From contig JBGARZ010000001.1 of the NCBI GenBank assembly GCA_044229975.1, positions 704,001-768,000 on the forward strand: a stretch of 64,000 nucleotides of DNA. Reading direction: 5' to 3'. The notes under the pieces are model-generated. The model was not told where the DNA came from. It saw only the letters and a list, made by a program, of their open reading frames with translations, and made no database searches. The position numbers and the translations under genes were made by a program. This DNA is from Polyangiales bacterium (GTDB lineage: Bacteria; Myxococcota_A; Polyangia; Polyangiales; Ga0077539). Shown in pieces: positions 1 through 64,000 of the stretch (position 1 is the first letter of the stretch; the number at the start of each line of letters is the position of its first letter).

Positions 1-1
1 C

Positions 2-493
2 GCGCGCCTCAACCGCGAGCTGATGATGCGCGCGGCGGTGGCGGCGGTGCGGAAGACGGGGCTGGTGCCGGCGTTCGAGGCGTCGTTGGAGGCGGTGAAC
101 TGTCACCACAACTACGTGAGCCGCGAGCACCACTACGGGCGCAACGTGTGGGTGACCCGCAAGGGCGCCGTGCGGGCGCGCGAGGGTGAGCTCGGGATCA
201 TCCCGGGGAGCATGGGCGCGCGGTCGTTCATCGTGCGCGGGAAGGGAAACGCGGAGAGTTTCTGCTCGTGCAGCCACGGGGCTGGGCGGGCGATGACTCG
301 GACGAAGGCGCGCAAGGTGTTCACGCTCGACGACCACGCGAAGGCGACCGCGGGCGTGGAGTGCCGCAAGGACGCCGACGTGATCGACGAGACGCCCGGC
401 GCCTACAAGGACATCGAGGCGGTGATGCACGCGCAGCGCGACCTCGTCGACGTGGTGTACACGTTGCGCCAGGTGGTCTGCGTGAAGGGGTAG
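2..493 (+). CDS. rtcB: RNA ligase RtcB, C-terminal part (5' truncated by window edge)
   Basis: Motifs HHNY, RKGA, IPGSMG, SCSHGAGR, DETPGAYK, terminal VKG; directly upstream of rtcA. Confidence 0.95.
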   Translation, partial: ARLNRELMMRAAVAAVRKTGLVPAFEASLEAVNCHHNYVSREHHYGRNVWVTRKGAVRAREGELGIIPGSMGARSFIVRGKGNAESFCSCSHGAGRAMTRTKARKVFTLDDHAKATAGVECRKDADVIDETPGAYKDIEAVMHAQRDLVDVVYTLRQVVCVKG

Positions 494-499
494 AGGGCC

Positions 500-1537
500 A
501 TGAACGACTGGATCACGGTGGACGGGTCGGAGGGTGAGGGCGGCGGGCAGATGCTGCGCTCGTCGCTCTCGCTCTCGCTCGTCACGGGCAAAGCCTTCCG
601 CATGGTGCGGGTGCGCGCGGGTCGGCAGAAGCCGGGGCTGCTTCGGCAGCACCTGACCTGCCTGCGCGCGGCGGCAGAGGTGAGCGGCGCGACCATCGAA
701 GGGGCCGAGCTCGGCTCGCAGTCGGTGAGCTTCGCGCCGGGCCCGGTGCGCGGCGGCGACTACGCGTTTCGCATCGGGTCGGCGGGCAGCACCATGCTGG
801 TGATGCAGACGGTGTTGCCCGCGCTGCTGCGCGGGGTGGCGCCGTCGACGCTGCTCTTCGAGGGCGGGACGCACAACACCATGGCGCCGTCGTTCGACTT
901 CATCGAGCGGGTGTTCGTCCCGGCGGTCAACCGCATGGGGCCGACGGTGACGTGCGCGCTGGCGCGGGCGGGTTTCTACCCGGCGGGGGGTGGGCGAGCG
1001 ACGGTGACGGTGACGCCGTCGGCGTCGCTGGCGCGCATCGAGCTGATGGAGCGCGGCGCGGTGGTGTCCCAGCGCGTGGTGGCGCGCGTCGCGGGCCTGG
1101 GCGACGGCATCGCGCGGCGCGAGGTGCTGGCGGCGGGCGAGGTGCTCGGCTGGGGCGAGGAGTGCCTGCGGGCGGAAGCGCTTCCGAGGGAGTGGGGGCC
1201 GGGCAACGTGGTGCTGGTGGAGGTGGTCTGCGAGCGCGGGACGGAGGTGTTCATGGCGTGCGGCGAGAAGGGTCGCAGCGCCGAGAGCGTGGGCGCCGCC
1301 GTGGCAAAGGAGGCGAAGGCGTGGCTCGACGCCGGGGTGCCCGTAGACGAACACCTCGCGGACCAGTTGTTGTTGCCGATGGCGCTGGCCGGCGGCGGGC
1401 GCTTCATGACGACGGAGCCGTCGCTGCACACGACGACCAACGCGAAGATCATCGAGCGCTTTCTGCCGGTGACGGTCACCATGGAGGCGCGCGGCGAGCG
1501 GGCGTGGGAGGTCCGCGTCGAGGGGCCGCGGGGGTGA
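500..1537 (+). CDS. rtcA: RNA 3'-terminal phosphate cyclase
   Basis: DGSEGEGGGQMLR, GLLRQH, GFYPAGGG, DEHLADQL motifs. Confidence 0.95.
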   Translation: MNDWITVDGSEGEGGGQMLRSSLSLSLVTGKAFRMVRVRAGRQKPGLLRQHLTCLRAAAEVSGATIEGAELGSQSVSFAPGPVRGGDYAFRIGSAGSTMLVMQTVLPALLRGVAPSTLLFEGGTHNTMAPSFDFIERVFVPAVNRMGPTVTCALARAGFYPAGGGRATVTVTPSASLARIELMERGAVVSQRVVARVAGLGDGIARREVLAAGEVLGWGEECLRAEALPREWGPGNVVLVEVVCERGTEVFMACGEKGRSAESVGAAVAKEAKAWLDAGVPVDEHLADQLLLPMALAGGGRFMTTEPSLHTTTNAKIIERFLPVTVTMEARGERAWEVRVEGPRG

Positions 1538-1633
1538 TCTTCGTGGCGCGGCGCCTCACGCCGACCCGGCAGGTCAGCCGCCGCGATACAGTCTCCTTCA
1601 ACCCGTTACCCCGTTGAAGGAGACTCCCCACCC

Positions 1634-2560
1634 ATGGCCCGCATCCGCACGCCCCTCGCCGAGCGCCTCGGCCTCCGCTACCCCATCGTCTGCGCGCCGA
1701 TGTTCATCATCTCCAACAAGGAGATGATCGTCGCCGCGGCCGAGGCCGGCATCCTCGGCTCGATGCCGTCCATCAACCTCCGCTCCCACGAGGAGTTTCG
1801 CGCGGCCCTCGCCTGGATCCGGCAGCGCACCGACCGGCCCTTCGCCATCAACCTCACCATCAAGCTCACCGACCCCGAGCGCCTCGAACGCGACTTCGCG
1901 GCCTGCATGGAGTTCAAGGTCCCCGCGATCATCACGAGCTACGGCAACCCCACCGAGCTCGCCCGCCGCGCCCACGACCAGGGCGCCGTCGTGCTCCATG
2001 ACGTCATCCATCTGAAGCACGCGCTCAAGGCCCAGGAGGCCGGCGCCGACGCCATCATCGGCGTCGCCGCGGGCGCCGGTGGACACGCGGGCACCACGAG
2101 TCCGTACGTTCTCTTCCCCTACCTCCGCGAAAACCTCCGCGTGCCCGTCGTCGCCGCGGGGTGCATCGCCACGGGCCGCCAGCTCGCCGCCTCCCTCAGC
2201 CTCGGCGCCGAGCTCGCGTACATGGGAACGCGCTTCATCGCCTCGACCGAATGCGGCGCCGACGAGCGGTACAAGGCAATGACCATCAACGGCGCGCCCG
2301 ACGACGTCGAGTACACCGACGGCGTCAGCGGGGTGCACGCCAACTTCCTCCGCAGCACCCTCCCCGGCGGCGCCGCGTCCAGCCGCGCCGAGGCCCAGAG
2401 CGCCGCGCAGAAGGACGGCGGCAAGAAGTGGAAGGACATCTGGAGCGCCGGACAGGGCGTCGCCCTCGCGCGCGAGATCAAGCCCATCGGGGCGATCGTC
2501 GAGGACATCGTCCGCGAGTATCACGACACCATCCGCGCGCTCCCCGCCGTCGAGGACTGA
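1634..2560 (+). CDS. Nitronate monooxygenase / FabK-like flavoprotein
   Basis: PIVCAPM, GAGGHAG, AAGCI, AYMGTRF, WSAGQG motifs. Confidence 0.85.
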   Translation: MARIRTPLAERLGLRYPIVCAPMFIISNKEMIVAAAEAGILGSMPSINLRSHEEFRAALAWIRQRTDRPFAINLTIKLTDPERLERDFAACMEFKVPAIITSYGNPTELARRAHDQGAVVLHDVIHLKHALKAQEAGADAIIGVAAGAGGHAGTTSPYVLFPYLRENLRVPVVAAGCIATGRQLAASLSLGAELAYMGTRFIASTECGADERYKAMTINGAPDDVEYTDGVSGVHANFLRSTLPGGAASSRAEAQSAAQKDGGKKWKDIWSAGQGVALAREIKPIGAIVEDIVREYHDTIRALPAVED

Positions 2561-2602
2561 CCACTACCCGTCCCACCACCCGAGCTCCATACGAGGCACG
2601 CG

Positions 2603-2905
2603 ATGCCGACCCCGAAGCACCCCATGGGCGAACGCCCGAGCATGTTCGACCGTCGACCCGGGTTCCGACAGAGCGTCGAGCTGGTGCGTCGCACCATGCT
2701 CCCGCCGAAGACCGAGTCGCGCTGGAAGCGCATGGTCCTCGCGGTCGGTGGCATCAGCGGCCTGGGGGTTCTCGCGTACGTCATCACCGAGAGCATCGGG
2801 TGGGCGCTGCTGCTGCTGGTCGTCGGCATCCCGGTGGTGGTGCTGCCGACGATCCTCATCGTCGGGATGATCCTCGAAGCCCGCGAAGAGGCCGCCTCCC
2901 GATAG
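2603..2905 (+). CDS. Small membrane protein, unknown function
   Basis: 100 aa, two hydrophobic segments, lies just upstream of the sensor kinase. Confidence 0.6.
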   Translation: MPTPKHPMGERPSMFDRRPGFRQSVELVRRTMLPPKTESRWKRMVLAVGGISGLGVLAYVITESIGWALLLLVVGIPVVVLPTILIVGMILEAREEAASR

Positions 2906-2936
2906 CGGCCATCGTCGGCGTATCCTCCGCGCCGCG

Positions 2937-3824
2937 GTGCCGCTCCCTCCCCCTCGCCCGTCGCGCCTCAAGCTCCTCCCCGAAGCCGCCCTGGTCGCGA
3001 CCTTCCTCGGCATGGCCGCCTATGAGGCCGCCGAGGTGTTCTTCCTCGAAGCGCCCACCGGGTCGGCGGTGTCGCTCACCATCGTGCTGCACTCGTTGCA
3101 GGTGCTCGCCATCCTCGCGGGCGCCGCGGGGCTGCTGCGCGCGCTGCGACAGCGGGCCGCCCACGAAGAAGCGCTCGCCCGCATGGTGGAGAAGGTTCTC
3201 TTCGCGCAGGAACAGGAACGCCGCCGCGTCGCCTACGAGCTGCACGACGCCGTCTCGCCGCTCATCGTGAGCGCCAAGCAGCACGCCGAGACCTGCCGCG
3301 ACGCGTGGTCGGATGACGACACCCGCGCGCGGTCCGAGCTCACCCGCGGCATCGACCGGCTCCAACAGGCGATCGTCGAGACCCGGCGCATGCTCCGCGC
3401 GCTGCGCCCCTCGGACGTCGACGCCGACGGGCTCGCCGTCGCGGTGCGCCGCTGCCTCGACGAGTCCGCCGAAGAGTCCGGTTGGACTGTCGCCTTCGAG
3501 CACGACCTCACCGACGACCGGCTCCCTGCAGCCGTCGAGATGGCGGCGTTTCGCATCGCGCAGGAGGCCGTTCGCAACGCCGCGAGGCACGCCCGCGCCG
3601 AGCGCGTCGAGGTGCGGCTCCGACGCGACGGAGACGCCTTGCGAGTGCGGGTGCACGACGACGGCGTGGGCTTCGCGGCGGGCGACACCCCCTCGCGCGG
3701 ACTCGGACTGGTGAGCATGCGCGAGCGGGCGAGCCTCCTCGGCGGGCAGTGCGTGGTGGAGAGCGGGCGGGGCCGCGGGACGACGGTGGACGTCTCGCTG
3801 CCGTTGCGTGCGGAGCAAGCGTGA
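2937..3824 (+). CDS. Sensor histidine kinase (HisKA_3 / NarX-LiaS type)
   Basis: ERRRVAYELHD H-box, FRIAQEAVRNAARHA N-box, HDDGVGF and GLGLVSMRERA G-boxes; two N-terminal TM helices. Confidence 0.92.
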   Translation: MPLPPPRPSRLKLLPEAALVATFLGMAAYEAAEVFFLEAPTGSAVSLTIVLHSLQVLAILAGAAGLLRALRQRAAHEEALARMVEKVLFAQEQERRRVAYELHDAVSPLIVSAKQHAETCRDAWSDDDTRARSELTRGIDRLQQAIVETRRMLRALRPSDVDADGLAVAVRRCLDESAEESGWTVAFEHDLTDDRLPAAVEMAAFRIAQEAVRNAARHARAERVEVRLRRDGDALRVRVHDDGVGFAAGDTPSRGLGLVSMRERASLLGGQCVVESGRGRGTTVDVSLPLRAEQA

Positions 3825-3886
3825 CCGCTTCACCCGGCTACGGACCGGGGTTGGTCGCGTCCCGCGCCTGCACCGCCGGGCAAGCG

Positions 3887-5811
3887 ATCGGCATAGGGGC
3901 GGCCCCTCCGTGAGGAGGAGCCGACCCCTGCCACACCACCGGACAAGCGGGTCCGCATCCGGCGGTTCGGACGGTTGAGGTCACCTCCGTAGCCTCCACA
4001 ACCCGAGGCTGTCGAACCAACTGGGTCGGAGCGTGAAGCCCAGGCGGAGCGCGCGGCGCCACCAGCCACCGGCCGAGGCCACCGACTTCCAGCTTGCTTC
4101 GTCCCCTTGTCCAAGGGCGCGCAGCGACTGGTAGATCGTGATGCCTCGCTTCCAGTGCTTCAGTTGCACCATCCGAAGGCGACGGCGAATCCACTCGTCC
4201 AGCCCCTCGAAGAGCTTCGTCTGCTGCGTGAGGCGGTAGTACGCCCACCACCCACGCAGGTACCGATTCAGCCTCTCGATCAGTTGCACCAGACTGCGAC
4301 CCGCCGTCCGGCTCGTGAGCTCCCGCACACGCGCCTTGAACGCCTCTTGCGACTTCGCCGACACCCCTCGCTTCACTTCTCCGCCGTGCGCGTAGAACTG
4401 AAAGCCCAGGAACTTCCGTCCCTTGACCGGCGCCACCGCGCTCTTGGACTCGTTGACCCGGAGGTGCAGCGACGCGAAGCGCTCCCGCAGGAATGCCATC
4501 ACTCGCTCGCCCGCCCGCTCCGACCTCACGTACACGTTGAGGTCGTCGGCGTAGCGCACGAACGCGTGACCGCGCTGCTCCAACTCCTTGTCCACTTCGT
4601 CCAGAAGCACGTTCGCCAGCAGTGGTGACAGCGGGCCGCCTTGCGGCGTTCCCTCCGTCCGCGCCGTCGCGATCCCGTCGGCCATCATCCCGGCCTCCAG
4701 GTAGCGACGGATGAGCCTCAGCAGGCGCTTGTCCTCGATGCGTTTGGCCAACCGGCCCATCAGCACGTCGTGGTTCACGCGGTCGAAGAACGCTTCGAGG
4801 TCCACGTCCACCACCACCCCGCGCCCCTCCTGGACGTAGCGCTGTGCGACGACAATCGCGTCGTGCGCGCTGCGCCCCGGGCGGAACCCGTAGCTGTGCT
4901 GTGAGAAGGTCGGATCGAATCGAGGCTGAAGCACCTGGAGGATCGCCTGTTGGAGGAGACGATCCAGGGCCGTCGGGATGCCGAGAGTCCTCGTGCCGCC
5001 CGACGCCTTGGGGATCTCGCACGATCTCACCGGCTGCGGTTGGTAGCGCCCCGCGAGGAGGTCCTCGCGCAGACGCGGCCAGTGCACACGCAGGTGGGCC
5101 GCGAGATCCTTCGTCTCCATCCCGTCCACTCCGGGGCTGCCCCGGTTGCTCTGCACCCGCTGGAGCGCCCGCAAGAGGTTGTCCCTTCCGAGGACCGCCT
5201 CCAGCAAGGCGCTGGTGCCCGAGTGCTCGTCTCCTTTCGTCGCCGTGGGGTCTTCCTCGCGGGGCTGCGCGTTGAGGGCTTCACCCTCGTCGCGCCTCCC
5301 TCGCCCCGGTGGTGTCCCGGGCATCTGAGGCGGTTCCCTTTTGAGACTCATGGTCGATGCACCCTCCCTTCCGTTTGGTCCTTTGCGCGGCCGTCGGCCC
5401 TTCGTCGTGGCGTTCCCCGTCGTGTCTCCGACGTCGTTGGCGACGTCGGCGCGGGAGCCCAGGTTTTCGGACGCGCTACTACGACCTCTGCTGACTTCCT
5501 GCGCCGCACGTTGGTGTGTGTCGCCCTTTCAGGCGTGAAGCAGGATCTCCCCGGGTAAGAAACGCTGGCTTTCACGGCGCAACCGCCCGATCTACCGCAC
5601 GGTCTCTTGGTCATTGGAGCTTCGCGGCTCCTTGCCCGCTCGCCCCAGACCGCACGGCCTCACATCGGCTTTCTGTCCGTCGGCTCGCCGTTTCGCGTCG
5701 GGCTTCCTTCAGACAGTCCGTTGCCTCGCTGCCCTTGCCTCTCGCGTGGATCGTCATGACCTACTTTCCCGGGGACTTGCACCCCGAAGCCAACGCCCAT
5801 GCCGGGCGCAC
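3887..5811 (-). mobile_element. Group IIC intron (~1925 nt ribozyme with RT ORF in domain IV)
   Basis: 5' end GTGCGCCCGGCATGGG; TTCTTACCCGGGGAG at the domain I end; short domain V ACCGCCGGATGCGGACCCGCTTGTCCGGTGGT (3935-3966) with CGC triad; domain VI ending CCCTATGCCGAT. Confidence 0.93.
3981..5351 (-). CDS. ltrA: Group II intron reverse transcriptase/maturase, no endonuclease domain
   Basis: SPGVDG, RTLGIPT, SYGFRPGRS, DLEAFFDRVNH, GTPQGGPLSPLLAN, RYADD, LNRYLRGW; ends without an HNH domain. Confidence 0.96.
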   Translation of the reverse strand: MSLKREPPQMPGTPPGRGRRDEGEALNAQPREEDPTATKGDEHSGTSALLEAVLGRDNLLRALQRVQSNRGSPGVDGMETKDLAAHLRVHWPRLREDLLAGRYQPQPVRSCEIPKASGGTRTLGIPTALDRLLQQAILQVLQPRFDPTFSQHSYGFRPGRSAHDAIVVAQRYVQEGRGVVVDVDLEAFFDRVNHDVLMGRLAKRIEDKRLLRLIRRYLEAGMMADGIATARTEGTPQGGPLSPLLANVLLDEVDKELEQRGHAFVRYADDLNVYVRSERAGERVMAFLRERFASLHLRVNESKSAVAPVKGRKFLGFQFYAHGGEVKRGVSAKSQEAFKARVRELTSRTAGRSLVQLIERLNRYLRGWWAYYRLTQQTKLFEGLDEWIRRRLRMVQLKHWKRGITIYQSLRALGQGDEASWKSVASAGGWWRRALRLGFTLRPSWFDSLGLWRLRR

Positions 5812-6017
5812 AAAGCAGGCGCCCCTCCGGGGCTTCCGGAAGCCATCGACCGCACGATGGGTTCTTGTTGAGTGCCTGGAATGCACTTCGTGACGCTCGT
5901 GGCGACCTTCCGAAAGCCCCGCTGGGGCGCTTGCTTTCGCTTGCCCGGGGTGCAGGCGCGAGGCGCGACCAACCCCGGTCCGAAGGCAGGCCGAGCGAAC
6001 CGGAGAGACGAGCCGTG

Positions 6018-6614
6018 ATGCGCGTGTTGCTGGTCGACGACCACCCCGTGGTCCGCGAGGGCCTTCGCAGCATGCTGGTGAGCGACGGCGTCGAGGTCGT
6101 CGCCGAGGCCGCGACCGGCGCCGACGCGGTGTCCCTCGCGCGGCAGCACGCGCCCGACGTGGTGCTGCTCGACATGCAGCTCCCGGACATGGAGGGCGTC
6201 GCGGCGCTGCGGCAGATGAAGCAGACCGGTGTGCGCAGCGCGGTGCTCGTCCTGAGCATGCACGACGACCCCGCGATGGTGCGCCGCGCGATGGACGCGG
6301 GCGCCTCTGGCTACCTCCTGAAAGGAACCAACCGCGGCGATCTCCTCGCCGCGATGCGGGCCGTGTGCGAGGGAGCGACGGTCATCGACCCGACCCTCCA
6401 GGCGGCGCTCGCACCGACCGACGACGCGCTCACCGCGGTCGAGCGCGAGGTGCTCCGACTGCTCGCCGAGGGGCTCACCAACCGCGAGATCGCCGAGCAG
6501 CGGAAGTGGAGCATCGCGACGGCGAAGAAGTACGTGCAGCGCGTGCTGGAGAAGCTCGGCGCCACCGACCGCACGCAGGCCGTGGCCGTCGCGATACGAC
6601 GCGGGCTCGCGTAG
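6018..6614 (+). CDS. NarL/LuxR-family response regulator
   Basis: MRVLLVDDHPVVREG, DVVLLD, GYLLK, LTAVEREVLRLLAEGLTNREIA HTH. Confidence 0.93.
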   Translation: MRVLLVDDHPVVREGLRSMLVSDGVEVVAEAATGADAVSLARQHAPDVVLLDMQLPDMEGVAALRQMKQTGVRSAVLVLSMHDDPAMVRRAMDAGASGYLLKGTNRGDLLAAMRAVCEGATVIDPTLQAALAPTDDALTAVEREVLRLLAEGLTNREIAEQRKWSIATAKKYVQRVLEKLGATDRTQAVAVAIRRGLA

Positions 6615-6765
6615 TCGACCCGTCGGCCTGAGCCGACGAACGCGCGCGGCATCGACGTCCGCGCCGCGGACTCTTCCCCATCAGGCTCGACAATGGGAGG
6701 TCGAGGGACAAGGTGCGTGTACGGTCGCGGGGGCCACACGCCAGAGAGGAGGATCGACAACACCG

Positions 6766-8790
<2,025 letters not shown>

Positions 8791-8925
8791 CGGGGGTGAA
8801 TGTTTCAAAGGCCCGCTTGGAGGCGAAGCGGTCTACCCCCGCAGTTCGAGACGAGGGCCGTCGGCGGCCTGAGCCGGACCCCGAGCGTGAGCGAGGAGGG
8901 CACAACCTCGGGTTGCACACCGGCA

Positions 8926-9138
8926 CATCGATTGGAGAGACCCCTACCCCTCTTCGATCGATGGGTTGCATCGGTTGGAGAGACCCCCACCCCTCTTCGA
9001 TCGATGGGTTGCATCGGTTGGAGAGACCCCCACCCCTCTATTGCCGACACCGCGCATCGTGCGAAGAGACCCCTACCCCTCTCCCATCGATGCGTCGTTT
9101 CGGTTGGAGCGACCCCTCCTCTCTGCCAACACGATCCC
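8926..9138. repeat. Five 43-bp tandem repeats
   Basis: Core AGAGACCCC recurs at 8936, 8979, 9022, 9065 and 9108; unit approximately GCATCGGTTGGAGAGACCCCCACCCCTCTTCGATCGATGGGTT; the last copies are degenerate. Confidence 0.85.
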
Positions 9139-9378
9139 GTCGACCGGCGGCGTCGCGGTCGCGTCCCTCCGGGCAGGTTCGTCGACCGCGGGCGTCGCGG
9201 GCGCTCCCCGCCGGGTAAGGTCGTCGACCGCGGGCGTCGCGGGCGCTCCCGCCGGGTAAGATGCCGACCGTCGGCCGCGCGGTCGCTTCCCTTCGACCCT
9301 AAAGCGAGGTCGAACTAACGCCCGCGGTCGACGACCTTACCCGGAGGGACGCGACCGCGACGCCCGCAGTCGACGACC
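9139..9378. repeat. 42-bp tandem repeats followed by inverted copies
   Basis: GTCGACCG at 9139, 9181 and 9223; 9319-9378 is the reverse complement of about 1.5 units. Confidence 0.8.
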
Positions 9379-9424
9379 TCCAGCGCTTCCCCTCGCCTGG
9401 ACGAGCGGCAGCGCGAAGCACCCA

Positions 9425-9742
9425 ACCCTCTACGACTGGGTCGCGGCCTACCTCGACGCGGGCGCCCACCTCGACGAGCTCCTCGCGGCCCGCGCCGACG
9501 CCGCGCCCGGATCACGCGCCGACGCCGGTGCCCTGCGCGCCGCCACGCTCGGGCTCATCGGGCGCTTCCGCGCCGGGCTTGCCGACGAGCTGACGGCCAA
9601 CCCGAAGCTGCCGCGCGACCTCGACACGAAGGTCTTCGCCTACCTCGATCTGCTGACCGACCTGCGCGCGAAGGGCAGCACCGACGAGGCCCCCGCCCCG
9701 CCCGCCGATCCGACGCCCGCCGACCCGACGCCGCCCGCCTGA
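9425..9742 (+). pseudogene. Start-less 3' remnant of a hypothetical gene
   Basis: Strongly codon-biased frame TLYDWVAAYLDAGAHLDELL...KVFAYLDLLTDLRAKG...PPA*; no ATG/GTG/TTG between the in-frame stop at 9257 and this region. Confidence 0.6.
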
Positions 9743-9859
9743 CGCTCCATCCCCTGGACGAGCCTGCCACCGCTGGACGTCGGCGGCGATCCGTGGCGCG
9801 CTCGTGTGGGCAGTTCGGTCTCACCATCCATCGCAGACGACGCGGCGGTACCATCGCTC

Positions 9860-10771
9860 ATGGCGAAGAAAGCCCCCGCACCGCCCGCACCGCACCGCGT
9901 GATCGGCCGCCACCGCACCGGCGTCGACGGAGTCTCCTTCGCCGACGCGCTGCGCGTGCTCAGCACCGCCATGGAAGAGCCGCAGGTCGCGCTCTGGGAC
10001 GTCACCGCGGAGGCCGTCGCGCTCGGCCGAGTCGGCACCGGCGACGGCTGCGTCTGCTGGTACGCCGCGATGGCGCCCGACGGCCGCACCGTCGCCGCGG
10101 GCTTTGGCGACCTCACGCTCCGGCTATGGGACGTCGACTCCAGCAAGGTCCGCACGCTCGCCACGCCGGGTGGCATCGTGGCGTCGCTCGCGTGGTCGGC
10201 GGACTCGTCGCGGTTGTTCACCGGCAACTGCGGCGACAACACCGTGCGCCTGTGGGACGCCGCGACCGGCGCCGTCGTCGCGGAGGGCAAGACGAAGAAG
10301 AGCGCGACGTGGTTCGTGGCGATGACCCGCGACGCGCACCGCGGCTTCTCGGGCGCTGGTGACAAGCTCGTGCACGTGTGGGAGCCCGCGACGGGGCGCG
10401 AGGTCGGGGCGCTCTCGGGTCACACGGGGAAGATCCTCGGGCTCGCGGTCTCCCACGACGGCAAGCGGCTCGCCTCGGCCTCGCAGGACCGCACCGCGCG
10501 CGTCTGGGACATCGAGACCAGCACGCTTATCGCCTCGCTCGAAGGTCACGACAAGCAGGTCACCGGCGTCGCGATGTCACCCGACGGTGCGCGCGTCGCG
10601 ACGGCCTCGACCGACGCCACCCTCCGTCTCTGGAACGCCGCCACCGGCACCGAAGAGCGTCGCCTCTCGCTGGGTGCAACGACCGCATCGTCCGTGGCGT
10701 ACGCGCCCGATGGCGGGTCGATCGTCGCGGGCTGCGCCGACGGCACGGTGCGGCTGTTCGCGCTCGACTGA
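9860..10771 (+). CDS. WD40-repeat protein
   Basis: Multiple GH...S.DG..LAS.S.D.T.RLWD repeats. Confidence 0.9.
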   Translation: MAKKAPAPPAPHRVIGRHRTGVDGVSFADALRVLSTAMEEPQVALWDVTAEAVALGRVGTGDGCVCWYAAMAPDGRTVAAGFGDLTLRLWDVDSSKVRTLATPGGIVASLAWSADSSRLFTGNCGDNTVRLWDAATGAVVAEGKTKKSATWFVAMTRDAHRGFSGAGDKLVHVWEPATGREVGALSGHTGKILGLAVSHDGKRLASASQDRTARVWDIETSTLIASLEGHDKQVTGVAMSPDGARVATASTDATLRLWNAATGTEERRLSLGATTASSVAYAPDGGSIVAGCADGTVRLFALD

Positions 10772-10785
10772 GCCGCCACGCTCGC

Positions 10786-11181
10786 TCACTCGACGACTAC
10801 GCGCACCTCGACGTCCGCGCCGACCCCCCGCAACGCGACGGCCGCGGTCTCCGCCTCCCCGTAGTTCGCGAAGCGCCCGATCTCGCACGGCGCCGAGTCG
10901 ACGACCGCCTTCGCCTGGGCCATCGACACCGAGAGCGCGACGCGCACCCGCGCGATCAACAGCTCGCGGAAGCGCCCCACCGCGCGCAGGTCAACGACGT
11001 GCGGGAGGTAGTAGGTGCTGCCCCACTCTGCCCGGGGCGGCCCGCCGTAGGCCGCCGCGGCGCCGCCCCAGTCGTCGGGGCCATCGCCGACCGCGAGGCG
11101 CGCCCGGAGCGCTTCGACCAGCACGAGCACCTCCTCCCGCGTCAGCCCGGCGATGATGGCGGTGAGCTCCTCGACGGTCAT
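10786..11181 (-). CDS. Divergent ribosomal protein L7/L12-like protein
   Basis: N-terminal LTREEVLVLVEALRARL and C-terminal SMAQAKAVVDSAP...EAETAAVALRGVGADVEV follow the bL12 pattern. Confidence 0.65.
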   Translation of the reverse strand: MTVEELTAIIAGLTREEVLVLVEALRARLAVGDGPDDWGGAAAAYGGPPRAEWGSTYYLPHVVDLRAVGRFRELLIARVRVALSVSMAQAKAVVDSAPCEIGRFANYGEAETAAVALRGVGADVEVRVVVE

Positions 11182-11187
11182 GGTCGC

Positions 11188-11877
11188 TCAGCGCTTGAGC
11201 ACCGCGAGGATGCGCGCCTTCACCTCATCGCTCACCCACGTCGGAATCAGCTCCGCGACCGACCCCTGCGCCGCCGCGATCACGCCCTCGCGAATCGACC
11301 GCTTCGTCCCCGCGTAGGCCCCGCGCGGGTGCGCGGCCAGCGTCGCCAGCACCGCCCTCGCCCTCGCCTCGGGCTCGGCCGCCACCTCATCGAGCAGCCC
11401 CAGCCGCAGCGCCTCCGCGGGCGAGTGCAGCCCCGCGCCCAGCAGCACCTGCTCGCGCGCCGTCGACGGGATGCGCGCGTTGACGATGCCCCAGATGCGC
11501 GGCGGGAATTGCAGCCCCAGCGCCACCTCGTTGAGCCCGTGGCGGGCCTTCTCGTCGGCGCCGGACACGCGCCAGTCGCAGCACTGCGTGAGCACGCAGC
11601 CGCCCGCGATGGCGTGCCCCTCGATGAGCCCCACGACGGGCGCCGGGTGCAGGTACAGCTCGGTGATGGTGTCCTCCAGCAACACCAGGAACCGCGCCAT
11701 GCCGTCGGCGTCGAGCGAGGCCAGCTCTTTGAGGTTGAGGCCGGCGGAGAAGGTTCCGTTGGCGCCGCGCAGGAGGATGGGATCAGACCCCGCGGCCCGC
11801 ACCGCCTCGCGCAGGTTGGTCAGCACCACCGTGCTCAGGGCGTTGCGCCCGGCCCCTTCGATCACGACGTCGATCAT
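11188..11877 (-). CDS. Enoyl-CoA hydratase/isomerase
   Basis: NAL, FSAGLNL, IEGHAIAGGC, GLNEVALG, EALRLGLLDEV. Confidence 0.9.
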   Translation of the reverse strand: MIDVVIEGAGRNALSTVVLTNLREAVRAAGSDPILLRGANGTFSAGLNLKELASLDADGMARFLVLLEDTITELYLHPAPVVGLIEGHAIAGGCVLTQCCDWRVSGADEKARHGLNEVALGLQFPPRIWGIVNARIPSTAREQVLLGAGLHSPAEALRLGLLDEVAAEPEARARAVLATLAAHPRGAYAGTKRSIREGVIAAAQGSVAELIPTWVSDEVKARILAVLKR

Positions 11878-11983
11878 GGGACCGGGCGATATCACACCCC
11901 GCGCCGCAGCGCTGATGGATCACTGCTTGGGTGGTGTCCGACTTGGGACACTGATTTCTCTCCGTCTCCAAAGTAGGACAAGT

Positions 11984-12224
11984 CGCCGCGTTCACGCCGG
12001 AGTTCACCGTGCCGCCCCCGCGCCCACCGCGCTCGGTTCACTCCGGGCTATTTCACGCGGATCGCCCCGCCGAAGCGGGGCTCAGGAGGCCGAGGGCACT
12101 TCATGGTCCCTGGGCGGAGGCACGGAGCCCCGCTTCGGCGGGGCGATCCGCGTGAAATAGCCCGGAGTGAACCGAGCGCGGTGGGCGCGGGGGCGGCACG
12201 GTGAACTCCGGCGTGAACGCGGCG
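11984..12224. repeat. Palindromic element, family B: 100-bp perfect inverted arms with a 41-bp spacer
   Basis: 11984-12083 is the reverse complement of 12125-12224; each arm has an internal GCCCCGC-CGAA-GCGGGGC hairpin. Confidence 0.9.
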
Positions 12225-12265
12225 GATTCTCAACTTGGGACACTGCGCCTCAAACTCGGACACTA

Positions 12266-12790
12266 CTACTGCTTGATGAGCTCGACCTCGAGCTGGATCT
12301 TCACCTCGTCGCCGACGAGCACGCCGCCGGCTTCGATGGCGCTGTTCCAGGTCATGCCGAAGTCCGAGCGCTTGATCTTCGTCGAGGCCGAGCCGCCGAT
12401 GCGGGTGTAGCCCCACGGGTCCTTGTGCTCGCCGGTGATGTCGGTGACCGCGAGGACGACCTCGTGGGTGACGCCGTGGATGGTGAGGTCGCCCGTGACC
12501 GCGATGCCGTCACCGCTGGCCTTGGCGCTCTTCGACTTGAAGGTGATCGCCGGAAACTTCTCCACATCGAAGAAGTCGGCGCTGCGGAGGTGCGCGTCGC
12601 GCTTCTCCTCGCGGGTGTTGATGGAGGCCACGTCGAGGGACACGCTCGCCGTGGTGGCGCCGGGGTTCGCCGGGTCGTAGCTCACCTCGCCGCTGAACTT
12701 CTGAAACTCCCCGCGCACGTTGGACACCATCAGGTGGCGAACGGAAAACGCGGCGTGGGAGTGCGACAGGTCGATGACGTAGCTGCTCAT
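12266..12790 (-). CDS. YceI-family polyisoprenoid-binding protein
   Basis: HS..AFSVRHLMVSNVRGEF, RDAHLRSADFFD, GDLTIHGVT, KRSDFG. Confidence 0.93.
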   Translation of the reverse strand: MSSYVIDLSHSHAAFSVRHLMVSNVRGEFQKFSGEVSYDPANPGATTASVSLDVASINTREEKRDAHLRSADFFDVEKFPAITFKSKSAKASGDGIAVTGDLTIHGVTHEVVLAVTDITGEHKDPWGYTRIGGSASTKIKRSDFGMTWNSAIEAGGVLVGDEVKIQLEVELIKQ

Positions 12791-12969
12791 GGTGGTGCTC
12801 TTTTCTTGGGCTGACGCGCGCCAACTGCTGGCGTTCCTCTCGTCAGGCAGCGCGAACTTGGACCGTTGCTCGCCCGCGCACTACTCCCTCGAAAGGCAAC
12901 GCCACGTTGCCGCAACAGCAACACCGCCAACCCTCCCCGCAGGGCGTCGTGATAGCGTCCGACACCGCC

Positions 12970-14511
12970 GTGAGCGACGCGCCCGATCCGACCCCTACCA
13001 CGGTTTCTGCGCGGCTCCGACTGCACCTCGTGCCGTGGCTCATCGCCCTGCTCGCGCACGCGCCGGGGCTCGGCGGCGGCTTCGTCCTCGACGACGTGCG
13101 CGCCATCACCGGTCACCCCGGCGTCAACGGTCACGGCGCCCTGTCCATGGTCTTCAGCCGCACCTTCTGGGGGCAGGCGCTCGGCACTCCGCCCGCGTCG
13201 TGGCGGCCGCTCACGACGCTGTCCTTCGCCCTCGATGCGCGCGTCTTCGGCCTCTCGCCGGGGCCGATGCACGTCGAGTCGCTGCTGTGGTTCCTGGCGC
13301 TCGTGGCCGTCGCCCATCGCTTCGCGCGCGACCGCCTCGCGCCCACCGCGGCGCTGCTCGCCACCTGCCTCTTCGCGGCGATGCCGCTGCACGTCGAAAA
13401 CGTCGCCTCGCTCGTCGGCCGCGCCGACGTCATGGGCCTGCTCTTCGGGCTCATCGCCCTGCGCGCCTCTGCCACCACGCGCGGCCTCGCGCTCAGCGCC
13501 CTCGCCACCGCCCTCGCGCTGCTCTCCAAGGAGAGCGCGCTCAGCCTGCTCGGCGTGGCGGGCGTGCTCGGGTTCTTCCCGCGCGCTGGCGAGACCGCCC
13601 GCGATGGCCACAAGCGCACCGCCGTCGTCGCGGTCGTCGCCGCCCTCTACCTCGCCGCCCGCCTCCTCACGAGCGGAACCGTCGCCCGCTGGTGGGCCCC
13701 CGACGACGTCCTCGCAGGCGCCGCGCCGTGGCAGCGGGTCGTGTACGCCGTCGAGTACCTGAGCCGCGCGCTGCGTCTCGTACTGGCGCCGCTCGACCTG
13801 TGCACGGGGCGAAAGTTCGCGATGTTGTGGCGACCGTCGACGCCGCTCACGGCGCACTTCGCGGTGGGCGTGGTCTGCCTCGCGGCGGGCGCGTGGTCGT
13901 CGTGGGTGGCGTGGCGCGCGAAGAAGGCCCCGTGGGCGCTGTGCATCGCGATGACGGGGGTGATGTTCACGGGGCTCGCGTGGAAGGTGCCGGAGGCGAT
14001 GGCCGATCGGTTCTTCCTGGCGCCGACGCTCTTCCTCGCGCTGCTGGTGGCCGAGCCGACGCTCGCGTGGTGGCGGGAGGGCGGCGCGCGTCGGGCGCTG
14101 GTGGCGCTGCTGGTGACGATCAACCTCGCCGCGGCGGGGTTTCTGTCGACGCGATGGCACGACGACACGACGCTCTACGAACACTCGGTCGCGGCGTGCC
14201 CGGACTCGGCGCACAACCACTTCCGCTACGCGGGGCTGCTGGAGTCGCGGCGGGCGTACGAAGAGTCGGCGTGGCACGCGGCGCTCGCGTACGAGGCGAT
14301 CCGGCGCTTCCCTGGGCGGTGGGAACACCCCGCGGTGGAGGCCGAGGAGACGCTCCCGCCGAGGGAGCGTGTGCGGCAGATGCACCGGCTGCTGCGGGTG
14401 GAGCGGCAGGAGTTCGAGTGGCGCAACGCGGTGGCGGGCTATGCGCACCGCAACGGGATGCCGGGCGCGGCCGCGACGATCATGGCGGGGTTTGGTCCGC
14501 CGCGACGGTGA
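12970..14511 (+). CDS. TMTC-like (GT-C) membrane glycosyltransferase
   Basis: FVLDD..AI, FWG, WRPLTTLSFALD, LFAAMPLHVENVASLVGRAD, KES, ADRF; start codon uncertain. Confidence 0.75.
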   Translation: MSDAPDPTPTTVSARLRLHLVPWLIALLAHAPGLGGGFVLDDVRAITGHPGVNGHGALSMVFSRTFWGQALGTPPASWRPLTTLSFALDARVFGLSPGPMHVESLLWFLALVAVAHRFARDRLAPTAALLATCLFAAMPLHVENVASLVGRADVMGLLFGLIALRASATTRGLALSALATALALLSKESALSLLGVAGVLGFFPRAGETARDGHKRTAVVAVVAALYLAARLLTSGTVARWWAPDDVLAGAAPWQRVVYAVEYLSRALRLVLAPLDLCTGRKFAMLWRPSTPLTAHFAVGVVCLAAGAWSSWVAWRAKKAPWALCIAMTGVMFTGLAWKVPEAMADRFFLAPTLFLALLVAEPTLAWWREGGARRALVALLVTINLAAAGFLSTRWHDDTTLYEHSVAACPDSAHNHFRYAGLLESRRAYEESAWHAALAYEAIRRFPGRWEHPAVEAEETLPPRERVRQMHRLLRVERQEFEWRNAVAGYAHRNGMPGAAATIMAGFGPPRR

Positions 14512-14549
14512 TCCATTCGTGGTCCCCGACCCGTGGGCCGCTGACAGAG

Positions 14550-14738
14550 CGGGGTTGGTCGCGTCCCGCGCCTGCACCACCGAGCAAGCGAACGCAGGCG
14601 CCCCTTCGGGGCTTTCGGAAGGGCGCTTCGGTCATCCAGCAGCCGGCGCGTTGTGTTGGCCGATCGCTTCGGGAAGCCCCGGAGGGGCGCCTGCGTTCGC
14701 TAGCCCGGTGGTGCAGGCGCGGGACGCGACCAACCCCG
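14550..14738. repeat. Palindromic element, family A copy 2 (no intron)
   Basis: Arms 14550-14621 and 14667-14738 are reverse complements and match the arms of 3841-5982 (ggggttggtcgcgtcccgcgcctgcacc..gcaagcg|aa.gcaggcgcccc..ggggct); the spacer differs. Confidence 0.88.
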
Positions 14739-14819
14739 GTCCCTCAGCGGGTCATGCCCGTTGACACCGATGCTCAACCATTGGCGACGGAGCGGGTCGT
14801 TGCCCATGATGCGCGGACC

Positions 14820-15293
14820 ATGACCCACCCCACCGAAGACTTCGCCCCGACCCTCAACGCCCAGCGCGACGGCTGGAACGCTGCCATGGGCGTCCGCTAC
14901 GTCCGCGCCACCCTCGACGAGGTGGTCGCCGAGTGGACCATCGGCCCGCAGCACCTCCAGGCGTACGGCATCGTCCACGGCGGCGTGTACGCGGGCATCA
15001 TCGAGACGATCGCGTCCATCGGCGCGGCGCTCAACGCGATGCCGCGGGGACAGTCCATCGTGGGGTTGGAGAACAGCACGTCGTTCATCCGGGCGGTGCG
15101 GGGTGGGACGCTGCGGGCGACGGCGACGCCCATCACCCGCGGGCGTCGCTCGCAGGTGTGGGAGGCGACCGTCACCGACGAGGAGGGGAAGATCGTCTCG
15201 ACGGGGCGGGTGCGGCTCTTGGCGCTGGACGGGGGGTCGCCCATCGCGGGCGAGACGGTCACGGTGAAGGTGGGCGCGGCGCAGGAGGGGTGA
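14820..15293 (+). CDS. PaaI-family thioesterase
   Basis: QAYGIVHGGVY, GLENSTSFIRAV, GRRSQVW. Confidence 0.88.
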   Translation: MTHPTEDFAPTLNAQRDGWNAAMGVRYVRATLDEVVAEWTIGPQHLQAYGIVHGGVYAGIIETIASIGAALNAMPRGQSIVGLENSTSFIRAVRGGTLRATATPITRGRRSQVWEATVTDEEGKIVSTGRVRLLALDGGSPIAGETVTVKVGAAQEG

Positions 15294-15633
15294 ACGGTCG
15301 CTGGTTTTGTGTGGCTGCTGGAGACCTCACCCTCGCTGCCGCACGTCCCTCTCCCTGCCAGGTTCGCTTCGGGACACATCTCTAGAGAGAGCTCGTTTTC
15401 TCGATGGATTGAGATAGTGCAAGCCGTCACACGTCGCTGGGGTGCGGGCCAACGCCCAAACCCCAGCCCCGCAGCGGGTTGCACCCCATCGAGCAACGTT
15501 GGTTGCGCATCTCGTGGGCCGAACGAGCGGAACAAAGGGGTCGAGACTCCGCCGCGTCGCTTCGGAAGCGACTCAACGCAGGATCGAGTCCCCGGCGTGT
15601 CTGTTCGGGAGCCGTGCAGGAGGGGTCATCCCA

Positions 15634-16860
15634 TCACGGTAGCGGCAGCAGATCCTCCACCCGCACGTCGGCGTCGCGCTGATCGGTGACCACCCGGCGG
15701 CTCTGGCCCTCGGTCCCCAACAGCAACGCGTCCACCGTGTCGCGCGACATCCCGGCGACGGCGGTGCCGTCGATGGACACCACCCGCTCGCCCATCCTGA
15801 AACCGCGGTCGTACGCGTTGGTCCCCATGGGCACCTCCCCGGTGAAGATCTCGCCCGCCGCGTTGGCCACCAGGAACATGCCCACCCGGGTCATCGGGTC
15901 GCGCACATGCGACGCGTCGCGGTAGCGCCGCAGCACCACCTCGTGGGCCGGATAGTCGATGGTCGTGAGCCACGGCCGCAGGAAGTCCGCCCCGAGCAAC
16001 CCGTCGACGGTTCCGCCCACTTCGCCCGCGACGTTCGCGAGGTTGGCGGCGCTGTACCCGATCACGAGCGACCCCTCGCGCGACACGCCGAGCGCGTTGA
16101 TGCGGCGCACGCGGAAGAGCTGCTGCTGCATCGTTCCACCCTGAGCGACAACCGTGAGCGTCCTGCTGCGACGCCCGTCCGCCGTGAACGCCGCCACCAT
16201 GGCGTCGCTGATGCCGGTGCTCGCCGCGCCCGTGTCGAGGAGCATCCGCAGCCGACGCGACTCGATCTCGACGTCGACCATGAGGCGGGTCGCAGGGATG
16301 GGCACCGTCGTCCCGTTGGCGAGCCGCAGCGTGCCGCCGCCGACGAGCGTAAACGGCATCCGCACGACCTCCTCGGTGACCGCCGCGTCCGTGGGCGGGG
16401 CCCCGAGGGAGAAGCGACTCCGCTGCCAGTCCCAGGTGCTCGTGAACTGGCAGATGAGGTTGACCCCGAGCACGCCACCCACCGCAGGCGCGAGCCCGAG
16501 GGGGTCACCACCCACGATCGGAACACCCACCAACGACAGCGCCCCGAAGGCCAGCGTGGCGGTGCCGACGTTGCCCTCGGCGACGTTGGTCCCATACGAC
16601 TCGCGACGCACGAAGGTCGCCGGTGACCCGGTGTCGACGAGCATGGGCGGACCGCTGCGCCCGTCGACCGTCACCGGGACGGTGAACAGCCCGAGCAGGG
16701 GCGTCGCCATCACCGGCACGCCCATCGGCCCGTCGACGCGGCGCGCGTGGTGCCCCGGAATCGTCGTCATCATCATGTCGCTGGTCGTCGGAGGCCGATC
16801 GTCGCCACCACAACCAAACGCGCCGAGAGCCAGGAGGAGTGCAAGACCGTGAGACCGCAT
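15634..16860 (-). CDS. Lipoprotein with two aspartic protease domains and a C-terminal PDZ domain
   Basis: Lipobox-like GAFGC; LVDTGS..GVLG and LLDTGA..GLLG; GERVVSIDG PDZ-like segment. Confidence 0.8.
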   Translation of the reverse strand: MRSHGLALLLALGAFGCGGDDRPPTTSDMMMTTIPGHHARRVDGPMGVPVMATPLLGLFTVPVTVDGRSGPPMLVDTGSPATFVRRESYGTNVAEGNVGTATLAFGALSLVGVPIVGGDPLGLAPAVGGVLGVNLICQFTSTWDWQRSRFSLGAPPTDAAVTEEVVRMPFTLVGGGTLRLANGTTVPIPATRLMVDVEIESRRLRMLLDTGAASTGISDAMVAAFTADGRRSRTLTVVAQGGTMQQQLFRVRRINALGVSREGSLVIGYSAANLANVAGEVGGTVDGLLGADFLRPWLTTIDYPAHEVVLRRYRDASHVRDPMTRVGMFLVANAAGEIFTGEVPMGTNAYDRGFRMGERVVSIDGTAVAGMSRDTVDALLLGTEGQSRRVVTDQRDADVRVEDLLPLP

Positions 16861-16880
16861 GCGCGCAGTCTCGCGCGGGC

Positions 16881-18806
16881 TCACACGGTGCTGTCAAGCG
16901 CGCCGTCGCCCACGCGCACGGCGCCGGTGGCCCGGAGCACCGGGCTCCACGTCGCCGCGGACGTGAGCGCGAGCTGGTGCGACGCGCGGGTCATCGCCAC
17001 GTAGAGAGCGCGGCGCGCCTCGTCGCCGTCGGGGTACGCGCCCACGTCGCAGTCGGCGACCACCACGTGATCGAACTCCAGGCCCTTCACCTCCTGCACG
17101 CAGGTCACCTCGACGCCCGCCACGAAGCGGAAGTCCCCGCCGCGCACCAGGCGCACGAGGTCGTCGCCGCGCTTCAACAGCCCCGCCGTGCGCGCTGCCG
17201 CTTCGGGTGTGCGGCACACCACCGCGACGGACGCCTCCGGGTCGGACGCCCGCAACGCCCGCAGCGCATCGACCAACGCCGCCACCAGATGAAACGTCGT
17301 CGGCGCGCGCCACGTCGCGACGGCCTCGTCGAGCGGCGACTCGATGGGCGCCTCTCGCAGCACCGCCCGCGCGAGGGTCGTCACCGACGGCGGGCAGCGG
17401 TAGCTCACCGCGAGGCGCACCAGCTCGTGGTCGTCGGCGCCGAGCTCGCGCATGGCCTCGCCCCAACCCGGGAAGTACGCCGTCGGATCAACCTGCTGGC
17501 CCTCGTCACCTGCGACGATGAGGGTTCCGCCGGGGCGCACCGCGCGTCCGATGAGGGACAGCTCCAGCGGCGCGAACTCCTGCGCCTCGTCGAGCACCAC
17601 GCAGTCATACGCACCCGGCGACGGAGCGGGTGAGCCAGGCGTCGCGCGCAGGGCCGCGAGGGCGAAGAGCACGGCGTAGTCCTCGGGGTCGATGGCCCCG
17701 GCGTCCTCGAAGGGAGTCCCGGCGTCGAGGCGCAGACCATCGACGGCGGCGAGGCGGTCGGCGTCGACGTGGCGGTGGGACTCCTCGGTGGTGGCCGTGA
17801 ACTGCACGTTGGTGTGCTCCAGCACGCGCGTGACGACGTGCGGCCCGACGACGCCGCCCGAGGCTGCGGCGACGCGATCCATCAAGAGGCGCTCGCCGAA
17901 GAGATGCTGGAGGTCTTCGCGGTTGGCGGTCGCACCTGGTGGGCGCCCCGCACGCGTGGCCACGTCGGCGAGCGCGACGCGGAGCGCGGGGTGTCGCTTG
18001 AGGCGGTTGACGGCCGCCGCGTATCCGCTGCCCTCGCGCCGCGGAATGCCGGGAAACGCCTTGCGCGCCTGCACGGCGGCCCAGCGTTCGTAGCTCCGCA
18101 CCTCGACGTCCTCGGCGCCGAGGCGGGCGAGCAAGGTCTCGGACAGGCGCCGCAAGCCTTCGACGGGGACGAGCACCAGCGCGCGGAAGGGACGCCCGGA
18201 TTCGAGCGCACGACGACGGAGCGCGACGAGGCGATGGAGCGCGACGGTGGTCTTGCCGCAGCCGGCCTCACCGAGCGCGAGGAGCGGGCGACGGCGCGGG
18301 AGGTCGACCGCGCGGCGCTGCTCGGCGTCGAGGGCCTCGATGGTGAGGGGCGAGGCGGCGCGGGAGGTTCCGCGAGGGCGCGGACGCAGGAGCGTGAGGG
18401 CGGGGTGCGCGGTGCGACGCCACGGTCCGCCGTCGCGGCGGGTGAAGACGGCGTCGGGCGTGGCGACCTCGACGAGCGAGCCCCCGGCGAAGTGGAGGAG
18501 GGCGCGGGCGCGGAGGGTTCCGTCGAGGGTGCGGCCGTCGACGGTGAGCTCGTAGTCGTCGCCGACGGACGTCGAGAAGAACATCGACGCCAGGGGCGCG
18601 GTCTGCCAGTGCAGCACGGAGACGGGGCCGTGGATGTCGGTGCGCCAGCCGAGGAGGTGCTCGCGGGTTCGGCCCGCGGTCTCGACCTCCATCCAGCCGA
18701 AGCATGGTGTTGCCTCACCCGGTGAAGTCAGCGCCGCCTGGGCGGTGATGGCTTCGAGGTGGCGGATGAGGTGTTGTTCGCGGTCGCTGAGCGCGTCGTC
18801 CATCAC
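16881..18806 (-). CDS. SF1 UvrD/HelD-like ATPase
   Basis: GEAGCGKTTVALHR, LDEAQE, AGDEGQQ, SYRCP, VKGLEFD, LYVAMTRA. Confidence 0.88.
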   Translation of the reverse strand: MMDDALSDREQHLIRHLEAITAQAALTSPGEATPCFGWMEVETAGRTREHLLGWRTDIHGPVSVLHWQTAPLASMFFSTSVGDDYELTVDGRTLDGTLRARALLHFAGGSLVEVATPDAVFTRRDGGPWRRTAHPALTLLRPRPRGTSRAASPLTIEALDAEQRRAVDLPRRRPLLALGEAGCGKTTVALHRLVALRRRALESGRPFRALVLVPVEGLRRLSETLLARLGAEDVEVRSYERWAAVQARKAFPGIPRREGSGYAAAVNRLKRHPALRVALADVATRAGRPPGATANREDLQHLFGERLLMDRVAAASGGVVGPHVVTRVLEHTNVQFTATTEESHRHVDADRLAAVDGLRLDAGTPFEDAGAIDPEDYAVLFALAALRATPGSPAPSPGAYDCVVLDEAQEFAPLELSLIGRAVRPGGTLIVAGDEGQQVDPTAYFPGWGEAMRELGADDHELVRLAVSYRCPPSVTTLARAVLREAPIESPLDEAVATWRAPTTFHLVAALVDALRALRASDPEASVAVVCRTPEAAARTAGLLKRGDDLVRLVRGGDFRFVAGVEVTCVQEVKGLEFDHVVVADCDVGAYPDGDEARRALYVAMTRASHQLALTSAATWSPVLRATGAVRVGDGALDSTV

Positions 18807-18828
18807 CCTCTATGGGAGGACGCGCTAG

Positions 18829-18916
18829 CGGAGAGAGTGGGATTCGAACCCACGGTACCCTTTTGGAGTACACCGCATTTCCAGTGCGGCGCCTTCGACC
18901 ACTCGGCCATCTCTCC
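18829..18916 (-). tRNA. tRNA-Ser(GGA)
   Basis: GGAGAGA acceptor stem, anticodon arm CCGCA-CTGGAAA-TGCGG, long variable arm, GGTTCGAATCC; CCA not encoded. Confidence 0.95.
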
Positions 18917-18964
18917 CAACGGCGTCGGTCGCGGGGACCGACGCCGGGAACTTCTATGATTGAG

Positions 18965-19049
18965 CGGAGAGCAAGGGATTCGAACCCTTGGTACCTTTCG
19001 GCACACCTGATTTCGAATCAGGCACCATCGACCACTCGGACAGCTCTCC
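18965..19049 (-). tRNA. tRNA-Ser(CGA)
   Basis: GGAGAGC acceptor stem, anticodon arm CCTGA-TTCGAAA-TCAGG, long variable arm, GGTTCGAATCC; CCA not encoded. Confidence 0.95.
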
Positions 19050-19081
19050 GCCGCGGAAACTACGAAAGCCCCCCTACCGTG

Positions 19082-19543
19082 TCAACGCCGAACCCCACGA
19101 CGTGCACGGAAGAACGCCCGGAGCACCTCCGCACACGCCTCAGCCTCGACTCCGCCCACGACTTCGTAGCGGTGATTGAGCCGCGCGTCCTCGCCCAACC
19201 GGTAGAGCGTCGCGACGCCGCCCGCCTTCGGATCGTCGCAGCCGTACACCACGCGCCCGATTCGCGCGTTGACGAAGGCCCCCGCGCACATCACGCACGG
19301 CTCCAACGTCACGTACGCGGTCACCTTCTCCAACCGCCACGTCCCGAGCGTCGTCGCTCCGGCGCGCATCGCGACCACCTCGGCGTGCGCCGTCGGGTCT
19401 TCCAGCGCCTCGCGGAGGTTGTGCCCGCGCGCGAGCTCGACGCCGTCCGCGCCCACGAGCACGCAGCCCACCGGAACCTCTCCCACTGCGGCCGCCGCTG
19501 CCGCCTCGGCGAGCGCGACCTGCATCCAGTCGGAGTCGGTCAC
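19082..19543 (-). CDS. tadA: tRNA adenosine(34) deaminase
   Basis: GEVPVG, DPTAHAE, TLEPCVMCAGA, LNH, FFRARR. Confidence 0.93.
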   Translation of the reverse strand: MTDSDWMQVALAEAAAAAAVGEVPVGCVLVGADGVELARGHNLREALEDPTAHAEVVAMRAGATTLGTWRLEKVTAYVTLEPCVMCAGAFVNARIGRVVYGCDDPKAGGVATLYRLGEDARLNHRYEVVGGVEAEACAEVLRAFFRARRGVRR

Positions 19544-19995
19544 CGGTCGAGTTCGCGGCGGATGTTGTAGACGCCCATGGCCTCGGCCACGGACTGATCG
19601 GGGTCGCTCGCGTGGTAGGCGCGGATGGAGGTCACCCCCATGCGGTTGCCCACGCGGCGGATCTTCGCCTCGGCGTAGAGGTCTTCCAGTCGGCCGGGGC
19701 GGAGGTAGTCCACGCGGATGTCCACCGTCGAGACGCGGTCGCCCACCGCGAGCTCGCTGAACACCGCCGCCCCCCCAGCGGTGTCGAGCACCGTCGCGAT
19801 GACGCCGCCGTGCAGCGCCGGTCGAAACGGGTCGCCCACCAGCTCGGGCTTGAAGGGCAGGAGCAACGTGGCCGTGCCCCGCTCCAGCGACACCAGCCGC
19901 AGACCGAGGTAGCGGTTGAAGGGAATCTCCTCCGCGAAGAACCTCTCGATCGACCCGCGCACCTGCGGATCCAGCACCGTCAGCGACTCGCCCAT
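19540..19995 (-). CDS. PaaI/hotdog-fold thioesterase
   Basis: PFNRYLG, LVG...ALHGGVIATVLDTAGG, STVDIRVDYLRP; 4-bp overlap with tadA. Confidence 0.88.
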   Translation of the reverse strand: MGESLTVLDPQVRGSIERFFAEEIPFNRYLGLRLVSLERGTATLLLPFKPELVGDPFRPALHGGVIATVLDTAGGAAVFSELAVGDRVSTVDIRVDYLRPGRLEDLYAEAKIRRVGNRMGVTSIRAYHASDPDQSVAEAMGVYNIRRELDR

Positions 19996-20168
19996 GGCGG
20001 GGGTTCTACTCCTGGCGGGCGAGGCGTTGAATGGCCCGCGGATGGGCGCCGTACCTCATCCCGACCGTGCCTGTCAGCCTCTGTGACCGCGGCAGATTCC
20101 GCTGTACTTCCGATTGACCGATCCGGCGCTATGCTGCCGTTGGTTCGTTCGAGCGAAGGAGCATCACC

Positions 20169-20432
20169 ATGAAGCGCTTCCTGGGCCTTGCGTTTGCCGT
20201 CACCGTCGCCGCCTCTCCCCTCGCCAACGCGCAGCCGCGCCAGTCGCCCGCCCCGGTCGCAGCTCCGGTCGCGCTCCAGACCCCGGCTCCGATCGTGACC
20301 CCGGCCCCGGCCCAGCCCGCGCCGGGCCTCTGTTGCTGCCGCGCCTGGTCCCACGGCTGGCAGTACTCGTGGCGCGACAACGCGGCGTGCACCGCCGCGA
20401 ACGGCACGTGCGTCAGCCCCGACCACTGCTGA
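20169..20432 (+). CDS. Small secreted Cys-rich protein
   Basis: AAGGAG RBS, signal peptide ending ANA, Pro-rich linker, six Cys. Confidence 0.7.
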   Translation: MKRFLGLAFAVTVAASPLANAQPRQSPAPVAAPVALQTPAPIVTPAPAQPAPGLCCCRAWSHGWQYSWRDNAACTAANGTCVSPDHC

Positions 20433-20467
20433 TCGGCCCGCCGCCCCTTACCCCCCCTCTCAGCCCC

Positions 20468-20989
20468 TCATTCCAGTTCGCGCGTCACGATCATCCGGTC
20501 GCGGCGAATCTCGCCGTTCACCACTGTTCCGGTGATGGAGAAGGTCGACTCGTTGCTGTCACCGTCGAGGTCGCCGATGGCGCGGGAGTAGAAGTACGCC
20601 CCTTCGCCGGTGCCCGCCGTGTACGACGCGTACGCGTAGTAGTGCGGGACGTCGATGGAGAACCCGATGGCCACCCACTGCGGATCATTGGCCCAGATGC
20701 TCGGGCGCGCGGGGTACTTGTTGCGACCGGGAGTGCTGTTGGGCGTGTACGTCGCCGCGGAGGCGAAGTTCTGCGACGTCCCACGGTCCAGGTTGCGCTG
20801 GTAGTAGGTCATCTGGCCCTGGAAGATCGCCCGGATGTTGCCCACCGCCTCGGTCGTCTTGGTCCGCTTGACGTAGCGGCTGTACGCGGGGATGGAGATG
20901 CCCGCGAGGATCCCCAGGATGACCACGGCGATCATCAGCTCGACCAACGTGAAACCCCACCGACCCCACCGAAACGATCGCATCGTCAT
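20468..20989 (-). CDS. Type IV pilin (PilA-like)
   Basis: Prepilin site G|FTLVELMIAVVILGILA, KTTEA, AIGDLDGD. Confidence 0.9.
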   Translation of the reverse strand: MTMRSFRWGRWGFTLVELMIAVVILGILAGISIPAYSRYVKRTKTTEAVGNIRAIFQGQMTYYQRNLDRGTSQNFASAATYTPNSTPGRNKYPARPSIWANDPQWVAIGFSIDVPHYYAYASYTAGTGEGAYFYSRAIGDLDGDSNESTFSITGTVVNGEIRRDRMIVTRELE

Positions 20990-21106
20990 CGTTCGCTCCT
21001 CGTCGGAAGCGACCAATGGACCAGCCCAGGATTTCCCGCAAGATCCCCTCCGCCAACATCGCGGTGACAAGACGGCGTCGGTGACCGTCGGGTATATTGG
21101 TGGGCC

Positions 21107-21886
21107 GTGCGCCTGACGGTGCTCGCGAGCGGTTCGGGCGGCAACGCGATGCTCGTCGAGGCCGGCGCTACGCGGCTCCTCGTCGACGCGGGCCTGCCGC
21201 TGGTCACGCTGCGACGACAGTTCGTCCGCGCGAAGCTCACGGGCAACCCCACCGCCATCATCATCACCCACGCCCACGGTGATCACTGCCGCCACGCGGC
21301 GGAGCTCACCGAGCACTTCCAGGTTCCGCTCTACGTGAGCGAGGCCACGCGCCGCAGCGTGCGCCTGAGCGGGCGACGCGCGCCGCAGGTGTTCGGCACG
21401 CGGGGCGCCTTTCCCATTGGCGACCTCAGCGTGTCGGCGATGGTGGTCCCCCACGACGCGCCGCAGGTGTCGCTGCGCTTCGAGCACCCGAGCGGGAGCG
21501 CGGCGCTCGCGACTGATCTCGGAGAGGTTCCGTCGGGTCTGCTCGGGCACTTCGCCGGGTGCGACACGGTGCTCATCGAGTCCAACCACGACAGCGAGAT
21601 GCTCGCCAACGGTCCGTACCCGTACCACCTGCGCCGCCGCGTCGCGGGCGACCACGGGCACCTCTCCAACGCGCAGACCCACGGCTTCCTGCGCGCGCTC
21701 GACCGCGGCACCCGCACCGTCGTGCTCATGCACCTGTCGCAGACCAACAACACCGCCGAGCTCGCGCGCGACTCGGCCGCCCACGCGCTCCGCGACCACA
21801 CCGCGACGCTGCTCGTGGCGTCGCAGTTCGGCACCACCAGCATCGACATGGCGCCGCCTGCTCAGCAGGAGCTCTTCCCGCGTTGA
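21107..21886 (+). CDS. MBL-fold metallohydrolase (YycJ/WalJ-like)
   Basis: LASGSGGN, THAHGDH, VPHDA, TDLG, IESNHD, GHLSN, HLSQTNN. Confidence 0.88.
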   Translation: MRLTVLASGSGGNAMLVEAGATRLLVDAGLPLVTLRRQFVRAKLTGNPTAIIITHAHGDHCRHAAELTEHFQVPLYVSEATRRSVRLSGRRAPQVFGTRGAFPIGDLSVSAMVVPHDAPQVSLRFEHPSGSAALATDLGEVPSGLLGHFAGCDTVLIESNHDSEMLANGPYPYHLRRRVAGDHGHLSNAQTHGFLRALDRGTRTVVLMHLSQTNNTAELARDSAAHALRDHTATLLVASQFGTTSIDMAPPAQQELFPR

Positions 21887-21899
21887 GGCCGCGCTCGGA

Positions 21900-22184
21900 C
21901 TACGGCTTGTTGGCTTCGAGCACCGCGCCACTATCGGGTGACGCCGCGGGCTGCGCGCGGTGGGGCTCATAGGTCTGCGGCCGGGGCGGGCCTCCGTAGC
22001 AGGCGGCCAGCGAAGCGCTCGCGGTGAGGGCAGCGGCGAGAGCAACGACGACCCGCGTGGCCTGTGCGCCCGACGGCGTGCGCTCGGTCGGAGCGCGCAA
22101 CGGCGCAGCACAGAACGGACACGCGCCATCGTCGTGGCGCACGTGGCGGGAGCAGGACGAGCAGGGGACGAGCACTTGCGACAT
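21900..22184 (-). CDS. Small protein with zinc-ribbon-like N-terminus
   Basis: CSSCSRHV...CPFC, hydrophobic segment, ACYGGPP. Confidence 0.7.
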   Translation of the reverse strand: MSQVLVPCSSCSRHVRHDDGACPFCAAPLRAPTERTPSGAQATRVVVALAAALTASASLAACYGGPPRPQTYEPHRAQPAASPDSGAVLEANKP

Positions 22185-22250
22185 GAGTGGACCTCCAATG
22201 GGGATGACGAGGAGCAACGCGCACCGCCCGGTGGCGCTTACAGCCCGACG

Positions 22251-22757
22251 TTACCCTCGACGGCTGCGGAGCGCGTCGTCCGCGGAGGTCACCCGCAGCG
22301 CCCAGGTCACGGTGAAGGCCACCATCGCCATGCCCACCGGGGAGAGGGCGTTGAGCATGCGGTAACCCGCGGTGCCGATGGGGTAGAGGGCGTGCAGCCA
22401 GGGGAAGACGACCCCGCACGCGGTCGCCGGGAAGGCCGCGAGGTAGACCCAGCGCCGACGCTCCGGGGCGGTGGTCAGAAACGAGGCGACGGTGATGCCG
22501 GCGAGGAAGGAGATCTGGTTGGAGAAGAGTTCTCCCGCCGGGTCTTCGGTCTGGTAGCGCGGCCCGAGGCCCGCGTGGAGGAACAACACCAGCAACGCCC
22601 CGAGCGCCCCCGCGACGGAGAGCCAGCGGGTGGGCGCGTCGTGCCCCTGCGACGACAGCTGCGGTGTGTTGGGTTCGGGTCGCTCGGCCACGGCCGCGAC
22701 AGCGTCGCACAGGTGCCGCGTCGAGCGAGAGTACCCGTCACCCCGCCCCGAACTCAC
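22251..22757 (-). CDS. Hypothetical membrane protein
   Basis: About four hydrophobic segments; start uncertain. Confidence 0.55.
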   Translation of the reverse strand: MSSGRGDGYSRSTRHLCDAVAAVAERPEPNTPQLSSQGHDAPTRWLSVAGALGALLVLFLHAGLGPRYQTEDPAGELFSNQISFLAGITVASFLTTAPERRRWVYLAAFPATACGVVFPWLHALYPIGTAGYRMLNALSPVGMAMVAFTVTWALRVTSADDALRSRRG

Positions 22758-23880
22758 TCAGCAGAAACCTCACCAACGCCTCGCACTTGGGCACCAGCGA
22801 GTCGAGCTCGACGTACTCGTCCGGCGTGTGAAACCCGCGACCGCGCGGCCCCAGTCCATCGATGGATGGGACCCCAATGGATGCCGTCGTGGAGGCGTCG
22901 CTACCGCCGCCCTGAAGGTCCGCCTCACCATCGAACAGGCCCGCGGCGCGCTGGCAGATGCCGTAGCGCTCAGCCCATCGCGCGCTCTCGGCGCTGCGCT
23001 CCAGGGGCCAGCGGGCGACGCCGCCTTGCAGCGCCATCGTGACGCCCTCGACCGTCGGATGGCTCGCGGTGTCGCGCAGGAATGCCTCCAGGCGGGCGGC
23101 GTCTTCGGTGCGCTCGAAGCGCCCGTCGAGCTCGGCCTCGCAGTGGGCGGGGACGGTGTTCTTGGAGGTTCCGCCGCGGACGGTGCCGACGTTGACGGTG
23201 ACGCCGCGCGTGTAGTCGGTCTGCGCCTCGGCCGCCTCGATGAAGCGCGCCATCGCCCGGATCGCGCTCGCGCCCTCGTGGTGCGCGTTGCCCGCGTGCG
23301 CTGCCCGCCCCGTCGCGCGCGCCGTCATCGCCATGGTGCCCTTGCGGCGCGTGATGATCGCGTCGCCGCGTCGCCCCGCCTCGAACACCAGCGCCACCGT
23401 CGCGCCCTTCGCGGCGGCAGCGAGGTGCGGCGCGCTCTCGGGTGATCCCACCTCCTCGTCGGCCACCACCGCCATCGTCAACGGAACCCTCCCCAGCGCG
23501 CCCGCCGCTCGCAGCGCGTGGAGCGCGAAGGTCATCACCACCAGTCCGCCCTTCATGTCGAGCACACCAGGACCACGCGCGATGTCTCCGTCCGCGCGGT
23601 AGCCCGCGAACACCTCGCGCGGAAACACCGTGTCGTGGTGACCCACCAGCACCACGCCGCCATCGCCCGCCGTGCGCACGTTGTCGAAGAAGAGGTGCGC
23701 CCCGAAGCGCTCGCTCGCCACCGCCCGACACGGCAACGGAACCGCCGCCCGCAACACCGCCCCCGCCGCGTCGACCCCGCGGCGATCGAGCGTGTACGAG
23801 CTCTCCTCCACCAGCGCGCGGAGGAGCGTCTCCATCGCCGACCGCTGCCCCCGCAACCACGCCACCGCGTCGTCGATCAT
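22738..23880 (-). CDS. M20-family metallopeptidase (glutamate carboxypeptidase-like)
   Basis: GHHDTVF, GPGVLDMKGG, DEEVGS, AHAG, GGGSD, FHTPDE. Confidence 0.92.
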   Translation of the reverse strand: MIDDAVAWLRGQRSAMETLLRALVEESSYTLDRRGVDAAGAVLRAAVPLPCRAVASERFGAHLFFDNVRTAGDGGVVLVGHHDTVFPREVFAGYRADGDIARGPGVLDMKGGLVVMTFALHALRAAGALGRVPLTMAVVADEEVGSPESAPHLAAAAKGATVALVFEAGRRGDAIITRRKGTMAMTARATGRAAHAGNAHHEGASAIRAMARFIEAAEAQTDYTRGVTVNVGTVRGGTSKNTVPAHCEAELDGRFERTEDAARLEAFLRDTASHPTVEGVTMALQGGVARWPLERSAESARWAERYGICQRAAGLFDGEADLQGGGSDASTTASIGVPSIDGLGPRGRGFHTPDEYVELDSLVPKCEALVRFLLSEFGAG

Positions 23881-23939
23881 CGGACCATGCAACGCCTCCG
23901 CAGCCCTGCCAGCAAGGGCGTTCGCATCGTTGACAGGCT

Positions 23940-25382
23940 ATGTCCCACCCCCTGTTGCTGCGCGCTCGGTCGCTGCCTACGGTGACGGTCATCGGAGGCA
24001 CTGCCGCGATGACGAGCTTGATGGACACCGACACCCTGCGCCGACTCGATCATGCCCTGCGGCAACACCCGTGGCAGCACCCCAACGCGGGCGCCGCGCG
24101 GGGTCGCGAGCTGGGTCTGGCGCTGCTCCAGGGGCTGCGCGAGACGCTGCCCACCTGCGATGTGGCGACGGCGGTCACCATGGCCGTCGATGCCGCAACG
24201 CCACCCGCGGACAGCGTCGAGCGCGGCTTCGAAGAGCAGTGGGCGCGGTACACCCTCGCGTGGGCGGCGCACTCGCTCGTGGCGCAGTCCATCGGCGCCG
24301 AGGCCCACGTCGCCGCGGCCTTGCGCTCGGTGGCGGGCGCCATTGCGGGCGTTCCGTTGCGGGTGCGCGGCGGGCACGATGCGGACGATGCGAGCGTGTT
24401 CGAGGCGATGACCGACGCCACGCGGGCGGCCTTCGACGCGAGCGAAGGTGGTGACTTCGTGGCGGTGCTGTTGCAGCAGGTGAAACACTCGGCGTCGCTG
24501 CTCGCCGTGGGCAACCATCAGGTGGACGACCTCCTGCGCGGCGCCGTCATTCGCGCCGATCGGGTGGCCCACGCCCGCAACGTCCGCGCGTGGACAGAGG
24601 CGTCCATGGTCGACCGCCGCGCGCTGGTGGCGCATGGGCTGTCCGAGGCGGCGTGGCTGCTCGCGGCGCGGTCGACCGACGAGGGTGACCCGCGGGTGCG
24701 GCGGCGCCTCGTGCGCATCGCGTGTCAGCTCGCGGCGCGCGTCGATCGCGTGGGGCTCTGGGTCCCCGTGACGAGCGCGATTGCACCCGCCCCGACGACG
24801 ACGGTTCCGATGACTTCGACAACCACGGCGACGGTCCCGACGACCGCGGCGCCCGCAGTGCCTTCCCCCAAGACGACGGAGCGAACCATGGACGACAAGA
24901 AGACCAACCCGATGCTCAAGTCCCTCGAAGTCGACGCCACCGACGCCGCGTGGCGCCTCGCCGGGTCGCAGTTCGTGAAGCTCGCGCGCGACCCGGTCGT
25001 CGCCCTGCTCTCGCGTCACCTCGGGCCCGACGACCCGTCGCTCCGCGCGCGCATCGCCGCCTTCCTCGACACCGAGCTCGGCGCCTCGCTCATGTCGGGC
25101 ATCCTTTCGGTGGGGCTCTCGGCCATTCCCCTCCCGGCCAACGACGTGTCCCATCGGCTGTCGCGAGAGCTCCGCGTGCGGGCGATGGCGGGCGCCGGTG
25201 ACGTCATCGCCGACGTGCTCATGGGTCCGCTTCGCCAGGTGGCCGTGACCTACCTCCAGGCTGCGCCCAAGGTCGATGACGAGGTGAGCGCGCCGAAGGA
25301 GCCGCAGGGGCTGCCGGGGAGCGTCTTCCTCGACGCGCTCAAGACCGCGGCGGCGACGACCGCGGTGGAGTCCGCTGCGTAG
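23940..25382 (+). CDS. Hypothetical protein
   Basis: Long codon-biased ORF with two parts joined by a Thr/Pro linker; start uncertain. Confidence 0.6.
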   Translation: MSHPLLLRARSLPTVTVIGGTAAMTSLMDTDTLRRLDHALRQHPWQHPNAGAARGRELGLALLQGLRETLPTCDVATAVTMAVDAATPPADSVERGFEEQWARYTLAWAAHSLVAQSIGAEAHVAAALRSVAGAIAGVPLRVRGGHDADDASVFEAMTDATRAAFDASEGGDFVAVLLQQVKHSASLLAVGNHQVDDLLRGAVIRADRVAHARNVRAWTEASMVDRRALVAHGLSEAAWLLAARSTDEGDPRVRRRLVRIACQLAARVDRVGLWVPVTSAIAPAPTTTVPMTSTTTATVPTTAAPAVPSPKTTERTMDDKKTNPMLKSLEVDATDAAWRLAGSQFVKLARDPVVALLSRHLGPDDPSLRARIAAFLDTELGASLMSGILSVGLSAIPLPANDVSHRLSRELRVRAMAGAGDVIADVLMGPLRQVAVTYLQAAPKVDDEVSAPKEPQGLPGSVFLDALKTAAATTAVESAA

Positions 25383-25427
25383 AGTTGACCCTCCCCTGCC
25401 GTTGGGATTACCAACGGCGCCATCTTC

Positions 25428-25679
25428 ATGGCAGCCGCTCACGGTCACGACCCCCACCACGACGACGACCACGGCCACGCCAAGGGTCACGCCCACGCGC
25501 ACCCCGAGCCCGCGGAAGACGCCCTCGTCACGCCGGGATGGATGCCCTTCGTCGGCCTCGGGCTGCTCCTGTCCGCCGCGCTCGGCATCTACCTGTTCCT
25601 GTCGCCCGGCGTGCTGGCTACGTCGGCCGACGCGGGCGCGGGTGACGGCGGCGACGTCGCGGCCGACGCGGCCCATTGA
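25428..25679 (+). CDS. His-rich small single-pass membrane protein
   Basis: HGHDPHHDDDHGHAKGHAHAH followed by one TM helix. Confidence 0.6.
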   Translation: MAAAHGHDPHHDDDHGHAKGHAHAHPEPAEDALVTPGWMPFVGLGLLLSAALGIYLFLSPGVLATSADAGAGDGGDVAADAAH

Positions 25680-25731
25680 GTTTCGCACTCCACCGAATCA
25701 CTCCCCACCCCAGCGAAGAGCGAGGCAGGCG

Positions 25732-26124
25732 ATGGCCGATGTCCCGTCCGACTTGAAGTACACGAAGGATCACGAGTGGGCCCGCATCGAGGGCAACCGG
25801 GTCACCGTCGGCGTCACCCAGCACGCGGTCGATCAGCTCGGGGACATCATCCTCGTGAGCGTCGACGCCAAGGTCGGCGCGGCCGTCGCGGCGGGCAAGG
25901 TGTTCGGCGTGGTCGAGTCGACCAAGTCGGTGAGCGACCTCTTCGCGCCCGTCAGCGGCACCGTGCTCTCGGTCAACGAGGCCCTCAAGGACTCGCCCGA
26001 GAAGGTCAACGAGTCCCCCTACGACGCCGGCTGGATGGTCGTCTTCGAAGTGGCGGGAACGCCCACCGACCTCGACGGGTTGATGGACGCGGCCGCCTAC
26101 GGCGCCTATCTCGGCTCGCTCTAG
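25732..26124 (+). CDS. gcvH: Glycine cleavage system H protein
   Basis: LKYTKDHEW, LGDI, VESTKSVSD (lipoyl-Lys), VNESPYDAGW. Confidence 0.93.
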   Translation: MADVPSDLKYTKDHEWARIEGNRVTVGVTQHAVDQLGDIILVSVDAKVGAAVAAGKVFGVVESTKSVSDLFAPVSGTVLSVNEALKDSPEKVNESPYDAGWMVVFEVAGTPTDLDGLMDAAAYGAYLGSL

Positions 26125-26164
26125 CGCGCTCCGCCTCGTACACCCCACCTCAGGACCCAAGCAC

Positions 26165-27109
26165 ATGCACAAAGTCATCATCGTGGGCAGCGGCCCCGCG
26201 GGGCTCACGGCTGCCATCTACGCGGGTCGCGCCAACATGGCCCCCGTGGTCATCGAGGGTCTCGGGGCGGACCACCAGCCGGGCGGTCAGCTCATGATCA
26301 CCACCGAGGTGGAGAACTACCCGGGCTTCCCGCACGGGGTCACCGGGCCGAAGATGATGGAGCTGTTCCGCGAGCAGGCCGAGCGCTTCGGGACGACCTT
26401 CCTCACCGAAGACGCGCTGCGCGTCGAGCTGCACGGCCCGGTGAAGCGCGTGTGGGTCGAGAGCCAGACGGAGCCGCTCGAAGCGCACTCCATCATCATC
26501 GCGACCGGCGCCGTCGCGCGCTGGATCGGCGCCCCCGGCGAGAAGGAACTCCAGAACTATGGCGTGTCGGCCTGCGCGACGTGCGACGGGTCGTTCTTCA
26601 AGGGCCAGGAGGTCATCGTGGTGGGCGGCGGCGACACGGCGCTGGAGGAGGCCCTGTACCTCTCCAACCTCGCGAGCACCGTCTACCTCGTGCACCGCCG
26701 CGACACCCTGCGCGCCAGCAAGATCATGCAAGACCGCGCGCTCAAGAACCCGAAGATCAAGTTCATCTGGAACGCCGAGATCGCCGAGGTCCGCGACGTG
26801 GCGGCGAAGAAGGTGACGTCGGTGATCCTGCGCGACACGGTCTCTGGTGAGACGCGCGAGATGCGCATCGACGCGGTGTTCGTGGCCATCGGTCACACGC
26901 CCGCGTCGGGTCTCGTCGAGGGCGTGGTCGACGCGCACGACAACGGCTACCTGCGCGTGGCCCACGGCTCGACCAACACCAACATCCCGGGTGTGTTCGC
27001 GTGCGGCGATGTGGCCGACCACGTGTACCGCCAGGCCATCACCGCCGCGGGCTCTGGCTGCATGGCCGCCATCGACGCCGAGCGCTACGTCTCGGCGCTC
27101 ATCGGCTGA
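26165..27109 (+). CDS. trxB: Thioredoxin reductase
   Basis: GSGPAG, GGQL, VENYPGF, SACATCDG, GGGDTA, YRQAITAAG. Confidence 0.96.
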   Translation: MHKVIIVGSGPAGLTAAIYAGRANMAPVVIEGLGADHQPGGQLMITTEVENYPGFPHGVTGPKMMELFREQAERFGTTFLTEDALRVELHGPVKRVWVESQTEPLEAHSIIIATGAVARWIGAPGEKELQNYGVSACATCDGSFFKGQEVIVVGGGDTALEEALYLSNLASTVYLVHRRDTLRASKIMQDRALKNPKIKFIWNAEIAEVRDVAAKKVTSVILRDTVSGETREMRIDAVFVAIGHTPASGLVEGVVDAHDNGYLRVAHGSTNTNIPGVFACGDVADHVYRQAITAAGSGCMAAIDAERYVSALIG

Positions 27110-27153
27110 CGTTCGCTTTGCGGGCGACGCCGACTCGTCCACAATCCAAAGCC

Positions 27154-27642
27154 ATGAGCGACACCACCGAGACCGTCACCGCGACGGCGAACCCCATCGC
27201 GCGCATCGCGCTGTTCCAGGGTCTTTCGCCGAAGTCGCTGGCCCGCGTGGCGAGCATCACGACGGCGCAGCGCTACCCCATCGGCACGGTGCTCTTCCGC
27301 GCCGGTGACGTGGGCGACCGGCTCTACATGCTGACCGAAGGGCGCGTGCGCATCTCGCGCGAGGTGCCTGGCATGGGCGAAGAGGCGCTCGCCATCATGG
27401 GGCCGGGCGACTACTTCGGAGAGATGGCCGTGATCGACCCGGCGCCGCGCAGCGCCGACGCGCACGTCCACGAGGCGTGCTCGGTGCTGGAGATCCGGAA
27501 GGACGAGATGGAGCACCTGATGCTGGTGCACCGCGACCTCGCCTACGAGGTGCTCTGGAACGTCGTACGCACCCTCACCACGCGACTGCGCGACACCACC
27601 GACAAGGTGACGTTCCTCGCGGTGACCGGGAAGTTCTCCTGA
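27154..27642 (+). CDS. Cyclic nucleotide-binding domain protein
   Basis: FRAGDVGD, GRVRI, GDYFGEMAVID..PRSADA; no HTH. Confidence 0.88.
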   Translation: MSDTTETVTATANPIARIALFQGLSPKSLARVASITTAQRYPIGTVLFRAGDVGDRLYMLTEGRVRISREVPGMGEEALAIMGPGDYFGEMAVIDPAPRSADAHVHEACSVLEIRKDEMEHLMLVHRDLAYEVLWNVVRTLTTRLRDTTDKVTFLAVTGKFS

Positions 27643-27643
27643 A

Positions 27644-28177
27644 CTACTGACTGTTGGCCGCGCCGGGTGTGCGTCGCGTGGCGGCGAACGCGCCGGTGCC
27701 GTCGGGGAAGCGCCCGTAGGTGAAGCCCGACGGGGCGGCGTTGGCGGGGTAGTGCGTCGTCGCGACGACCTGGTTCTCCGGGTCGACGAGGTGGATGTTT
27801 TCGCCGCGGCTGCCGGAGATGCCACCGGCGGTGCCGCGCGCGCAGACGTACGGCGTCGTCGACGACGGGCATGCGCCCTCGAAGAGCACCAGCACCCGAC
27901 CGCCAGCCGGAACCGTCGTCCCCGCGGGGAAGCGGATCGCGTGGCTCAGCTTGGGGAAGCCGTCCTTGCGGCTGTCGGTGACGGCGTAGCCGGAGATGTC
28001 GAGCGGTGTTGCGCCGGTGTTGAAGAGCTCGGCGAAGTCGTCGCCCGAGGCGCCAAACTCGTTGAAGGTGAGCTGCGCGGCGACCGGGTCTTCGCTCGCG
28101 CAGGACGCGCACGCCGCGGCGAGCAGCCACGCCAACCACGGAGTCTTCGGGGGGTTGGGCATCGATGGGTTCCTCAT
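27644..28177 (-). CDS. Lamin-tail-domain lipoprotein
   Basis: Lipobox-like CASC; FNE...DFAELFNTG..LDISGY.VTD; GEN.HL.DP; YGRFPDG; TPGAAN. Confidence 0.8.
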   Translation of the reverse strand: MRNPSMPNPPKTPWLAWLLAAACASCASEDPVAAQLTFNEFGASGDDFAELFNTGATPLDISGYAVTDSRKDGFPKLSHAIRFPAGTTVPAGGRVLVLFEGACPSSTTPYVCARGTAGGISGSRGENIHLVDPENQVVATTHYPANAAPSGFTYGRFPDGTGAFAATRRTPGAANSQ

Positions 28178-28800
28178 GGGGTCGCGGCGGGCGCGCGGGG
28201 CGGGCGCGCGGGGCGAGCGGGCTGGTGGAAGGAGACGGAGATGCCGAGGGTCCACCACTGGATGCTGCTGGTGTCCTGATCGGGGAGCGCGGTGTACGGG
28301 AAGTTGTAGCGGCCGAAGCCCTCGCGGCCCTCCCACACGTGACCCACGCGGAGCACCGGGCCGAGCGAGACGTTGGGGCCGAGGTCGAACGCGTAGCCCA
28401 CGCCCACGTCGAAGCCGGGACGCACCACCGTGCCCGGGAGGTACACACCGAAGTCGGCGTCGGCCCAGAGGCTTCCACGGCGACCGAGCGGTGCGCTCAC
28501 GCGGAGACCGAGGGTGCCCGCCACGAGCTGGATGTTGCGGCGGTCACGAACAAACTGACCGAAGGTTCCGCCGAACTGGAGGTACAGCGGGCCGACGAGG
28601 CGGAGGTCGAAGCGGCCGTGCGTGGTGACGGCGGGCGTTCCGAAGTCCACGCCCGCGTGGTCGAAGTCGTGGATCATCGTGCCCGCGCCGAGCTCCAGGT
28701 TGAAGCTCCAGCGACGCGGCGTGGGGCGACGCGCGTCCTGCGCGAACGCGGCCGAGGGCACGAGCAGCCCGACGAGGGCGAGTGTCGCGAGGGCCTTCAT
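28174..28800 (-). CDS. Exported protein, probable outer-membrane beta-barrel
   Basis: Signal peptide ending AFA; alternating beta-strand patterns; ATGA overlaps with both neighbours. Confidence 0.65.
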   Translation of the reverse strand: MKALATLALVGLLVPSAAFAQDARRPTPRRWSFNLELGAGTMIHDFDHAGVDFGTPAVTTHGRFDLRLVGPLYLQFGGTFGQFVRDRRNIQLVAGTLGLRVSAPLGRRGSLWADADFGVYLPGTVVRPGFDVGVGYAFDLGPNVSLGPVLRVGHVWEGREGFGRYNFPYTALPDQDTSSIQWWTLGISVSFHQPARPARPPRAPAATP

Positions 28801-29492
28801 GGTCGCGTCATGTCCAGGGTCCAGCGGGCGCTCAAACCAAGCATGTTGACGTTGGGCTCGTCGATGAACGACGGCATGTCGCGCATGTAATAGACCCGGA
28901 ACTGCCAGCGAGAAGCCTGCACCGCGAAGCCCGCGCCGACGCGCCAGCGGTCGTGTCCGACGTCGGGGTCGATGCGCGTCCAGTGCTCGCCAAACACGTT
29001 GGCGGTGAAGGGCCCCGGCAGGTGGAACTCCACGTTGATGCGGTTGCGCCACATGCTCCGATCGTCGGCGATGGAGACGCCGTAGTCCTCCTGCGTGACG
29101 GTTCGCCACTGCACGCGCGAGCGAAACTCCACGTCGATGCGACGCCACTCCCACTGCGCCGATGCGTCGAAGTGCAGGCGGTGTCCCTGTTCGAGATCAC
29201 CGAGGCCGTTGCGGCGCCAGAGGTAGCGGTAGCCCACGCCAAGTCGCAGCGGACCGACGACGCGGTAGTCGACCTCCAGCTCCGGGATGACCCGGCGGAG
29301 GCCGTACTCCGAGAAGCGGACGTTCTCGGTGAAGGTGAGCCGCAGTCGACGGATGGGGACGAGGCGGGCGCCGAACTCGGCCCAGTACTCCATGCTCTCG
29401 ACGTTGGCGTGGGCGACGCTGGGGAGCGCGAGCGTCGCGACGGTCACCAGCGCGGAGGCGAAGAGGCGGGCGGGCGATGGAGTGGACGGCAA
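28797..29492 (-). CDS. DUF2490-like outer-membrane beta-barrel
   Basis: Signal ending AHA; GYRY, RSRVQWR, RNRI, RWRVGAG, NMLGL strands; start uncertain. Confidence 0.65.
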   Translation of the reverse strand: MPSTPSPARLFASALVTVATLALPSVAHANVESMEYWAEFGARLVPIRRLRLTFTENVRFSEYGLRRVIPELEVDYRVVGPLRLGVGYRYLWRRNGLGDLEQGHRLHFDASAQWEWRRIDVEFRSRVQWRTVTQEDYGVSIADDRSMWRNRINVEFHLPGPFTANVFGEHWTRIDPDVGHDRWRVGAGFAVQASRWQFRVYYMRDMPSFIDEPNVNMLGLSARWTLDMTRP

Positions 29493-29584
29493 CGGGTGTC
29501 TCCAGAACGCGCCCTGACGCGGGAGCGAGTCTCTTCGGTGACTGAATGGTGACGATGCGCCGGGCGCTTCGAGAATTCCATCCC

Positions 29585-30868
29585 TCAGCGCGCGAGCCAC
29601 GCGCACGGCCCAGCGGGGACGACGGCGGGCGCACTCCGTGGTCGACGGCGTACGAGCTGACGGAGGCGCTGCCAGTCGCGGGTCACCTGCTCGGCGTAGC
29701 GCACCGCGACGTCGGCCTGTTCATCAGCGAAGGCATCACGGTCGGCGGTGACCGCCCCCATCAACGATCGCCGGTGGATGGCCGCGAGGTGGGCACCGAG
29801 CGTTTGCGCGAGGTCATGCAGCGCGGCGAACTCACCGAGCGGACCGCGCAGCTTCGTGACGCGAAGCCCACGCGACGCATCGACCTCCGCGCGCACCTGA
29901 ACGGGACAGCCGCGCCACGTCGTCGCGCCCCACAACGGGTCGGCGTCGGCGTGCGTCCAGAGCGCTCGTCGCGCGGCGATCACCCTCGCCACCGGGTCGG
30001 GTTGGGGCTGCGGCATCGGGGCGTCGACCAGCTCCTTCAGCTCGACGATCACGTCGTCACCCGGGTCGTCCGTCGGACCTCGCAGGAGCAACAGCAGACG
30101 CACGCGACCCAGACTCGCCGTCCCACGACCCAACGCGCGCACCACATCGAGCACCGTGAAGAACACCGCGTCGCGCGGCTCGACCAGCGTCGCGCGGTAC
30201 GACGTCATGAGCTCCGCGGTCGCGTCGCGCACAGGAGCACCCACGTCTTCCAGGCGCTTGTTCGGGTCGTTGCGATCGATGGACCCGCGACGCAAGCGAC
30301 GGGTGCCTCCGTCGAGCACGGTGAAGTCTTCGAGCTCGTCGCGGCGGCTCACGGCCCGTTGTGTGCGCGTGAGCAGCTCGTCGACCACGGCGCCGTTGCT
30401 CGGAGGTGGAGCGCCCGCGATGCCATCGGCGTAGGCCAGCGCGGCGGTGCGGGCGAGCTCGCGGCCGTGGCGGGGAGCGGCGAGGCACAGCGCGACCGAG
30501 AGGCGGCGCAGGTCCCACAGGTACGAGACGGGGCCCGCGCAGTCGAGGTCGTTGGCCTCGAAGGTGACGCGACCGTCGCGACCGACGAGCGTGCCGAAGT
30601 TCTCGACGTGGGGGTCGCCCACGCTGAAGGGGCGCGCGTGCTGATCGTCGAAGCGCGAGCGAGCGAGGCCGGTGGCCGGGTCGAGCCAGTCGCTCAAGAA
30701 CACCGGGAGCGCGGCGCGGTAGAAGGAGAAGGGCGACGCGATGACACGCGACGGATCGAAGCCGTCGACGAGGGAGAGCAGGCGCGCGTCGCGGTCGTCG
30801 CCCACGTCGGCGGTGACGACGGCGAGCGCAGCGGCGAGCAGCATCGCGAGGGGGCGCGTTCGGGGCAC
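29585..30868 (-). CDS. DUF2252-family protein with hydrophobic N-terminus
   Basis: SPFSFYR, GDPHVENFG, NDLD, WDLRRL, GTASLGR.R, ELKE. Confidence 0.8.
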   Translation of the reverse strand: MPRTRPLAMLLAAALAVVTADVGDDRDARLLSLVDGFDPSRVIASPFSFYRAALPVFLSDWLDPATGLARSRFDDQHARPFSVGDPHVENFGTLVGRDGRVTFEANDLDCAGPVSYLWDLRRLSVALCLAAPRHGRELARTAALAYADGIAGAPPPSNGAVVDELLTRTQRAVSRRDELEDFTVLDGGTRRLRRGSIDRNDPNKRLEDVGAPVRDATAELMTSYRATLVEPRDAVFFTVLDVVRALGRGTASLGRVRLLLLLRGPTDDPGDDVIVELKELVDAPMPQPQPDPVARVIAARRALWTHADADPLWGATTWRGCPVQVRAEVDASRGLRVTKLRGPLGEFAALHDLAQTLGAHLAAIHRRSLMGAVTADRDAFADEQADVAVRYAEQVTRDWQRLRQLVRRRPRSAPAVVPAGPCAWLAR

Positions 30869-30904
30869 TGGATCGGGGCGCGACGCTAACAGAGAGCGGC
30901 GGCT

Positions 30905-32962
30905 CTACTCGCTCCGTCCGGGGTACGGGCGGGCCTGCTTGACGACGAGGCGCGCGGGCTCGGCCGTCCCGCCGCGGTCGAACTTGAACTCGACGTCCAT
31001 CGCGTACCAGCCGTTGTTGCCCGCGGCCGGTCCGTACGCCGCGGAGAAGCGCTGGTGGATGGCGGTGAGCGCGGTGCCGAGCTCGTGCACCTGCGTGGGC
31101 GTGAGCACGGTGAAGCCCGCGGGCACCAGGTTGGAGCGCGCGAGGTAGGTCACCGGCTGCCCCGGCTGGCTGAAGTAGTGGAGAAACTGATCGCTCGTGA
31201 TGCCGGGTCGCGGGTGCACCACCTCCACGTCGCCGCCGAACTGCACGTTGACGTAGAGCGCCGGGTCGAGGCCCGACTCGTCGAAGGGGTTGGCCGTGAC
31301 GGCGACGCCGTTCGCGTCCTCGTCGGGGAAGTTGTAGTGCACCAGCAGCGCCATGCCGACGGAGCGGTGGTCGACGCCGTAGTAGCTGCGCTCTTCGTAG
31401 GTGCGGTACGACCACGAGCTCGCGTAGGTCTCGCGGATGGCGTTGAGGAGGTTGTTCCACTCGGCGGGGTCGCCCGAGTGGGACTCGTAACAACCCGCGC
31501 AGGGGAAGCCTTCGAGGTCTTCGCTGTTGGTGCTCGTGCGGAAGCGCAGCGTGCCGTTGGAGAAGTCCGTGCGGATCTTCTCGCGGAGCTGCGCCTGTAG
31601 CCCTTCGTCGACGGTTCCGGCCATGATCGCGTCGTGAAACTCGCCGAGGCGGCTCGCGCGGTACGCCGAGTTGTCGCGAAACTGCGCGTCGGCCTGGAGC
31701 GCCGCGAGGCGATCGTAGAGCCCGTTGTCGCGCATGAACTTGTCGTAGAAGTACACGGGCACCGCGAAGGCCGGTCGCACCGGGACGCCCGGCGTACGCG
31801 CCAGGATGGAGTACTGCGCAGCCTTGCCACCGTAGGCGCGCGTCGCGGCCACGAGGTTGGCGCGCAGGGTCTGCGTGCCGGTGGGCTCCGGCGTGACGTC
31901 CTCGATGTCGACGATGGTCTGCGCCGTGAGGTCGAGCGGTGGGAGGGTGATGGCCGTGGGGCGGTGCGCGGCCCAGTAGGTCTCGGCCTCGGTCTGGGTG
32001 GCCTCGCGGATGGTCCACGCGTCGGCCGTGACGGCGAGCTCGACGAGGCGGCCTTCGAGCGCGCGGAGACGCGCGTTGGTCATCGCGCCGCGCAGTCCCA
32101 TGTTGGGCGTGTGGCGGTTCTGCGAGAGCACGTTGATGTGTGAGAGCGGGGTCTGGAAGGTCTCGGTGATGAGGCCCTGCACCACGGAGATGTCGTTGGG
32201 CGCCTCGTCGAGCACGACGATGTCCTCGAAGGAGAGAAACTGCGACGACAGCGCGTTGGCCGTGCTGAAGCGCAGCCGCCCGAAGGAGGTCGCGATGGTG
32301 AGCGGCTGGTACTCGATGCGCGCGTAGATCTGGTCGGTGGTGATCATCCGCGTTCCCGCGGGGAGGTCACGCGCGGTGACGGCCGCGGTGTCGGAGGTCG
32401 GGTGCACCGCGAGCGCGGGGCCGAAGAAGGCCACCTGCTTCACGGCGTTGTAGAGGGTCGAGATCATCGCGGCGGAGGCGGTGTCGTAGGGCGAGAACTC
32501 CAGCGCCCACACGCCGGGGCCTTCGTAGTGGGTGACGGCCGCGAGGATGAAGCGCCGGTCGGGGCTGAAGTACTCCGTGGTGTTGAACACCGACAGCGAT
32601 GGAACCACCGGCATCCCGTTGCCCGACAGGTGCGTGGAAACAAAGCGGTAGTGGATCTGGAAGCGCTGGCTGTTCTGGAAGTACAGGTTGCCGTTGGTGC
32701 GGTCGTAGACGACCTTCACCGAGCGCGCACCGGGGAGCGTGGTGTCGAGCGGTGCCGACGCGAGGGCGTTGAAGTCCGCGCTGCACTGCACCTGCCGCAG
32801 CGAGTCCGGCGCCATGGTCGGGTCCGCGACCTGGCAGGTGCCCTCGACCAGCGTGACGGGGGTGTCCGTCGTCGCGGCGGGGCTCTCGTCGTCGGTGCAG
32901 CGGGCGAAGGCCAGCAGCAGCGCGAGGAGCCCGGCGAGGTGTGGCGGGAGCCGCGGGTTCAT
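30905..32962 (-). CDS. PEP/pyruvate-binding (ATP-grasp) dikinase-like protein with predicted lipoprotein signal
   Basis: GGKAA, FAVP, RTSTNSEDL..F..AG.YES, NGVAVT, DVEF, KQARP; upstream LITE..TPLSHINV His motif; N-terminal LLALLLAFARC. Confidence 0.82.
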   Translation of the reverse strand: MNPRLPPHLAGLLALLLAFARCTDDESPAATTDTPVTLVEGTCQVADPTMAPDSLRQVQCSADFNALASAPLDTTLPGARSVKVVYDRTNGNLYFQNSQRFQIHYRFVSTHLSGNGMPVVPSLSVFNTTEYFSPDRRFILAAVTHYEGPGVWALEFSPYDTASAAMISTLYNAVKQVAFFGPALAVHPTSDTAAVTARDLPAGTRMITTDQIYARIEYQPLTIATSFGRLRFSTANALSSQFLSFEDIVVLDEAPNDISVVQGLITETFQTPLSHINVLSQNRHTPNMGLRGAMTNARLRALEGRLVELAVTADAWTIREATQTEAETYWAAHRPTAITLPPLDLTAQTIVDIEDVTPEPTGTQTLRANLVAATRAYGGKAAQYSILARTPGVPVRPAFAVPVYFYDKFMRDNGLYDRLAALQADAQFRDNSAYRASRLGEFHDAIMAGTVDEGLQAQLREKIRTDFSNGTLRFRTSTNSEDLEGFPCAGCYESHSGDPAEWNNLLNAIRETYASSWSYRTYEERSYYGVDHRSVGMALLVHYNFPDEDANGVAVTANPFDESGLDPALYVNVQFGGDVEVVHPRPGITSDQFLHYFSQPGQPVTYLARSNLVPAGFTVLTPTQVHELGTALTAIHQRFSAAYGPAAGNNGWYAMDVEFKFDRGGTAEPARLVVKQARPYPGRSE

Positions 32963-33939
32963 GGCGTGAGCGCGAAGCAGTAGAAGCCGCCGTAGCCGCC
33001 GCCCGAGCCCACCGTCGGGATGGCGAGGTTGGGGGGGCCCATCTCGATGAGGCTCACGCCCGGCGCGCAGCCGGCCTCGTCGAGGGACGACATCCAGTGG
33101 TCCATGCTGCCGCCACCACCGCCACCGCCGCCGGTGTTGCGCGGCCAGGAGTGACCCACGCGGGGTCGGCCCTCGGTGGTGCGGTTGCCGAGCGCGCTGG
33201 TCCAGTCGAGGCACGTCGCCGTGGCGCCGTAGAGGCGGCCCGAGGCGTTGCTGCCCGTGAGCATGTCGTGGTTGTCGACCTGCCCTGCGGTCGGATCGGG
33301 TCGATGGTTGGGCACGCCGTCCTCGTTGGGGAAGTCGTTGCGGATGGCCGAGTGCGCCATCGTCGGGCGCGTCGCCGTGATGTCCGAGAGGGTCGTTCCG
33401 AAGAGGCGGCCGAGGCGGTCGTACCAGGGGCCCGACCCGATGCGGGTGATGGCGTGCACCTGGGCGCCCGTCCCGTCGTTGGTCGCGCTCAAGAACGCTC
33501 GCCACTGCTTGCGGCTCGACCCCGGCATGCTGCGCTCGGCGATGGCCGCACAGATGCGATCGGCCCCGCGGATGCCTGCGTTGGCGCCGGTCTCGCCGTA
33601 GCGCAGGTCGCCGCCAAAGCCGCTCGCGCTGCCGGAGAGGTCTTGCAGCGCGCGCAGGCTGGTGACGAAGAAGCTGAAGCGCGGGAGCTCGCCCACGTCC
33701 CCCGCGACGCCGACGTCCGTCACGGCAGTGCCTGCGTCGACCACGGGAGTGATGCCTGCGTCGATCACCGGAGTCACGCCGACGTCGTTCGTGGTGGTGC
33801 TGCCTGTGTCGGTCGGGGTCACCGTCACGACGTCCGACCCGGCGCCGCTGTCGGTGTTCTGGATGATGATGATGTCGCCGCACCCGAGGGCGCCCAACGC
33901 GAGGCAGCCCAGCCAACGGTTCCAGTGTCGTGCGCTCAT
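32959..33939 (-). CDS. Lipoprotein with endostatin/DUF1554-like (C-type lectin fold) domain
   Basis: Lipobox ALGC; FFVTS, GDL, GADRIC, WRAFLS, RIGSGPW, TCLDWTS, FYCFA. Confidence 0.7.
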   Translation of the reverse strand: MSARHWNRWLGCLALGALGCGDIIIIQNTDSGAGSDVVTVTPTDTGSTTTNDVGVTPVIDAGITPVVDAGTAVTDVGVAGDVGELPRFSFFVTSLRALQDLSGSASGFGGDLRYGETGANAGIRGADRICAAIAERSMPGSSRKQWRAFLSATNDGTGAQVHAITRIGSGPWYDRLGRLFGTTLSDITATRPTMAHSAIRNDFPNEDGVPNHRPDPTAGQVDNHDMLTGSNASGRLYGATATCLDWTSALGNRTTEGRPRVGHSWPRNTGGGGGGGGSMDHWMSSLDEAGCAPGVSLIEMGPPNLAIPTVGSGGGYGGFYCFALTP

Positions 33940-33953
33940 GGTCGTCGCTCCTT

Positions 33954-34967
33954 TCATCCGCAGGTGAGGTCGGCGCGGCAGGTGCCCGCATCGCCGCAGT
34001 CGGTGTCGCTGGTGCACGATCGCAGCCCGGGGATCGTCACCGGCGTCTCCACGCCCGACGACACCACCAGCTCGACGCGCCCCGCAGGCAGCGGCGCCGA
34101 CCCGATGGCCTCGCGCGTCACCACCACCGTGGGGTAGCCCGCGACGCCCAGCGCCAGCAGCCGCGTCACCAGGTTGGCCCCGATGCTGAGCTCGCCGTCG
34201 TCCGCGGTGTCGCACTCGATCTTGCCGCGCGTCCCGCCGTGGTGGCTGATGTCCAGGTGCACCAGCACGCGCTGCCCGGTCTGCGTCGGCGCCGTCCACC
34301 GCAACGCAAACGCCGTCCCGGTCGCCAGGTTGAGCGCGCCCGTCGCCAGCGCGAGCGGCGCGATGCCCCGCGTCTCCAGCGCAAACGCCGACGCCCACGC
34401 GCTGCCGCCCGCCTCGACGCGCAGCGCATCGCCCTCCGCAAACGCCGGGTACGGCAGCTCGACGGAGGTCTGATACGCGTTGGCCACGGTGACCATCTCG
34501 AAGCTCGTCGCGCCGTCCGAGGTGCGAACGCCGGTCACCCGCACCGTCCCTACGCTCTGCGACGCGGGGTACGGACGACAGGTGTTGTTCTCGACGCACA
34601 CCGCGCTGCCGCCGCACGGCGTCGCGCAAAACGGAACCCGCGGCGTGACCAGCCGACAATCACCATCGACCGCGGCCTCTTCCCACACGAGCTGCGCGGG
34701 CGTGGGGCCGTCCTGCACGCGACCCACGACCGAGGTGTACCCGGGGCCCGCGTCGGTGCCCGCGATGAGCTGAACCTGGAAGGTTCCGATGACCGCGTCG
34801 GTGGCGACGCCTCCGTCGGTGGCGGTGGTGCCGCGATCGGTGACGGCGCCCGCGTCGGTCACGCTGGCGTCGCTCGCGGGGGTGCTCGATCCGCAGGCGG
34901 ACAGGGCGAAGGCAAGGAGGGAGGGAGCGCACCAGCGGTGCGCACTCGAAGGCTTCAGTTCGGGCAT
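33954..34967 (-). CDS. Cys-rich lipoprotein, unknown function
   Basis: Lipobox LSAC; Cys clusters at the N- and C-termini. Confidence 0.7.
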   Translation of the reverse strand: MPELKPSSAHRWCAPSLLAFALSACGSSTPASDASVTDAGAVTDRGTTATDGGVATDAVIGTFQVQLIAGTDAGPGYTSVVGRVQDGPTPAQLVWEEAAVDGDCRLVTPRVPFCATPCGGSAVCVENNTCRPYPASQSVGTVRVTGVRTSDGATSFEMVTVANAYQTSVELPYPAFAEGDALRVEAGGSAWASAFALETRGIAPLALATGALNLATGTAFALRWTAPTQTGQRVLVHLDISHHGGTRGKIECDTADDGELSIGANLVTRLLALGVAGYPTVVVTREAIGSAPLPAGRVELVVSSGVETPVTIPGLRSCTSDTDCGDAGTCRADLTCG

Positions 34968-34971
34968 TGGG

Positions 34972-35595
34972 TCATCCCTTCTCGACCGACCCATCCCGGG
35001 GACCGGGGCGGTAGGTCACGATGAGCTCGGCGCTGTCGTGGAGGAGGTCGACGTTTTCGACGACGACCCGTGAGCACTGCGCCCCGAGGCGCTTGGAGAG
35101 GTCGGCCAGCAGGGCGGCGCGCTGGTCGGCCTGGAGGAGTTCGAGGCGGTCGTAGCGGACCATCACGGTGTCCTCGTGGCGGCCCCACTGCCCGAGTTCG
35201 AGCACGGCGAGGACGGTGAGCAGCGCGGCGTCGATGAGCACCACCCGCGCGAGGTCGGCGGCGTGGGCCGCGACGCCGTTGAGGATCGCGAGCCCGATGA
35301 CCGTGAAGAGGTACGTGAGGTCGCGGATGCGCATCGCCTCGGTGCGGTACCGGAGGATGCCGAACACCGCGAAGAGGCCGAGCGAGAGGCCCATCTCGAC
35401 GCGCACGCCCGCGAGCATGTAGGCGACCGAGAAGGTGATGAGGTTGAGCAGCCAGTACGTGAACGCGTACTCGCGGCGCGGATAGAGCCGCACGTAGACG
35501 ACCTGCACCACGATGAAGGTGGCCACGAGGTCGAGGAGCAGGCGCGGCGCGAAGGAGACGAGGGCACTGAGGAGAAGCTCGAAGGCGTGGTGCAT
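34972..35595 (-). CDS. DUF4956 membrane protein
   Basis: GLSLGLFAVFGILRYRTE..IRDLTYLF..IGL; TGATG overlap with the VTC gene. Confidence 0.88.
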   Translation of the reverse strand: MHHAFELLLSALVSFAPRLLLDLVATFIVVQVVYVRLYPRREYAFTYWLLNLITFSVAYMLAGVRVEMGLSLGLFAVFGILRYRTEAMRIRDLTYLFTVIGLAILNGVAAHAADLARVVLIDAALLTVLAVLELGQWGRHEDTVMVRYDRLELLQADQRAALLADLSKRLGAQCSRVVVENVDLLHDSAELIVTYRPGPRDGSVEKG

Positions 35596-36461
35596 CAGCG
35601 GCCCCTTTCGATGGCGCGGAGCGACGGGCGGAAGGCGTTGGCGGGCTCGTCGCCGAGCAGCGCGATGGCCATGCAGTACTTGCTGAACGAGAGCAGACGC
35701 GCCTGGTGCTGGCGCAGCGCGCACACGAGCGGTGAGGCGGGGCCGCGGCCGACGTCCTTCACCTCGACGACCACCATGGAGTCGACCACGCGCCGCGCGT
35801 CGGCCCGCTCGAAGGTGACCTGGAAGTCGAGGGTCGCGCGCTCGACGGAGGTTGCGTTGACCAGCATGAGGCGGTGGAAGAGCGTGCGCGCCTGCGGGAC
35901 GATCTCCCCGTCGGAGTAGATGCGCGGCACCGCGGCGAGCAGCAGCGCGCGGTCGGTGGACGTGAGCTCGGTGGTCATCTCGGGGCGCTTCCAGCGGAGC
36001 TTGCGGGTGTCGCCGCGCGCCGTCTTCTCCTTGTATTCGAGCATGGAGATTTCGCGGTCGACGTAGTTGCGCACGCGCAGCTTGAAGCGCGGGCGGCGGC
36101 CCCGGCGGTGGTCGTGGTAGCTGCGGAGCGACGCGGTATCGAAGTAGACCGTGTCGTAGAGGGCGAGGCGCTCTTCGCGCGCGAGCACCACGCGGTAGTC
36201 GTTGGTCAGCGCCCCGACGACGGCGAGCGCCTGGCTCGCGGGCAGCAGGAACTTCCGGTCGTAGCGGCGTTCGAGGGCGGCCCGTTCGAGCTCGGTGGCG
36301 CTGGCGACGGCGAAGCGCGCGGCGAGGTCGGCCATGGGGCCGGTGCGCGGGTCGACGGGAGGGGCGGGCGGGCGCGCGCTCACGATCGGGAAGGACCCCG
36401 AAGGGCGCCGCGAGTCAACGACGATGGGACGCGCGGCGGCGGGTTCGAGGAGCGACTGCAT
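35595..36461 (-). CDS. VTC-domain polyphosphate polymerase
   Basis: RYDRKF, YDTVYFDT, RFKLRVRNY, LEYKEK, ERATLD, VVEVK, FSKYC. Confidence 0.88.
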   Translation of the reverse strand: MQSLLEPAAARPIVVDSRRPSGSFPIVSARPPAPPVDPRTGPMADLAARFAVASATELERAALERRYDRKFLLPASQALAVVGALTNDYRVVLAREERLALYDTVYFDTASLRSYHDHRRGRRPRFKLRVRNYVDREISMLEYKEKTARGDTRKLRWKRPEMTTELTSTDRALLLAAVPRIYSDGEIVPQARTLFHRLMLVNATSVERATLDFQVTFERADARRVVDSMVVVEVKDVGRGPASPLVCALRQHQARLLSFSKYCMAIALLGDEPANAFRPSLRAIERGR

Positions 36462-36605
36462 GAAGACGACAGGGCCTCTCGGACGGCGTGCTGACCGACC
36501 GTGTGGAAGTGCGAGGAGGACTTCAGAGGGCGGGAGCGGCGCCCCTCACTCCATGAATGGGACCTGACCCGGGGTCGCTTCACGCAAAATCCACCGCGAT
36601 GTTTC

Positions 36606-37616
36606 ATGTTGCGATATGACCCCATCGTGGACCGCGCGTGGAGGCTCGCGACGCTGAGCCTGGCGTCGCTGTCGATGGCAGGGACGGCGGCGGGCGCCCA
36701 GGAGACCGGGCGGTTTCGCTACGCCTGGGCGCGCGACGAGGGCGCCGAACGCTGCCCCGACGGCCCCACCATCGCCCGCGACGTCGCGCGGCGGTTGGGT
36801 CGCGATCCCTTCGTGACGGTGAGCGGAGCGCCCTCCATCGAAGCGATGGTGCGCCGCGAGGGGTCGTCCTGGGTGGCCCGCCTCGTGGTGCGCGACGCGG
36901 GCGGCGGCCTCGTCGGCACGCGTGAGTTCACCAGCACCTCGGCCGACTGCACCGCCATCGCCTCGGCCGTCACGCTCGGGGTCGCGCTCTCCATCGATCC
37001 AGAGGCCGCGCTCCGACCGCCCCCGACCGAAGCGCCGCCCACCGCTCAACCAGTGACCCCGCCCGACGTCTCGCCTGCCCGCATCACACCGCCGACTCCC
37101 TGGTGGCGGCGGGCATCGGCGAGCGCGCGCGTGTCCGTGATGGCGGGACTGCTACCGGGCGCGGGCGTCGGGCTCTCGCTGGGCGCCGAGGGTGGGCCGC
37201 TGCCGTTGCTGCGAGTCGGCGCGGGGATGTCGTTCTTCCCCGAGTCGGCGACGACGTCGGGGGCGTACGCGTTCGGGTTGGCGACGGGCTGGGTCACCGC
37301 GTGTCTCGAACCATGGCGCGGTGTGCGCGCGGCGTTGGGGTTCTGCGCGCGGGTCGACGTGGGGGCGCTACAGGCCGTCGTGATGCGGGGCATCCCGCTG
37401 GGTGCCGGACAGCAGGTGTGGGGCGCGGTCACCCTCGCGCCGCGGTTGCGTCTCCACATCGCGGGGCCGGTTGCGGCCGAGCTCGGCGTCGAAGCGATGG
37501 TTCCCTTCGCGCGGCACCGCTTCAACGTCGACAGAAACACCGTGTTTCAGCAGGGAGTCGGCGGGAGCTTCGTGGCGCTCGGAGGATTCCTGGGGCTCGC
37601 CTTGCAGTTTCGCTGA
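36606..37616 (+). CDS. Exported hypothetical protein with C-terminal beta-barrel-like region
   Basis: Signal-like N-terminus, CPD motif, Pro-rich linker, beta-strand-like C-terminus; start uncertain. Confidence 0.65.
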   Translation: MLRYDPIVDRAWRLATLSLASLSMAGTAAGAQETGRFRYAWARDEGAERCPDGPTIARDVARRLGRDPFVTVSGAPSIEAMVRREGSSWVARLVVRDAGGGLVGTREFTSTSADCTAIASAVTLGVALSIDPEAALRPPPTEAPPTAQPVTPPDVSPARITPPTPWWRRASASARVSVMAGLLPGAGVGLSLGAEGGPLPLLRVGAGMSFFPESATTSGAYAFGLATGWVTACLEPWRGVRAALGFCARVDVGALQAVVMRGIPLGAGQQVWGAVTLAPRLRLHIAGPVAAELGVEAMVPFARHRFNVDRNTVFQQGVGGSFVALGGFLGLALQFR

Positions 37617-37641
37617 AGGGGGGACAACCCCAACGACATTC

Positions 37642-38223
37642 ATGGGCCGGATGTACCAGACGCTCGCCAGCCCCCTGACCGCGGACGCCCCCCGAGCGCT
37701 CGACCTCAACGAGGTCTATGCCGCGCACGCGGACTTCGTGTGGGCCTCGCTCCAGCGGCTGGGGGTTCGGCCGAGCGACCTCGACGACATGCTCCAGGAA
37801 GTCTTCATGATCGTGCACCAGCGGCTGCACACCTTCGATCACAGCTCGAAGGTCACGACGTGGCTCTTCGGGGTGTGCCTGCGGGCGGCGTCGGACTACC
37901 GACGTCGGGCGTGGCGTCGGCGCGAGAGCGTCGGCGACGAGCCGGTGGAGGAGCCCGGTGGCTCGCACGAGACGACCCCCGAAGACGATGCAGCAGGCAG
38001 CGAAGCGAGGGAGCGCCTCGACGCCGTGCTCGACGAGCTCGACGTGGAGAAGCGCGCGGTGTTCGTGATGTTCGAGGTGGAGGAAATGGGCTGTGATGAG
38101 ATCGCCGCCCTGGTGGGCGTGCCCGTCGGCACCATCTACTCGCGTCTGCACTCCGCGCGAAAGCAGTTCGAGAAGGCGCTCGCCCGACAGAAGGCGCGGG
38201 ACGTTCATGGAGGTGCGCGATGA
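37642..38223 (+). CDS. ECF RNA polymerase sigma factor
   Basis: DDMLQEVF, TTWLFG, KRAVFVMFEVEEM...EIA...PVGTIYSRL..AR. Confidence 0.92.
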   Translation: MGRMYQTLASPLTADAPRALDLNEVYAAHADFVWASLQRLGVRPSDLDDMLQEVFMIVHQRLHTFDHSSKVTTWLFGVCLRAASDYRRRAWRRRESVGDEPVEEPGGSHETTPEDDAAGSEARERLDAVLDELDVEKRAVFVMFEVEEMGCDEIAALVGVPVGTIYSRLHSARKQFEKALARQKARDVHGGAR

Positions 38224-39116
38224 GTGACCCGATTCGCTGGCGGGCGCCCGGCGGCGGCGCTCCCTCCGGGGCGCGCGACCTGCTCCGTCACGCCTCGGCG
38301 CCGAAGGCACTGAGCGCCGCACACCGGGCCCACCACGCGGCGGTGCTCGCGAAGGCTACGGCGGCGGTCGGCGCGGGCACCGGGGCGGCCGCGGGGACCA
38401 AGCTGGCCCTGGGCGCGAAGCTCTTCGCGAGCGGCAAGCTGGTGGTCATCGGGCTCGCGTCGGTGGCCGTCGTCGCGGTGGCCACGGCGACCATCCGCCA
38501 GCCCGCGGTGCAGCCCACGGCGCCGGTCGCGCAGGTCCACGTCGCGCCGCGCGAAGACGCACCCGTCTCGCCCGCGAGGGTCGCGGAGCCCGTGGTGCCG
38601 GAGACGTCGCCGCCGCCTGCGGTCGAGCCCGTCGCGGCACCTGTCGTCGAGCCGGTGGTTGCGGTCACAGCACCTGTCGCGCGCCACACTGCGCCATCGG
38701 TCGCTGCTCCCTCTGCGATCGCTGCGGCGAGCGGCGATCCGGCACCAGCGCCCACCGCCGAAACCACCGCTGACCCCACACCCGCCACGGGTGGTGGGGT
38801 CGTCGTCGCGCCGACGATCGCCACGGCAGCCGCGCCGATGCCGCCGGAAGATCCGCTCGCCGTCGAGGCGCGCCTCATGGAGCGGGCGTGGCGTTCGCTG
38901 GCGTCCGATCCGCACGACGCGCTCGCGATCGTCCAACAGCACGAGCGGGAGTTTCCCAACGGCCAGAGTGCTGCTGACCGTGACTGGATCGCCGTCCAGG
39001 CGCTCCGCTCGCTCGGGCGCACCGCCGAGACCCGCGCCCGCGCCCAGGCGCTCATCGCGCATCACCCGCGAAGTCCCTACGTCCAGCGCGCGCGGGATAT
39101 CCTCGACGCTCCATGA
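38220..39116 (+). CDS. Putative membrane anti-sigma factor with Pro-rich linker and TPR-like C-terminus
   Basis: ATGA overlap with the sigma factor gene; one TM helix; HEREFPNG..HPRSPY. Confidence 0.65.
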   Translation: MSDPIRWRAPGGGAPSGARDLLRHASAPKALSAAHRAHHAAVLAKATAAVGAGTGAAAGTKLALGAKLFASGKLVVIGLASVAVVAVATATIRQPAVQPTAPVAQVHVAPREDAPVSPARVAEPVVPETSPPPAVEPVAAPVVEPVVAVTAPVARHTAPSVAAPSAIAAASGDPAPAPTAETTADPTPATGGGVVVAPTIATAAAPMPPEDPLAVEARLMERAWRSLASDPHDALAIVQQHEREFPNGQSAADRDWIAVQALRSLGRTAETRARAQALIAHHPRSPYVQRARDILDAP

Positions 39117-40066
39117 GCTGGCCTCCCGCGTCGACCGCTCTGCTTCTCGCCGTCGCTCTCTCCGCCTGTACGCCCGACGTCGATCTCGCGACCTCCGCCG
39201 CACCCGATGCATCTCCGCCCCGCTGGGCCGTCGTCGCCAGCACCACGCCCGTCGACCTCCGCGCCATCCACGGCACCGCCGCCGATGACATCTGGGCCGT
39301 CGGCGACAATGGCGTCGCACTCCACTGGGACGGTTCCCGCTGGAGCGCCGTCGCCACCAACACGTCCGTCGACCTCGTCGGTGTCTGGGCCCACACGCGC
39401 GACGACGCCTGGGCCTTCGGTGGTGGCAACCCCGGCGGCCCGCGCTTCCTCCGCTGGAACGGCACCGCCTGGAACCCCGTCACCCCGAGCCTCCCCCGCC
39501 CCATCTTCCCGCGCGCCGTCTGGGGCGCCGACAACCACGTCTGGTTTGTCGGTGAAGCCATGGGAGGCGATCCGCCCATCTACCACTGGGACGGCACCAG
39601 CTTCGGGCCCGAGATGGTCCCGACCCGCCCGCAGCAGCTCGTCGGCATCACCGCCGCCAGCGCCGACGACGCCTGGACCGTCAGCGATCGTGTGATCGCC
39701 CGCCGGGTCAGCGGCAACTGGACCCTTCCCTTGCCGCCACCGCCCAGCGGTCCTCCCTTCGCCGGCGCGATGTGCGCGACCCGCGGCGGCGTGTGGGCCG
39801 CCGTCGAAGGCGGCCCCGTCCTGCGCGGCAACGGAAGCGGCTGGAACCCCACCACACCTCCCACCTCGACCACGCTGCGCGCCCTCTGGTGCGACCGCAC
39901 CGATGACGTCTGGGCCCTCGACGGCAGCGCCCGCATCCTCCACTTCCACGACTCCGCGTGGACCGTCGAGCCCTTGCCCCGCGGCGACCTCTCGGCGCTC
40001 TGGGGCGTCGGCAACGAGCTCTGGGCCGTCGGCGCCCGCGGCACCATTCTCCGGTCCAACCCGTAG
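39113..40066 (+). CDS. Lipoprotein with beta-propeller-like repeats
   Basis: Lipobox LSAC; repeated L..(V/I)WG...DDxWAVG...HWDG..W. Confidence 0.75.
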   Translation: MSWPPASTALLLAVALSACTPDVDLATSAAPDASPPRWAVVASTTPVDLRAIHGTAADDIWAVGDNGVALHWDGSRWSAVATNTSVDLVGVWAHTRDDAWAFGGGNPGGPRFLRWNGTAWNPVTPSLPRPIFPRAVWGADNHVWFVGEAMGGDPPIYHWDGTSFGPEMVPTRPQQLVGITAASADDAWTVSDRVIARRVSGNWTLPLPPPPSGPPFAGAMCATRGGVWAAVEGGPVLRGNGSGWNPTTPPTSTTLRALWCDRTDDVWALDGSARILHFHDSAWTVEPLPRGDLSALWGVGNELWAVGARGTILRSNP

Positions 40067-40156
40067 TCCGCCTCCCCGCTCCGCACCTGTCACGCGAACG
40101 CCGCAATCGACCGCGGCGGCTCTGATAGACGTGGCCGCAGCGAGGTCAGCGAACCT

Positions 40157-41557
40157 GTGGTGAAGCGCGCAGCTCTGTGGTCCATCGCCCTGGCGGGCGT
40201 CTCGATCGGCCTCTCCCTTCCGCGGGAGGCCCATGCAGTCCGGGTGTGGGAGGAGGCACGAGCGGGATGGGTTCCGCCCGGCGGCATCGGCCCCGGGGGA
40301 CTCTCCCTCTCCAACATGTTCACGGGCTCCGGCGCGTCGCCCGACCTGCGCGCGCCCGACTTCGTGCCGCCCCTCGCCGCGGGCGGTCACGTGGGCTCCA
40401 GCCGCTACCCCGAAGGCGTCGCCGAGCGCTGGCTCGACATCGGCTTCTTCGCGCAGCCGCAGTTCATCTACCAGACCGGCTACGACTCCGATCAATCGTC
40501 CAACTTCTCGCTCCCCTTGGGCGTGAGCCTGCCGCGCACCCGCGTGGTCATCCACGGCCAGGTGCACCCGCTCCTCCAGATGCGCTTCGAGTTCAACATG
40601 TCGAACAACCTCGACCTGCTCGACGCCTACGCCCTCGTCCCCATCCGCCGCTGGCTCCAGGTGCAGATCGGGCAGTTCCGCGTGCCGTTCTCCCGCCAGG
40701 AGCTCGTCTCCGGGTCGCGCTACCAGTTCACCGAGCGCGCGCTCTGGGCCGGCAACGCCAACGCCTCGGGCGTGCGCTTCATCCCCAGCTTCGACCTCGG
40801 CGGCATGGTCTGGGGCTGGGTCGGCCCCCGCGACATCTTCGAGTACTACGCCGGCTTCTGGAACGGTAAGGGTCGCAACGCCGCCTTCAATCTGGACAGC
40901 AACCTCCTCTACGCGGGCCGCGTCGCCATCAATCCCCTCGGTCGTCCGCGCGCGTTGCAGGAAGGCGCCATCAACCTGCCGCAGACCGCCACCCTCGCCA
41001 TCGGACTCAACGCCGCGTACCAGGTGCGCCAGGTCGGGCTCGTCACGCTCCCCGGGCAGACCGCCGCCGTCCCCAACCGCATCGACGTCACTTCCCTCGG
41101 CGCCGACGTCTTCTTCGCCGCGCGCGGCTTCTCGGCTTACGGAGAGGTGTACTTCCGCGACACGCAGGAGACCGACACCGCGGCCGCGCCCAACACCCAG
41201 TCCCTCGGCTGGCTCGTGCAAGCCGGGTACTTCATCCCGACGCCCGCGCTACGCAACCACCTCGAAGTCGTCGCCCGCGCGCAGAGCTTCGACCCGTCCA
41301 ACTGCTACACGGTCAGCGCCGGCGACAACTGCGGTCAGCGACCGCCCGCGTCGCAGTCGCGCGAGGTGTACCGCGACTTCATGTTCGCCCGCGCCTACAC
41401 CTTCGGCGTCAACTGGTACCAGCTCGGACACGGTTTCAAGATCCAGGCGCAGTACACGATCAACACCGAGCACCGCGACGTCACCAACGACCGTCGCCCC
41501 GGTAGCGGTGTCGTCGCCAACGACCTCTTCTCCCTGCTCCTCACCGGCTCGTTCTGA
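40157..41557 (+). CDS. OprO/OprP-like porin
   Basis: Signal peptide; LLDAY, QIGQFRVPFSRQ, FTERA, TFGVNWY, terminal Phe. Confidence 0.75.
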   Translation: MVKRAALWSIALAGVSIGLSLPREAHAVRVWEEARAGWVPPGGIGPGGLSLSNMFTGSGASPDLRAPDFVPPLAAGGHVGSSRYPEGVAERWLDIGFFAQPQFIYQTGYDSDQSSNFSLPLGVSLPRTRVVIHGQVHPLLQMRFEFNMSNNLDLLDAYALVPIRRWLQVQIGQFRVPFSRQELVSGSRYQFTERALWAGNANASGVRFIPSFDLGGMVWGWVGPRDIFEYYAGFWNGKGRNAAFNLDSNLLYAGRVAINPLGRPRALQEGAINLPQTATLAIGLNAAYQVRQVGLVTLPGQTAAVPNRIDVTSLGADVFFAARGFSAYGEVYFRDTQETDTAAAPNTQSLGWLVQAGYFIPTPALRNHLEVVARAQSFDPSNCYTVSAGDNCGQRPPASQSREVYRDFMFARAYTFGVNWYQLGHGFKIQAQYTINTEHRDVTNDRRPGSGVVANDLFSLLLTGSF

Positions 41558-41575
41558 GCGCCGCGAGACACCACC

Positions 41576-43018
41576 ATGCGTACCCTCCGAACACTCCCGC
41601 TCGTCGCCCTCCTCTCCCTCGCCGCCTCCTGTCAGGAGACGCTCCAGACGCCCTCCAATGACGCTGGTGGCGTCGCGCCCAACGACCTCGGGTCATCCAC
41701 CGACAGCGCGGCCATCGCCCCCGACGACAGCGGCGAGCCCGCGGCCGACGACCGAACGCCCCTCTCGTACACGCCGATGGGGTGCATGCACACCGTCCGG
41801 TCGCTCGAAGGCAGCGTCAACAACCGGCGCGGCGACACCACCACCTTCGGCCCGATGCCCGACCCCCGCTTCGTGCACACGACGTGGCCGGCCGAGCCCT
41901 CCAGCACCGTCGCGTTTCTCTGGCAGACCGACCGCACCACGCGCGCGACGGTGGTGCAGTACGGCACCGACCCGATGCGCCTCGATCAGACCGCCATCGG
42001 CAGCGTGAGCACCGGTGGTGGTGGCGCGGCGGCCGAGGTCACCATCCACGAGACCCACGTCTGCGGGCTCATGCCCGACACCACGTACCACTACCGCGTC
42101 GGCGGCGAAGGCCACTGGAGCGCGGTGCAGCGCTTCAAGACGGCACCCGCGCCCGGTCGCACGGACTACGACGTCAACTTCGCCGTCACGGGCGACTCGC
42201 GCGACAACTTCACCACCTGGCAGCAGGTGCAGGAGCGCGTGCTGATGGGCGCGCAGCCCCCCGACTTCCAGATCTTCAGCGGCGACGCCGTGCTGCTCGG
42301 AACGCTACAGGGCGCGTGGCGCCAGTGGTTCGCGGGCGCGTCGAGCACCATGGCGGTGATGCCCTTCGTGATGGTGCACGGCAACCACGACGCGCTGGCC
42401 ATCAACTACCTCATCCAGTTTGCGCAGCCGCAGGTGGAGTCGCCCGCGCAGAGCGAGCTGTACTTCTCCTTCGACTACGGCCCCGTGCACTTCGTGGTGC
42501 TCAACGACACGCCGCTCCGCAACGACTACTCGGGCGACGTCGCCGGGACGCAGCTCACCTGGCTGCGCGCCGACCTCGGTCGGGCCCGCGCCAACCGGGC
42601 GCGCGTTCCGTTCATCATCGTGTCGCACCACAAGCCGTGCTTCGGCTCGGCGCGGCACTCCTCCACCGAGGACACCGTCTTCGTGCGCACGACGTGGCCG
42701 CCGATCTTCGACGAGTACGGCGTCGACCTCGTCATCAACGGCCACGAGCACGACTTCGAGCTGAGCAAGGAGGTCGACGGCCTCGGCCAGGAGGTGAGCG
42801 GCCGCCGCGGAACGCGCTACGTCGTGGCAGCAGGCGCGGGCGCAGAGCTCTACACGCTCACCGACGGCACCGCGCGCTCGTGGTCGGCCTACTACGAGAG
42901 CGTGGTCAACCTGCTGCGCGTCCACGCGACGATGACCCGCCTGGAGATCACGCCGTATCGCCTCGACGGCACCGTCATCAACCAGGGTCGACTCACCTTC
43001 ACCCCGCGCGGCACCTGA
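41576..43018 (+). CDS. Purple acid phosphatase-type metallophosphoesterase lipoprotein
   Basis: Lipobox AASC; FN3-like GL.PDTTYHYRVG; GDS, SGD, GNHD, HHKP, NGHEH. Confidence 0.87.
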   Translation: MRTLRTLPLVALLSLAASCQETLQTPSNDAGGVAPNDLGSSTDSAAIAPDDSGEPAADDRTPLSYTPMGCMHTVRSLEGSVNNRRGDTTTFGPMPDPRFVHTTWPAEPSSTVAFLWQTDRTTRATVVQYGTDPMRLDQTAIGSVSTGGGGAAAEVTIHETHVCGLMPDTTYHYRVGGEGHWSAVQRFKTAPAPGRTDYDVNFAVTGDSRDNFTTWQQVQERVLMGAQPPDFQIFSGDAVLLGTLQGAWRQWFAGASSTMAVMPFVMVHGNHDALAINYLIQFAQPQVESPAQSELYFSFDYGPVHFVVLNDTPLRNDYSGDVAGTQLTWLRADLGRARANRARVPFIIVSHHKPCFGSARHSSTEDTVFVRTTWPPIFDEYGVDLVINGHEHDFELSKEVDGLGQEVSGRRGTRYVVAAGAGAELYTLTDGTARSWSAYYESVVNLLRVHATMTRLEITPYRLDGTVINQGRLTFTPRGT

Positions 43019-43071
43019 ACGCCCCGCCCGCGGTAGACGCGAGCGGGGGCGTTGACTAGATTCCGCGCCCC

Positions 43072-44277
43072 ATGGCCGAGCCCAGCCTGACGACCGAAGC
43101 CCTCCGCGCCGCCGCGGACGAGCTCTCGCAAACCCCCGACGACGACCGCATCCACCGCGTCGCCGAGGCCGTCACCGACGCCCTCGTCGATCAGGCGCAG
43201 CACCGCAACCCCGTGGTCTCGCCCTCCGTCGTCGACGCCCGCGTCGCCGCGCTCAAGCTCAAGCCCGAAGACGGTTCGACGAAGACCGGGCGGCCGCTGG
43301 AGATCGTTCGGGGCGGGGCGCGCAACGCGGCCGAGCGGGCCCTGCTCGCGAGCCTCGTGGCGTGGCACCTGGAGACGCTCCTGCAACGGCGCGACGGTGT
43401 TCACGCGGTGCGCTCGCTCGTCGGCGCGCTCGACTGGATGGAGTTTGTCGGCCACGTGCCGCCGTACACCGCCGCCCGCGAGACCCTCGACGCCGACGTC
43501 GTCGAACGCCTCGACGCCGTGCTCGACGGCGCCCCCATCGAGGCCGCCACGCCCGCCGCCACCGCGGCCGTGCGTGCGTTGCGCGGCAAGGCCCCAGCCC
43601 CCGTCGCGGGTGCGAGCGTGACGCGAGACGGATCGCGCGCGGAGTCCGTGTCCATCGCCGGCGAGCTGGAGGGTGAAGACCGCCCCGGCTGGCGTCGCCT
43701 GCTCTGGGCGATGCTGTGGGCGCGGCCCGCGCGCGCGGTGCTGCGGGTGGTGTTCTCGCTGCGGTCGCCGGTGACGGTGTCGCTCGACGGCGACGCGCTG
43801 CGGGTGCACGGGCACACCGAGCTCCTCGGGCGAACGCTGCGAACCTGGGACGAGCGCTTCCCGCTGTCGGGCATGGCGATGCTGCGACGCGAGGCGAGGT
43901 TTCCGATGCTGCCGGTGGCGGCGTCGGTGTTCGCGCTGGGCTTCGGGTCGGTGCTCGGGGCGCAGCGCGCCATCGAGGGGCTGCGCGCGCACTACTTCCC
44001 GCTCGTGGCCTTCGGGCTGATCGCGGTGTTCGGCGGCGTGCTCTTCGACTGGATCATGCGGGCGGTGTTTCCGGGCGTGACGGGTCACACGCGGCTCACC
44101 GTGCGGGGGCGCGACGGCCGCGGGGCGGTGCTCACGGCGCTGCCGCTGGGCGAGCTCGACGCGCTGATGGACGCGGTCGACTCACGGCTGCGCGGCAGCG
44201 GTGGCGGGGCGGCGGTGCTGTCGAACGAGACGGTGCGGGATGAGGTTCCGGCGCCGTCGCGACATCGCGCGGGGTAG
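43072..44277 (+). CDS. Hypothetical membrane protein
   Basis: Codon-biased ORF with two TM helices near the C-terminus. Confidence 0.6.
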   Translation: MAEPSLTTEALRAAADELSQTPDDDRIHRVAEAVTDALVDQAQHRNPVVSPSVVDARVAALKLKPEDGSTKTGRPLEIVRGGARNAAERALLASLVAWHLETLLQRRDGVHAVRSLVGALDWMEFVGHVPPYTAARETLDADVVERLDAVLDGAPIEAATPAATAAVRALRGKAPAPVAGASVTRDGSRAESVSIAGELEGEDRPGWRRLLWAMLWARPARAVLRVVFSLRSPVTVSLDGDALRVHGHTELLGRTLRTWDERFPLSGMAMLRREARFPMLPVAASVFALGFGSVLGAQRAIEGLRAHYFPLVAFGLIAVFGGVLFDWIMRAVFPGVTGHTRLTVRGRDGRGAVLTALPLGELDALMDAVDSRLRGSGGGAAVLSNETVRDEVPAPSRHRAG

Positions 44278-44314
44278 TCGGCGGGGAGGGACGTGTCGGC
44301 GTCCCTGAGGAGTC

Positions 44315-44884
44315 TCAGGACTTCGGGGCGGACTCGCGCATCGCGTTGGCGGCCGCGATGCCGTCCGCGATGCTCTGGCGAATCGCCGCGAAGAGCGCGG
44401 GCAGCTTGCGGTAGCGGTCGGCCAGCGCCGGAACGCGATCGACCCGGTGCTCGAACTCACGGTTGACCTCGGAGAGGGCGACGTAGAGGTCGTGCGTGAG
44501 AATCTCCGCGCGCTCGGCGTGGAAGGCCTGGAGCCGCTCGATGCGGTGCGCGGCGTCGAGGGTGCGCCGGAGCTCGCCCATCACCCACCTGATCTTGGCC
44601 GGGTCGGGGCCGAGACCGCCAAAGTCGACGTCGTAGCGGGCGGCCTGGGAGACGACCTCCTCGCCCGCGAGCAGCGCCTCGGCGCGGACATCGGACGAGA
44701 GGCGGCGCAGACGACGACGACGCTCCTCGTGGGGGGTCGAACGCCAGCCCTCCGGGCACATGGGGAGCGCGGCGACGGCCACCGCGGGCGCCTTGCGGGT
44801 GCTGTCGATGGTGTCATCGAAGTCGATGACGCTCGCGGCGGTGGTGGTGGTCGAGGACGAAGAGCGAGAACGGCGGGTGGTCAT
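44315..44884 (-). CDS. Hypothetical protein
   Basis: AAGGAG RBS before ATG 44884; codon-biased frame. Confidence 0.6.
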   Translation of the reverse strand: MTTRRSRSSSSTTTTAASVIDFDDTIDSTRKAPAVAVAALPMCPEGWRSTPHEERRRRLRRLSSDVRAEALLAGEEVVSQAARYDVDFGGLGPDPAKIRWVMGELRRTLDAAHRIERLQAFHAERAEILTHDLYVALSEVNREFEHRVDRVPALADRYRKLPALFAAIRQSIADGIAAANAMRESAPKS

Positions 44885-45071
44885 GGCGGTGCTCCTTCGA
44901 GACGGACTCCGACCGGCCCGGCGGCGGTGTGCTGCAACCATTGCAGCGACGACCGGCGACGGTGCCGACGTGTCACGCGCTGTTGTCGGAGGGCCGTTTC
45001 CGGAGGTTGCGAGGCGGCGACGATTTTGTTGGAGCGGTTGAGTTCGAGGCGGTTGGGCGTCGACCACGGCG

Positions 45072-45199
45072 CGGGTTGGAGTCGAGCGCGACCGAGCGGG
45101 AGTCGAGTGCGACGCGGGTGGGGGTCAACCTCGACCCGGGTAGGGGTTGAGCACGACCGGGTCGAGGTTGAGTCCGATCGGGTCGGGGTCGACCTCGAC
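45072..45199. repeat. Degenerate 21-22-bp tandem repeats (about 6 units)
   Basis: Units start at 45072, 45093, 45115, 45137, 45158 and 45179; consensus approximately CGGGTNGGGGTYGASYNCGAC. Confidence 0.7.
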
Positions 45200-45344
45200 C
45201 GCCCTGTCTGTGCAGCGACCCCCACCCCGCACCGTGGTCGCCTACCCCATGGGGCGGTCATTCGCCGCACCCCTTTGACCACCTACCTCCCCGTCGTCGC
45301 CCGCTTTCCCGCGCGGCACGCCATCTGCCAGTGCCGTCCCGCCA

Positions 45345-46520
45345 ATGACACCACCAGATGGGCCACGCCTCAGGCGCTGGCTCGGGACGCTTGCCTTCGG
45401 AGCGCTCTGCGCGACCGCCACCTGGGTCGCCCGTAGCCCCGCCCCGGCCTCCCCCACCTCCCACGCCGCGACCGCCGCGACGCCCCGCCAGGGACGCCCC
45501 GAGGGGGGCCCGCGCGTGCGCGTCTCGGAGGAGTTCACCCGCCGCTTCGGGGTGCAGACCGCGTGCATCACGCCGCGCGCCCTCGCCCCCGCGCTCGACC
45601 TCGTCGGCTCCGTCGACTTCGACCCCGACCATGTCGCCGACGTCGGCGCCCGCATCCGCGGCCGGGTCACGCGCGTCCTCGTCGGCGCCGGCGACCCCGT
45701 CGAGATCGGAACCCCCCTCGTCGAGATCGAGAGCGTCAGCCTCGGCGACGTGCAGGCATCCCGCGTCGCCGCCCAGGCCCAGGCCGCCGCGGCCCGCGCC
45801 CGCCTCACCCGCGAGACCGATCTCTTCCGCCAACGCCTCACCACCGCCCGCGCCGTCGAGGACGCCCGCGCCGACCTCGCCCGCTTCGAGGCCGAGGCCA
45901 CCGGCGCCTCCCAGCGCCTCGCCGCCATGGGCGCGAGCGGCAGCGCGGGCCGTCACGTCGTGCTGCGGGCCCCCATCGCGGGACGCGTCATCCGCCGCGA
46001 CGTCATCGTCGGCCAGACCATCGACGACACCAACAGCGTGATGCGCATCGCCGATCTCACCCGCGTCTGGGTGCTGCTCGACGCCTACGAGACCGACCTG
46101 CCGCGACTCCACGTCGGCGACCGCGCGGAGATCACCTCGCGCGCCACCGAGGAGGAGACCCTCACCGGAACCGTCAGCCACGTCGACGCCACCATCGACC
46201 TGCGCACCCGTGCGGCGCGCGTCCGCGTCGAGGTGGTGAGCCCCGAGCAGCGCCTGCGGCCGGGACAGTTCGTGACGGCGCGCGTCCGGACGGCCGCCGA
46301 CGGCGTGCGCCCCGTGCTCGCGGTCCCGCGCAGCGCGGTCGTGCAGATCGACGGGCGACCCGCCGTGTTCATCGAGCGCGCGACGCGCGAGTACGAGGCC
46401 GCGACCATCGCCCTGGGCGAGGCCGACGGGGACAACATCGCCGTCGAGCGCGGACTGCGCGAGGGCGACATGGTGGTGACCGACGGGGCCTTCGCGCTGA
46501 AGAGCGAGCTGTTCCGATGA
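45345..46520 (+). CDS. RND efflux periplasmic adaptor (CzcB/CusB-like)
   Basis: LRAPIAGRV, IADLTRVWV, TR...RV, LRPGQFV, GLREGD.VV..GAF.LKSEL. Confidence 0.9.
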   Translation: MTPPDGPRLRRWLGTLAFGALCATATWVARSPAPASPTSHAATAATPRQGRPEGGPRVRVSEEFTRRFGVQTACITPRALAPALDLVGSVDFDPDHVADVGARIRGRVTRVLVGAGDPVEIGTPLVEIESVSLGDVQASRVAAQAQAAAARARLTRETDLFRQRLTTARAVEDARADLARFEAEATGASQRLAAMGASGSAGRHVVLRAPIAGRVIRRDVIVGQTIDDTNSVMRIADLTRVWVLLDAYETDLPRLHVGDRAEITSRATEEETLTGTVSHVDATIDLRTRAARVRVEVVSPEQRLRPGQFVTARVRTAADGVRPVLAVPRSAVVQIDGRPAVFIERATREYEAATIALGEADGDNIAVERGLREGDMVVTDGAFALKSELFR

Positions 46521-46541
46521 CGGCGGGGAGCGCGTAGCCCG

Positions 46542-49500
46542 ATGCTCGACGCGATCGTTCAGGCTGCGATCCGGTTTCGCCTCGCCGTCCTCGGCGTGAC
46601 GGGGCTGGTGCTGGTGATCGGTGCCGTCGTGGCGAAGGGCCTGCCCATCGACGCGGTGCCCGACGTCACCAACGTGCAGGTGCAGGTGCTCACCGACTCG
46701 CCGGGGCTCTCGGCCGAGGAGGTCGAGCGCTACGTGACGCTGCCCGTGGAGACCGGCCTCAACGGTCTGCCCAACCTGAGCGAGATCCGCTCGGTGACCC
46801 GCGCCGGGCTCTCGGCCGTGACCATCGTCTTCGACGACCGGGTGGACGTGTGGTTCGCCCGCCAGCTCGTCTCCGAACGCCTCCGCAGCATCGAGGCCGA
46901 CGTCCCCGCGCAGTTTGGTCGGCCGGAGCTCGCGCCCGTGTCGACGGGCCTCGGGGAGATCTACCAGTTCGTGCTGCGCAGCGACCGGCACTCGCCGATG
47001 GACCTCCGCACCATGCTGGAGTGGGACGTCGCCCCGCGGCTGCGCAGCGTGCCCGGCGTCATCGAGGTCAACGCCCTCGGCGGCGCGCGCAAGCAGTACG
47101 AGGTGGTGCTCGACCCGCACCGCCTGGCCGCGCACCGCATCACCATCGGGAGGGTTCTCGATGTGCTCCAGCGCAACAACGCCAACGTCGGCGGCGGCTG
47201 GATCGAACGCGGCGCCGAGCAGTTCACCATCCGCGGCGAGGCTCAGCTAAGAGATGTAGCCGACCTCAGCGCCGTGGTCGTTTCCACCGACGCCGACGGG
47301 ACGCCCGTGCAGATTCGCCACCTGGGAGAAGCCCGCGTCGGCGCGGCGCTGCCGCAGGGAGTGGTGACGCAGGACGGTCGCGGCGAGGTGGTCAGCGGCA
47401 TCGTCATGATGCTGCTCGGGCAGAACTCCCGCACCGTCGTCCACAACGTCCACGACCGCATCGCGGAGATCCGCCGAACGCTCCCCTACGGAGTGCGCAT
47501 CGACGAGGTGTACGACCGCGCGCAGTTCATCGACCGCACGCTCTCGACGGTGGAGCACAACCTCATCGAAGGCGCCGTGCTGGTGCTGCTGGTGCTGCTG
47601 GTGCTGCTCGGCTCGATGCGCGGCAGCGTGCTGGTGACGCTGGGGATTCCCTTCGCGATGATCCTGGCGATCTTCGGGATGCGGGCGCTCGACGTGTCGG
47701 GCAACCTGATGTCCCTCGGCGCCATCGACTTCGGCTTCCTCGTCGACGGGCCCATCGTGATGCTGGAGGCCGCGCTCGCCCGCCTCGCGCTGCAAGACAT
47801 CACCCAGAAGAACTACCGCGACGCCGTCGCCGACGCCGTCCGGCGCGTGGCGCGCCCGGTGGTGTTCTCGGTGCTCATCATCCTGCTCGTGTACCTCCCG
47901 CTGCTGTCGCTGGAGGGGACCGAAGGCAAGATGTTCCGCCCCATGGCCACCACCATGGCGCTCGCGCTCGGCGGGTCGGTGGTGTTCGCGCTGGTGGTGT
48001 TTCCCGCGGGCGCGGTGACCTTCCTGCGCCCGCCGAAGAAGCCCGGGTCGCACGGCCTCCTGCACCGACTGGAACGACCGTACTCCCGCGCCGTGACCTG
48101 GGCCGTGAGGCAGCGCACCGCCCTCTTCATCGCGGCCATCGCGGGCCTCGCGCTCACCATGCCCATCGCGGCGGGGCTCGGCGCCGACTTCGTTCCGCGC
48201 ATCGACGAGGGCGACATCGTGGTGGCCATCCGCCGCATTCCGTCCATCGGTTTTGCCGAGGCGCGGCGGCTCGACCTCGCGACCGAGCGGGTGCTCGCGC
48301 GCTTCCCCGAGGTGGTCACGTCCCTCGCGATGACCGGCCGCGCCGAGGTGGCGACGGACCCCGTCGGCATGGACAACACCGACATCCTGGTGCACCTGCG
48401 GCCGCGTAGTCAGTGGCGCACGGCGCACGACCTCGACAGCCTCGGCGAGATCATGAAGACCGCCATCGAGCGGGAGGTCCCGTCGACCTTCGTGTCCATC
48501 TCGCAGCCCATCGAAGACCGCACCAACGAGCTCATCTCGGGCTCGCGCGCCGACGTGGCGATCCACCTCTTCGGCGAGGACCTCACCGTCATGAGCGACC
48601 TCGGCAACCGCATCGGCCAGCTCATGCGGGCGACGCCGGGCGCGGGCGACGTGCGCGTCGAGCGGGCGCTGGGCTTCCCGATGATGCAGGTGCGCGTCGA
48701 CCGGCAGCGGCTGGCGCGGCACGGCATCGCGGCGGACGACGTGCTCGCGGCCGTCGAGGCGACGCGGCAGGGTCGGCGCGTCGGAGTGATGTTCGAGGGG
48801 CGGCGCCGCTTCGACCTGCGGGTGCTGCTGCCGCCGTTTGGTCGCGGGACCTCGAGCGTCGAGTCGCTCCCGGTGGGTGACCCCGAGGGCGGACTCGTTC
48901 CGCTCGGTCAGGTGGCCGACGTGACGGAGGAAGACGGCCCCGCGCAGATCAGCCGCGAGGGCATGCAACGCCGGCTGCGCGTCGAGGTGAACATCCGCGG
49001 CCGCGACCTCGTGGGCTTCGTCGACGACGCCCGCGCGCGGGTCGAGCGGGAGGTGCGATTGCCTCCCGGCTACCGCGTGGAGTGGAGCGGTCAGTTCGAG
49101 AACTTCGCCCGCGCGCGCGACCGCCTGGCGGTGGTGGTGCCGGTGAGCCTCGGGCTCATCGTGGCGATGCTGTTCTGGATGTTCGGTGACGCACGGTACG
49201 CGCTGGCGGTGTTCTCGGGGGTGCCCTTCGCGCTCATCGGCGGCATCGTGGCGCTCAAGCTGCGCGGGATGTCCTTCAGCCTCCCGGCGGCCATCGGGTT
49301 CATCGCGCTGTGCGGCATCGCGGTGCTCAACGGCGTGGTGATGGCGAGCGAGATCCGTCGACGCGTGGACGAGGGCGCCGAGCCCGATCAGGCGCTCGTC
49401 GACGGGGCGGTGACGGTGCTGCAACCGCTGCTGCTGACGGCGCTGGTGGCGGCGCTGGGCTTCGCGCCGATGGCGCTGTCGACGTCCGCGGGCAGCGAGG

Positions 49501-49637
49501 TGCAGCGCCCGTTGGCGACGGTGGTCATCGGCGGGCTCGCGTCGAGCACGCTGCTGGGGGTGTTCCTGCTGCCGGCGCTGCTTCGGGCGATCGCGGTGCG
49601 GCCGAAGCCCGCCGAGCCTGAGGTTGCCGCGGAGTGA
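46542..49637 (+). CDS. czcA: CzcA/CusA-family heavy-metal efflux RND transporter
   Basis: IDAVPDVTNVQVQV, STGLGEI, GNLMSLGAIDFG, EGKMFRPMA, GSEVQRPLATVVIGG. Confidence 0.92.
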   Translation: MLDAIVQAAIRFRLAVLGVTGLVLVIGAVVAKGLPIDAVPDVTNVQVQVLTDSPGLSAEEVERYVTLPVETGLNGLPNLSEIRSVTRAGLSAVTIVFDDRVDVWFARQLVSERLRSIEADVPAQFGRPELAPVSTGLGEIYQFVLRSDRHSPMDLRTMLEWDVAPRLRSVPGVIEVNALGGARKQYEVVLDPHRLAAHRITIGRVLDVLQRNNANVGGGWIERGAEQFTIRGEAQLRDVADLSAVVVSTDADGTPVQIRHLGEARVGAALPQGVVTQDGRGEVVSGIVMMLLGQNSRTVVHNVHDRIAEIRRTLPYGVRIDEVYDRAQFIDRTLSTVEHNLIEGAVLVLLVLLVLLGSMRGSVLVTLGIPFAMILAIFGMRALDVSGNLMSLGAIDFGFLVDGPIVMLEAALARLALQDITQKNYRDAVADAVRRVARPVVFSVLIILLVYLPLLSLEGTEGKMFRPMATTMALALGGSVVFALVVFPAGAVTFLRPPKKPGSHGLLHRLERPYSRAVTWAVRQRTALFIAAIAGLALTMPIAAGLGADFVPRIDEGDIVVAIRRIPSIGFAEARRLDLATERVLARFPEVVTSLAMTGRAEVATDPVGMDNTDILVHLRPRSQWRTAHDLDSLGEIMKTAIEREVPSTFVSISQPIEDRTNELISGSRADVAIHLFGEDLTVMSDLGNRIGQLMRATPGAGDVRVERALGFPMMQVRVDRQRLARHGIAADDVLAAVEATRQGRRVGVMFEGRRRFDLRVLLPPFGRGTSSVESLPVGDPEGGLVPLGQVADVTEEDGPAQISREGMQRRLRVEVNIRGRDLVGFVDDARARVEREVRLPPGYRVEWSGQFENFARARDRLAVVVPVSLGLIVAMLFWMFGDARYALAVFSGVPFALIGGIVALKLRGMSFSLPAAIGFIALCGIAVLNGVVMASEIRRRVDEGAEPDQALVDGAVTVLQPLLLTALVAALGFAPMALSTSAGSEVQRPLATVVIGGLASSTLLGVFLLPALLRAIAVRPKPAEPEVAAE

Positions 49638-49692
49638 CACTTCGCCGTGGCGACCGCGGATTGAAAACCCACGGCAGCCACGGCGCAGCGCC

Positions 49693-50988
49693 TTACTCCC
49701 CCATCGCCCGATCGAGCTCGATGCGCGCGAGCCACGCCTCTCGCAGCACCTCCAGCGCCCGCGCCGCCAGCTCCAGCCGCTCGCGCCGCGCCTCCTGCAC
49801 CCTGAACCACTCCAGGTTGCCCGCGGCCCACGTCACCTCGGCCTGCTGCTCCAGCCGCGACGCCGCCGGCAGCGCCCGCTGCTCCAGCACATCGAGCTCC
49901 GCGAGCGCGCCCTCCAGCCGACGCGCCGCGGCCTCTACCTCGCGCGACACCACCCGCTGAAGCATCCGGGCGTCCGCCCGCGACGCCGACGCCTCGGCCG
50001 ACGCCACCGCCCGCTCGCCCTGCGCCCGCCGCACCACCGGCAGCTCCCACCGCAGCGACATGCCGAGGGTGTTGGCCGTCTCCTGCGGACCCACCGCCAC
50101 CTGCTGCGCCTCCAGGCCCACCACGAGCGGCGCCACCGCCTCGCGCCCCTGCCGCACCCCGCGCGCTGACGCCTCCGCCGCCGTCGCCGTCGCCGCCCGA
50201 ACCTCTCCGCGCCGTCTCGCCGCCACGCCTGCCGCGTGCGCCGCACCCTCCGCCGAAGAGCCCGTCGGGCGCTCCAGCGCGGCCACGTCGAGGTGGCTGT
50301 GCGACGGCAGGTCGAGCGCCATCCGCAGCGCATCGCCCGCCTCCATCCGCATCCGCGTCGCCCGCAACAGGTCGGCCTCCGCCTCGGCCCGCTCGCGCTG
50401 GACCAGCCCCCGATCGAGCGCCGTCGACTCGCCCGCGTCGACCCGCGCCTGCATCCGCGTCTCGGCCTCCTGCGCCGACGCGAGCCGCGCCCGCTGGATC
50501 GCCTCCAGCGCCCGCGCGACCCCCACCGCCACCCACGCGTTGCGCGCCTCGGCCTCGGCGTGCGCCCGCTCGGCGTCGAGCCGCGCCGTCCCCGCGACCA
50601 CGGCCGCCTCGACCTCCCGCGACCGCGCGCGACCGACGCCCACGAGGTCGATGGGCAACCCCAGCGAGACCGCGTACGTGAGCGCCCCGTAGTCGGGCAG
50701 ACCGGGCAGCGCCATCACGCCGATGGTGGGGTTGCCAACCCGCGGGAGATCACCCAGCACCCGACCCGCCTGCGCCACCCGCAGCGCGTGCTCGGCGCGC
50801 CGCACCCGGTACGCCGCTCGTCGCGCGCGCGTTCGGACCTCGGCGTCCGTCCACACGGTCGGGGACTCTTCGTGGGCTGCCTCGGGCAACGGTTGTGCGG
50901 CAACGGACCGCAGGGGGCTCACGCTCGCCACACCGGTGATGAGCGCCATGAGCGGGCATAGGCGCCACCGGGACTTCTGTCTGTGCAT
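49693..50988 (-). CDS. TolC/CzcC-like outer-membrane efflux protein
   Basis: Signal peptide; two helical repeats; LSLPID and LRWELPV strands; RVDAGE motif. Confidence 0.75.
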   Translation of the reverse strand: MHRQKSRWRLCPLMALITGVASVSPLRSVAAQPLPEAAHEESPTVWTDAEVRTRARRAAYRVRRAEHALRVAQAGRVLGDLPRVGNPTIGVMALPGLPDYGALTYAVSLGLPIDLVGVGRARSREVEAAVVAGTARLDAERAHAEAEARNAWVAVGVARALEAIQRARLASAQEAETRMQARVDAGESTALDRGLVQRERAEAEADLLRATRMRMEAGDALRMALDLPSHSHLDVAALERPTGSSAEGAAHAAGVAARRRGEVRAATATAAEASARGVRQGREAVAPLVVGLEAQQVAVGPQETANTLGMSLRWELPVVRRAQGERAVASAEASASRADARMLQRVVSREVEAAARRLEGALAELDVLEQRALPAASRLEQQAEVTWAAGNLEWFRVQEARRERLELAARALEVLREAWLARIELDRAMGE

Positions 50989-51026
50989 TGGGCGGTCGCG
51001 TCAGCGAGACGCGTGCCGACCCCGGC

Positions 51027-52307
51027 TCAGCCCTTCGGCCAGGTGAAGCGGAAGCTCGCCCCGCGGCCCTCTTCCGACTCCAGCCACGCCGTCCCGCCGC
51101 CCGCCGTGACGATTCTCCGCACCACCGCGAGGCCCACACCGGTCCCCTCGATGCCGTCGCGCGAAGCAGTCTGAAACATCCCCCACACCCGCTCGTGCGC
51201 GCTCGGTGCGATGCCCGGCCCCTCGTCCGTGATCGCGAACTCCCACCACTCGCCCACGTCGCGCGCCGTCACGGTGACCCGCGCCCTCTGCCCCGGCCGA
51301 ACGCCGTGCTTCAGCGCGTTGCCGATGAGGTTGAGAAACACCCGCTGCAACGGAACCCTCGCCGTCCGCAACACGGGCATGCCCTCGCGCACGCTCACCG
51401 ACCCGGCGTTGGCCGCCGACGTCAGCATCCCCGCGACCTCCACGACCAGCGCCCAGACGTCGACCTCCTCGTCGCCGTCGCCCTGCTGCCGCGCGCGCGA
51501 GTAGCTGAGGATGCCCTCGACCAGCTCTTCCAGTCCCTTCACGCGACGACGCAACATCATCAGGTGCCCGCGCACCTCCGCCGGGAGGTCGTCGCTGAGG
51601 TCTTCCGCCACGCAGTCGGCGAGCACGGCGACGTTGCGCAGCGGCGCCCGCAGGTCGTGCGACGTGACGTACGCGAAGCGATCGAGCTCGGCGTTGGTGT
51701 GCTCCAGCGCAGCGATGAGCTCACCGCGGCGACGGGCTTCTTCCTCGGCCCGCGCGACGGCCCGCTGCGCGTCGCGGTAGAGCAGCGAGTTGTCCACGGC
51801 CACCGCCGTGTGCAGGGCGAAGTCCTCCGCGAGCGCGAGGTCGTCCGGCCCAAACACCCTCCCCGACACGTCCGTCGCGAGCGAGAGCGCGCCGACGATA
51901 CGGTCGCGCACCTTCAACGGAACGATGATGGACGAGCGCATCTGGAGACCGCGCAGCACCCGCAGGTGCTCGGCGTCGAAGGCCGCCCGCACGAGAAACT
52001 CGTCGGTGATCGACGGCACCAGCTCGGCGCGCCCCGTCTGCATCACCCGCGCGACGCCGTAGCGCGGATCGGGCGTGGCCACGTGTCGCGCGACGAGCTG
52101 ACCCGCGAGCTCGCGCAGCGCAGGGTCGACGTGGGCGACCTCCACGCGCCGGGCCTCGCGACCGTCCTCGGAGACGTACACCGCGCAGCCGTCGCAGAGC
52201 GTCGGCACCAGCAGGTGCGCCGCGCGGCGCAGCGTCTCCTCGAAGTCGAGCGACGACACGAGCTCGCGGCTCGCCTCCAGCAGAAACCGCTGCGAGCCGT
52301 CGGTCAT
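51027..52307 (-). CDS. GAF-domain sensor histidine kinase
   Basis: SSLDFEETL GAF start, SHDLRAPL, NLIGNALKH, DEGPGI, GTGVGL. Confidence 0.92.
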   Translation of the reverse strand: MTDGSQRFLLEASRELVSSLDFEETLRRAAHLLVPTLCDGCAVYVSEDGREARRVEVAHVDPALRELAGQLVARHVATPDPRYGVARVMQTGRAELVPSITDEFLVRAAFDAEHLRVLRGLQMRSSIIVPLKVRDRIVGALSLATDVSGRVFGPDDLALAEDFALHTAVAVDNSLLYRDAQRAVARAEEEARRRGELIAALEHTNAELDRFAYVTSHDLRAPLRNVAVLADCVAEDLSDDLPAEVRGHLMMLRRRVKGLEELVEGILSYSRARQQGDGDEEVDVWALVVEVAGMLTSAANAGSVSVREGMPVLRTARVPLQRVFLNLIGNALKHGVRPGQRARVTVTARDVGEWWEFAITDEGPGIAPSAHERVWGMFQTASRDGIEGTGVGLAVVRRIVTAGGGTAWLESEEGRGASFRFTWPKG

Positions 52308-52356
52308 CGGGAGGACCTTCTTGAAGGGATGGAGGACGAGCGGAGGGAGCGAGCGA

Positions 52357-54420
<2,064 letters not shown>

Positions 54421-54505
54421 CCTCTCCTTCGGCGCCCGCCCAGCGCGGGACGCCCTCGCATCGTAGGGTTTTTCGCCGCCCGTGGCCAGACGCGACTACG
54501 CCCGC

Positions 54506-55807
54506 CTACGGACCGTAGAGCGTGATGGCGCTGGCGCCCTGCGCCTGTTCGAGGTCGATGGTCAGGCACGACACGTCGGGCACCACCTGGCGCAGCCGCA
54601 GCTCGAACACCATCCCCGCGGCCATCCGCGTGAGCAGCGTCGGCGCGAAGGCCGTGTACGGCACCGTCACGGTCACCGGCGGCGCGAGGTTGGCGTCGAT
54701 GGAGAACGACGTCACCGCCGTGGTGCCCACCAGCAGATCGAACACCGCGCGCACCATGTTGCGGGGGCAGGTGGTGGTGTCGGACGAGAGGTTCCAGCGG
54801 TTGATGCGGAGCTGGAGACTGACGCCCGTGTACATGCCCTGCGGCACGTCGCGCACACCCAGGAACGACCCCATCGTCGTCGTCGCGCTCGCCGTCGTCG
54901 GGAAGTTCTCCCCCGACATCAAGTGCGGGAAGTACACCGTCCGCGCGACGTCGGTGTTGGTCTGGCACGCGCAGCGGTTGACCGGGCGCAGCGTCGTCGC
55001 AAAGGGCTCGATGCGCGCGGCGTTTTCGCCGACCCACAGCCGGTGCGCGCTGGTGGCCGCGTTGACGTCGAAGCCCGTCACGGCGAAGTACACCACCTCC
55101 CCCCGCCGGAGCGTCGGCGTGGCCGCGAGGTCGAGCGTGGACACCAGCGGCGTGCACGCGACGCCACCGTCCCCGCCGCCGCCGCCGCACGTCGGACAGC
55201 GGGCGGTGTCGCGGCCGTTGCTGAGGTCGTCAGCGCACCCGAGCGGGCTCGCGAGGTCGCCCGCGTTGCAAGACCACATCGCGTAGACGCGGGTGTCGAG
55301 CGTGGTGCAGTGCTGCGTGTTGGTGGTGGCCGTGACGCTGCCGCCCTCGACCACCTGGTAGCGGTAGATGCGCGTCGGCGGCGTGCGGACGTCGTCGCGC
55401 GTGGGGCAGCCCTGGAGCGTGACGCCGCCGTCGGTGGTCACCGTCGGCAGCCCGAGCATGGGCGCGCCCTGGAGGTTGTTGAGCGCCATCGCATAGGCCA
55501 GCGTCGGCGCAGGCTGTCCCCCCGAGCGCGGCGGCGCCACGGGCGGCGTCAACGGAACCGCCGAGACCCCGGTGGCGTTGCACGCTCCGACTCGCAGCGA
55601 ATCCTGGTCGACCACCCCGGCGTCGTTGGGACCGACGCCCTGGTCGGTCGACACGTCCGACGCCTGGACGTCCGGCGCGGTGCCCACGTCGACGCGCGGC
55701 CGATCGACGACCGCCGCGGCGTCGCGACGACGGAGGGCGTCGAGGTCGTAGCTGCAACCGGTGGCGACGACGGCGAGCGCCGCGAGACCGAGACACGCCT
55801 TCGTCAC
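54506..55807 (-). CDS. Cys-rich lipoprotein, unknown function
   Basis: Lipobox ATGC; LDTRVY...LGCADD; GTGA overlap with the upstream TPR gene. Confidence 0.7.
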   Translation of the reverse strand: MTKACLGLAALAVVATGCSYDLDALRRRDAAAVVDRPRVDVGTAPDVQASDVSTDQGVGPNDAGVVDQDSLRVGACNATGVSAVPLTPPVAPPRSGGQPAPTLAYAMALNNLQGAPMLGLPTVTTDGGVTLQGCPTRDDVRTPPTRIYRYQVVEGGSVTATTNTQHCTTLDTRVYAMWSCNAGDLASPLGCADDLSNGRDTARCPTCGGGGGDGGVACTPLVSTLDLAATPTLRRGEVVYFAVTGFDVNAATSAHRLWVGENAARIEPFATTLRPVNRCACQTNTDVARTVYFPHLMSGENFPTTASATTTMGSFLGVRDVPQGMYTGVSLQLRINRWNLSSDTTTCPRNMVRAVFDLLVGTTAVTSFSIDANLAPPVTVTVPYTAFAPTLLTRMAAGMVFELRLRQVVPDVSCLTIDLEQAQGASAITLYGP

Positions 55808-56583
55808 AGCGTCCCCTCCCACCCGAGCACGGCCCCGCCCTGCGTCGGAAGCACCGCCAGGCCCCGCAGCACGTCGCGCGCGACGCGCGGCCGGTCGCTG
55901 GTGCGATCGACGACCAGCGCGGTGATGGTGAGCGCCGCGAAGACCCCCGCGGCGACGATCGATCCGTTGACCAGCCCCTGGCGCAACTGCATGTCGCTGA
56001 TGTCCGACTCGTTGCAGCCCGTGGCGCTGCGGGCGCAGCCGCGCGCGAGGTCGTTGTAGCGCTGGTTGGCGAGCAGCCCGATGCCCACGGCGAGCCCGCC
56101 CGACACGACGGTGAGCCCCCCGGCGACCCAGGCGGTCACCTGCCACGGGCGCACCGAGTTGACGACCACGGGCCGCTCGACGACGACCACCTGCGGGGGC
56201 GGGGGAGCGACGGGCGGCGGCTCGTAGTTCTGGTGCTGGATCTCGACGTCGATGATGCGGATGCGCCCCTCGACCTCGGCCCGATCGGGCGCGTCGGAGA
56301 CGGCGTCGAGGTAGCGCTGGAGGGCCGAGCGGGCCTCATCCCACCGGTGCAAGCGCTCGTAGGTGGTGCCGATGTTGTAGAGGAGCTGCGCGCGCCGCGA
56401 GAGGGCGTAGGCGCGCTCGAACTCGGTCACGGCGGAGGCGAAGTCACCGCGGGAGAAGGCGTCGCGCCCGGCGGTGAAGTGGGTCCTCGCTTCGGCGTCG
56501 CGGTTGGGGTCGGCGGGCTGCGCGGACGCGACCATCGGGCACAGCGTCGCGGCGACGAGGGCGGTGGCGAAGGGGCGGCGCAT
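55804..56583 (-). CDS. Exported TPR protein
   Basis: Signal peptide; AVTEFERAY..LLYNIG..A..ALQRYL; C-terminal hydrophobic segments. Confidence 0.8.
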   Translation of the reverse strand: MRRPFATALVAATLCPMVASAQPADPNRDAEARTHFTAGRDAFSRGDFASAVTEFERAYALSRRAQLLYNIGTTYERLHRWDEARSALQRYLDAVSDAPDRAEVEGRIRIIDVEIQHQNYEPPPVAPPPPQVVVVERPVVVNSVRPWQVTAWVAGGLTVVSGGLAVGIGLLANQRYNDLARGCARSATGCNESDISDMQLRQGLVNGSIVAAGVFAALTITALVVDRTSDRPRVARDVLRGLAVLPTQGGAVLGWEGTL

Positions 56584-56632
56584 GGCGCGCGGACTATACC
56601 GTCACGGCGCCGCGGACCAACAACAACCGCGC

Positions 56633-57727
56633 TCAACCCTGGCGTTGTGAGATGCGCTCTAGCAGTCGGGTGCGGGCGAGCGGCGGGAGGAAGGGGGTCA
56701 CGTCGCCGCCGAAGCTGGCGACCTCCTTCACGAGCGAGGAGCTCACGTAGAAGTACTCCTGCGCCGTCATGAGAAACACCGTCTCGACCCCGGGCGCGAG
56801 GTGGTGGTTCATGCACGCCATCTGGAACTCGTACTCGAAATCGCCGACCGCGCGCAGCCCGCGGATGATGGCCGTGGCGCCGCGCTTCTTGGCGTAGTCG
56901 ACGAGGAGCCCGTCGATGCGGTCGATCTCCACGCGGGGGTCGTCGGCGAGGATGGCGCGCAGCATCTCGACGCGCTCGTCGGCGGTGAAGAGCGACGCCT
57001 TGCGGGGGTTGCTGGCGACGGCGACGACGAGGCGATCGCAGAGGGCGGCGCCGCGGCGGATGATGTCGACGTGCCCGTTGGTGGGCGGGTCGAAGGAGCC
57101 GGCGTAGACGGCCACGCGCGCGGGCTTCGCTTCGGCCACGGGCTCCGGGTCGGGCTTCGCTTCGGTCGCGGACTTCGGGGAGTAGAGGCTCACGGAGGTG
57201 TCACCGTACGCGCGGGTGTCGGGCGGTCCGAGCGCCGCCGCGAGGGCGGTCGGGAGCGTGACGGTCTCCTTCGAGGCGTGCTCGACGACGACGACGGCGT
57301 CGGGCGCGAGGAGGTCTTCCTTCACCAGGACGGTGAGGGCCTCGCGTTCGAGGTGATGACCGTAGGGAGGGTCGATGAAGACGAGGTCGTACGGCCCGCC
57401 GCCGCGCTTCAGCGCGCGACGAACGTCACGCAGCACGACGGAGTAGAGGGCCGGGTCGCACTCGAGCTCCTGGAGGTTGGTCTCGACGGTCTGACAGAGG
57501 CCGCGGTCGCACTCGACGAAGGTCGCGTGGGCGGCGCCGCGCGAGAGGGCCTCGATGCCGAGGGCGCCGGTGCCTGCGAAGAGGTCGAGCACGCGGGCGC
57601 CGTCGATGCGCGACGAGACGATGTTGAAGACGGCCTCGCGCACACGATCGCTGGTGGGCCGGGTCTCCGCGCCCCGAGGTGGGCCGAGGAGACGACGGCC
57701 ACGCCAGGTTCCGCCGATGACGCGCAT
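56633..57727 (-). CDS. rsmD-coaD: Fused 16S rRNA m2G966 methyltransferase RsmD / phosphopantetheine adenylyltransferase CoaD
   Basis: MRVIGG..RGR, TRPTSDRVREA, LDLFAGTG, DPPY, YGDT; then, with no stop, YAGSFDPPTNGH, RGLRA..DFEYE, SSSLVKE. Confidence 0.9.
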   Translation of the reverse strand: MRVIGGTWRGRRLLGPPRGAETRPTSDRVREAVFNIVSSRIDGARVLDLFAGTGALGIEALSRGAAHATFVECDRGLCQTVETNLQELECDPALYSVVLRDVRRALKRGGGPYDLVFIDPPYGHHLEREALTVLVKEDLLAPDAVVVVEHASKETVTLPTALAAALGPPDTRAYGDTSVSLYSPKSATEAKPDPEPVAEAKPARVAVYAGSFDPPTNGHVDIIRRGAALCDRLVVAVASNPRKASLFTADERVEMLRAILADDPRVEIDRIDGLLVDYAKKRGATAIIRGLRAVGDFEYEFQMACMNHHLAPGVETVFLMTAQEYFYVSSSLVKEVASFGGDVTPFLPPLARTRLLERISQRQG

Positions 57728-57743
57728 GGAGGGGGACGAACGC

Positions 57744-58814
57744 TCAGAAGGTGTACGAGAGCGACATGCCGTTGGTGGCGCCGATGATGGGCGCCACGTT
57801 GATGCGCGCCGAGGCGGGCAACGGCTGCGGGGTGGCGGGCGTCTCGGTGCGCGGGCGATCGACGACGATGAGCACCGCGCCGGCGACGGCGAGGACGGCG
57901 CCGCCGATGCCGAGCCCGAGGGCCAGCGAACGGGCGGTGCTGTTGGACGAGCAGAGGTCGCGCACCTGCGCGGCGTCGGCGCCCGAGCGCTGCTGGGCAA
58001 GGTCGCAGACCTCGCTGGCCGAACGGGTGCGGGCGTAGTTTTCGTTGGCCTGGAAGCGCGACCACGCGCCGTAGGGCTCGGCCGAGAGCGGCGTGGACTC
58101 GGTGGCGCTGCTCGACTGGCCCGACGAGATGACGGCCTCGACGATGCCGACGATGCCGAGCGCGGCGCCGACGCCGAGGGCGCCGAAGCCGATGTAGCGG
58201 AGCACCGGCGTGCGCGGGGGCGGCGGGCGCTCGATGACGACCTGCTGCACCTGAAGCGCCGGAAACGACGGGTTGGGGTTGACCGCCGGGTTGGTCGGCG
58301 TGACGGGCGCCGGGCGGTCGTTGGTGGAGATCTCGCCGAGGGCGCGGGTGGCGACGCCCTGGAGCTCGGTGGCGTTGGTGGCCTGGGCGCGCGTGAGCAC
58401 CTGGGAGAAGCGGTGCACCTCGCGGCGCGTGCCGTCGTCCCAGAGGCTGATCTCCACGTTGAGGGAGGCGTTGCGGCCGCGGCCGATGCGGGTGATCGAC
58501 CCGTAGATGACCTTCGGCGCGTGGATGTCATCGGCCACGAGGTGGAGACAGTCCGGGCCCGTCGACGAGCACCCGGCGACCGCCATCTCCTGCTCCATGG
58601 CGGGGGAGTTCTCCGGAACCTCGTAGCCAGCGGCGCGGGCCGCTGCGCGGAGCTGCACGCTGAGCTGCGTGGCGATCTCGTCGTCACCGTCAGGCGCGCG
58701 GAGACCGAGGACGTGGGCAGCGCCGTGGTTGGTGGTCTGCGCGGCGGCGAGGCTGCTGGAGAGGGAGAGGCCGATGGCGAGACCGAGGCCGAGACGAAGC
58801 GGTGACGGGCGCAT
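57744..58814 (-). CDS. Exported hypothetical protein
   Basis: Signal peptide ending AAA; C-terminal hydrophobic segments and terminal YTF. Confidence 0.7.
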   Translation of the reverse strand: MRPSPLRLGLGLAIGLSLSSSLAAAQTTNHGAAHVLGLRAPDGDDEIATQLSVQLRAAARAAGYEVPENSPAMEQEMAVAGCSSTGPDCLHLVADDIHAPKVIYGSITRIGRGRNASLNVEISLWDDGTRREVHRFSQVLTRAQATNATELQGVATRALGEISTNDRPAPVTPTNPAVNPNPSFPALQVQQVVIERPPPPRTPVLRYIGFGALGVGAALGIVGIVEAVISSGQSSSATESTPLSAEPYGAWSRFQANENYARTRSASEVCDLAQQRSGADAAQVRDLCSSNSTARSLALGLGIGGAVLAVAGAVLIVVDRPRTETPATPQPLPASARINVAPIIGATNGMSLSYTF

Positions 58815-58963
58815 GCGGGACTCCTTCACGGGGCGTAGAGAGGGCGACCAGGCGATGGTCGTCCAGACGTTGGGGCGGATCATAGAAGACCCTCCGGGGA
58901 GAACGGAAGGGAATCCTCGGCGCAGGGTTGACGGACGCCCGCCGCGACGGGAGTGATGCGCCC

Positions 58964-59824
58964 GTGAGCGACCCATGGACCATCGGCCGGGTGTCCGCCT
59001 GGACCGCAAAAGACCTCGCGGGCCGAGGCATCGAGGGGGCGCGGCTCGACGCCGAGCTCATCGTCGCCCACGCCCTCAAGATCCGCCGCCTCGACGTGTA
59101 CCTGCGCTTCGAGCAGCCGCTGACCGAGCCCGAGCTCGCCACCATCCGCGCGCTCCTGGAGCGTCGCCGCAAGCGCGAGCCCATGGCGTACATCCTCGGC
59201 GAGCGGCACTTCTACAACCGCACCTTCAAGACCGACGCGCGGGCGCTGGTCCCGCGGCCCGAGACCGAGCTGCTCATCGAGGCGGCGCTGGAGCGCTTGA
59301 AGGCGCGCGGTGAGGCTACGCTGCGCGTGCTCGACCTCGGCACCGGAACCGGCGCCATCGCCATCACCCTCGCCCTGGAGTGCCCGAACGCCACCGTGGA
59401 CGCCGTCGACCTGAGCGAAGCGGCCCTCTCGCTCGCCCGCGAAAACGTCGCCCTCCACGGCCTCGAAGCCCGCGTCACGCTCCACCACGGCAGCCTCTTC
59501 AAGCCCGTCGGCGACGCCCGCTACGACCTCATCGCGAGCAACCCCCCGTACATCCCGACGGCGGAGTGCGACGAGCTCATGCCCGACGTCGCCCACTTCG
59601 AGCCCCGCCTCGCCCTCGACGGCGGCCCCGACGGGACCCTCATCCTCCGATCCCTCGTCATGGGAGCTCCCGCGCACCTGCTTCCGGGCGGTTCGCTCGT
59701 CGTCGAGCTCGGCCACGACCAGGGCCCCGCCGCCAAGGTCATCGCCGAGTCGGCCGGCTTCTCCACCATCGGAGTGATCCTCGACTACGCCCGCCTCGAT
59801 CGGGTGCTCACCGCTGACAAGTGA
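58964..59824 (+). CDS. prmC: Release factor glutamine methyltransferase
   Basis: REPMAYILG, LVPRPETE, LDLGTGTGAI, SNPPY, EPRLALDGG.DG. Confidence 0.95.
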   Translation: MSDPWTIGRVSAWTAKDLAGRGIEGARLDAELIVAHALKIRRLDVYLRFEQPLTEPELATIRALLERRRKREPMAYILGERHFYNRTFKTDARALVPRPETELLIEAALERLKARGEATLRVLDLGTGTGAIAITLALECPNATVDAVDLSEAALSLARENVALHGLEARVTLHHGSLFKPVGDARYDLIASNPPYIPTAECDELMPDVAHFEPRLALDGGPDGTLILRSLVMGAPAHLLPGGSLVVELGHDQGPAAKVIAESAGFSTIGVILDYARLDRVLTADK

Positions 59825-59840
59825 CAAGTACTACTTGACG
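59825..59840 (+). promoter_or_regulatory. Candidate operator overlapping a -35 box
   Basis: CAAGTA-C-TACTTG inverted repeat (59825-59837) overlapping TTGACG (59835-59840). Confidence 0.4.
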
Positions 59841-59893
59841 CTCAACGCTTACAGCCGCTAGAGACGGTAGGCGAGCACGCTGGAGGTTTGTCG

Positions 59894-61093
59894 ATGGCCT
59901 TGAAGTCCTCATGGCTCGACCGCGCCCGCGGTCTGGTCCCTGATCGATGGTTGCGTGACGCCAAGATGGTCGTCGACGGCCTCGCGGGTCGGTCGCCGCC
60001 GCCGTTCTCGTCGCGTCCCGGTGGGCAGTCGCCCGCGACGCCGACCCCGTCCGCGGTGCTGGCCGGTGCTCGTCCGATGAAGGTCGTCACTGTCACCCGT
60101 GAGACCCACGACGTGGTCTCGCTCACCCTCGTCGATCCGCGCGGTGAGGCCATCGCCTACCGACCGGGGCAGTTCTTCACCTTCGCGGTGCGGATCAATG
60201 GTGAGCTGCTGCGACGCGCCTACTCCGCTTCGCTGCCCATGGAAGCGGCGACGCCCGCGGGGTCGGTTCGTCTGACCATCAAGCGCGTCACCGGTGGTCG
60301 GGTGAGCAACCACCTCGTCGATCACGCGGCCGTGGGCGACACCCTCGACGTCTTTGGTCCGTCGGGCAGCTTCGTCGTCGACACGCCCCCGAAGACCCTG
60401 GTGCTGCTCGCAGGCGGATCGGGCGTCACGCCGCTCCACGCCATCGCCATGGACGTCCTCACCCGTCATCCCGAGACGCGCATCGTGTTCGTGGTGGGCA
60501 ATCGCTCCCATGAGGACATCATCTTCCACGACGAGCTCAACGCCCTGGTCGAGCGCTTCCCCGCGCAGCTCTCGTTGCGACTGGTGCTGAGCGTTCCGCC
60601 GGAGGAGTGGGCGGGCGGTGTCGGCATTCTCGACGCGGCGACCACGGTGCGCGAGCTCGGAGCGCTGGAGGGCGACGTCGACGCCTACGTCTGCGGGCCG
60701 ACCCCGATGATGGACGCCGGGCGCGAGGCCCTGCTCTCCCTCGGCGTCGCGGCCGAGCGCATTCGCGAGGAGCGCTTCTCTTCACCGACCAACGCTCCAG
60801 CGACCGACCGCCCTCGCGGCGACGTGGCGGTGACGGCGGTGGTCGGAGGCAAGCGCTACTCGGTGGTCAACCGTTCCAACGAGACGGTGCTGGAGTCGGC
60901 GCTGGGGGCAGGCGTTCCGATGCCGTATTCGTGCACGATGGGCGGATGCGGGGCGTGTCGGGTGAAGCTCCTCGAAGGTGAGATGGTGATGGAGGAGCCC
61001 AATTGCCTGACGCCGCAGGAGCGGGCCGACGGGTACATGCTCATCTGCATCGGCCGGGCGACGAGGGCCGCGGTGCTGGAGTCGGCGCCGTGA
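59894..61093 (+). CDS. FAD/NAD-binding oxidoreductase with C-terminal 2Fe-2S ferredoxin (PaaE/KshB-type)
   Basis: PGQF, RAYS, GRVSN, AGGSGVTP, YVCGP, ERF, CTMGGCGAC...C. Confidence 0.9.
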   Translation: MALKSSWLDRARGLVPDRWLRDAKMVVDGLAGRSPPPFSSRPGGQSPATPTPSAVLAGARPMKVVTVTRETHDVVSLTLVDPRGEAIAYRPGQFFTFAVRINGELLRRAYSASLPMEAATPAGSVRLTIKRVTGGRVSNHLVDHAAVGDTLDVFGPSGSFVVDTPPKTLVLLAGGSGVTPLHAIAMDVLTRHPETRIVFVVGNRSHEDIIFHDELNALVERFPAQLSLRLVLSVPPEEWAGGVGILDAATTVRELGALEGDVDAYVCGPTPMMDAGREALLSLGVAAERIREERFSSPTNAPATDRPRGDVAVTAVVGGKRYSVVNRSNETVLESALGAGVPMPYSCTMGGCGACRVKLLEGEMVMEEPNCLTPQERADGYMLICIGRATRAAVLESAP

Positions 61094-61833
61094 CGAAGGG
61101 CGACGGGGAGGGCGTCGACCGGGAGAAGTATCCGTATCGAATGAAGGAGCTGTGCGAGAAGACGGGAGTGCCCCGGCAGGTGGTGCACTTCTACGTGCAG
61201 CAGGGCCTCGTGCCCGAAGGCTACAAGACCAGCCGCAACATGGCCTGGTACGGCGACGAGCACGTCGAGCGCATCCGGCTCGTGCGACAGCTCCAGCACG
61301 AGCGCTTCCTGCCGCTCAAGGCCATCCGCGCGATGCTGGAGCAGCGCGACGAGGTGTTCTCTCCGTCGCAACGGATGTTGCTGGGCGAGGTGAAGGCGCG
61401 GCTGCGCGGGCGCAGCGTGGTGCCGTCGGGCGACCGTCCCGACACGGTGGCGGCGGACGAGCTCTGCACCCGCGCGGGCGTGACGCCGAGCGACTTCGGC
61501 GAGATCGCCGACCTCGGGCTCTTTGCGGTGTTGGAAGAGGGCGGCCGACGGCTCATCGCGCGCGACGACGCGTGGATGATCGAGCTGTGGGGCGAGCTCC
61601 AGGCGGTGGGCTTCACGCGGGAGCGCGGGTTCACCCCGGCGGATCTGGCGATCTACGACGAGGCCATCACGCAGCTCTTCGACCGTCAGGCGCGGCTGAT
61701 GGCGGGGCGGGTCGCGCAGATGCCGGCGGACGAGGCGGCGCGGATGCTGGAGCAGGGTTTACCGCTGGTGGGGATGCTGTTGTCACGGCTGCATTTGACG
61801 AAGGCGAGAAACTTCTTCGCGGCGATGGGCTGA
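61090..61833 (+). CDS. MerR-family transcriptional regulator
   Basis: YRMKELCEKTGV..VHFYVQQGLVP...Y..EHVERIRL..FLPLKAI; GTGA overlap with the reductase gene. Confidence 0.85.
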   Translation: MTKGDGEGVDREKYPYRMKELCEKTGVPRQVVHFYVQQGLVPEGYKTSRNMAWYGDEHVERIRLVRQLQHERFLPLKAIRAMLEQRDEVFSPSQRMLLGEVKARLRGRSVVPSGDRPDTVAADELCTRAGVTPSDFGEIADLGLFAVLEEGGRRLIARDDAWMIELWGELQAVGFTRERGFTPADLAIYDEAITQLFDRQARLMAGRVAQMPADEAARMLEQGLPLVGMLLSRLHLTKARNFFAAMG

Positions 61834-61856
61834 ACGGACACTGGAGGCCAACGACG

Positions 61857-63035
61857 ATGATGTTCAATGAACGGCTGGTGAATCTCCTTCCGGGTCGGAT
61901 GCGCAATCAGGTCTCGCAGTGGTTCGAGGCGGCGGAGATCTTCGGCGAGATGCGCGACCCGAAGGTGCTCGCGGCCATCGGCCCGGCGGGCGTGCGGGGG
62001 TTGTTGTTCCAACGCGGCAAGCAGGGCGTCCCGACGCAGATGCCAGCCTCGCACCGGGCCCACTTCGACTGGAAGTACCCACACGACAACGCCGAGATGG
62101 CCGACCTCTACCGCCGCGCCAAGGAGGGCCAGTGGAACGGTGACTCCCTCCCCTGGCACATCGACGTCGACCCGCTCAACCCGGAGGTCCCGCTCATCCC
62201 GGAGGACTTCATCGACTTCGCGAAGCTGCGCTCGCTGGGCGTCGACCTCGGCGCGACCGACCAGATGAAGCTGCGCGCGTCGCTCGCTGCATGGATGTTG
62301 AGTCAATTTCTGCATGGTGAGCAGGGCGCCCTCTTCGCGGCGGCGCAGGTGACCGAGGCGGTGCAGTTCTTCGACGGGAAGATGTACGGCAGCACGCAGG
62401 TCATGGACGAGGGCCGCCACGTCGAGGTCTTCAATCGGTACATCGATACGAAGCTCAACAAGCTCTATCAGATCAACGACAACCTCTATGTGGTCATCGA
62501 CTCATTGATGACCGATGGCCGTTGGGACATGAAGTTCCTGGGGATGCAGATCATGGTGGAGGGACTGGCGCTCGGGGCCTTCGGCGTCCTTTACAAGCAG
62601 ACCCGCGAGCCCCTCCTCAAAGAACTCCTCCGCAACGTCATCCAGGACGAGGCCCGGCATGTCCACTACGGGGTCGTCGCGCTGCGCGAACACTTCCGCG
62701 ACCACCTCACCGACCGCGAGCGCAACGAGCGCGAGGACTGGGCCTACGAGGTGGCGCTGCTGATGCGCAACCGCTTCATGGGCTTCGAGGTCTACGACGA
62801 GTGGTTCACCCACCGGCTCACGCGGGCACAGTGGCGGGACTTCGTGGTCAGCTCCGCCGGGATGGCCGAGTTCCGCCATGTGATGTTCCGGCGGCTCATC
62901 CCCAACCTGCGCGCGATCGGGCTGATGTCCCCGCGCATCCTGCCGCACTACGAGCGCGCGGGGCTGATGCGCTACTACGAGGGCCGTTCGGCCGACCAGC
63001 TCACGGGCGAGCAGATCCTCGCCGACCTGCACTGA
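61857..63035 (+). CDS. Ferritin-like diiron protein (AurF-like)
   Basis: SQFLHGEQGAL, QVMDEGRH, QIMVEGLALGAF, DEARH; GGAGG RBS. Confidence 0.85.
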   Translation: MMFNERLVNLLPGRMRNQVSQWFEAAEIFGEMRDPKVLAAIGPAGVRGLLFQRGKQGVPTQMPASHRAHFDWKYPHDNAEMADLYRRAKEGQWNGDSLPWHIDVDPLNPEVPLIPEDFIDFAKLRSLGVDLGATDQMKLRASLAAWMLSQFLHGEQGALFAAAQVTEAVQFFDGKMYGSTQVMDEGRHVEVFNRYIDTKLNKLYQINDNLYVVIDSLMTDGRWDMKFLGMQIMVEGLALGAFGVLYKQTREPLLKELLRNVIQDEARHVHYGVVALREHFRDHLTDRERNEREDWAYEVALLMRNRFMGFEVYDEWFTHRLTRAQWRDFVVSSAGMAEFRHVMFRRLIPNLRAIGLMSPRILPHYERAGLMRYYEGRSADQLTGEQILADLH

Positions 63036-63274
63036 CGCCACACCTGTTCATCCCCGACACGGTGACTGTCCACTCCGGGACACGACCGGGGGTGTCCGCC
63101 GCGGTTCACGGTATGACCCCGATGTCAGGGGACCCGACGCCGCAGCGCATCGTTCGTGCGACGAGGCCGCTAGCACTTCTCACGGAACCTTCACCTCCGA
63201 TCGTGGTCGCAGGGAATGGCCCGGTTGTTGAAGTAGTTGGTGAGCGGAAGGTCGGCTCGCACGGAGGTTCGGTC

Positions 63275-63424
63275 ATGCGTCGAAGCAACAAGGCGGTTCA
63301 CACGGTTCGTCTGGTGCTGGGTCTGATCGCGGTTTCCCTCTCGGTGCTCGGCGCCGTCCGCAACACCCAGGACGTCCCGACCACCGCCGCGCAGACCGAA
63401 GCCGCCGTCCCCAACCACGGCTGA
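63275..63424 (+). CDS. Putative 49-aa membrane-anchored or secreted peptide
   Basis: GGAGG RBS; basic N-terminus followed by a hydrophobic helix. Confidence 0.4.
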   Translation: MRRSNKAVHTVRLVLGLIAVSLSVLGAVRNTQDVPTTAAQTEAAVPNHG

Positions 63425-63504
63425 AGCGCGCCAGCGCCTTCGAGCGTCGGGCACAACGTTGACAGCCAGCGCGGCCCCATGGGAGACCGCCGGACGTCAC
63501 GGGC

Positions 63505-63577
63505 GCCCTCATAGCTCAGTGGATAGAGCAGCGGCTTCCTAAGCCGAAGGTCGTAGGTTCGACTCCTACTGGGGGTA
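63505..63577 (+). tRNA. tRNA-Arg(CCT)
   Basis: GCCCTCA/TGGGGGT acceptor stem, TAGCTCAGTGGATAGAGC D arm, CGGC-TTCCTAA-GCCG, GGTTCGACTCC. Confidence 0.92.
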
Positions 63578-63585
63578 CAGCGTTT

Positions 63586-64000
63586 TCAGGGCTCGATATG
63601 ACGCCCGAGAAACTCCAACACCGCGCCATACCAGGCGACGGCGTTGCGGGGCTTCGCGATCCAGTGCCCCTCGTCGGGAAACACCACCAGCTCCGACGGC
63701 ACGCGATGGTGCTGCAACGCCTCGAAGAGCATCAGCGCTTCGGAGATGGGCACCCGGTAGTCGCGCTCACCGTGCAGCACCAGCGTCGGCGTCTTCCATC
63801 GCGCGATGCCGCCGTGCGGTGACCAGCGCTCGTGCGCGGCGACGTTCTCGTACGGGGAGACACCCATCATCGCGTACCACCACGCCGAGTGGTCGGTGGT
63901 GCCGCTGAAGGGTGACATCGCGTAGATGCTCGCGTGCGTGACCAGACAGCGGAAGCGCTCCGTGCTCACGCCGATCCAGTTGGTCATGTAGCCGCCGAAG
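63586..64000 (-). CDS. S9-family prolyl oligopeptidase, C-terminal part (truncated by window edge)
   Basis: FGGYMTNW, TPTLVLHGERDYRVP, FPDEGH. Confidence 0.9.
   Translation of the reverse strand, partial: FGGYMTNWIGVSTERFRCLVTHASIYAMSPFSGTTDHSAWWYAMMGVSPYENVAAHERWSPHGGIARWKTPTLVLHGERDYRVPISEALMLFEALQHHRVPSELVVFPDEGHWIAKPRNAVAWYGAVLEFLGRHIEP

Follow-up and report, generated by a model that had tools for sequence, protein, structure and literature searches.

The 64,000-nt stretch of Polyangiales DNA that we analysed (the window) carries a group II intron inside a palindromic repeat, element X, which lies between the genes for a sensor histidine kinase and a LuxR-type response regulator. The intron is antisense to both of these neighbours. 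Farther along, the window contains a second copy of X that lacks the intron. In order of position, the features are:

2937..3824 (+): sensor histidine kinase gene (Pfam HisKA_3 and HATPase_c), flanking element X
3841..3886: element X, outer part of one arm, with hairpin A; this is the 3' exon (from sequence, junctions and fold)
3886 (-): IBS3 (C), the first base of the 3' exon; C at 8/8 3' junctions
3887..5811 (-): group IIC intron, 1925 nt; ends shared by 5 whole copies and 6 pieces at contig ends
3889..3933 (-): domain VI hairpin (predicted fold)
3935..3966 (-): domain V, 32 nt, with a CGC triad (predicted fold)
3981..5351 (-): intron-encoded reverse transcriptase (RT)/maturase, 456 aa (Pfam RVT_1 and GIIM)
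5592 (-): EBS3 (G), a coordination-loop base that, in relatives, varies loosely with the base at the start of the 3' exon
5630..5633 (-): EBS1 (AAGG), in a loop of domain I that, in relatives, covaries with the final 4 nt of the 5' exon
5812..5815 (-): IBS1 (CTTT), the end of the 5' exon, identical in 8/8 copies
5812..5842: element X, inner part of the interrupted arm (from sequence and fold)
5821..5833 (-): inner hairpin B, a 5-bp GC stem with a 3-nt loop, 9 nt upstream of the insertion site
5843..5905: element X, copy-specific spacer; spacers differ among the 8 occupied elements
5906..5982: element X, intact second arm, with an empty CTTT site at 5934-5937 (+)
6018..6614 (+): LuxR-type response regulator gene (Pfam Response_reg and GerE), flanking element X
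14550..14738: intron-free sibling of X, with CGTT at both sites (14591-14594 on the minus strand and 14694-14697 on the plus strand)

By every feature that we tested in its sequence, the intron is group IIC (class C), as an initial annotation of this DNA had proposed. On the minus strand it runs from GTGCG... at 5811 to ...CCGAT at 3887, and the Rfam model RF02001 matches it at 5560-5730 (105.7 bits). The RT scores 417.9 bits against TIGR04416. Its best solved relative is the RT of GsI-IIC (E = 2.6e-128) and the next is also a IIC RT (E = 3.7e-93), while the solved IIB and IIA RTs score lower (E = 3e-39 and 2e-33). The RT also groups with terminator-homing class C relatives, in a tree without GsI-IIC itself. 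Searching the intron's ORF against Pfam, we found RVT_1 and GIIM only and no endonuclease domain. In group IIC, domain V is short (32 nt) and contains a CGC triad, as it does here; the domain V of this intron scores 30.5 bits against RF00029, which is under that model's 40-bit cut-off.

Removing the intron gives an element of 217 nt with 77-nt arms (71 of 78 aligned columns match), which agrees with the element of about 215 bp with arms of about 77 bp in the initial annotation. The restored element folds at -112 kcal/mol (z about -20 versus 60 shuffles). The arms of this copy extend outwards by another ~15 nt in degenerate form (3826-3879 versus 5944-5997, 81%); other copies of X have an outer arm of roughly 27 nt, also degenerate, and inspection by eye for a target-site duplication found degenerate outer ends. 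The hairpin that was said to close the 5' exon is there as well: it is hairpin B, with the stem GCCCC/GGGGC, and 9 nt follow it. The second copy of X has 84-nt arms that are 90% complementary (z -16.6) and a spacer unlike that of the intron-bearing element. It had been described as an empty sibling, and it is indeed intron-free with similar arms, but it does not offer a valid unused site, as both of its tetranucleotides are CGTT and not CTTT.

We searched the genome (10.0 Mb in 39 contigs, ~71% GC, 93% complete) for other copies of the intron and of X. There are eight copies of the intron: five whole copies, which are 99.9-100% identical to each other, and three that are split by contig ends (we counted three 5' ends and three 3' ends as three copies). 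X comprises 11 complete elements, 8 of which are occupied, along with two half-elements and at least 8 single copies of hairpin A without a site. Of 24 pattern hits, we excluded one as non-family; the remaining 23 are the sites of X, of which 8 are occupied and 15 are empty (12 with CTTT, 1 with CCTT and 2 with CGTT). Three elements are empty despite valid-looking sites. Using rough gene calls (7731 genes, 87% coding), 22 of the 23 sites lie between predicted genes. The initial annotation would have regarded the insertion as opportunistic if X had only the two copies in the window or if other copies of the intron lay mostly behind ordinary terminators. We found neither: X is a larger family, and all eight introns are in X, each in a separate element. 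It also suggested checking whether all copies occupy one position, and all eight 5' junctions are at the identical bond, preceded by hairpin B, 5 nt and CTTT. No element has both of its sites occupied, which has a probability of about 0.09-0.13 by chance and is not significant.

In seven of the eight copies, the 3' exon is the continuation of the X arm. In the eighth, a 478-nt palindromic element, which we call Y, lies between the intron and the arm. There is a CTTT on each side of Y, which implies that Y inserted first and that the intron inserted later at CTTT|C, where the sequence that became its 3' exon was unrelated. Thus, only the 5' exon and a single C would be needed for insertion. The spacers and outer arms of the eight occupied elements all differ from one another. 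Because the introns are nearly identical and the spacers are different, the intron itself appears to have moved after the elements diverged. Furthermore, in two copies, private variants of the arm beside the junction match the partner arm of the same element, which argues against flanks having been copied in from a donor. The near-identity of these recent copies suggests that the intron is active in self-splicing and retrohoming. Six of the copies lie downstream of a gene on the same strand and could be expressed by read-through; the copy in the window is one of the two exceptions. By GC skew, both raw and gene-corrected, 5 of the 8 copies are consistent with insertion into the lagging-strand template and 3 are ambiguous. 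Among the contigs of four public runs, we found no joint that skips the intron. In one of these contigs, from a run that may be the source of the assembly, an X arm flanks the intron on either side and the spacer is a different one.

The choice of site can be related to guide pairing. Across the intron and its relatives, the EBS1 loop and the site co-vary: AAGG/CTTT for this intron, and GGAT/ATCC, TCAT/ATGA, GCTA/TAGC, CAAC/GTTG and CTAT/GTAG for others. In each member of the intron's clade (described below) whose loop was read, EBS1 fits the local site. Relatives that are present in multiple copies (L071-L077) tolerate loose pairing with EBS1. In the window's sibling element, the CGTT sites would set G against G in the pairing with EBS1, and both are empty. 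The genome also has a sister family of palindromes of the same build, with CCTA or CCTG at the site, and the intron is in none of its 28 arms (2 of 30 pattern hits were excluded as non-family).

Hairpin B is our candidate for the stem that the intron recognises. It lies 9 nt before the site in 8/8 copies, which is the mode among distant relatives (8-10 nt), and in the solved IIC complex there are 8 nt between stem and site, according to the available part of PMC10190682. The same source gives a stem of 9-12 bp in that complex and a IIC consensus stem of ~12 bp, whereas hairpin B has only 5 bp. Of the 3 folded stretches that contain hairpin B, 2 have a different lowest-energy fold, local folds are unexceptional (z from -0.05 to -1.95), and within the clade the nearest GC hairpin is 3 to 21 nt from the site. 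The site matches neither the terminator-homing habit nor that of IIC-attC introns. In place of the hairpins with T tails at varied loci that terminator-homing introns use, 8/8 copies lie in one repeat, with 4 T in the last 10 nt; and IIC-attC introns use TTGT|T in the bottom strand of attC, whereas this site is CTTT|C in X.

The arms of X lead to a transposase. Of 30 other genomes in the family, 12 have matches to the arms, and two genomes of the same genus, G001 and G007, have a Y1_Tnp gene flanked by them. The encoded protein passes the IS200 model NF033573 (64.9 bits versus a cut-off of 55) and fails the REP-type model NF047646 (24.3 bits versus a cut-off of 80). Its motifs DHAH, WQ and YVDNQPRHH fit TnpA-Y1 subclass 1.2, as this is set out in the portion available of PMC6006769. 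In the window's own genome (93% complete), none of the four Y1_Tnp genes is flanked by X; they carry other arms, and for two of them the arms have an X-like build (hairpin B, ~10 nt, a tetranucleotide and hairpin A). From these matches, X is likely to be related, as a non-autonomous form, to a Y1 (IS200-like) transposase element, with that TnpA as its putative mobilising enzyme. We also considered whether X is an attC site and rejected this: the order of GTT and AAC is reversed and the arms flank a Y1 transposase.

X is an extragenic pair of inverted palindromes around a spacer, as expected for REPs and REPINs. The likeness to the REPIN/RAYT system extends to the variable spacer and to the Y1 gene that lies within the same arms in relatives. 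As a target, X behaves much as a REPIN would, but it departs from the textbook form: its partner is of the IS200 type and not of the REP type, and the foot of its hairpin is CTTG (CTAG in one arm of the sibling) where REPs have GTAG or GTGG. (In the arms used by the intron's relatives, the foot is GTAG, ATAG or GTTG.) Regarding a MITE of the DDE type, which has target-site duplications at sharp ends, the enzyme associated with X is HUH and not DDE. In the list of Quentin and colleagues (2018), subclass 1.2 lacks REPs, and terminal structures are generally absent from it (in the accessible portion of PMC6006769). In contrast, the subclass 1.2 genes found here have long compound palindromic arms and non-autonomous copies. 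IS200-like transposases of this subclass can thus have long palindromic ends and non-autonomous offspring, which other mobile elements exploit.

We then turn to the relatives of the intron. The RT has at least 545 related loci in genomes and at least 549 in metagenomes; we took the best 80 of each. Among the matches listed, the RT of the window and five relatives (70-84% identity) form a clade with support of 1.0 among 132 distinct RTs and 0.999 among 40 (FastTree). Two more members, G015 and G041, were placed in the clade by DNA similarity alone. Palindrome sites are used in 6 of the 7 clade genomes with readable junctions, counting the window's genome. (This count leaves out G264, whose site is identical to one in G043 and is not independent, and G041, where the intron's start is degenerate and merely suggestive.) In G043, all three copies are in a palindrome family that flanks TnpA in that genome. 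G012, G048, G006 and G015 each have one copy, in arms of X-like build; for these four, the link from the target repeat to TnpA is the shared build and not a sequence match. The sites in these four range from 5 nt before hairpin A to 1 nt into it, and the window's intron is 6 nt before it. G005, which is the closest relative among the matches listed (82-84% RT identity), is in the tnpA/tnpB junction of an IS66 element, after a bulged hairpin; its genome itself has X arms. This closest relative (G005:C176; L215, L025) is itself interrupted: ~1.7 kb of other sequence, probably an IS, splits its 5' RNA part from its ORF.

Outside the clade, most sites are terminator-like. The final 10 nt of the 5' exon contain at least 5 T at 76 of 109 distinct sites outside the clade and at 0 of 9 inside it, where the maximum is 4. 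Other myxobacterial genomes of high GC content also have IIC relatives (L029, L031, L033, L240 and L244) that lie behind terminator-like hairpins. The initial annotation had proposed placing the RT relative to IIC-attC introns; the RTs of three integron-borne IIC-attC introns form a separate clade, with 39-47% identity to the window's RT. An automated exon-to-exon palindrome score (top 41) turned up no long X-like palindromes at 87 distant loci. Among the matches listed from metagenomes there were just relatives of 56-63% identity, and a class-wide search of 401 genomes found no further close relative.

Repeats are also the targets of some introns outside the clade. G006 has a second, unrelated IIC intron (C577; L221/L231), with 55% RT identity, in an arm of a repeat that flanks two TnpA genes of that genome, and six other outsiders (L151, L152, L163, L179, L200 and L039) are in other palindromic repeats. 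Because outsiders are also found in repeats, the habit of targeting repeats has arisen more than once, and these cases point to a convergence that may be open to any IIC intron.

We noticed three other arrangements among these loci. L151, L152, L163, L166, L170 and L179 make up a separate IIC clade at fixed spots in palindromic repeats, with matching EBS1; we take these repeats to be of a kind found in Alphaproteobacteria. Two IIC introns outside the attC clade (L035 and L103) are, by eye, apparently in attC-like sites and seemingly on the top strand. Also, four related IIC introns (L032, L067, L194 and L206) adjoin the end of another intron, as tandem insertions.

To ask how often eight of eight copies would fall in X by chance, we assumed even use of intergenic sites that combine a hairpin with IBS. 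The strictest rule demanded an intergenic CTTT|C preceded by a stem of 5 bp at a distance of exactly 9 nt; ~20 such sites come from X and 11 from elsewhere, which gives P = 0.016. This rule was derived from the observed sites. Four looser rules leave 71, 92, 104 or 680 other intergenic sites and give P from 1e-6 to 1e-13. The looser nulls are more apt because the multi-copy relatives pair EBS1 loosely.

Our preferred explanation, which we consider probable from the sequence comparisons, is that the eight copies reached one bond of the repeat by ordinary IIC retrohoming, with a 4-nt EBS1 that is tuned to the repeat. An alternative that we think unlikely, and still the strongest of those we considered, is that this is an ordinary IIC intron with no adaptation: the palindromes would simply be the commonest harmless combinations of a hairpin and an IBS, and selection would purge insertions elsewhere. 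Its premise is that a genome with 71% GC is poor in T-tailed terminators. The result of the strict rule (about 20 X sites versus 11 others, P = 0.016) would fit, as would the 9-nt spacing at the mode of distant relatives, the flagging of the arm's own site as terminator-like, the six copies downstream of same-strand genes, the location of G005 in IS66, and the unrelated IIC intron of G006 in a similar arm. However, it was the observed sites that defined the strict rule, and 71 to 680 other sites are available under the looser rules. Relatives in other high-GC myxobacterial genomes do lie behind terminator-like hairpins, the T-poor 5' exons of the clade (9/9) set it apart from the 76 of 109 others with 5 or more T, and the EBS1 loops of the clade (reported as GTAG, GTTG and TAGC) do not correspond to terminator tails.

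We think it improbable that the structure being recognised is instead the long stem between the two arms, or a fork stalled there, with EBS1 invading a short A/T-rich stretch. As a hairpin, the entire element stands out (z -16.6 for the sibling and about -20 for the restored element), which local folds do not; all eight occupied elements have two arms while the sole half-element with a valid site is empty; and the distance from hairpin B varies among the clade's sites. But full pairing of the arms would bury IBS1, two of the occupied elements have nested repeats of ~170-200 nt as their spacers, and one empty half-element is too few to count. Least probable by far is a single insertion that then spread as cargo, either by transposition of a filled element or by recombination between arms. 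The homologous flanks of the copies would permit recombination, but the intron is identical where spacers and outer arms differ in 8/8 elements, private arm variants are preserved beside the junction, and one copy has an unrelated 3' exon. We view the spread of the intron as cargo as largely refuted by these comparisons.

If the intron reached these sites by retrohoming with a tuned EBS1, its RNP would reverse-splice into single-stranded DNA at the replication fork. The inner GC hairpin of the arm and the 9 nt after it would stand in for a terminator, AAGG would pair with CTTT, and G would pair with the following C. As there is no endonuclease, the nascent strand would prime reverse transcription. 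A palindrome provides one site per strand, so that one site would always be on the lagging-strand template, as has been described for RmInt2. Over longer times, members of the lineage may have adjusted EBS1 again and again to match the arms of the Y1-transposase palindromes in their hosts; the commonest EBS1 target in the lineage would be the tetranucleotide at the foot of hairpin A. The arms would be intergenic, multi-copy landing sites that are supplied by a second selfish element.

The initial annotation saw the intron as specialised on a dispersed REPIN/MITE-like family that serves as a landing pad. This reading is supported in that 8/8 copies are at one bond and that there are 11 complete elements, with the reservation that X is not a textbook REPIN. 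The pad is multi-copy, but it is small (23 sites), most of its complete elements are filled, and the closest listed relative is in IS66. A broader proposal, which we regard as quite possible but would not call probable, is that the intron belongs to a distinct class C lineage with a fourth IIC specificity, beside terminators and attC. Its maturase and guide would have become suited to the compound palindromic ends that subclass 1.2 Y1 elements carry, EBS1 would ancestrally read the transposase's foot tetranucleotide, and these ends would make up a REPIN-like family not described before, in which an IS1380-like element is drawn to the very bond that the intron uses.

How does this target compare with known ones? 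In the portions available of several reviews and studies, the targets named for IIC introns are terminators and attC sites (PMC4424553, PMC7306698, PMC8919778, PMC3522654, PMC7923331), and Zimmerly and Semper (2015) list three known specificities, namely homing sites, terminators and attC (PMC4424553, in part). Toor and colleagues (2006) report that IIC introns also occur after "other inverted repeats" (PMC1702495, in part). The intron resembles the terminator-homing introns GsI-IIC, B.h.I1 and E.r. IIC in having an RT/maturase without endonuclease, a 4-nt EBS1 with EBS3, and a DNA stem-loop upstream whose stem ends 8-9 nt before the site (PMC10190682 and PMC1702495, in the available excerpts). 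It differs from them in using one bond in one repeat family, with no T tail and a stem of 5 bp and not ~12 bp. Like IIC-attC, it is a IIC lineage tied to the structured repeat of another mobile system; the site of IIC-attC is TTGT|T, according to an excerpt of PMC7923331, and here it is CTTT|C, and the partner of its target is an integrase where ours is a Y1 transposase.

Outside group IIC, all copies of RmInt2 in Sinorhizobium meliloti are in the inverted repeats of ISRm17, and there, as here, each element offers two sites on opposite replication strands (both from the accessible part of PMC4615759). However, RmInt2 is a class D relative of RmInt1 that uses EBS1 and EBS2, whereas here a IIC intron with a 4-nt EBS1 has a non-autonomous palindrome as its host. 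ISPpu9, ISPpu10, ISPa11 and a group II intron of Pseudomonas putida also land in extragenic palindromes. For that intron in strain KT2440, 2 of 9 copies are associated with REPs (PMC1525189, available in part), compared to 8/8 at one bond here. The excerpt available of a paper on TnpA-REP (PMC8266576) does not mention introns. In the full-text literature, mostly open-access, we found no description of a IIC lineage that is specialised on REP-like palindromes or on palindromes at TnpA ends. The initial annotation presented this as a target class that is not known to be established for IIC introns; RmInt2 and the "other inverted repeats" are precedents in print.

How a IIC intron with a 4-nt guide picks out structured DNA can be compared within this genome in a clean set of natural cases: besides occupied sites, it has an empty sibling with mismatches, a sister family whose tetramer does not fit, and a copy in which another sequence has replaced the usual 3' exon. 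Should the lineage have adapted to the arms, then the target range of IIC introns would be wider and more re-tunable than terminators and attC, which bears on the use of introns for targeting.

Several other repeats and mobile elements were seen in this genome. A 2.2-kb element (G000:C39:198698-200917; L288 399-2618) has terminal inverted repeats and two ORFs, with a weak match to the IS1380 family (E = 3e-6, far below the cut-off). It lies in an arm of the sister family, with a 4-bp duplication, 6 nt before hairpin A, which is the same register as that of the intron in X. Element Y (G000:C34:360136-360614; L289) is a short derivative of this IS1380-like element and sits at the intron's own site in X. 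Palindromes of other Y1-transposase families, with arms as at L004 and L001, are nested in X spacers or in Y (G000:C14:51505-51776, C34:219359-219635 and C11:451380-451572), so several repeat families insert into one another. Within the window, positions 11977-12231 hold a long inverted repeat that is not of family X (arms of 107 nt, 97% complementary), 8923-9116 is an array of 43-nt direct repeats, and 9138-9376 is a 42-nt array that includes inverted copies as well.

What the first reader, a model, noticed from the sequence alone, without database searches (positions are those of the whole stretch)
27644..36461. Nine-gene VTC polyphosphate operon dominated by exported proteins and lacking CotH
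Seen: VTC polymerase - DUF4956 - lipoprotein - lectin-fold lipoprotein - dikinase-like lipoprotein - DUF2252 - DUF2490-like barrel - second barrel - lamin-tail lipoprotein, all on one strand with TGATG/ATGA overlaps or gaps under ~100 bp. Known: yeast VTC couples polyP synthesis to membrane translocation, and bacterial VTC-DUF4956 pairs often sit with CotH kinases. Inference: VTC plus DUF4956 may deliver polyP to the envelope, where two exported phosphotransfer enzymes use it to modify surface glycans or proteins. This would be an uncharacterised extracytoplasmic phosphorylation system.
Basis: partly seen in the sequence, partly recalled or inferred. Interest (0 to 1): 0.8.

Follow-up and report, generated by a model that had tools for sequence, protein, structure and literature searches.

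The report
Exported dikinase tied to polyphosphate polymerase
Nine tightly packed genes join a predicted yeast-type polyphosphate-making enzyme and its membrane partner to a likely exported enzyme built like plant starch dikinase, a pairing repeated in dozens of myxobacterial loci, which would give bacteria an untested way to attach phosphate to molecules outside the cytoplasm.

Summary
The nine genes are real, co-directional and tightly spaced, and no CotH was found in this 93%-complete genome. The nine-gene string is not the conserved unit. The core is VTC + DUF4956 (usually with an outer-membrane conduit) plus a three-lipoprotein cassette (genes 3-5); DUF2252, the second barrel and the lamin-tail gene are optional. 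Gene 5 is the key part. It has an N-terminal domain with no solved-fold match, a swivelling His275 domain and a C-terminal ATP-grasp with intact catalytic residues: the domain order of plant glucan, water dikinase. Close homologues co-occur with VTC in 62 of 68 genomes (87 of 233 otherwise). They lie beside VTC/DUF4956 in 34 of 96 non-redundant loci, with two VTC subtypes about 23% identical. Gene 5 does not replace CotH: 61 of those 68 genomes have both. My best reading is that exported polyphosphate is the phosphoryl donor. This is untested, and a distant paralogue occurs in 16 of 17 relatives without VTC. The scan noted the VTC module many times and this dikinase family once on other DNA; I found no note or paper linking them.

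The parts
35595..36461 (-). Gene 1: VTC (Vtc4-type triphosphate-tunnel) domain protein, 288 aa (or 246 aa from the ATG at 36335); no signal peptide; predicted polyphosphate polymerase. Core.
   Evidence: Pfam PF09359 9e-21; profile hit to Vtc4 3g3q 1.4e-9; K70, R129, R131, E233, K261 align to Vtc4 K200, R264, R266, E426, K458
34972..35595 (-). Gene 2: DUF4956 membrane protein, 207 aa, four hydrophobic segments plus a soluble C-terminal part; overlaps gene 1 by TGATG. Core.
   Evidence: PF16316 1e-45; hydropathy; overlap
33954..34967 (-). Gene 3: Cys-rich predicted lipoprotein, 337 aa, no known family, invariant His-His-Gly-Gly motif. Core cassette.
   Evidence: No Pfam, NCBIfam or PDB hit; atlas gives only unnamed Myxococcota clusters; alignment of 30; near gene 5 in 24 of 30 and 50 of 80 loci
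32959..33939 (-). Gene 4: predicted lipoprotein, 326 aa, weak DUF1554 similarity; lectin/endostatin-like fold is recalled, not shown. Core cassette.
   Evidence: DUF1554 in 33 of 33 aligned members, best 7e-6, under the cut-off for the window's protein; no PDB hit; near gene 5 in 26 of 30 and 44 of 80 loci
30905..32962 (-). Gene 5: predicted lipoprotein, 685 aa: N-terminal domain without a solved-fold match (39-216), swivelling phosphohistidine domain (about 217-321, His275), C-terminal PEPS/RPH-type ATP-grasp (about 346-685); glucan, water dikinase domain order. Core cassette.
   Evidence: AF2 mean pLDDT 94; 5hv1 Z 29.9, rmsd 2.4, 293 aligned; 2e28 Z 10.7, rmsd 2.5, 99 aligned; atlas GWD1_pHisD 0.90; conservation
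29585..30868 (-). Gene 6: DUF2252 kinase-like protein, 427 aa, hydrophobic N-terminus without the lipoprotein Cys of its homologues, with short deletions but intact motifs. Optional.
   Evidence: PF10009 5e-39; alignment; DUF2252 listed in the PKinase clan with flipped lobes (PMC9758233)
28797..29492 (-). Gene 7: DUF2490 predicted outer-membrane barrel, about 231 aa (start uncertain). Usual partner of this VTC subtype.
   Evidence: PF10677 3e-11; present at the locus in 10 of 11 family genomes with the module
28174..28800 (-). Gene 8: small predicted outer-membrane barrel, 208 aa, with 8 paralogues in the genome. Optional.
   Evidence: Sub-threshold autotransporter-barrel match; paralogues; at the locus in 5 of 11 family genomes
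27644..28177 (-). Gene 9: lamin-tail-domain predicted lipoprotein, 177 aa. Frequent but optional; the same domain is fused to some distant gene 5 homologues.
   Evidence: PF00932 3e-9; 7 of 11 family loci, 8 of 30 and 16 of 80 other loci; fusions P0171, P0176, P0204

Best explanation
This operon encodes a likely envelope phosphorylation system: the VTC protein is predicted to make polyphosphate from ATP, DUF4956 would pass it across the inner membrane, and the likely exported gene 5 enzyme, which has the histidine-swivel and ATP-grasp layout of starch dikinase, would use it as phosphoryl donor for an unknown acceptor outside the cytoplasm. Shown: gene order, domain layout, catalytic-residue conservation, and repeated linkage of genes 3-5 to two distant VTC subtypes. 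Inferred: polyP synthesis and export; loading of His275 at the ATP-grasp site from the polymer; transfer to an acceptor held by the N-terminal domain (conserved K83, H104, Y131, R136, E155, D160); genes 3, 4 and 9 as accessory lipoproteins that present or hold the acceptor; DUF2490 (HlyD-TolC in the other subtype) as outer conduit. DUF2252 and CotH would be optional further client kinases.
For: VTC keeps the five Vtc4 residues checked (R264/R266/E426 in PMC9911596, K458 in PMC4641920, passages). DUF4956, gene 4 and a 67-75% identical gene 5 occur in the same 11 of 30 family genomes. In a 12th (G022) VTC and gene 5 survive only as fragments side by side, with genes 2-4 not found. Phylum sample of 301: VTC in 62 of 68 genomes with close gene 5 against 87 of 233 without; among CotH-positive genomes 57 of 61 against 67 of 89. 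30 of 30 GTDB genomes picked by gene 5 have VTC. VTC lies within 10 kb in 8 of 30 GTDB loci, and VTC or DUF4956 in 29 of 80 metagenome loci (11 of 23 loci of 12 kb or more); 34 of 96 clusters at 90% identity. The link holds for two VTC subtypes about 23% identical, one with DUF2490 and one with HlyD + TolC. Gene 5 fold and catalytic residues are intact. 111 of 120 close homologues have an N-terminal hydrophobic stretch, and distant ones are fused to RTX, PKD, fn3 or lamin-tail domains. E. coli has no known inner-membrane ATP translocase (PMC7432876, passages).
Against: No activity is measured. The grasp domain keeps all nucleotide-phosphate residues of the ATP-using RPH (K380, R475, S494, E658 = Lys22, Arg117, Thr136, Glu297). 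I found no residue change that marks the VTC-linked clade as a polyP user (11 mostly conservative differences). A 35-39% identical paralogue with the same His motif is found in 16 of the 17 family genomes with no VTC match; several of the 12 inspected show a signal-like N-terminus with Cys. So the enzyme family does not need VTC. 87 of 149 VTC genomes lack a close gene 5, and 6 of 68 gene 5 genomes lack VTC. Low-level periplasmic ATP is reported in E. coli (PMC7432876). VTC has an acidic residue (D68) at a tunnel position that is acidic in TTM hydrolases. I know no ATP-grasp dikinase that uses polyP (own knowledge). Genomes are related and fragmented, so the P values overstate.
Confidence: 0.3

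Rival explanations
1. Gene 5 is an ordinary ATP-dependent water dikinase that works on periplasmic or scavenged ATP. VTC-DUF4956 belongs to the same envelope task (for example supplying polyP as a structural or metal-binding polymer, or as the acceptor) but is not its phosphoryl donor.
For: All RPH nucleotide-phosphate residues are kept and the grasp domain matches RPH at Z 29.9, rmsd 2.4. The paralogue occurs in 16 of 17 family genomes with no VTC match. About 24 uM per 10^10 cells of periplasmic ATP is reported for E. coli (PMC7432876, passage).
Against: It does not by itself explain why this clade sits next to VTC so often, in many metagenome loci as the very next gene, with two VTC subtypes, or why both decayed together in G022.
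Confidence: 0.3
2. Gene 5 runs the other way: its N-terminal domain takes phosphate from exported polyP, His275 carries it to the grasp site, and a nucleotide is recharged to ATP in the envelope for exported kinases (CotH or DUF2252).
For: Gene 5 co-occurs with CotH in 61 of 68 genomes. A kinase-fold gene is the next gene after gene 5 in several loci: DUF2252 here, in G012, G025, G029, G023 and in the unrelated locus L199; CotH in L055 and L063. The N-terminal domain conserves K83, H104 and R136.
Against: The grasp domain is of the PEPS/RPH water-dikinase type (Z 29.9 against 16.4 for PPDK). Making ATP from AMP + Pi with one polyP bond is uphill; only a PPi-consuming route would be near equilibrium (own knowledge). 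67 of 124 genomes with VTC and CotH lack close gene 5. RPH also uses Arg/Glu/Lys at its ordinary acceptor site (PMC4844700). CotH lies near gene 5 in only 7 of 96 clusters and DUF2252 in 2.
Confidence: 0.15
3. The bacterial VTC protein is not a polymerase but another tunnel enzyme (triphosphatase, polyphosphatase or nucleotide-processing enzyme), so the envelope cassette is served by a product other than polyP.
For: TTM folds have several activities (PMC4641920, passages). One acidic-patch position is acidic here (D68; Glu in the other subtype). The genome also has ppk1. No test of a bacterial VTC protein turned up in the paper searches.
Against: The closest solved sequences are Vtc4 and Vtc2. 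The first acidic-patch position is Arg as in Vtc4, and the Vtc4 catalytic K458 is kept, invariant in 11 of 11 aligned.
Confidence: 0.17
4. The string is a mosaic of unrelated envelope genes gathered behind one promoter, with no functional link between VTC-DUF4956 and genes 3-5.
For: Gene order varies. Genes 6, 8 and 9 are optional and have paralogues elsewhere in the genome, including a DUF2252-unknown-LTD string on C20. The cassette stands without nearby VTC in most loci, including the Sorangium ones. No DUF4956 match in 8 of 8 same-genus genomes.
Against: Linkage in 34 of 96 clusters, where about one VTC gene per multi-megabase genome would give well under 1% (inference). Two VTC subtypes. 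VTC present elsewhere in all 30 genomes.
Confidence: 0.08

Closest known systems
Eukaryotic VTC complex (yeast Vtc4/Vtc3/Vtc1; PDB 3g3q, 8i6v)
   Same: Tunnel domain with K200, R264, R266, E426, K458 equivalents; a membrane protein is translationally coupled to it.
   Different: No SPX domain and no membrane helices on the enzyme. The partner is DUF4956, not a Vtc1-type subunit. One acidic tunnel residue differs from Vtc4. It is linked to outer-membrane and lipoprotein genes. Activity untested.
cotH - polyphosphate-polymerase - DUF4956 accessory genes of Gram-positive pel operons (10.1101/768473; 10.1101/2024.04.20.589940; passages read)
   Same: Same VTC + DUF4956 pair next to an exported phosphotransferase-fold protein; function unexplained in both papers.
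   Different: No CotH and no pel genes here; instead a dikinase-fold lipoprotein cassette, DUF2252 and outer-membrane barrels. The 2024 preprint suggests the polyP may stay in the cytoplasm.
Plant alpha-glucan, water dikinase GWD1 (PMC13553574, passages read)
   Same: Order acceptor-side domain, histidine domain, C-terminal ATP-binding domain; grasp domain closest to RPH in both; weak GWD1_pHisD similarity.
   Different: No CBM45 modules. A small alpha/beta N-terminal domain instead of the 444-residue central domain. Half the size, and a predicted lipoprotein. Acceptor unknown.
Rifampin phosphotransferase / PEP synthase / PPDK
   Same: ATP-grasp (5hv1 Z 29.9) and swivelling His domain with conserved catalytic residues.
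   Different: Domain order differs (RPH: grasp, acceptor, His; PEPS/PPDK: grasp, His, barrel; PMC4844700). No pyruvate-binding barrel. Scores far under NCBIfam cut-offs. Predicted exported.
DUF2252 and CotH protein-kinase-like families
   Same: Gene 6 is a DUF2252 member; both families are listed in the PKinase clan (PMC9758233).
   Different: Gene 6 has a signal-like N-terminus; it is optional at the locus; no activity known from the passages read.

Membership tests
VTC/Vtc4 polyphosphate polymerase | VTC tunnel domain (PF09359) | tested here: met
   74.9 bits, cut-off 23; profile hit to 3g3q 1.4e-9
VTC/Vtc4 polyphosphate polymerase | Catalytic and substrate residues K200, R264, R266, E426, K458 | tested here: met
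   K70, R129, R131, E233, K261 by the profile alignment
VTC/Vtc4 polyphosphate polymerase | Basic residues in place of the acidic patch of TTM hydrolases | tested here: inconclusive
   R66 matches Vtc4 R196, but D68 is acidic; two of four positions examined
VTC/Vtc4 polyphosphate polymerase | Makes polyP from ATP | not testable with these tools
   needs an assay
Eukaryotic VTC complex | SPX domain and three-helix membrane domain on the subunits | tested here: not met
   288-aa protein with VTC domain only and no hydrophobic segment
Bacterial cotH-VTC-DUF4956 cassette | Adjacent VTC and DUF4956 | tested here: met
   TGATG overlap
Bacterial cotH-VTC-DUF4956 cassette | CotH at the locus | tested here: not met
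   none in the nine genes and 0 matches in the 93%-complete genome
Glucan, water dikinase (GWD/PWD) | His domain followed by C-terminal ATP-binding domain | tested here: met
   model ranges 179-283 and 308-647 of residues 39-685
Glucan, water dikinase (GWD/PWD) | GWD1_pHisD (PF22973) at the curated cut-off | tested here: not met
   15.4 bits against 27; 10 of 34 homologues at E <= 0.1, best 21.4 bits; atlas 0.90
Glucan, water dikinase (GWD/PWD) | Carbohydrate-binding modules in the same chain | tested here: not met
   no CBM match in Pfam and only about 180 residues before the His domain
Glucan, water dikinase (GWD/PWD) | GWD-type central acceptor domain | tested here: inconclusive
   N-terminal domain folded alone and searched; no row stands out, and an unlisted family is not excluded
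Glucan, water dikinase (GWD/PWD) | Transfers the ATP beta-phosphate to alpha-glucan | not testable with these tools
   needs an assay
PEP synthase / PPDK / RPH | Catalytic residues of the grasp and swivel domains | tested here: met
   H275, K380, R475, S494, Q676, R678 in 30 of 30 close homologues, E658 in 28 of 30
PEP synthase / PPDK / RPH | N-terminal ATP-grasp and full-length family score | tested here: not met
   grasp is C-terminal; 54.6 bits against 598 (PEPS) and 44.6 against 999 (RPH)
DUF2252 | PF10009 at cut-off with conserved motifs | tested here: met
   134.9 bits, cut-off 22.3; D85, H87, N90, D107, D109, K278 invariant in 5 of 5
C-type-lectin/endostatin-like fold (gene 4) | Fold or family match | tested here: inconclusive
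   DUF1554 under the cut-off; no PDB profile hit; no structure predicted; resemblance recalled

The most novel reading that the evidence does not exclude
Myxobacteria export polyphosphate through a VTC-DUF4956 machine and use it as the energy currency of the cell envelope: a lipoprotein dikinase with a new acceptor domain takes phosphoryl groups from the polymer, directly or by recharging ATP, through a swivelling histidine. It would be the first polyP-driven extracytoplasmic phosphotransfer system and a bacterial counterpart of starch dikinases.
Probability: 0.3. Interest if true: 0.9.

Novelty: new variant of a known kind. Interest (0 to 1): 0.7.

Why it matters
Exported bacterial kinases (CotH, DUF2252, this dikinase family) pose an open question: what do they use as phosphate donor where ATP is scarce? 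This locus names a soluble, well-folded enzyme with a trappable phospho-histidine whose gene travels with a candidate polyP exporter, so the question becomes a one-tube test (ATP against polyP). It also gives the widespread but unexplained bacterial VTC-DUF4956 module a second, CotH-independent client. And it points to a large bacterial family (976 representatives at E <= 1e-30) with the starch-dikinase layout and an acceptor domain without a solved-fold match. Cultured Sorangium, Polyangium and Hyalangium strains carry the cassette.

Tried and rejected
CotH replaced by PPDK_N: rejected as a rule. It holds only locally: G055 and G047 have CotH-VTC-DUF4956-DUF2490 without gene 5, while this family has the cassette without CotH at the locus. 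Nine genes as the conserved unit: rejected. My first tblastn missed the second VTC subtype; profiles built from session sequences corrected this. Fold of the gene 5 N-terminal domain (pLDDT 96): best Z 4.4 of 48,161 chains, none at Z 5 or more; no Foldseek hit at E <= 0.001 in PDB or BFVD. The Z 3.9 row for polyphosphate kinase is background and I give it no weight. Genes 3 and 4: no PDB profile hit; not folded. A complex prediction of gene 5 with gene 4 was not available, so binding is untested. Clade-specific residues marking polyP use: none convincing; His542 replaces the usual Gln but is also the commonest residue in distant homologues (57 of 77). A phylum control with the distant paralogue gave only 9 genomes, 7 with VTC: too few. 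No RNA holder listed. No sigma-70 promoter-like site, and no terminator-like site on the operon's strand. The neighbouring phosphate porin and acid phosphatase are not conserved beside the module. Paper searches listed no test of a bacterial VTC protein and no exported dikinase of this kind; they cover open-access text only, and I read no supplements.


Full report
Observation. The window is 70% G+C and lies on contig C32 of a 10.0-Mb, 93%-complete genome; the closest named homologues of gene 5 are labelled Polyangiales or Myxococcales. Nine open frames run on the minus strand from 36461 to 27644 with spacings -1, +4, +14, -4, +36, +92, -4, -4. Pfam confirms VTC, DUF4956, PPDK_N, DUF2252, DUF2490 and LTD over their cut-offs; gene 4 has a weak DUF1554 match, gene 8 a sub-threshold barrel match, gene 3 nothing. 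Seven products have a signal-like N-terminus by inspection and hydropathy. The genome has one VTC gene, a ppk1 gene and no CotH match. The description is correct, except that the lectin fold is not shown.

What is conserved in the family. Of 30 same-family genomes, the same 11 carry DUF4956, gene 4 and a 67-75% identical gene 5. None of the 8 same-genus genomes does; one (G004) has a VTC piece at the start of a 2.2-kb contig. VTC, DUF4956, DUF2490 and genes 3-5 lie on one contig in 7 of the 11, in several different orders; the other 4 are split by contig ends. All nine genes in this order are on one contig in 2 of 11 (G012, G025). DUF2252 follows gene 5 in 4 of 11, the second barrel is present in 5 and the lamin-tail gene in 7. 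In G022, VTC and gene 5 remain as fragments around DUF2490, with genes 2-4 not found in 18 kb. CotH is found in 3 of 30 family genomes, at none of these loci. So the core is six genes, not nine.

Wider distribution. A GTDB scan with gene 5 returned 30 loci (47-75% identity; Sorangium, Polyangium, Hyalangium, Kofleriaceae and MAGs; one, L053, has a gene 5 identical to family locus L107 and is not independent). Gene 3 is near in 24 and gene 4 in 26, VTC within 10 kb in 8 and CotH in 8, both in 2. All 30 genomes have VTC somewhere. The best 80 of 592 metagenome loci gave gene 3 in 50, gene 4 in 44, VTC or DUF4956 in 29, CotH in 2, DUF2252 in 1; of the 23 loci of 12 kb or more, 11 hold VTC. Merging these 110 loci at 90% identity leaves 96 clusters: 34 with VTC/DUF4956, 7 with CotH, 2 with DUF2252, 76 with gene 3 or 4; at 75%, 60 clusters: 21, 4, 2, 45. 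Many contigs are short, so these are lower bounds. Outside this family the partner is mostly another VTC subtype, about 23% identical, that travels with a divergent DUF4956, HlyD and TolC. Its gene 5 neighbours are spread over the gene 5 tree, while the family's gene 5 forms one clade (FastTree support 1.0, rooted on the paralogue, partial sequences left out). In a phylum sample of 301 genomes, 149 have VTC, 150 CotH and 68 a close gene 5 (E <= 1e-130; only four candidates scored per genome). VTC is in 62 of the 68 against 87 of 233; CotH in 61 of the 68 against 89 of 233; among CotH-positive genomes VTC is in 57 of 61 against 67 of 89. Kinship inflates the significance. Of 25 genomes with VTC and no CotH only 5 have gene 5, so it is an additional client, not a stand-in.

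Gene 5. The AlphaFold model of residues 39-685 has mean pLDDT 94 (112 sequences). Its C-terminal part matches the ATP-grasp of rifampin phosphotransferase (5hv1, Z 29.9, rmsd 2.4, 293 aligned). Its middle matches swivelling phosphohistidine domains (2e28 Z 10.7, rmsd 2.5, 99 aligned; enzyme I; the PPDK carrier domain). The ESM Atlas points to the GWD1 phosphohistidine domain (0.90), and 10 of 34 homologues match that Pfam family weakly, none at its cut-off. The order acceptor side, His, ATP-binding is that of potato GWD1 and differs from RPH, PEPS and PPDK (PMC13553574, PMC4844700; passages). H275, K380, R475, S494, Q676 and R678 are kept in 30 of 30 close homologues and E658 in 28; K380, R475, S494 and E658 align to RPH Lys22, Arg117, Thr136 and Glu297. 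The N-terminal domain folds confidently alone and conserves K83, H104, F107, Y131, R136, E155 and D160 in close and distant homologues; its fold searches are told under Tried and rejected, and the acceptor is unknown. The family is large and distant members are fused to RTX, PKD, fn3 and lamin-tail domains, which fits export.

VTC, DUF4956, DUF2252. A profile of 11 bacterial VTC proteins finds Vtc4 first (1.4e-9) and aligns K200, R264, R266, E426 and K458 to K70, R129, R131, E233 and K261 (roles from PMC9911596 and PMC4641920, passages). The N-terminal tunnel strand has Arg as in Vtc4 at one position but Asp at the next, where hydrolases are acidic, so polymerase activity is likely, not certain. 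DUF4956 has four hydrophobic segments. DUF2252 is listed in the PKinase clan with flipped lobes (PMC9758233; 10.64898/2026.09.18.752743; passages). The window's copy keeps the invariant motifs but lacks the lipoprotein Cys and has short deletions. An unrelated locus of the other subtype also has a DUF2252 gene right after gene 5 (L199), and CotH holds that position in L055 and L063. If anything interchanges with CotH it is DUF2252, on thin numbers.

Mechanism. I commit to polyP export feeding gene 5 as phosphoryl donor (0.30). Shown: gene order, linkage, fold, residues. Inferred: synthesis, export, donor use, acceptor. The strongest counter-evidence is the distant paralogue (35-39% identical), found in 16 of 17 family genomes without VTC, with an intact His motif in 12 of 12 inspected and none of the profiled module genes (VTC, DUF4956, DUF2490, CotH, genes 3, 4 and others) in their short flanks (12 of the family genomes without DUF4956 were fetched). 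The architecture therefore works without VTC, and low periplasmic ATP is reported in E. coli (PMC7432876, passages). An ATP-using enzyme in a shared task scores as high (0.30). ATP recharging for CotH or DUF2252 is possible but thermodynamically awkward for a water-dikinase-type domain (0.15; own knowledge). A non-polymerase VTC gets 0.17, no functional link 0.08.

Comparison and novelty. The cotH-polymerase-DUF4956 set is in print beside Gram-positive pel operons without a function (10.1101/768473; 10.1101/2024.04.20.589940; passages). Nine paper searches (listings only, apart from the passages named, plus PMC10657179 and PMC13700237, passages, not informative) gave no test of a bacterial VTC protein and no description of this dikinase cassette; subscription papers and supplements were not seen. 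Earlier scan notes report the VTC-DUF4956-DUF2490-CotH and VTC-DUF4956-HlyD-TolC modules many times and this dikinase family once, without VTC; two look-ups for the link returned nothing. These notes are not evidence. I file the locus as a new variant of the known but unexplained bacterial VTC-DUF4956 cassette. Gene 5 works like a GWD by layout but is not a GWD family member.

Verdict. Observation confirmed; interpretation partly supported. Interest 0.70: the link between an exported swivelling dikinase and a candidate polyP exporter is well supported genomically and makes the donor question directly testable. The boldest reading (polyP as envelope phosphoryl currency) has probability about 0.3 and interest 0.9.

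Noticed in passing
window 36609-40066 (+): Divergent four-gene string (unknown exported protein, ECF sigma factor, likely anti-sigma, repeat lipoprotein); two to four of these genes lie next to VTC in G012, G014, G025 and G029. Sigma/anti-sigma-like pairs also precede the cassette in Sorangium loci. A candidate regulator.
   Followed up: partly
window 40157-43018 (+): Phosphate-selective porin O/P gene followed by a purple acid phosphatase gene; not conserved beside the module in the 64 loci tested, apart from one distant hit each.
   Followed up: partly
window 26165-27646: Thioredoxin-reductase-like and cNMP-binding genes on the plus strand end one base from the stop of gene 9, tail to tail, with no terminator-like site between them.
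   Followed up: no
L002:5765-11756 (G000:C20): Second string in the same genome: DUF2252 lipoprotein, unknown exported protein, lamin-tail lipoprotein, divergent from an amidohydrolase-LTD fusion.
   Followed up: partly
L003:11717-13678 (G000:C33): Distant gene 5 paralogue (35% identity, lipoprotein signal, His motif intact), nearly universal in the family and independent of VTC; the natural control for a donor assay.
   Followed up: yes
L228:8288-10300 (G022:C375): Decayed copy of the module: half a VTC domain, DUF2490, two fragments of gene 5.
   Followed up: yes
L028:13187-17461: A response regulator and histidine kinase are inserted between DUF2490 and DUF4956 in G024; similar frames in G026.
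   Followed up: partly
L055:14444-16462; L079:9665-11722: In the second VTC subtype the HlyD adaptor is fused to a phytase-like esterase domain, followed by TolC, with no pump gene seen.
   Followed up: partly
P0137, P0188, P0222, P0266, P0268, P0269: Giant members of the gene 5 family: two PPDK_N stretches (P0137, P0188), RTX repeats, a PIG-L deacetylase, a protein kinase domain, PKD repeats.
   Followed up: no
L078, L168, L175, L186: Gene 4 is repeated two to five times near gene 5 in several loci.
   Followed up: no

Follow-up and report, generated by a model that had tools for sequence, protein, structure and literature searches.

A predicted exported dikinase linked to a VTC-type polymerase and DUF4956 in Polyangiales

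In the window (the whole 64,000-nucleotide stretch of DNA that was analyzed), the gene for a dikinase-type protein, predicted to be exported, is part of an array of nine tightly packed genes, the first encoding a VTC-domain protein and the last an LTD lipoprotein (Table 1). The original prediction for the dikinase had missed this array, which starts with VTC and DUF4956 and in which one or both of these genes recur at 39 of the 80 orthologous loci surveyed. We lean, if only slightly, toward the view that the dikinase carries out phosphotransfer in a cell-envelope module centered on the VTC-type polyphosphate polymerase and DUF4956, which together would likely be a source of phosphate-bond energy outside the cytoplasm.

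Table 1. The dikinase, its parts, and the other genes of the array, with positions in the window
Feature	Coordinates	Strand	Basis
Dikinase gene (P0001), 685-aa dikinase-type protein, predicted exported	30905..32962	-	ORF and translation
Signal peptide ending AFA↓RC, residues 1-22	32897..32962	-	Hydrophobic stretch, then Cys22
N-terminal domain, residues 35-213, presumed acceptor site	32324..32860	-	Confidently folded, mixed alpha/beta
Phosphohistidine swivel domain, residues 214-329	31976..32323	-	
His275 codon, predicted phosphoryl carrier	32138..32140	-	Conservation and hhalign
ATP-grasp nucleotide-binding domain, residues 377-679	30926..31834	-	Pfam PPDK_N
C488-x-x-C491, subfamily specific, in ATP-grasp	31490..31501	-	Occupy the places of Phe130 and Gln133 in RPH-Lm
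VTC-domain protein, polyphosphate-polymerase-type catalytic domain, without signal peptide	35595..36461	-	Pfam VTC E 9.2e-21, over cut-off
DUF4956 membrane protein	34972..35595	-	Pfam E 1.9e-45
lipoX, Cys-rich lipoprotein, conserved partner	33954..34967	-	Lipobox LSAC
DUF1554-like Cys-rich lipoprotein, conserved partner	32959..33957	-	Lipobox ALGC
DUF2252 protein with signal peptide (VTA↓D)	29585..30868	-	Pfam E 5e-39
DUF2490 outer-membrane-type protein, signal AHA↓N	28797..29606	-	Pfam E 4.2e-11
Small beta-barrel-like exported protein, signal AFA↓Q	28174..28800	-	Weak Autotransporter beta-domain, E 0.0025, under cut-off
LTD (lamin-tail-domain) lipoprotein, last of array	27644..28177	-	Pfam LTD E 5.5e-9, lipobox

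Domain order and comparison with other dikinases

The start assigned to the dikinase gene was backed by relatives with a matching start, and its ATG overlaps the stop codon (ATGA) of the DUF1554-like gene directly upstream. The encoded protein consists of an N-terminal domain, a His domain, and an ATP-grasp domain, in that order, and ends six residues past the last of these. Because the Pfam family PPDK_N (PF01326; E value of 4.7e-21; 75.8 bits against a cut-off of 27) covers residues 377 to 679, His275 lies N-terminal to the ATP-grasp domain, just as had been predicted. The predicted absence of a C-terminal pyruvate-binding barrel was confirmed as well: neither PEP-utilizers_C nor any other barrel family was matched in Pfam or NCBIfam, and the NCBIfam PEPS models matched over their first ~230 positions only, far under their cut-offs.

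The phosphohistidine-type motif, GLITETFQTPLSHINVLSQN, spans residues 263 to 282, and simple arithmetic shows that the codon to which its histidine had been assigned is indeed that of His275. This residue was seen without exception in 28 of 28 close relatives, its conservation in 116 distant representatives is 95%, and the motif is therefore not a chance occurrence. For the surrounding region, on whose swivel fold the original prediction had depended, the fold search did find such a fold, and the protein thus has the swivel domain with a conserved His that characterizes the PEPS/PPDK/RPH/GWD superfamily. When the His segment was aligned (hhalign) with four mobile domains of its own genome, His was placed on His, with an E value of 0.0019 and a probability of 14.5%; this match is weak, and the swivel assignment is therefore carried by the fold search.

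By Foldseek, the ATP-grasp domain was closest to that of RPH (E value of 1.3e-11), followed by PEPS (5e-10) and PPDK (1e-4). Alignment pairs K380, R475, and S494 with Lys22, Arg117, and Thr136 of RPH-Lm, respectively, while E658, in a D-x-E motif, corresponds to Glu297 by motif and not by alignment to RPH; D656, E658, Q676, and R678 are common to the dikinase and a canonical ATP-grasp subunit. Judging from the sequence, all four RPH-Lm residues that bind the ATP phosphates or Mg appear to be conserved, which argues for a nucleotide in this site. In the main text of the RPH paper, no adenine or ribose contacts are named. The RPH model NF041857 matched the grasp only (44.6 bits against a cut-off of 999), and a PDB sequence search with the C-terminal 135 residues gave nothing significant (ribosome-recycling factor, E > 1). 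The CxxC pair in this domain was found in 120 of 120 close relatives versus 9 of the 119 distant ones with a recognizable motif, and since it is confined to one subfamily, we ruled out a catalytic role.

The resulting succession of an acceptor-type, a His, and an ATP-grasp domain had been likened to that of the GWDs, a likeness that stood up to comparison with potato GWD1: in its published description (PMC13553574), an acceptor-side domain is followed by the His domain and a C-terminal ATP domain, and GWD1 and PWD share with the dikinase the absence of a PEP/pyruvate barrel. The ATP domain of GWD1 is also described as short and RPH-like, and its swivelling His as located on a short helix, which is predicted in the dikinase, too. 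If our reading is true, bacteria would have, in this family, a counterpart that shares the domain order of GWD, useful for tracing the origin of this layout. We compared the dikinase with GWD through that description and a Pfam profile.

A glycan had been named as the likely substrate, and the corresponding rival explanation, which we consider unlikely, would make the protein a GWD-like envelope glycan dikinase that uses ATP, with the DUF1554-like lipoprotein as a lectin-type targeting subunit and the polyphosphate genes as bystanders. The shared domain order fits this explanation, but the split bacterial dikinase encoded in the same genome has both an LSH-type motif and the His-before-grasp order; since an ordinary split dikinase shares both, neither was accepted as a mark of GWD kinship. 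Similarly, the ATP-grasp domain is closer to RPH than to PPDK, as reported for GWD1 (PMC13553574), and the GWD His-domain profile was matched by 13 of 28 family members at an E value of ≤1 (best, 0.0068), against 4 of 28 for the PEP-utilizers profile, but all of these matches are below threshold, with that of the dikinase itself (GWD1_pHisD, PF22973; 12 bits against a cut-off of 27; E value of 0.16) extending over profile positions 49 to 113 only. Carbohydrate-related modules (PIG-L, Sde0182_C, and CarboxypepD_reg) occur as fusions in some distant relatives, which would be in line with a glycan substrate. GWD has starch-binding CBM45 modules at its N-terminus, and PWD carries CBM20; in the dikinase and the 28 members, neither CBM45 nor any other CBM family was found at an E value of ≤1. 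Moreover, the N-terminal domain of the dikinase (~180 residues, mixed alpha/beta) is unlike the central domain of GWD1, described as a 440-residue domain (residues 483 to 926) with clusters of helices (PMC13553574). Fold searches of the dikinase listed no match to a GWD central domain, an absence that is, by itself, a weak test. Finally, the dikinase lacks the Cys pair beside the His and has the CxxC in the ATP-grasp domain instead, is predicted to be exported whereas GWD is plastidial, and is found in a polyphosphate rather than a starch gene context.

The remaining members of the superfamily differ in layout. In RPH-Lm (PDB 5hv1/5fbs), a cytoplasmic enzyme, the order is ATP-grasp, rifampin-binding, and His domain, whereas in the dikinase, which has no counterpart of the rifampin-binding domain, the His precedes the grasp. 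Relative to PEP synthase and PPDK (ATP-grasp, His, and TIM barrel), the dikinase is permuted, lacks the barrel, and has a signal peptide.

Export signal and N-terminal domain

The original prediction of a lipoprotein-like N-terminus held for the family more than for the dikinase itself. A signal peptide followed by a Cys was found in 119 of 120 relatives, mostly with Ala, Gly, or Ser at position -1, but 10 of the 120, the dikinase included (FARC), have an Arg there. In a lipobox, the residue that precedes the Cys (position -1) is normally small, and because of this Arg the usual rule is broken in the dikinase, where LLLAFA↓RC reads as an A-x-A signal peptidase I site. While the family behaves like lipoproteins, the dikinase may thus be cut by signal peptidase I at AFA↓RC instead, and its own lipidation is uncertain; export is predicted whichever way it is cut. 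Apart from the conservation of signal and Cys, export is supported by exported neighbors and by the fusions seen in relatives, which are of extracellular types, among them RTX repeats and, below threshold, a T9SS tail. We therefore consider it highly improbable that the protein is a dikinase of the cytoplasm whose N-terminus is hydrophobic by chance, or a pseudoenzyme acting as a binding protein: the Arg at -1 would agree with the former, but the signal with its Cys, the fusions, and the exported neighbors speak against it, as does, for the latter, the retention of the catalytic residues down to about 28% identity.

The family is a large one, with 974 clusters (50% identity) reaching an E value of ≤1e-30 and members in 76 of the 201 sampled genomes of the phylum. 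In the literature searched (subscription journals were outside the search), no description of a His-swivel dikinase that is exported came to light. Such dikinases are known as cytoplasmic or plastidial spenders of ATP, whereas this family combines a signal peptide with fusions of the extracellular type and with partners that are exported. As ATP is not expected outside the cytoplasm, a large family that is predicted to be exported and has a full catalytic set raises the question of the phosphoryl donor outside the cell.

The N-terminal domain, with eight strands and seven helices, had no family or PDB match, and no match was listed in the fold search, by which that part of the protein was barely covered; its protein-atlas score was 0.76, under the threshold of 0.9. 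Among the 116 distant relatives, only eight of its positions (K83, H104, F107, F126, Y131, R136, E155, and D160) are at least 80% identical. On the basis of position and conservation alone, we presume that this domain is the acceptor site.

Gene array and a putative polyphosphate module

Within the array, the start of the DUF4956 gene overlaps the VTC stop by 1 nucleotide. Of the two lipoproteins encoded between DUF4956 and the dikinase, lipoX has nine invariant Cys residues and an invariant DISHHGG motif, belongs to no Pfam family, and gave protein-atlas matches to myxobacterial hypothetical clusters only, while the DUF1554-like protein has four invariant Cys residues. The DUF2252 gene begins 36 nucleotides past the dikinase stop (its product had 0 matches among PDB sequences), and the small beta-barrel-like and LTD lipoprotein genes both show an ATGA overlap. 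A scan of positions 27000 to 37500 returned no promoter-like element and one terminator-like element (plus strand, 27092), against 2.7 in shuffles.

The original prediction had described the adjoining protein as a lectin-fold lipoprotein. A lipobox protein does adjoin the dikinase, but the lectin fold was not borne out by sequence searches: in 26 of 27 members of this lipoprotein family, DUF1554 was matched below threshold, one of the 27 matched Endostatin (E value of 0.24), and the family profile found nothing significant among PDB sequences (DARPins, E value of 0.45). That the partner gene is co-linear in most loci would suit a targeting subunit. When five loci were annotated in an unbiased manner, their conserved context contained no glycan-synthesis genes. 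The partners that recur are VTC, DUF4956, HlyD, OEP, and CotH instead, and a glycan dikinase using ATP would leave the source of that ATP unexplained.

Across the 80 orthologous loci, the two-lipoprotein cassette is conserved in 65 to 70, with lipoX present in 65 and the DUF1554-like gene directly upstream of the dikinase in 70 (tblastn) or 69 (HMM). For the polyphosphate genes, a first survey (tblastn, E value of ≤1e-5) had detected VTC in 3 and DUF4956 in 6 of the 80 loci; these counts were superseded by the 39 loci found with iterated HMMs, for which a Pfam check agreed in 18 of 18 cases. Since VTC and DUF4956 are only 29 to 35% identical in other clades, tblastn had undercounted them, and we rejected the idea that the link is merely local. 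Neither gene was found within the flanks of the other 41 loci (11 of which have a short flank), and the link is thus not obligatory, at least in cis; DUF4956 had no match in 11 of the 76 genomes with the dikinase family, a co-occurrence that is uncorrected for shared ancestry. An HlyD adaptor and an OEP channel are the usual company of VTC/DUF4956, and CotH is often found there as well (CotH kinase genes in 18 of 80 loci); in Polyangium, CotH is located between the dikinase and DUF4956.

This linkage bears directly on the lack of ATP outside the cytoplasm, which had been noted as a paradox, and together with HlyD, OEP, and CotH it offers a testable answer to the question of the donor. In the module that we favor, VTC would convert ATP into polyphosphate in the cytoplasm, and DUF4956, in the company of HlyD and OEP in most relatives and of DUF2490 and a second barrel here, might pass it outward, where it would be the source, or the object, of phosphoryl chemistry. 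His275 would then be charged with a phosphoryl (or pyrophosphoryl) group by a phosphoanhydride donor in the ATP-grasp site, and the His domain would swing to the N-terminal domain, where K83, H104, Y131, R136, E155, and D160 might form a second active site from which the group is delivered to an envelope acceptor, with lipoX and the DUF1554-like lipoprotein as predicted helpers. In the His-swivel dikinase superfamily, the chemistry has two steps, with His autophosphorylation and release of AMP, and the dikinase would share it. If true, the module would amount to a new way of supplying the cell envelope with energy and give a function to DUF4956 and the bacterial VTC proteins, and the linkage also points to a second bacterial route to polyphosphate, one that is independent of PPK. 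The literature searched contained no papers on DUF4956 function or on export by bacterial VTC.

The yeast VTC complex makes polyphosphate from cytosolic ATP and moves it across a membrane (PMC10657179), and it is by analogy with this complex that we infer export by bacterial VTC/DUF4956. Like the eukaryotic complex (Vtc4 catalytic domain and transmembrane channel), the array has a VTC domain, over the Pfam cut-off, beside a membrane protein, but the bacterial partner is DUF4956 and not a Vtc1-type membrane domain, and export is here a prediction. We know of no eukaryotic counterpart for the coupling of VTC to an exported dikinase.

A more far-reaching version, in which VTC-made polyphosphate would run through DUF4956 and HlyD/OEP (or DUF2490-type barrels) to a dikinase that makes ATP from AMP or transfers phosphoryl groups, so powering CotH-like kinases, seems doubtful to us at present; such an envelope energy line in myxobacteria would be a general answer to how extracytoplasmic phosphorylation is paid for. 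A reverse mode, in which exported polyphosphate on the N-terminal domain would give a phosphoryl (or pyrophosphoryl) group to His275 and, from there, to AMP in the ATP-grasp site, much as PPDK works in the direction of ATP, yielding ATP outside the cytoplasm for CotH-like kinases, we likewise regard as improbable. To our knowledge, there is no precedent for a His-swivel enzyme that takes its phosphoryl group from polyphosphate, and a periplasmic source of AMP would be needed. The conserved K83, H104, and R136 would suit a polyanion, but basic residues are to be expected at any phosphoryl-acceptor site. PPDK is described as generating ATP in bacteria and in protozoa (PMC5371819). The VTC/DUF4956 linkage and the CotH genes, including their placement in Polyangium, would also agree with a reverse mode, but the Gram-positive clusters of CotH, VTC, and DUF4956 are described without such a dikinase (PMC7112168).

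Those clusters, formed by accessory genes of pel loci in Gram-positives (Whitfield et al. 2020, PMC7112168), otherwise resemble the array in combining an exported kinase with a VTC-type polymerase and DUF4956. As described in that paper, the kinase is CotH and not a His-swivel dikinase, and the lipoX/DUF1554-like cassette, HlyD/OEP, and beta-barrel components do not feature.

Water might also be the acceptor, which would turn the dikinase into an exported pyrophosphohydrolase that acts on nucleotides or polyphosphate and makes phosphate available for uptake, with a structural or regulatory N-terminal domain. We deem this quite improbable: a swivel machine of three domains, whose N-terminal domain has a conserved cluster of polar residues, would be elaborate for hydrolysis, and linkage to a polyphosphate synthase is easier to reconcile with polyphosphate being used or placed than with scavenging, even though RPH mutants retain ATP pyrophosphatase activity without drug transfer, as stated in PMC4844700. 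The phytase-like genes near 24 of the 80 loci (most of them under the Pfam cut-off) and the relatives linked to LTD would be compatible with such a hydrolase. As for the genes that follow the dikinase in the array, DUF2252 is linked in only 3 and DUF2490 in 6 of the 80 loci, whereas LTD genes were found in 25, and in 8 of 30 long relatives an LTD is fused to the dikinase core.

Domain order and fold

The target gene (685 codons) lies in contig C32 of a 10.0-Mb, 39-contig assembly with a G+C content of ~71%. Pfam assigned residues 377 to 679 to a PPDK_N ATP-grasp domain (E = 4.7e-21); the sole other match, residues 261 to 325 against the GWD1 phosphohistidine-domain profile, was subthreshold (E = 0.16; 12 bits, with a cut-off of 27). 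NCBIfam models for PEP synthase (PEPS), rifampin phosphotransferase (RPH) and PigC/RedH matched the ATP-grasp part only, with scores far below their cut-offs. Since the protein ends six residues past the ATP-grasp domain, it contains no PEP/pyruvate barrel. The translation placed the phosphohistidine-type motif at residues 263 to 282, with the His275 codon at 32138-32140; the motif, the histidine, its place ahead of the ATP-grasp domain and the missing barrel were thus all as originally predicted.

A first structural model, built with 28 close relatives, was poor at residues 253 to 290 (pLDDT < 50). Refolding of residues 35 to 345 with 133 sequences (identity down to ~28%) yielded a model with a pLDDT of 96.4 and a pTM of 0.88, in which Foldseek placed ~110 residues on the RPH His domain (E = 1.1e-4; rmsd, 3.4 Å) and the His segment also on pyruvate kinase, Enzyme I and the isolated PPDK (pyruvate phosphate dikinase) carrier domain. 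A second, independent aligner was used on the same model.

Structures matched by the independent aligner
Structure	Score	Å/residues	Target region	Matched residues
RPH 5hv1_A	11.7	2.5/97	model 180-288 (protein 214-322)	753-867
Pyruvate kinase 2e28	10.8	2.9/101		
Enzyme I (three entries)	9.4-10.4			
PPDK 2fm4	8.3			395-511
Maize PPDK 1vbg	8.3			398-518

The original prediction had named beforehand the lack of a swivel fold as grounds for abandoning it; in the predicted model the His segment does adopt this fold, and its assignment as a swivel domain stands. Sequence profiles were weak, with GWD1_pHisD matched by 13 of 28 members (best E, 0.0068) and PEP-utilizers by 4 of 28 (best E, 0.0035), as was an hhalign comparison with four mobile domains of the same genome (E = 0.0019; probability, 14.5%), which aligned His on His. 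Elsewhere in this genome, a split dikinase (L084; G000:C13:10358-13573) consists of two ORFs with overlapping stop and start, 31-1737 (+), encoding 568 amino acids with a C-terminal canonical mobile His domain (GGQLSH motif), and 1734-2546 (+), encoding a 270-aa stand-alone ATP-grasp protein; a two-gene form of the His-before-grasp order is therefore also present.

Upon alignment to RPH-Lm (5fbs_A, native numbering), K380, R475 and S494 correspond to Lys22, Arg117 and Thr136, which position the triphosphate in RPH, Lys22 being essential (PMC4844700). D656, E658, Q676 and R678 are common to the target, its paralogue and a canonical ATP-grasp subunit that this genome encodes as a separate protein, and these positions and H275 are at least 90% conserved in the 133-sequence alignment. 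The N-domain (residues 35 to 213) is predicted with confidence to form a mixed alpha/beta fold; no family match was found for it, nor any solved structure among the fold-search matches, in which the aligner barely probed this region. Among 116 distant relatives, only eight of its positions reach at least 80% identity (K83, H104, F107, F126, Y131, R136, E155 and D160), with a small polar cluster that may resemble a second active site. In GWD1 the acceptor-side domain lies immediately before the His domain (PMC13553574), the position that the N-domain holds in the target.

Domain mapping thus bore out the claim of a GWD-like architecture (acceptor-side position, His, ATP-grasp). The target resembles GWD in domain order, whereas its likeness to RPH lies in the fold of both shared domains (His and ATP-grasp). 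Membership in the plant GWD/PWD group was rejected (no CBM, no helical central domain and a profile score below the cut-off), as were identity with PEPS or PPDK (barrel absent, domains permuted) and with RPH (domains ordered differently, rifampin-binding domain absent). An ATP-driven glycan dikinase working on its own, as first proposed, would share the GWD order; with the same three GWD features lacking, a glycan substrate is unsupported, and we consider this reading unlikely.

Export, cysteines and family spread

The N terminus comprises a signal peptide followed by Cys22. Signal cleavage follows either a lipobox or an A-x-A rule; a Cys at this place occurs in 119 of 120 relatives, mostly with A, G or S at position -1, and the target and 9 others of the 120 have Arg there, which in the target creates an A-x-A site (AFA↓RC). 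Thirty relatives were selected from the 150 best representatives because of their additional length; the further domains they carry were of surface or extracellular types, including the lamin-tail domain (LTD; 8/30) and CarboxypepD_reg (5/30) and, in at least one relative each, fn3, Calx-beta, PKD, Big_9, Ig_2, RTX repeats, cadherin-like and ADAMTS spacer domains; matches to a T9SS sorting tail and Big_5 fell below the cut-offs, and no extra domain was found in 8 of the 30. Signal peptide, retained Cys and extracellular-type fusions together uphold the predicted export; given these and the conserved catalytic residues, it is most improbable that the target, despite its Arg at -1, is not exported or not catalytic.

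LTD is fused to the N terminus of the dikinase core in these 8 long relatives, and a separate LTD lipoprotein occurs in 25 of the 80 orthologous loci surveyed. The three-domain core is also embedded in giant proteins of metagenomic origin, P0139 (3227 aa), P0267 (2032 aa), P0270 (1740 aa) and P0271 (1746 aa), whose partner domains are fn3/Calx-beta; PIG-L deacetylase, methyltransferase and receptor-L/LRR; Ser/Thr kinase and Sel1; and PKD/Big_9/Sde0182_C repeats.

Two Cys pairs are invariant in the close family, C43/C60 and C488-x-x-C491, the latter standing in place of RPH Phe130 and Gln133. Since the CxxC is nearly confined to close members (120/120 versus 9/119 distant ones), it is a subfamily feature outside the catalytic core. 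Both pairs are absent from a 653-aa paralogue in the same genome (L088 472-2433 (+); G000:C33 ~429716-431677), which has the same three domains, a canonical lipobox (VFALGC), an FQTPLSH motif and, in its N and His domains, 38% identity to the target.

A word-indexed search retrieved 1965 proteins at E <= 0.001 among 7997 candidates scored, and an exhaustive search retrieved 3436 clusters at this threshold (2122 at 1e-10 and 974 at 1e-30), most aligning over query residues 50 to 680, i.e., all three domains. In their sources they carry generic labels ("PEP/pyruvate-binding domain-containing protein," "pyruvate, water dikinase" or "hypothetical"). Of 201 genomes sampled from the phylum, 76 contain the family-specific part (residues 35 to 345); by genus the figure is 54 of 143, and a single genome has up to six copies.

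The gene array and its lipoprotein partners

The target belongs to an array of nine same-strand genes that overlap by 1 to 4 nt or are separated by gaps of 4 to 36 nt (the DUF2490 start being uncertain), seven of which carry export signals.

Genes of the array and the adjacent divergent pair
Product	Window position	Strand	Localization feature
VTC domain	35595-36461	-	no export signal
DUF4956 membrane protein	34972-35595	-	membrane protein
lipoX	33954-34967	-	lipobox
DUF1554-like	32959-33957	-	lipobox
Dikinase (target)	30905-32962	-	signal peptide
DUF2252	29585-30868	-	signal peptide
DUF2490	28797-29606	-	signal peptide
Small barrel-like protein	28174-28800	-	signal peptide
LTD protein	27644-28177	-	lipobox
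371-aa protein	36501-37616	+	
ECF-type sigma factor (Sigma70_r2/r4)	37402-38223	+	

All nine genes recur in this order at L099, in a genome of the same family. The divergent 371-aa protein/sigma factor pair, a candidate regulator of the module, recurs next to the array in G120 (71% and 47% identity; L099 313-1873 (-)), and the 371-aa protein was found in L005 as well. DUF2252, which we take to be a member of the protein-kinase-like clan, directly follows the dikinase; it has no PDB relative by sequence and is linked in 3 of 80 loci only.

The core order lipoX, DUF1554-like, dikinase is conserved across the 80 orthologous loci (57 to 75% identity): tblastn detected the DUF1554-like gene in 70 loci and HMM in 69, and either method detected lipoX in 65. 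As a His-swivel dikinase-type protein the target is complete; it also bears an export signal and is encoded alongside two exported lipoproteins. Both partners are Cys rich: DUF1554-like has four invariant Cys, and lipoX has nine, an invariant DISHHGG motif and a small Cys-rich C-terminal knot (alignment A5), whose motif and Cys could, from sequence, form a metal site. For neither partner did sequence searches return a solved relative or a Pfam family above the cut-off, leaving the proposed lectin fold of the DUF1554-like protein unsupported. Its block G-[IL]-R-G-A-D..C...W-R-A-F-L-S recalls endostatin-type domains, with Pfam Endostatin matched by only 1 of 27 members (E = 0.24), and a glycine-rich insert of a few to ~60 residues (L014) separates its conserved blocks (A4 columns ~225-300).

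Linkage to a putative polyphosphate module

An initial tblastn count (3/80 and 6/80), by which VTC/DUF4956 linkage would be limited to the closest relatives, was overturned when iterated HMMs were applied to every ORF in the 80 loci, which revealed DUF4956 in 34, VTC in 25, either in 39 and both in 20. A Pfam check bore out 18 of 18 ORFs sampled (two DUF4956 matches slightly below the cut-off), and VTC or DUF4956 was present in 34 of the 64 loci flanked by at least 4 kb on each side. When linkage was mapped onto a tree of the window and 79 loci, its state required at least 20 changes, 13 of them forced by well-supported branches (shuffled mean, 27); linkage is therefore not a single-clade trait, with incomplete flanks adding noise. 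Among the 201 sampled genomes, DUF4956 occurs in 65 of the 76 that carry the family versus 35 of the 125 that lack it (odds ratio of 15, not corrected for ancestry). At 10 loci, spread over 8 genomes, it is no more than 10 kb from a family member, 9 of the 10 on the same strand. At distant loci, the VTC/DUF4956 pair lies upstream of the lipoprotein cassette in another lineage and also directly follows a 30%-identical paralogue.

Further components were sought by unbiased annotation of five loci, one of which (Cystobacter L013) had no module component, followed by HMM counts in all 80.

Additional components in polyphosphate-linked and unlinked loci
Component	All loci	Linked	Unlinked	Pfam spot-check
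HlyD-type adaptor	31/80	27/39	4/41	4/5
OEP (TolC-like) channel	25/80	23/39	2/41	4/5
Phytase-like	24/80	21/39	3/41	match 5/5, over cut-off 1/5
CotH kinase	18/80	11/39	7/41	5/5

At least one module component was present in 53 of 80 loci, and a polyphosphate-polymerase-type enzyme with a membrane/adaptor/channel set is co-encoded in about half. The usual order is lipoX, DUF1554-like, dikinase, VTC and/or CotH, DUF4956, HlyD, phytase-like and OEP; in the window's clade, DUF2490 and a second barrel take the place of HlyD/OEP. The nearest described gene context is the CotH/polyphosphate polymerase/DUF4956 accessory set of Gram-positive pel loci (PMC7112168). In the literature searched, which excluded subscription journals, no paper on an exported His-swivel dikinase was found, and the word "Bacteria" does not occur in the main text of the GWD1 paper (PMC13553574).

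The His of RPH and PPDK is loaded at the grasp domain with the beta-gamma pyrophosphoryl group of ATP and then swings across to the acceptor domain (PMC4844700); the same mechanism has been proposed between the ATP and central domains of GWD1 (PMC13553574). In yeast, VTC synthesizes polyphosphate from cytosolic ATP and conducts it through a channel of its own (PMC10657179). By analogy, His275 would shuttle phosphoryl between the grasp site and an N-domain site outside the cytoplasm, and the phosphoanhydride economy of the reaction would rely on polyphosphate from VTC/DUF4956. We lean toward this coupling of exported dikinase phosphotransfer to VTC/DUF4956 polyphosphate, with donor and acceptor left general, and regard the polyphosphate module as a stronger lead than a glycan substrate. 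Rival readings are a dikinase running in reverse to regenerate ATP, which seems improbable to us, and hydrolysis for phosphate release, which we judge quite remote.

In Polyangium, a CotH kinase gene lies between the dikinase and DUF4956 genes, and Sorangium and Polyangium carry a fusion of the HlyD-type adaptor with a phytase-like region that mostly scores below the Pfam cut-off (CotH and adaptor observations: L024 6947-8596 (+), L045 7631-10009 (+) and L024 9260-11353 (+)).
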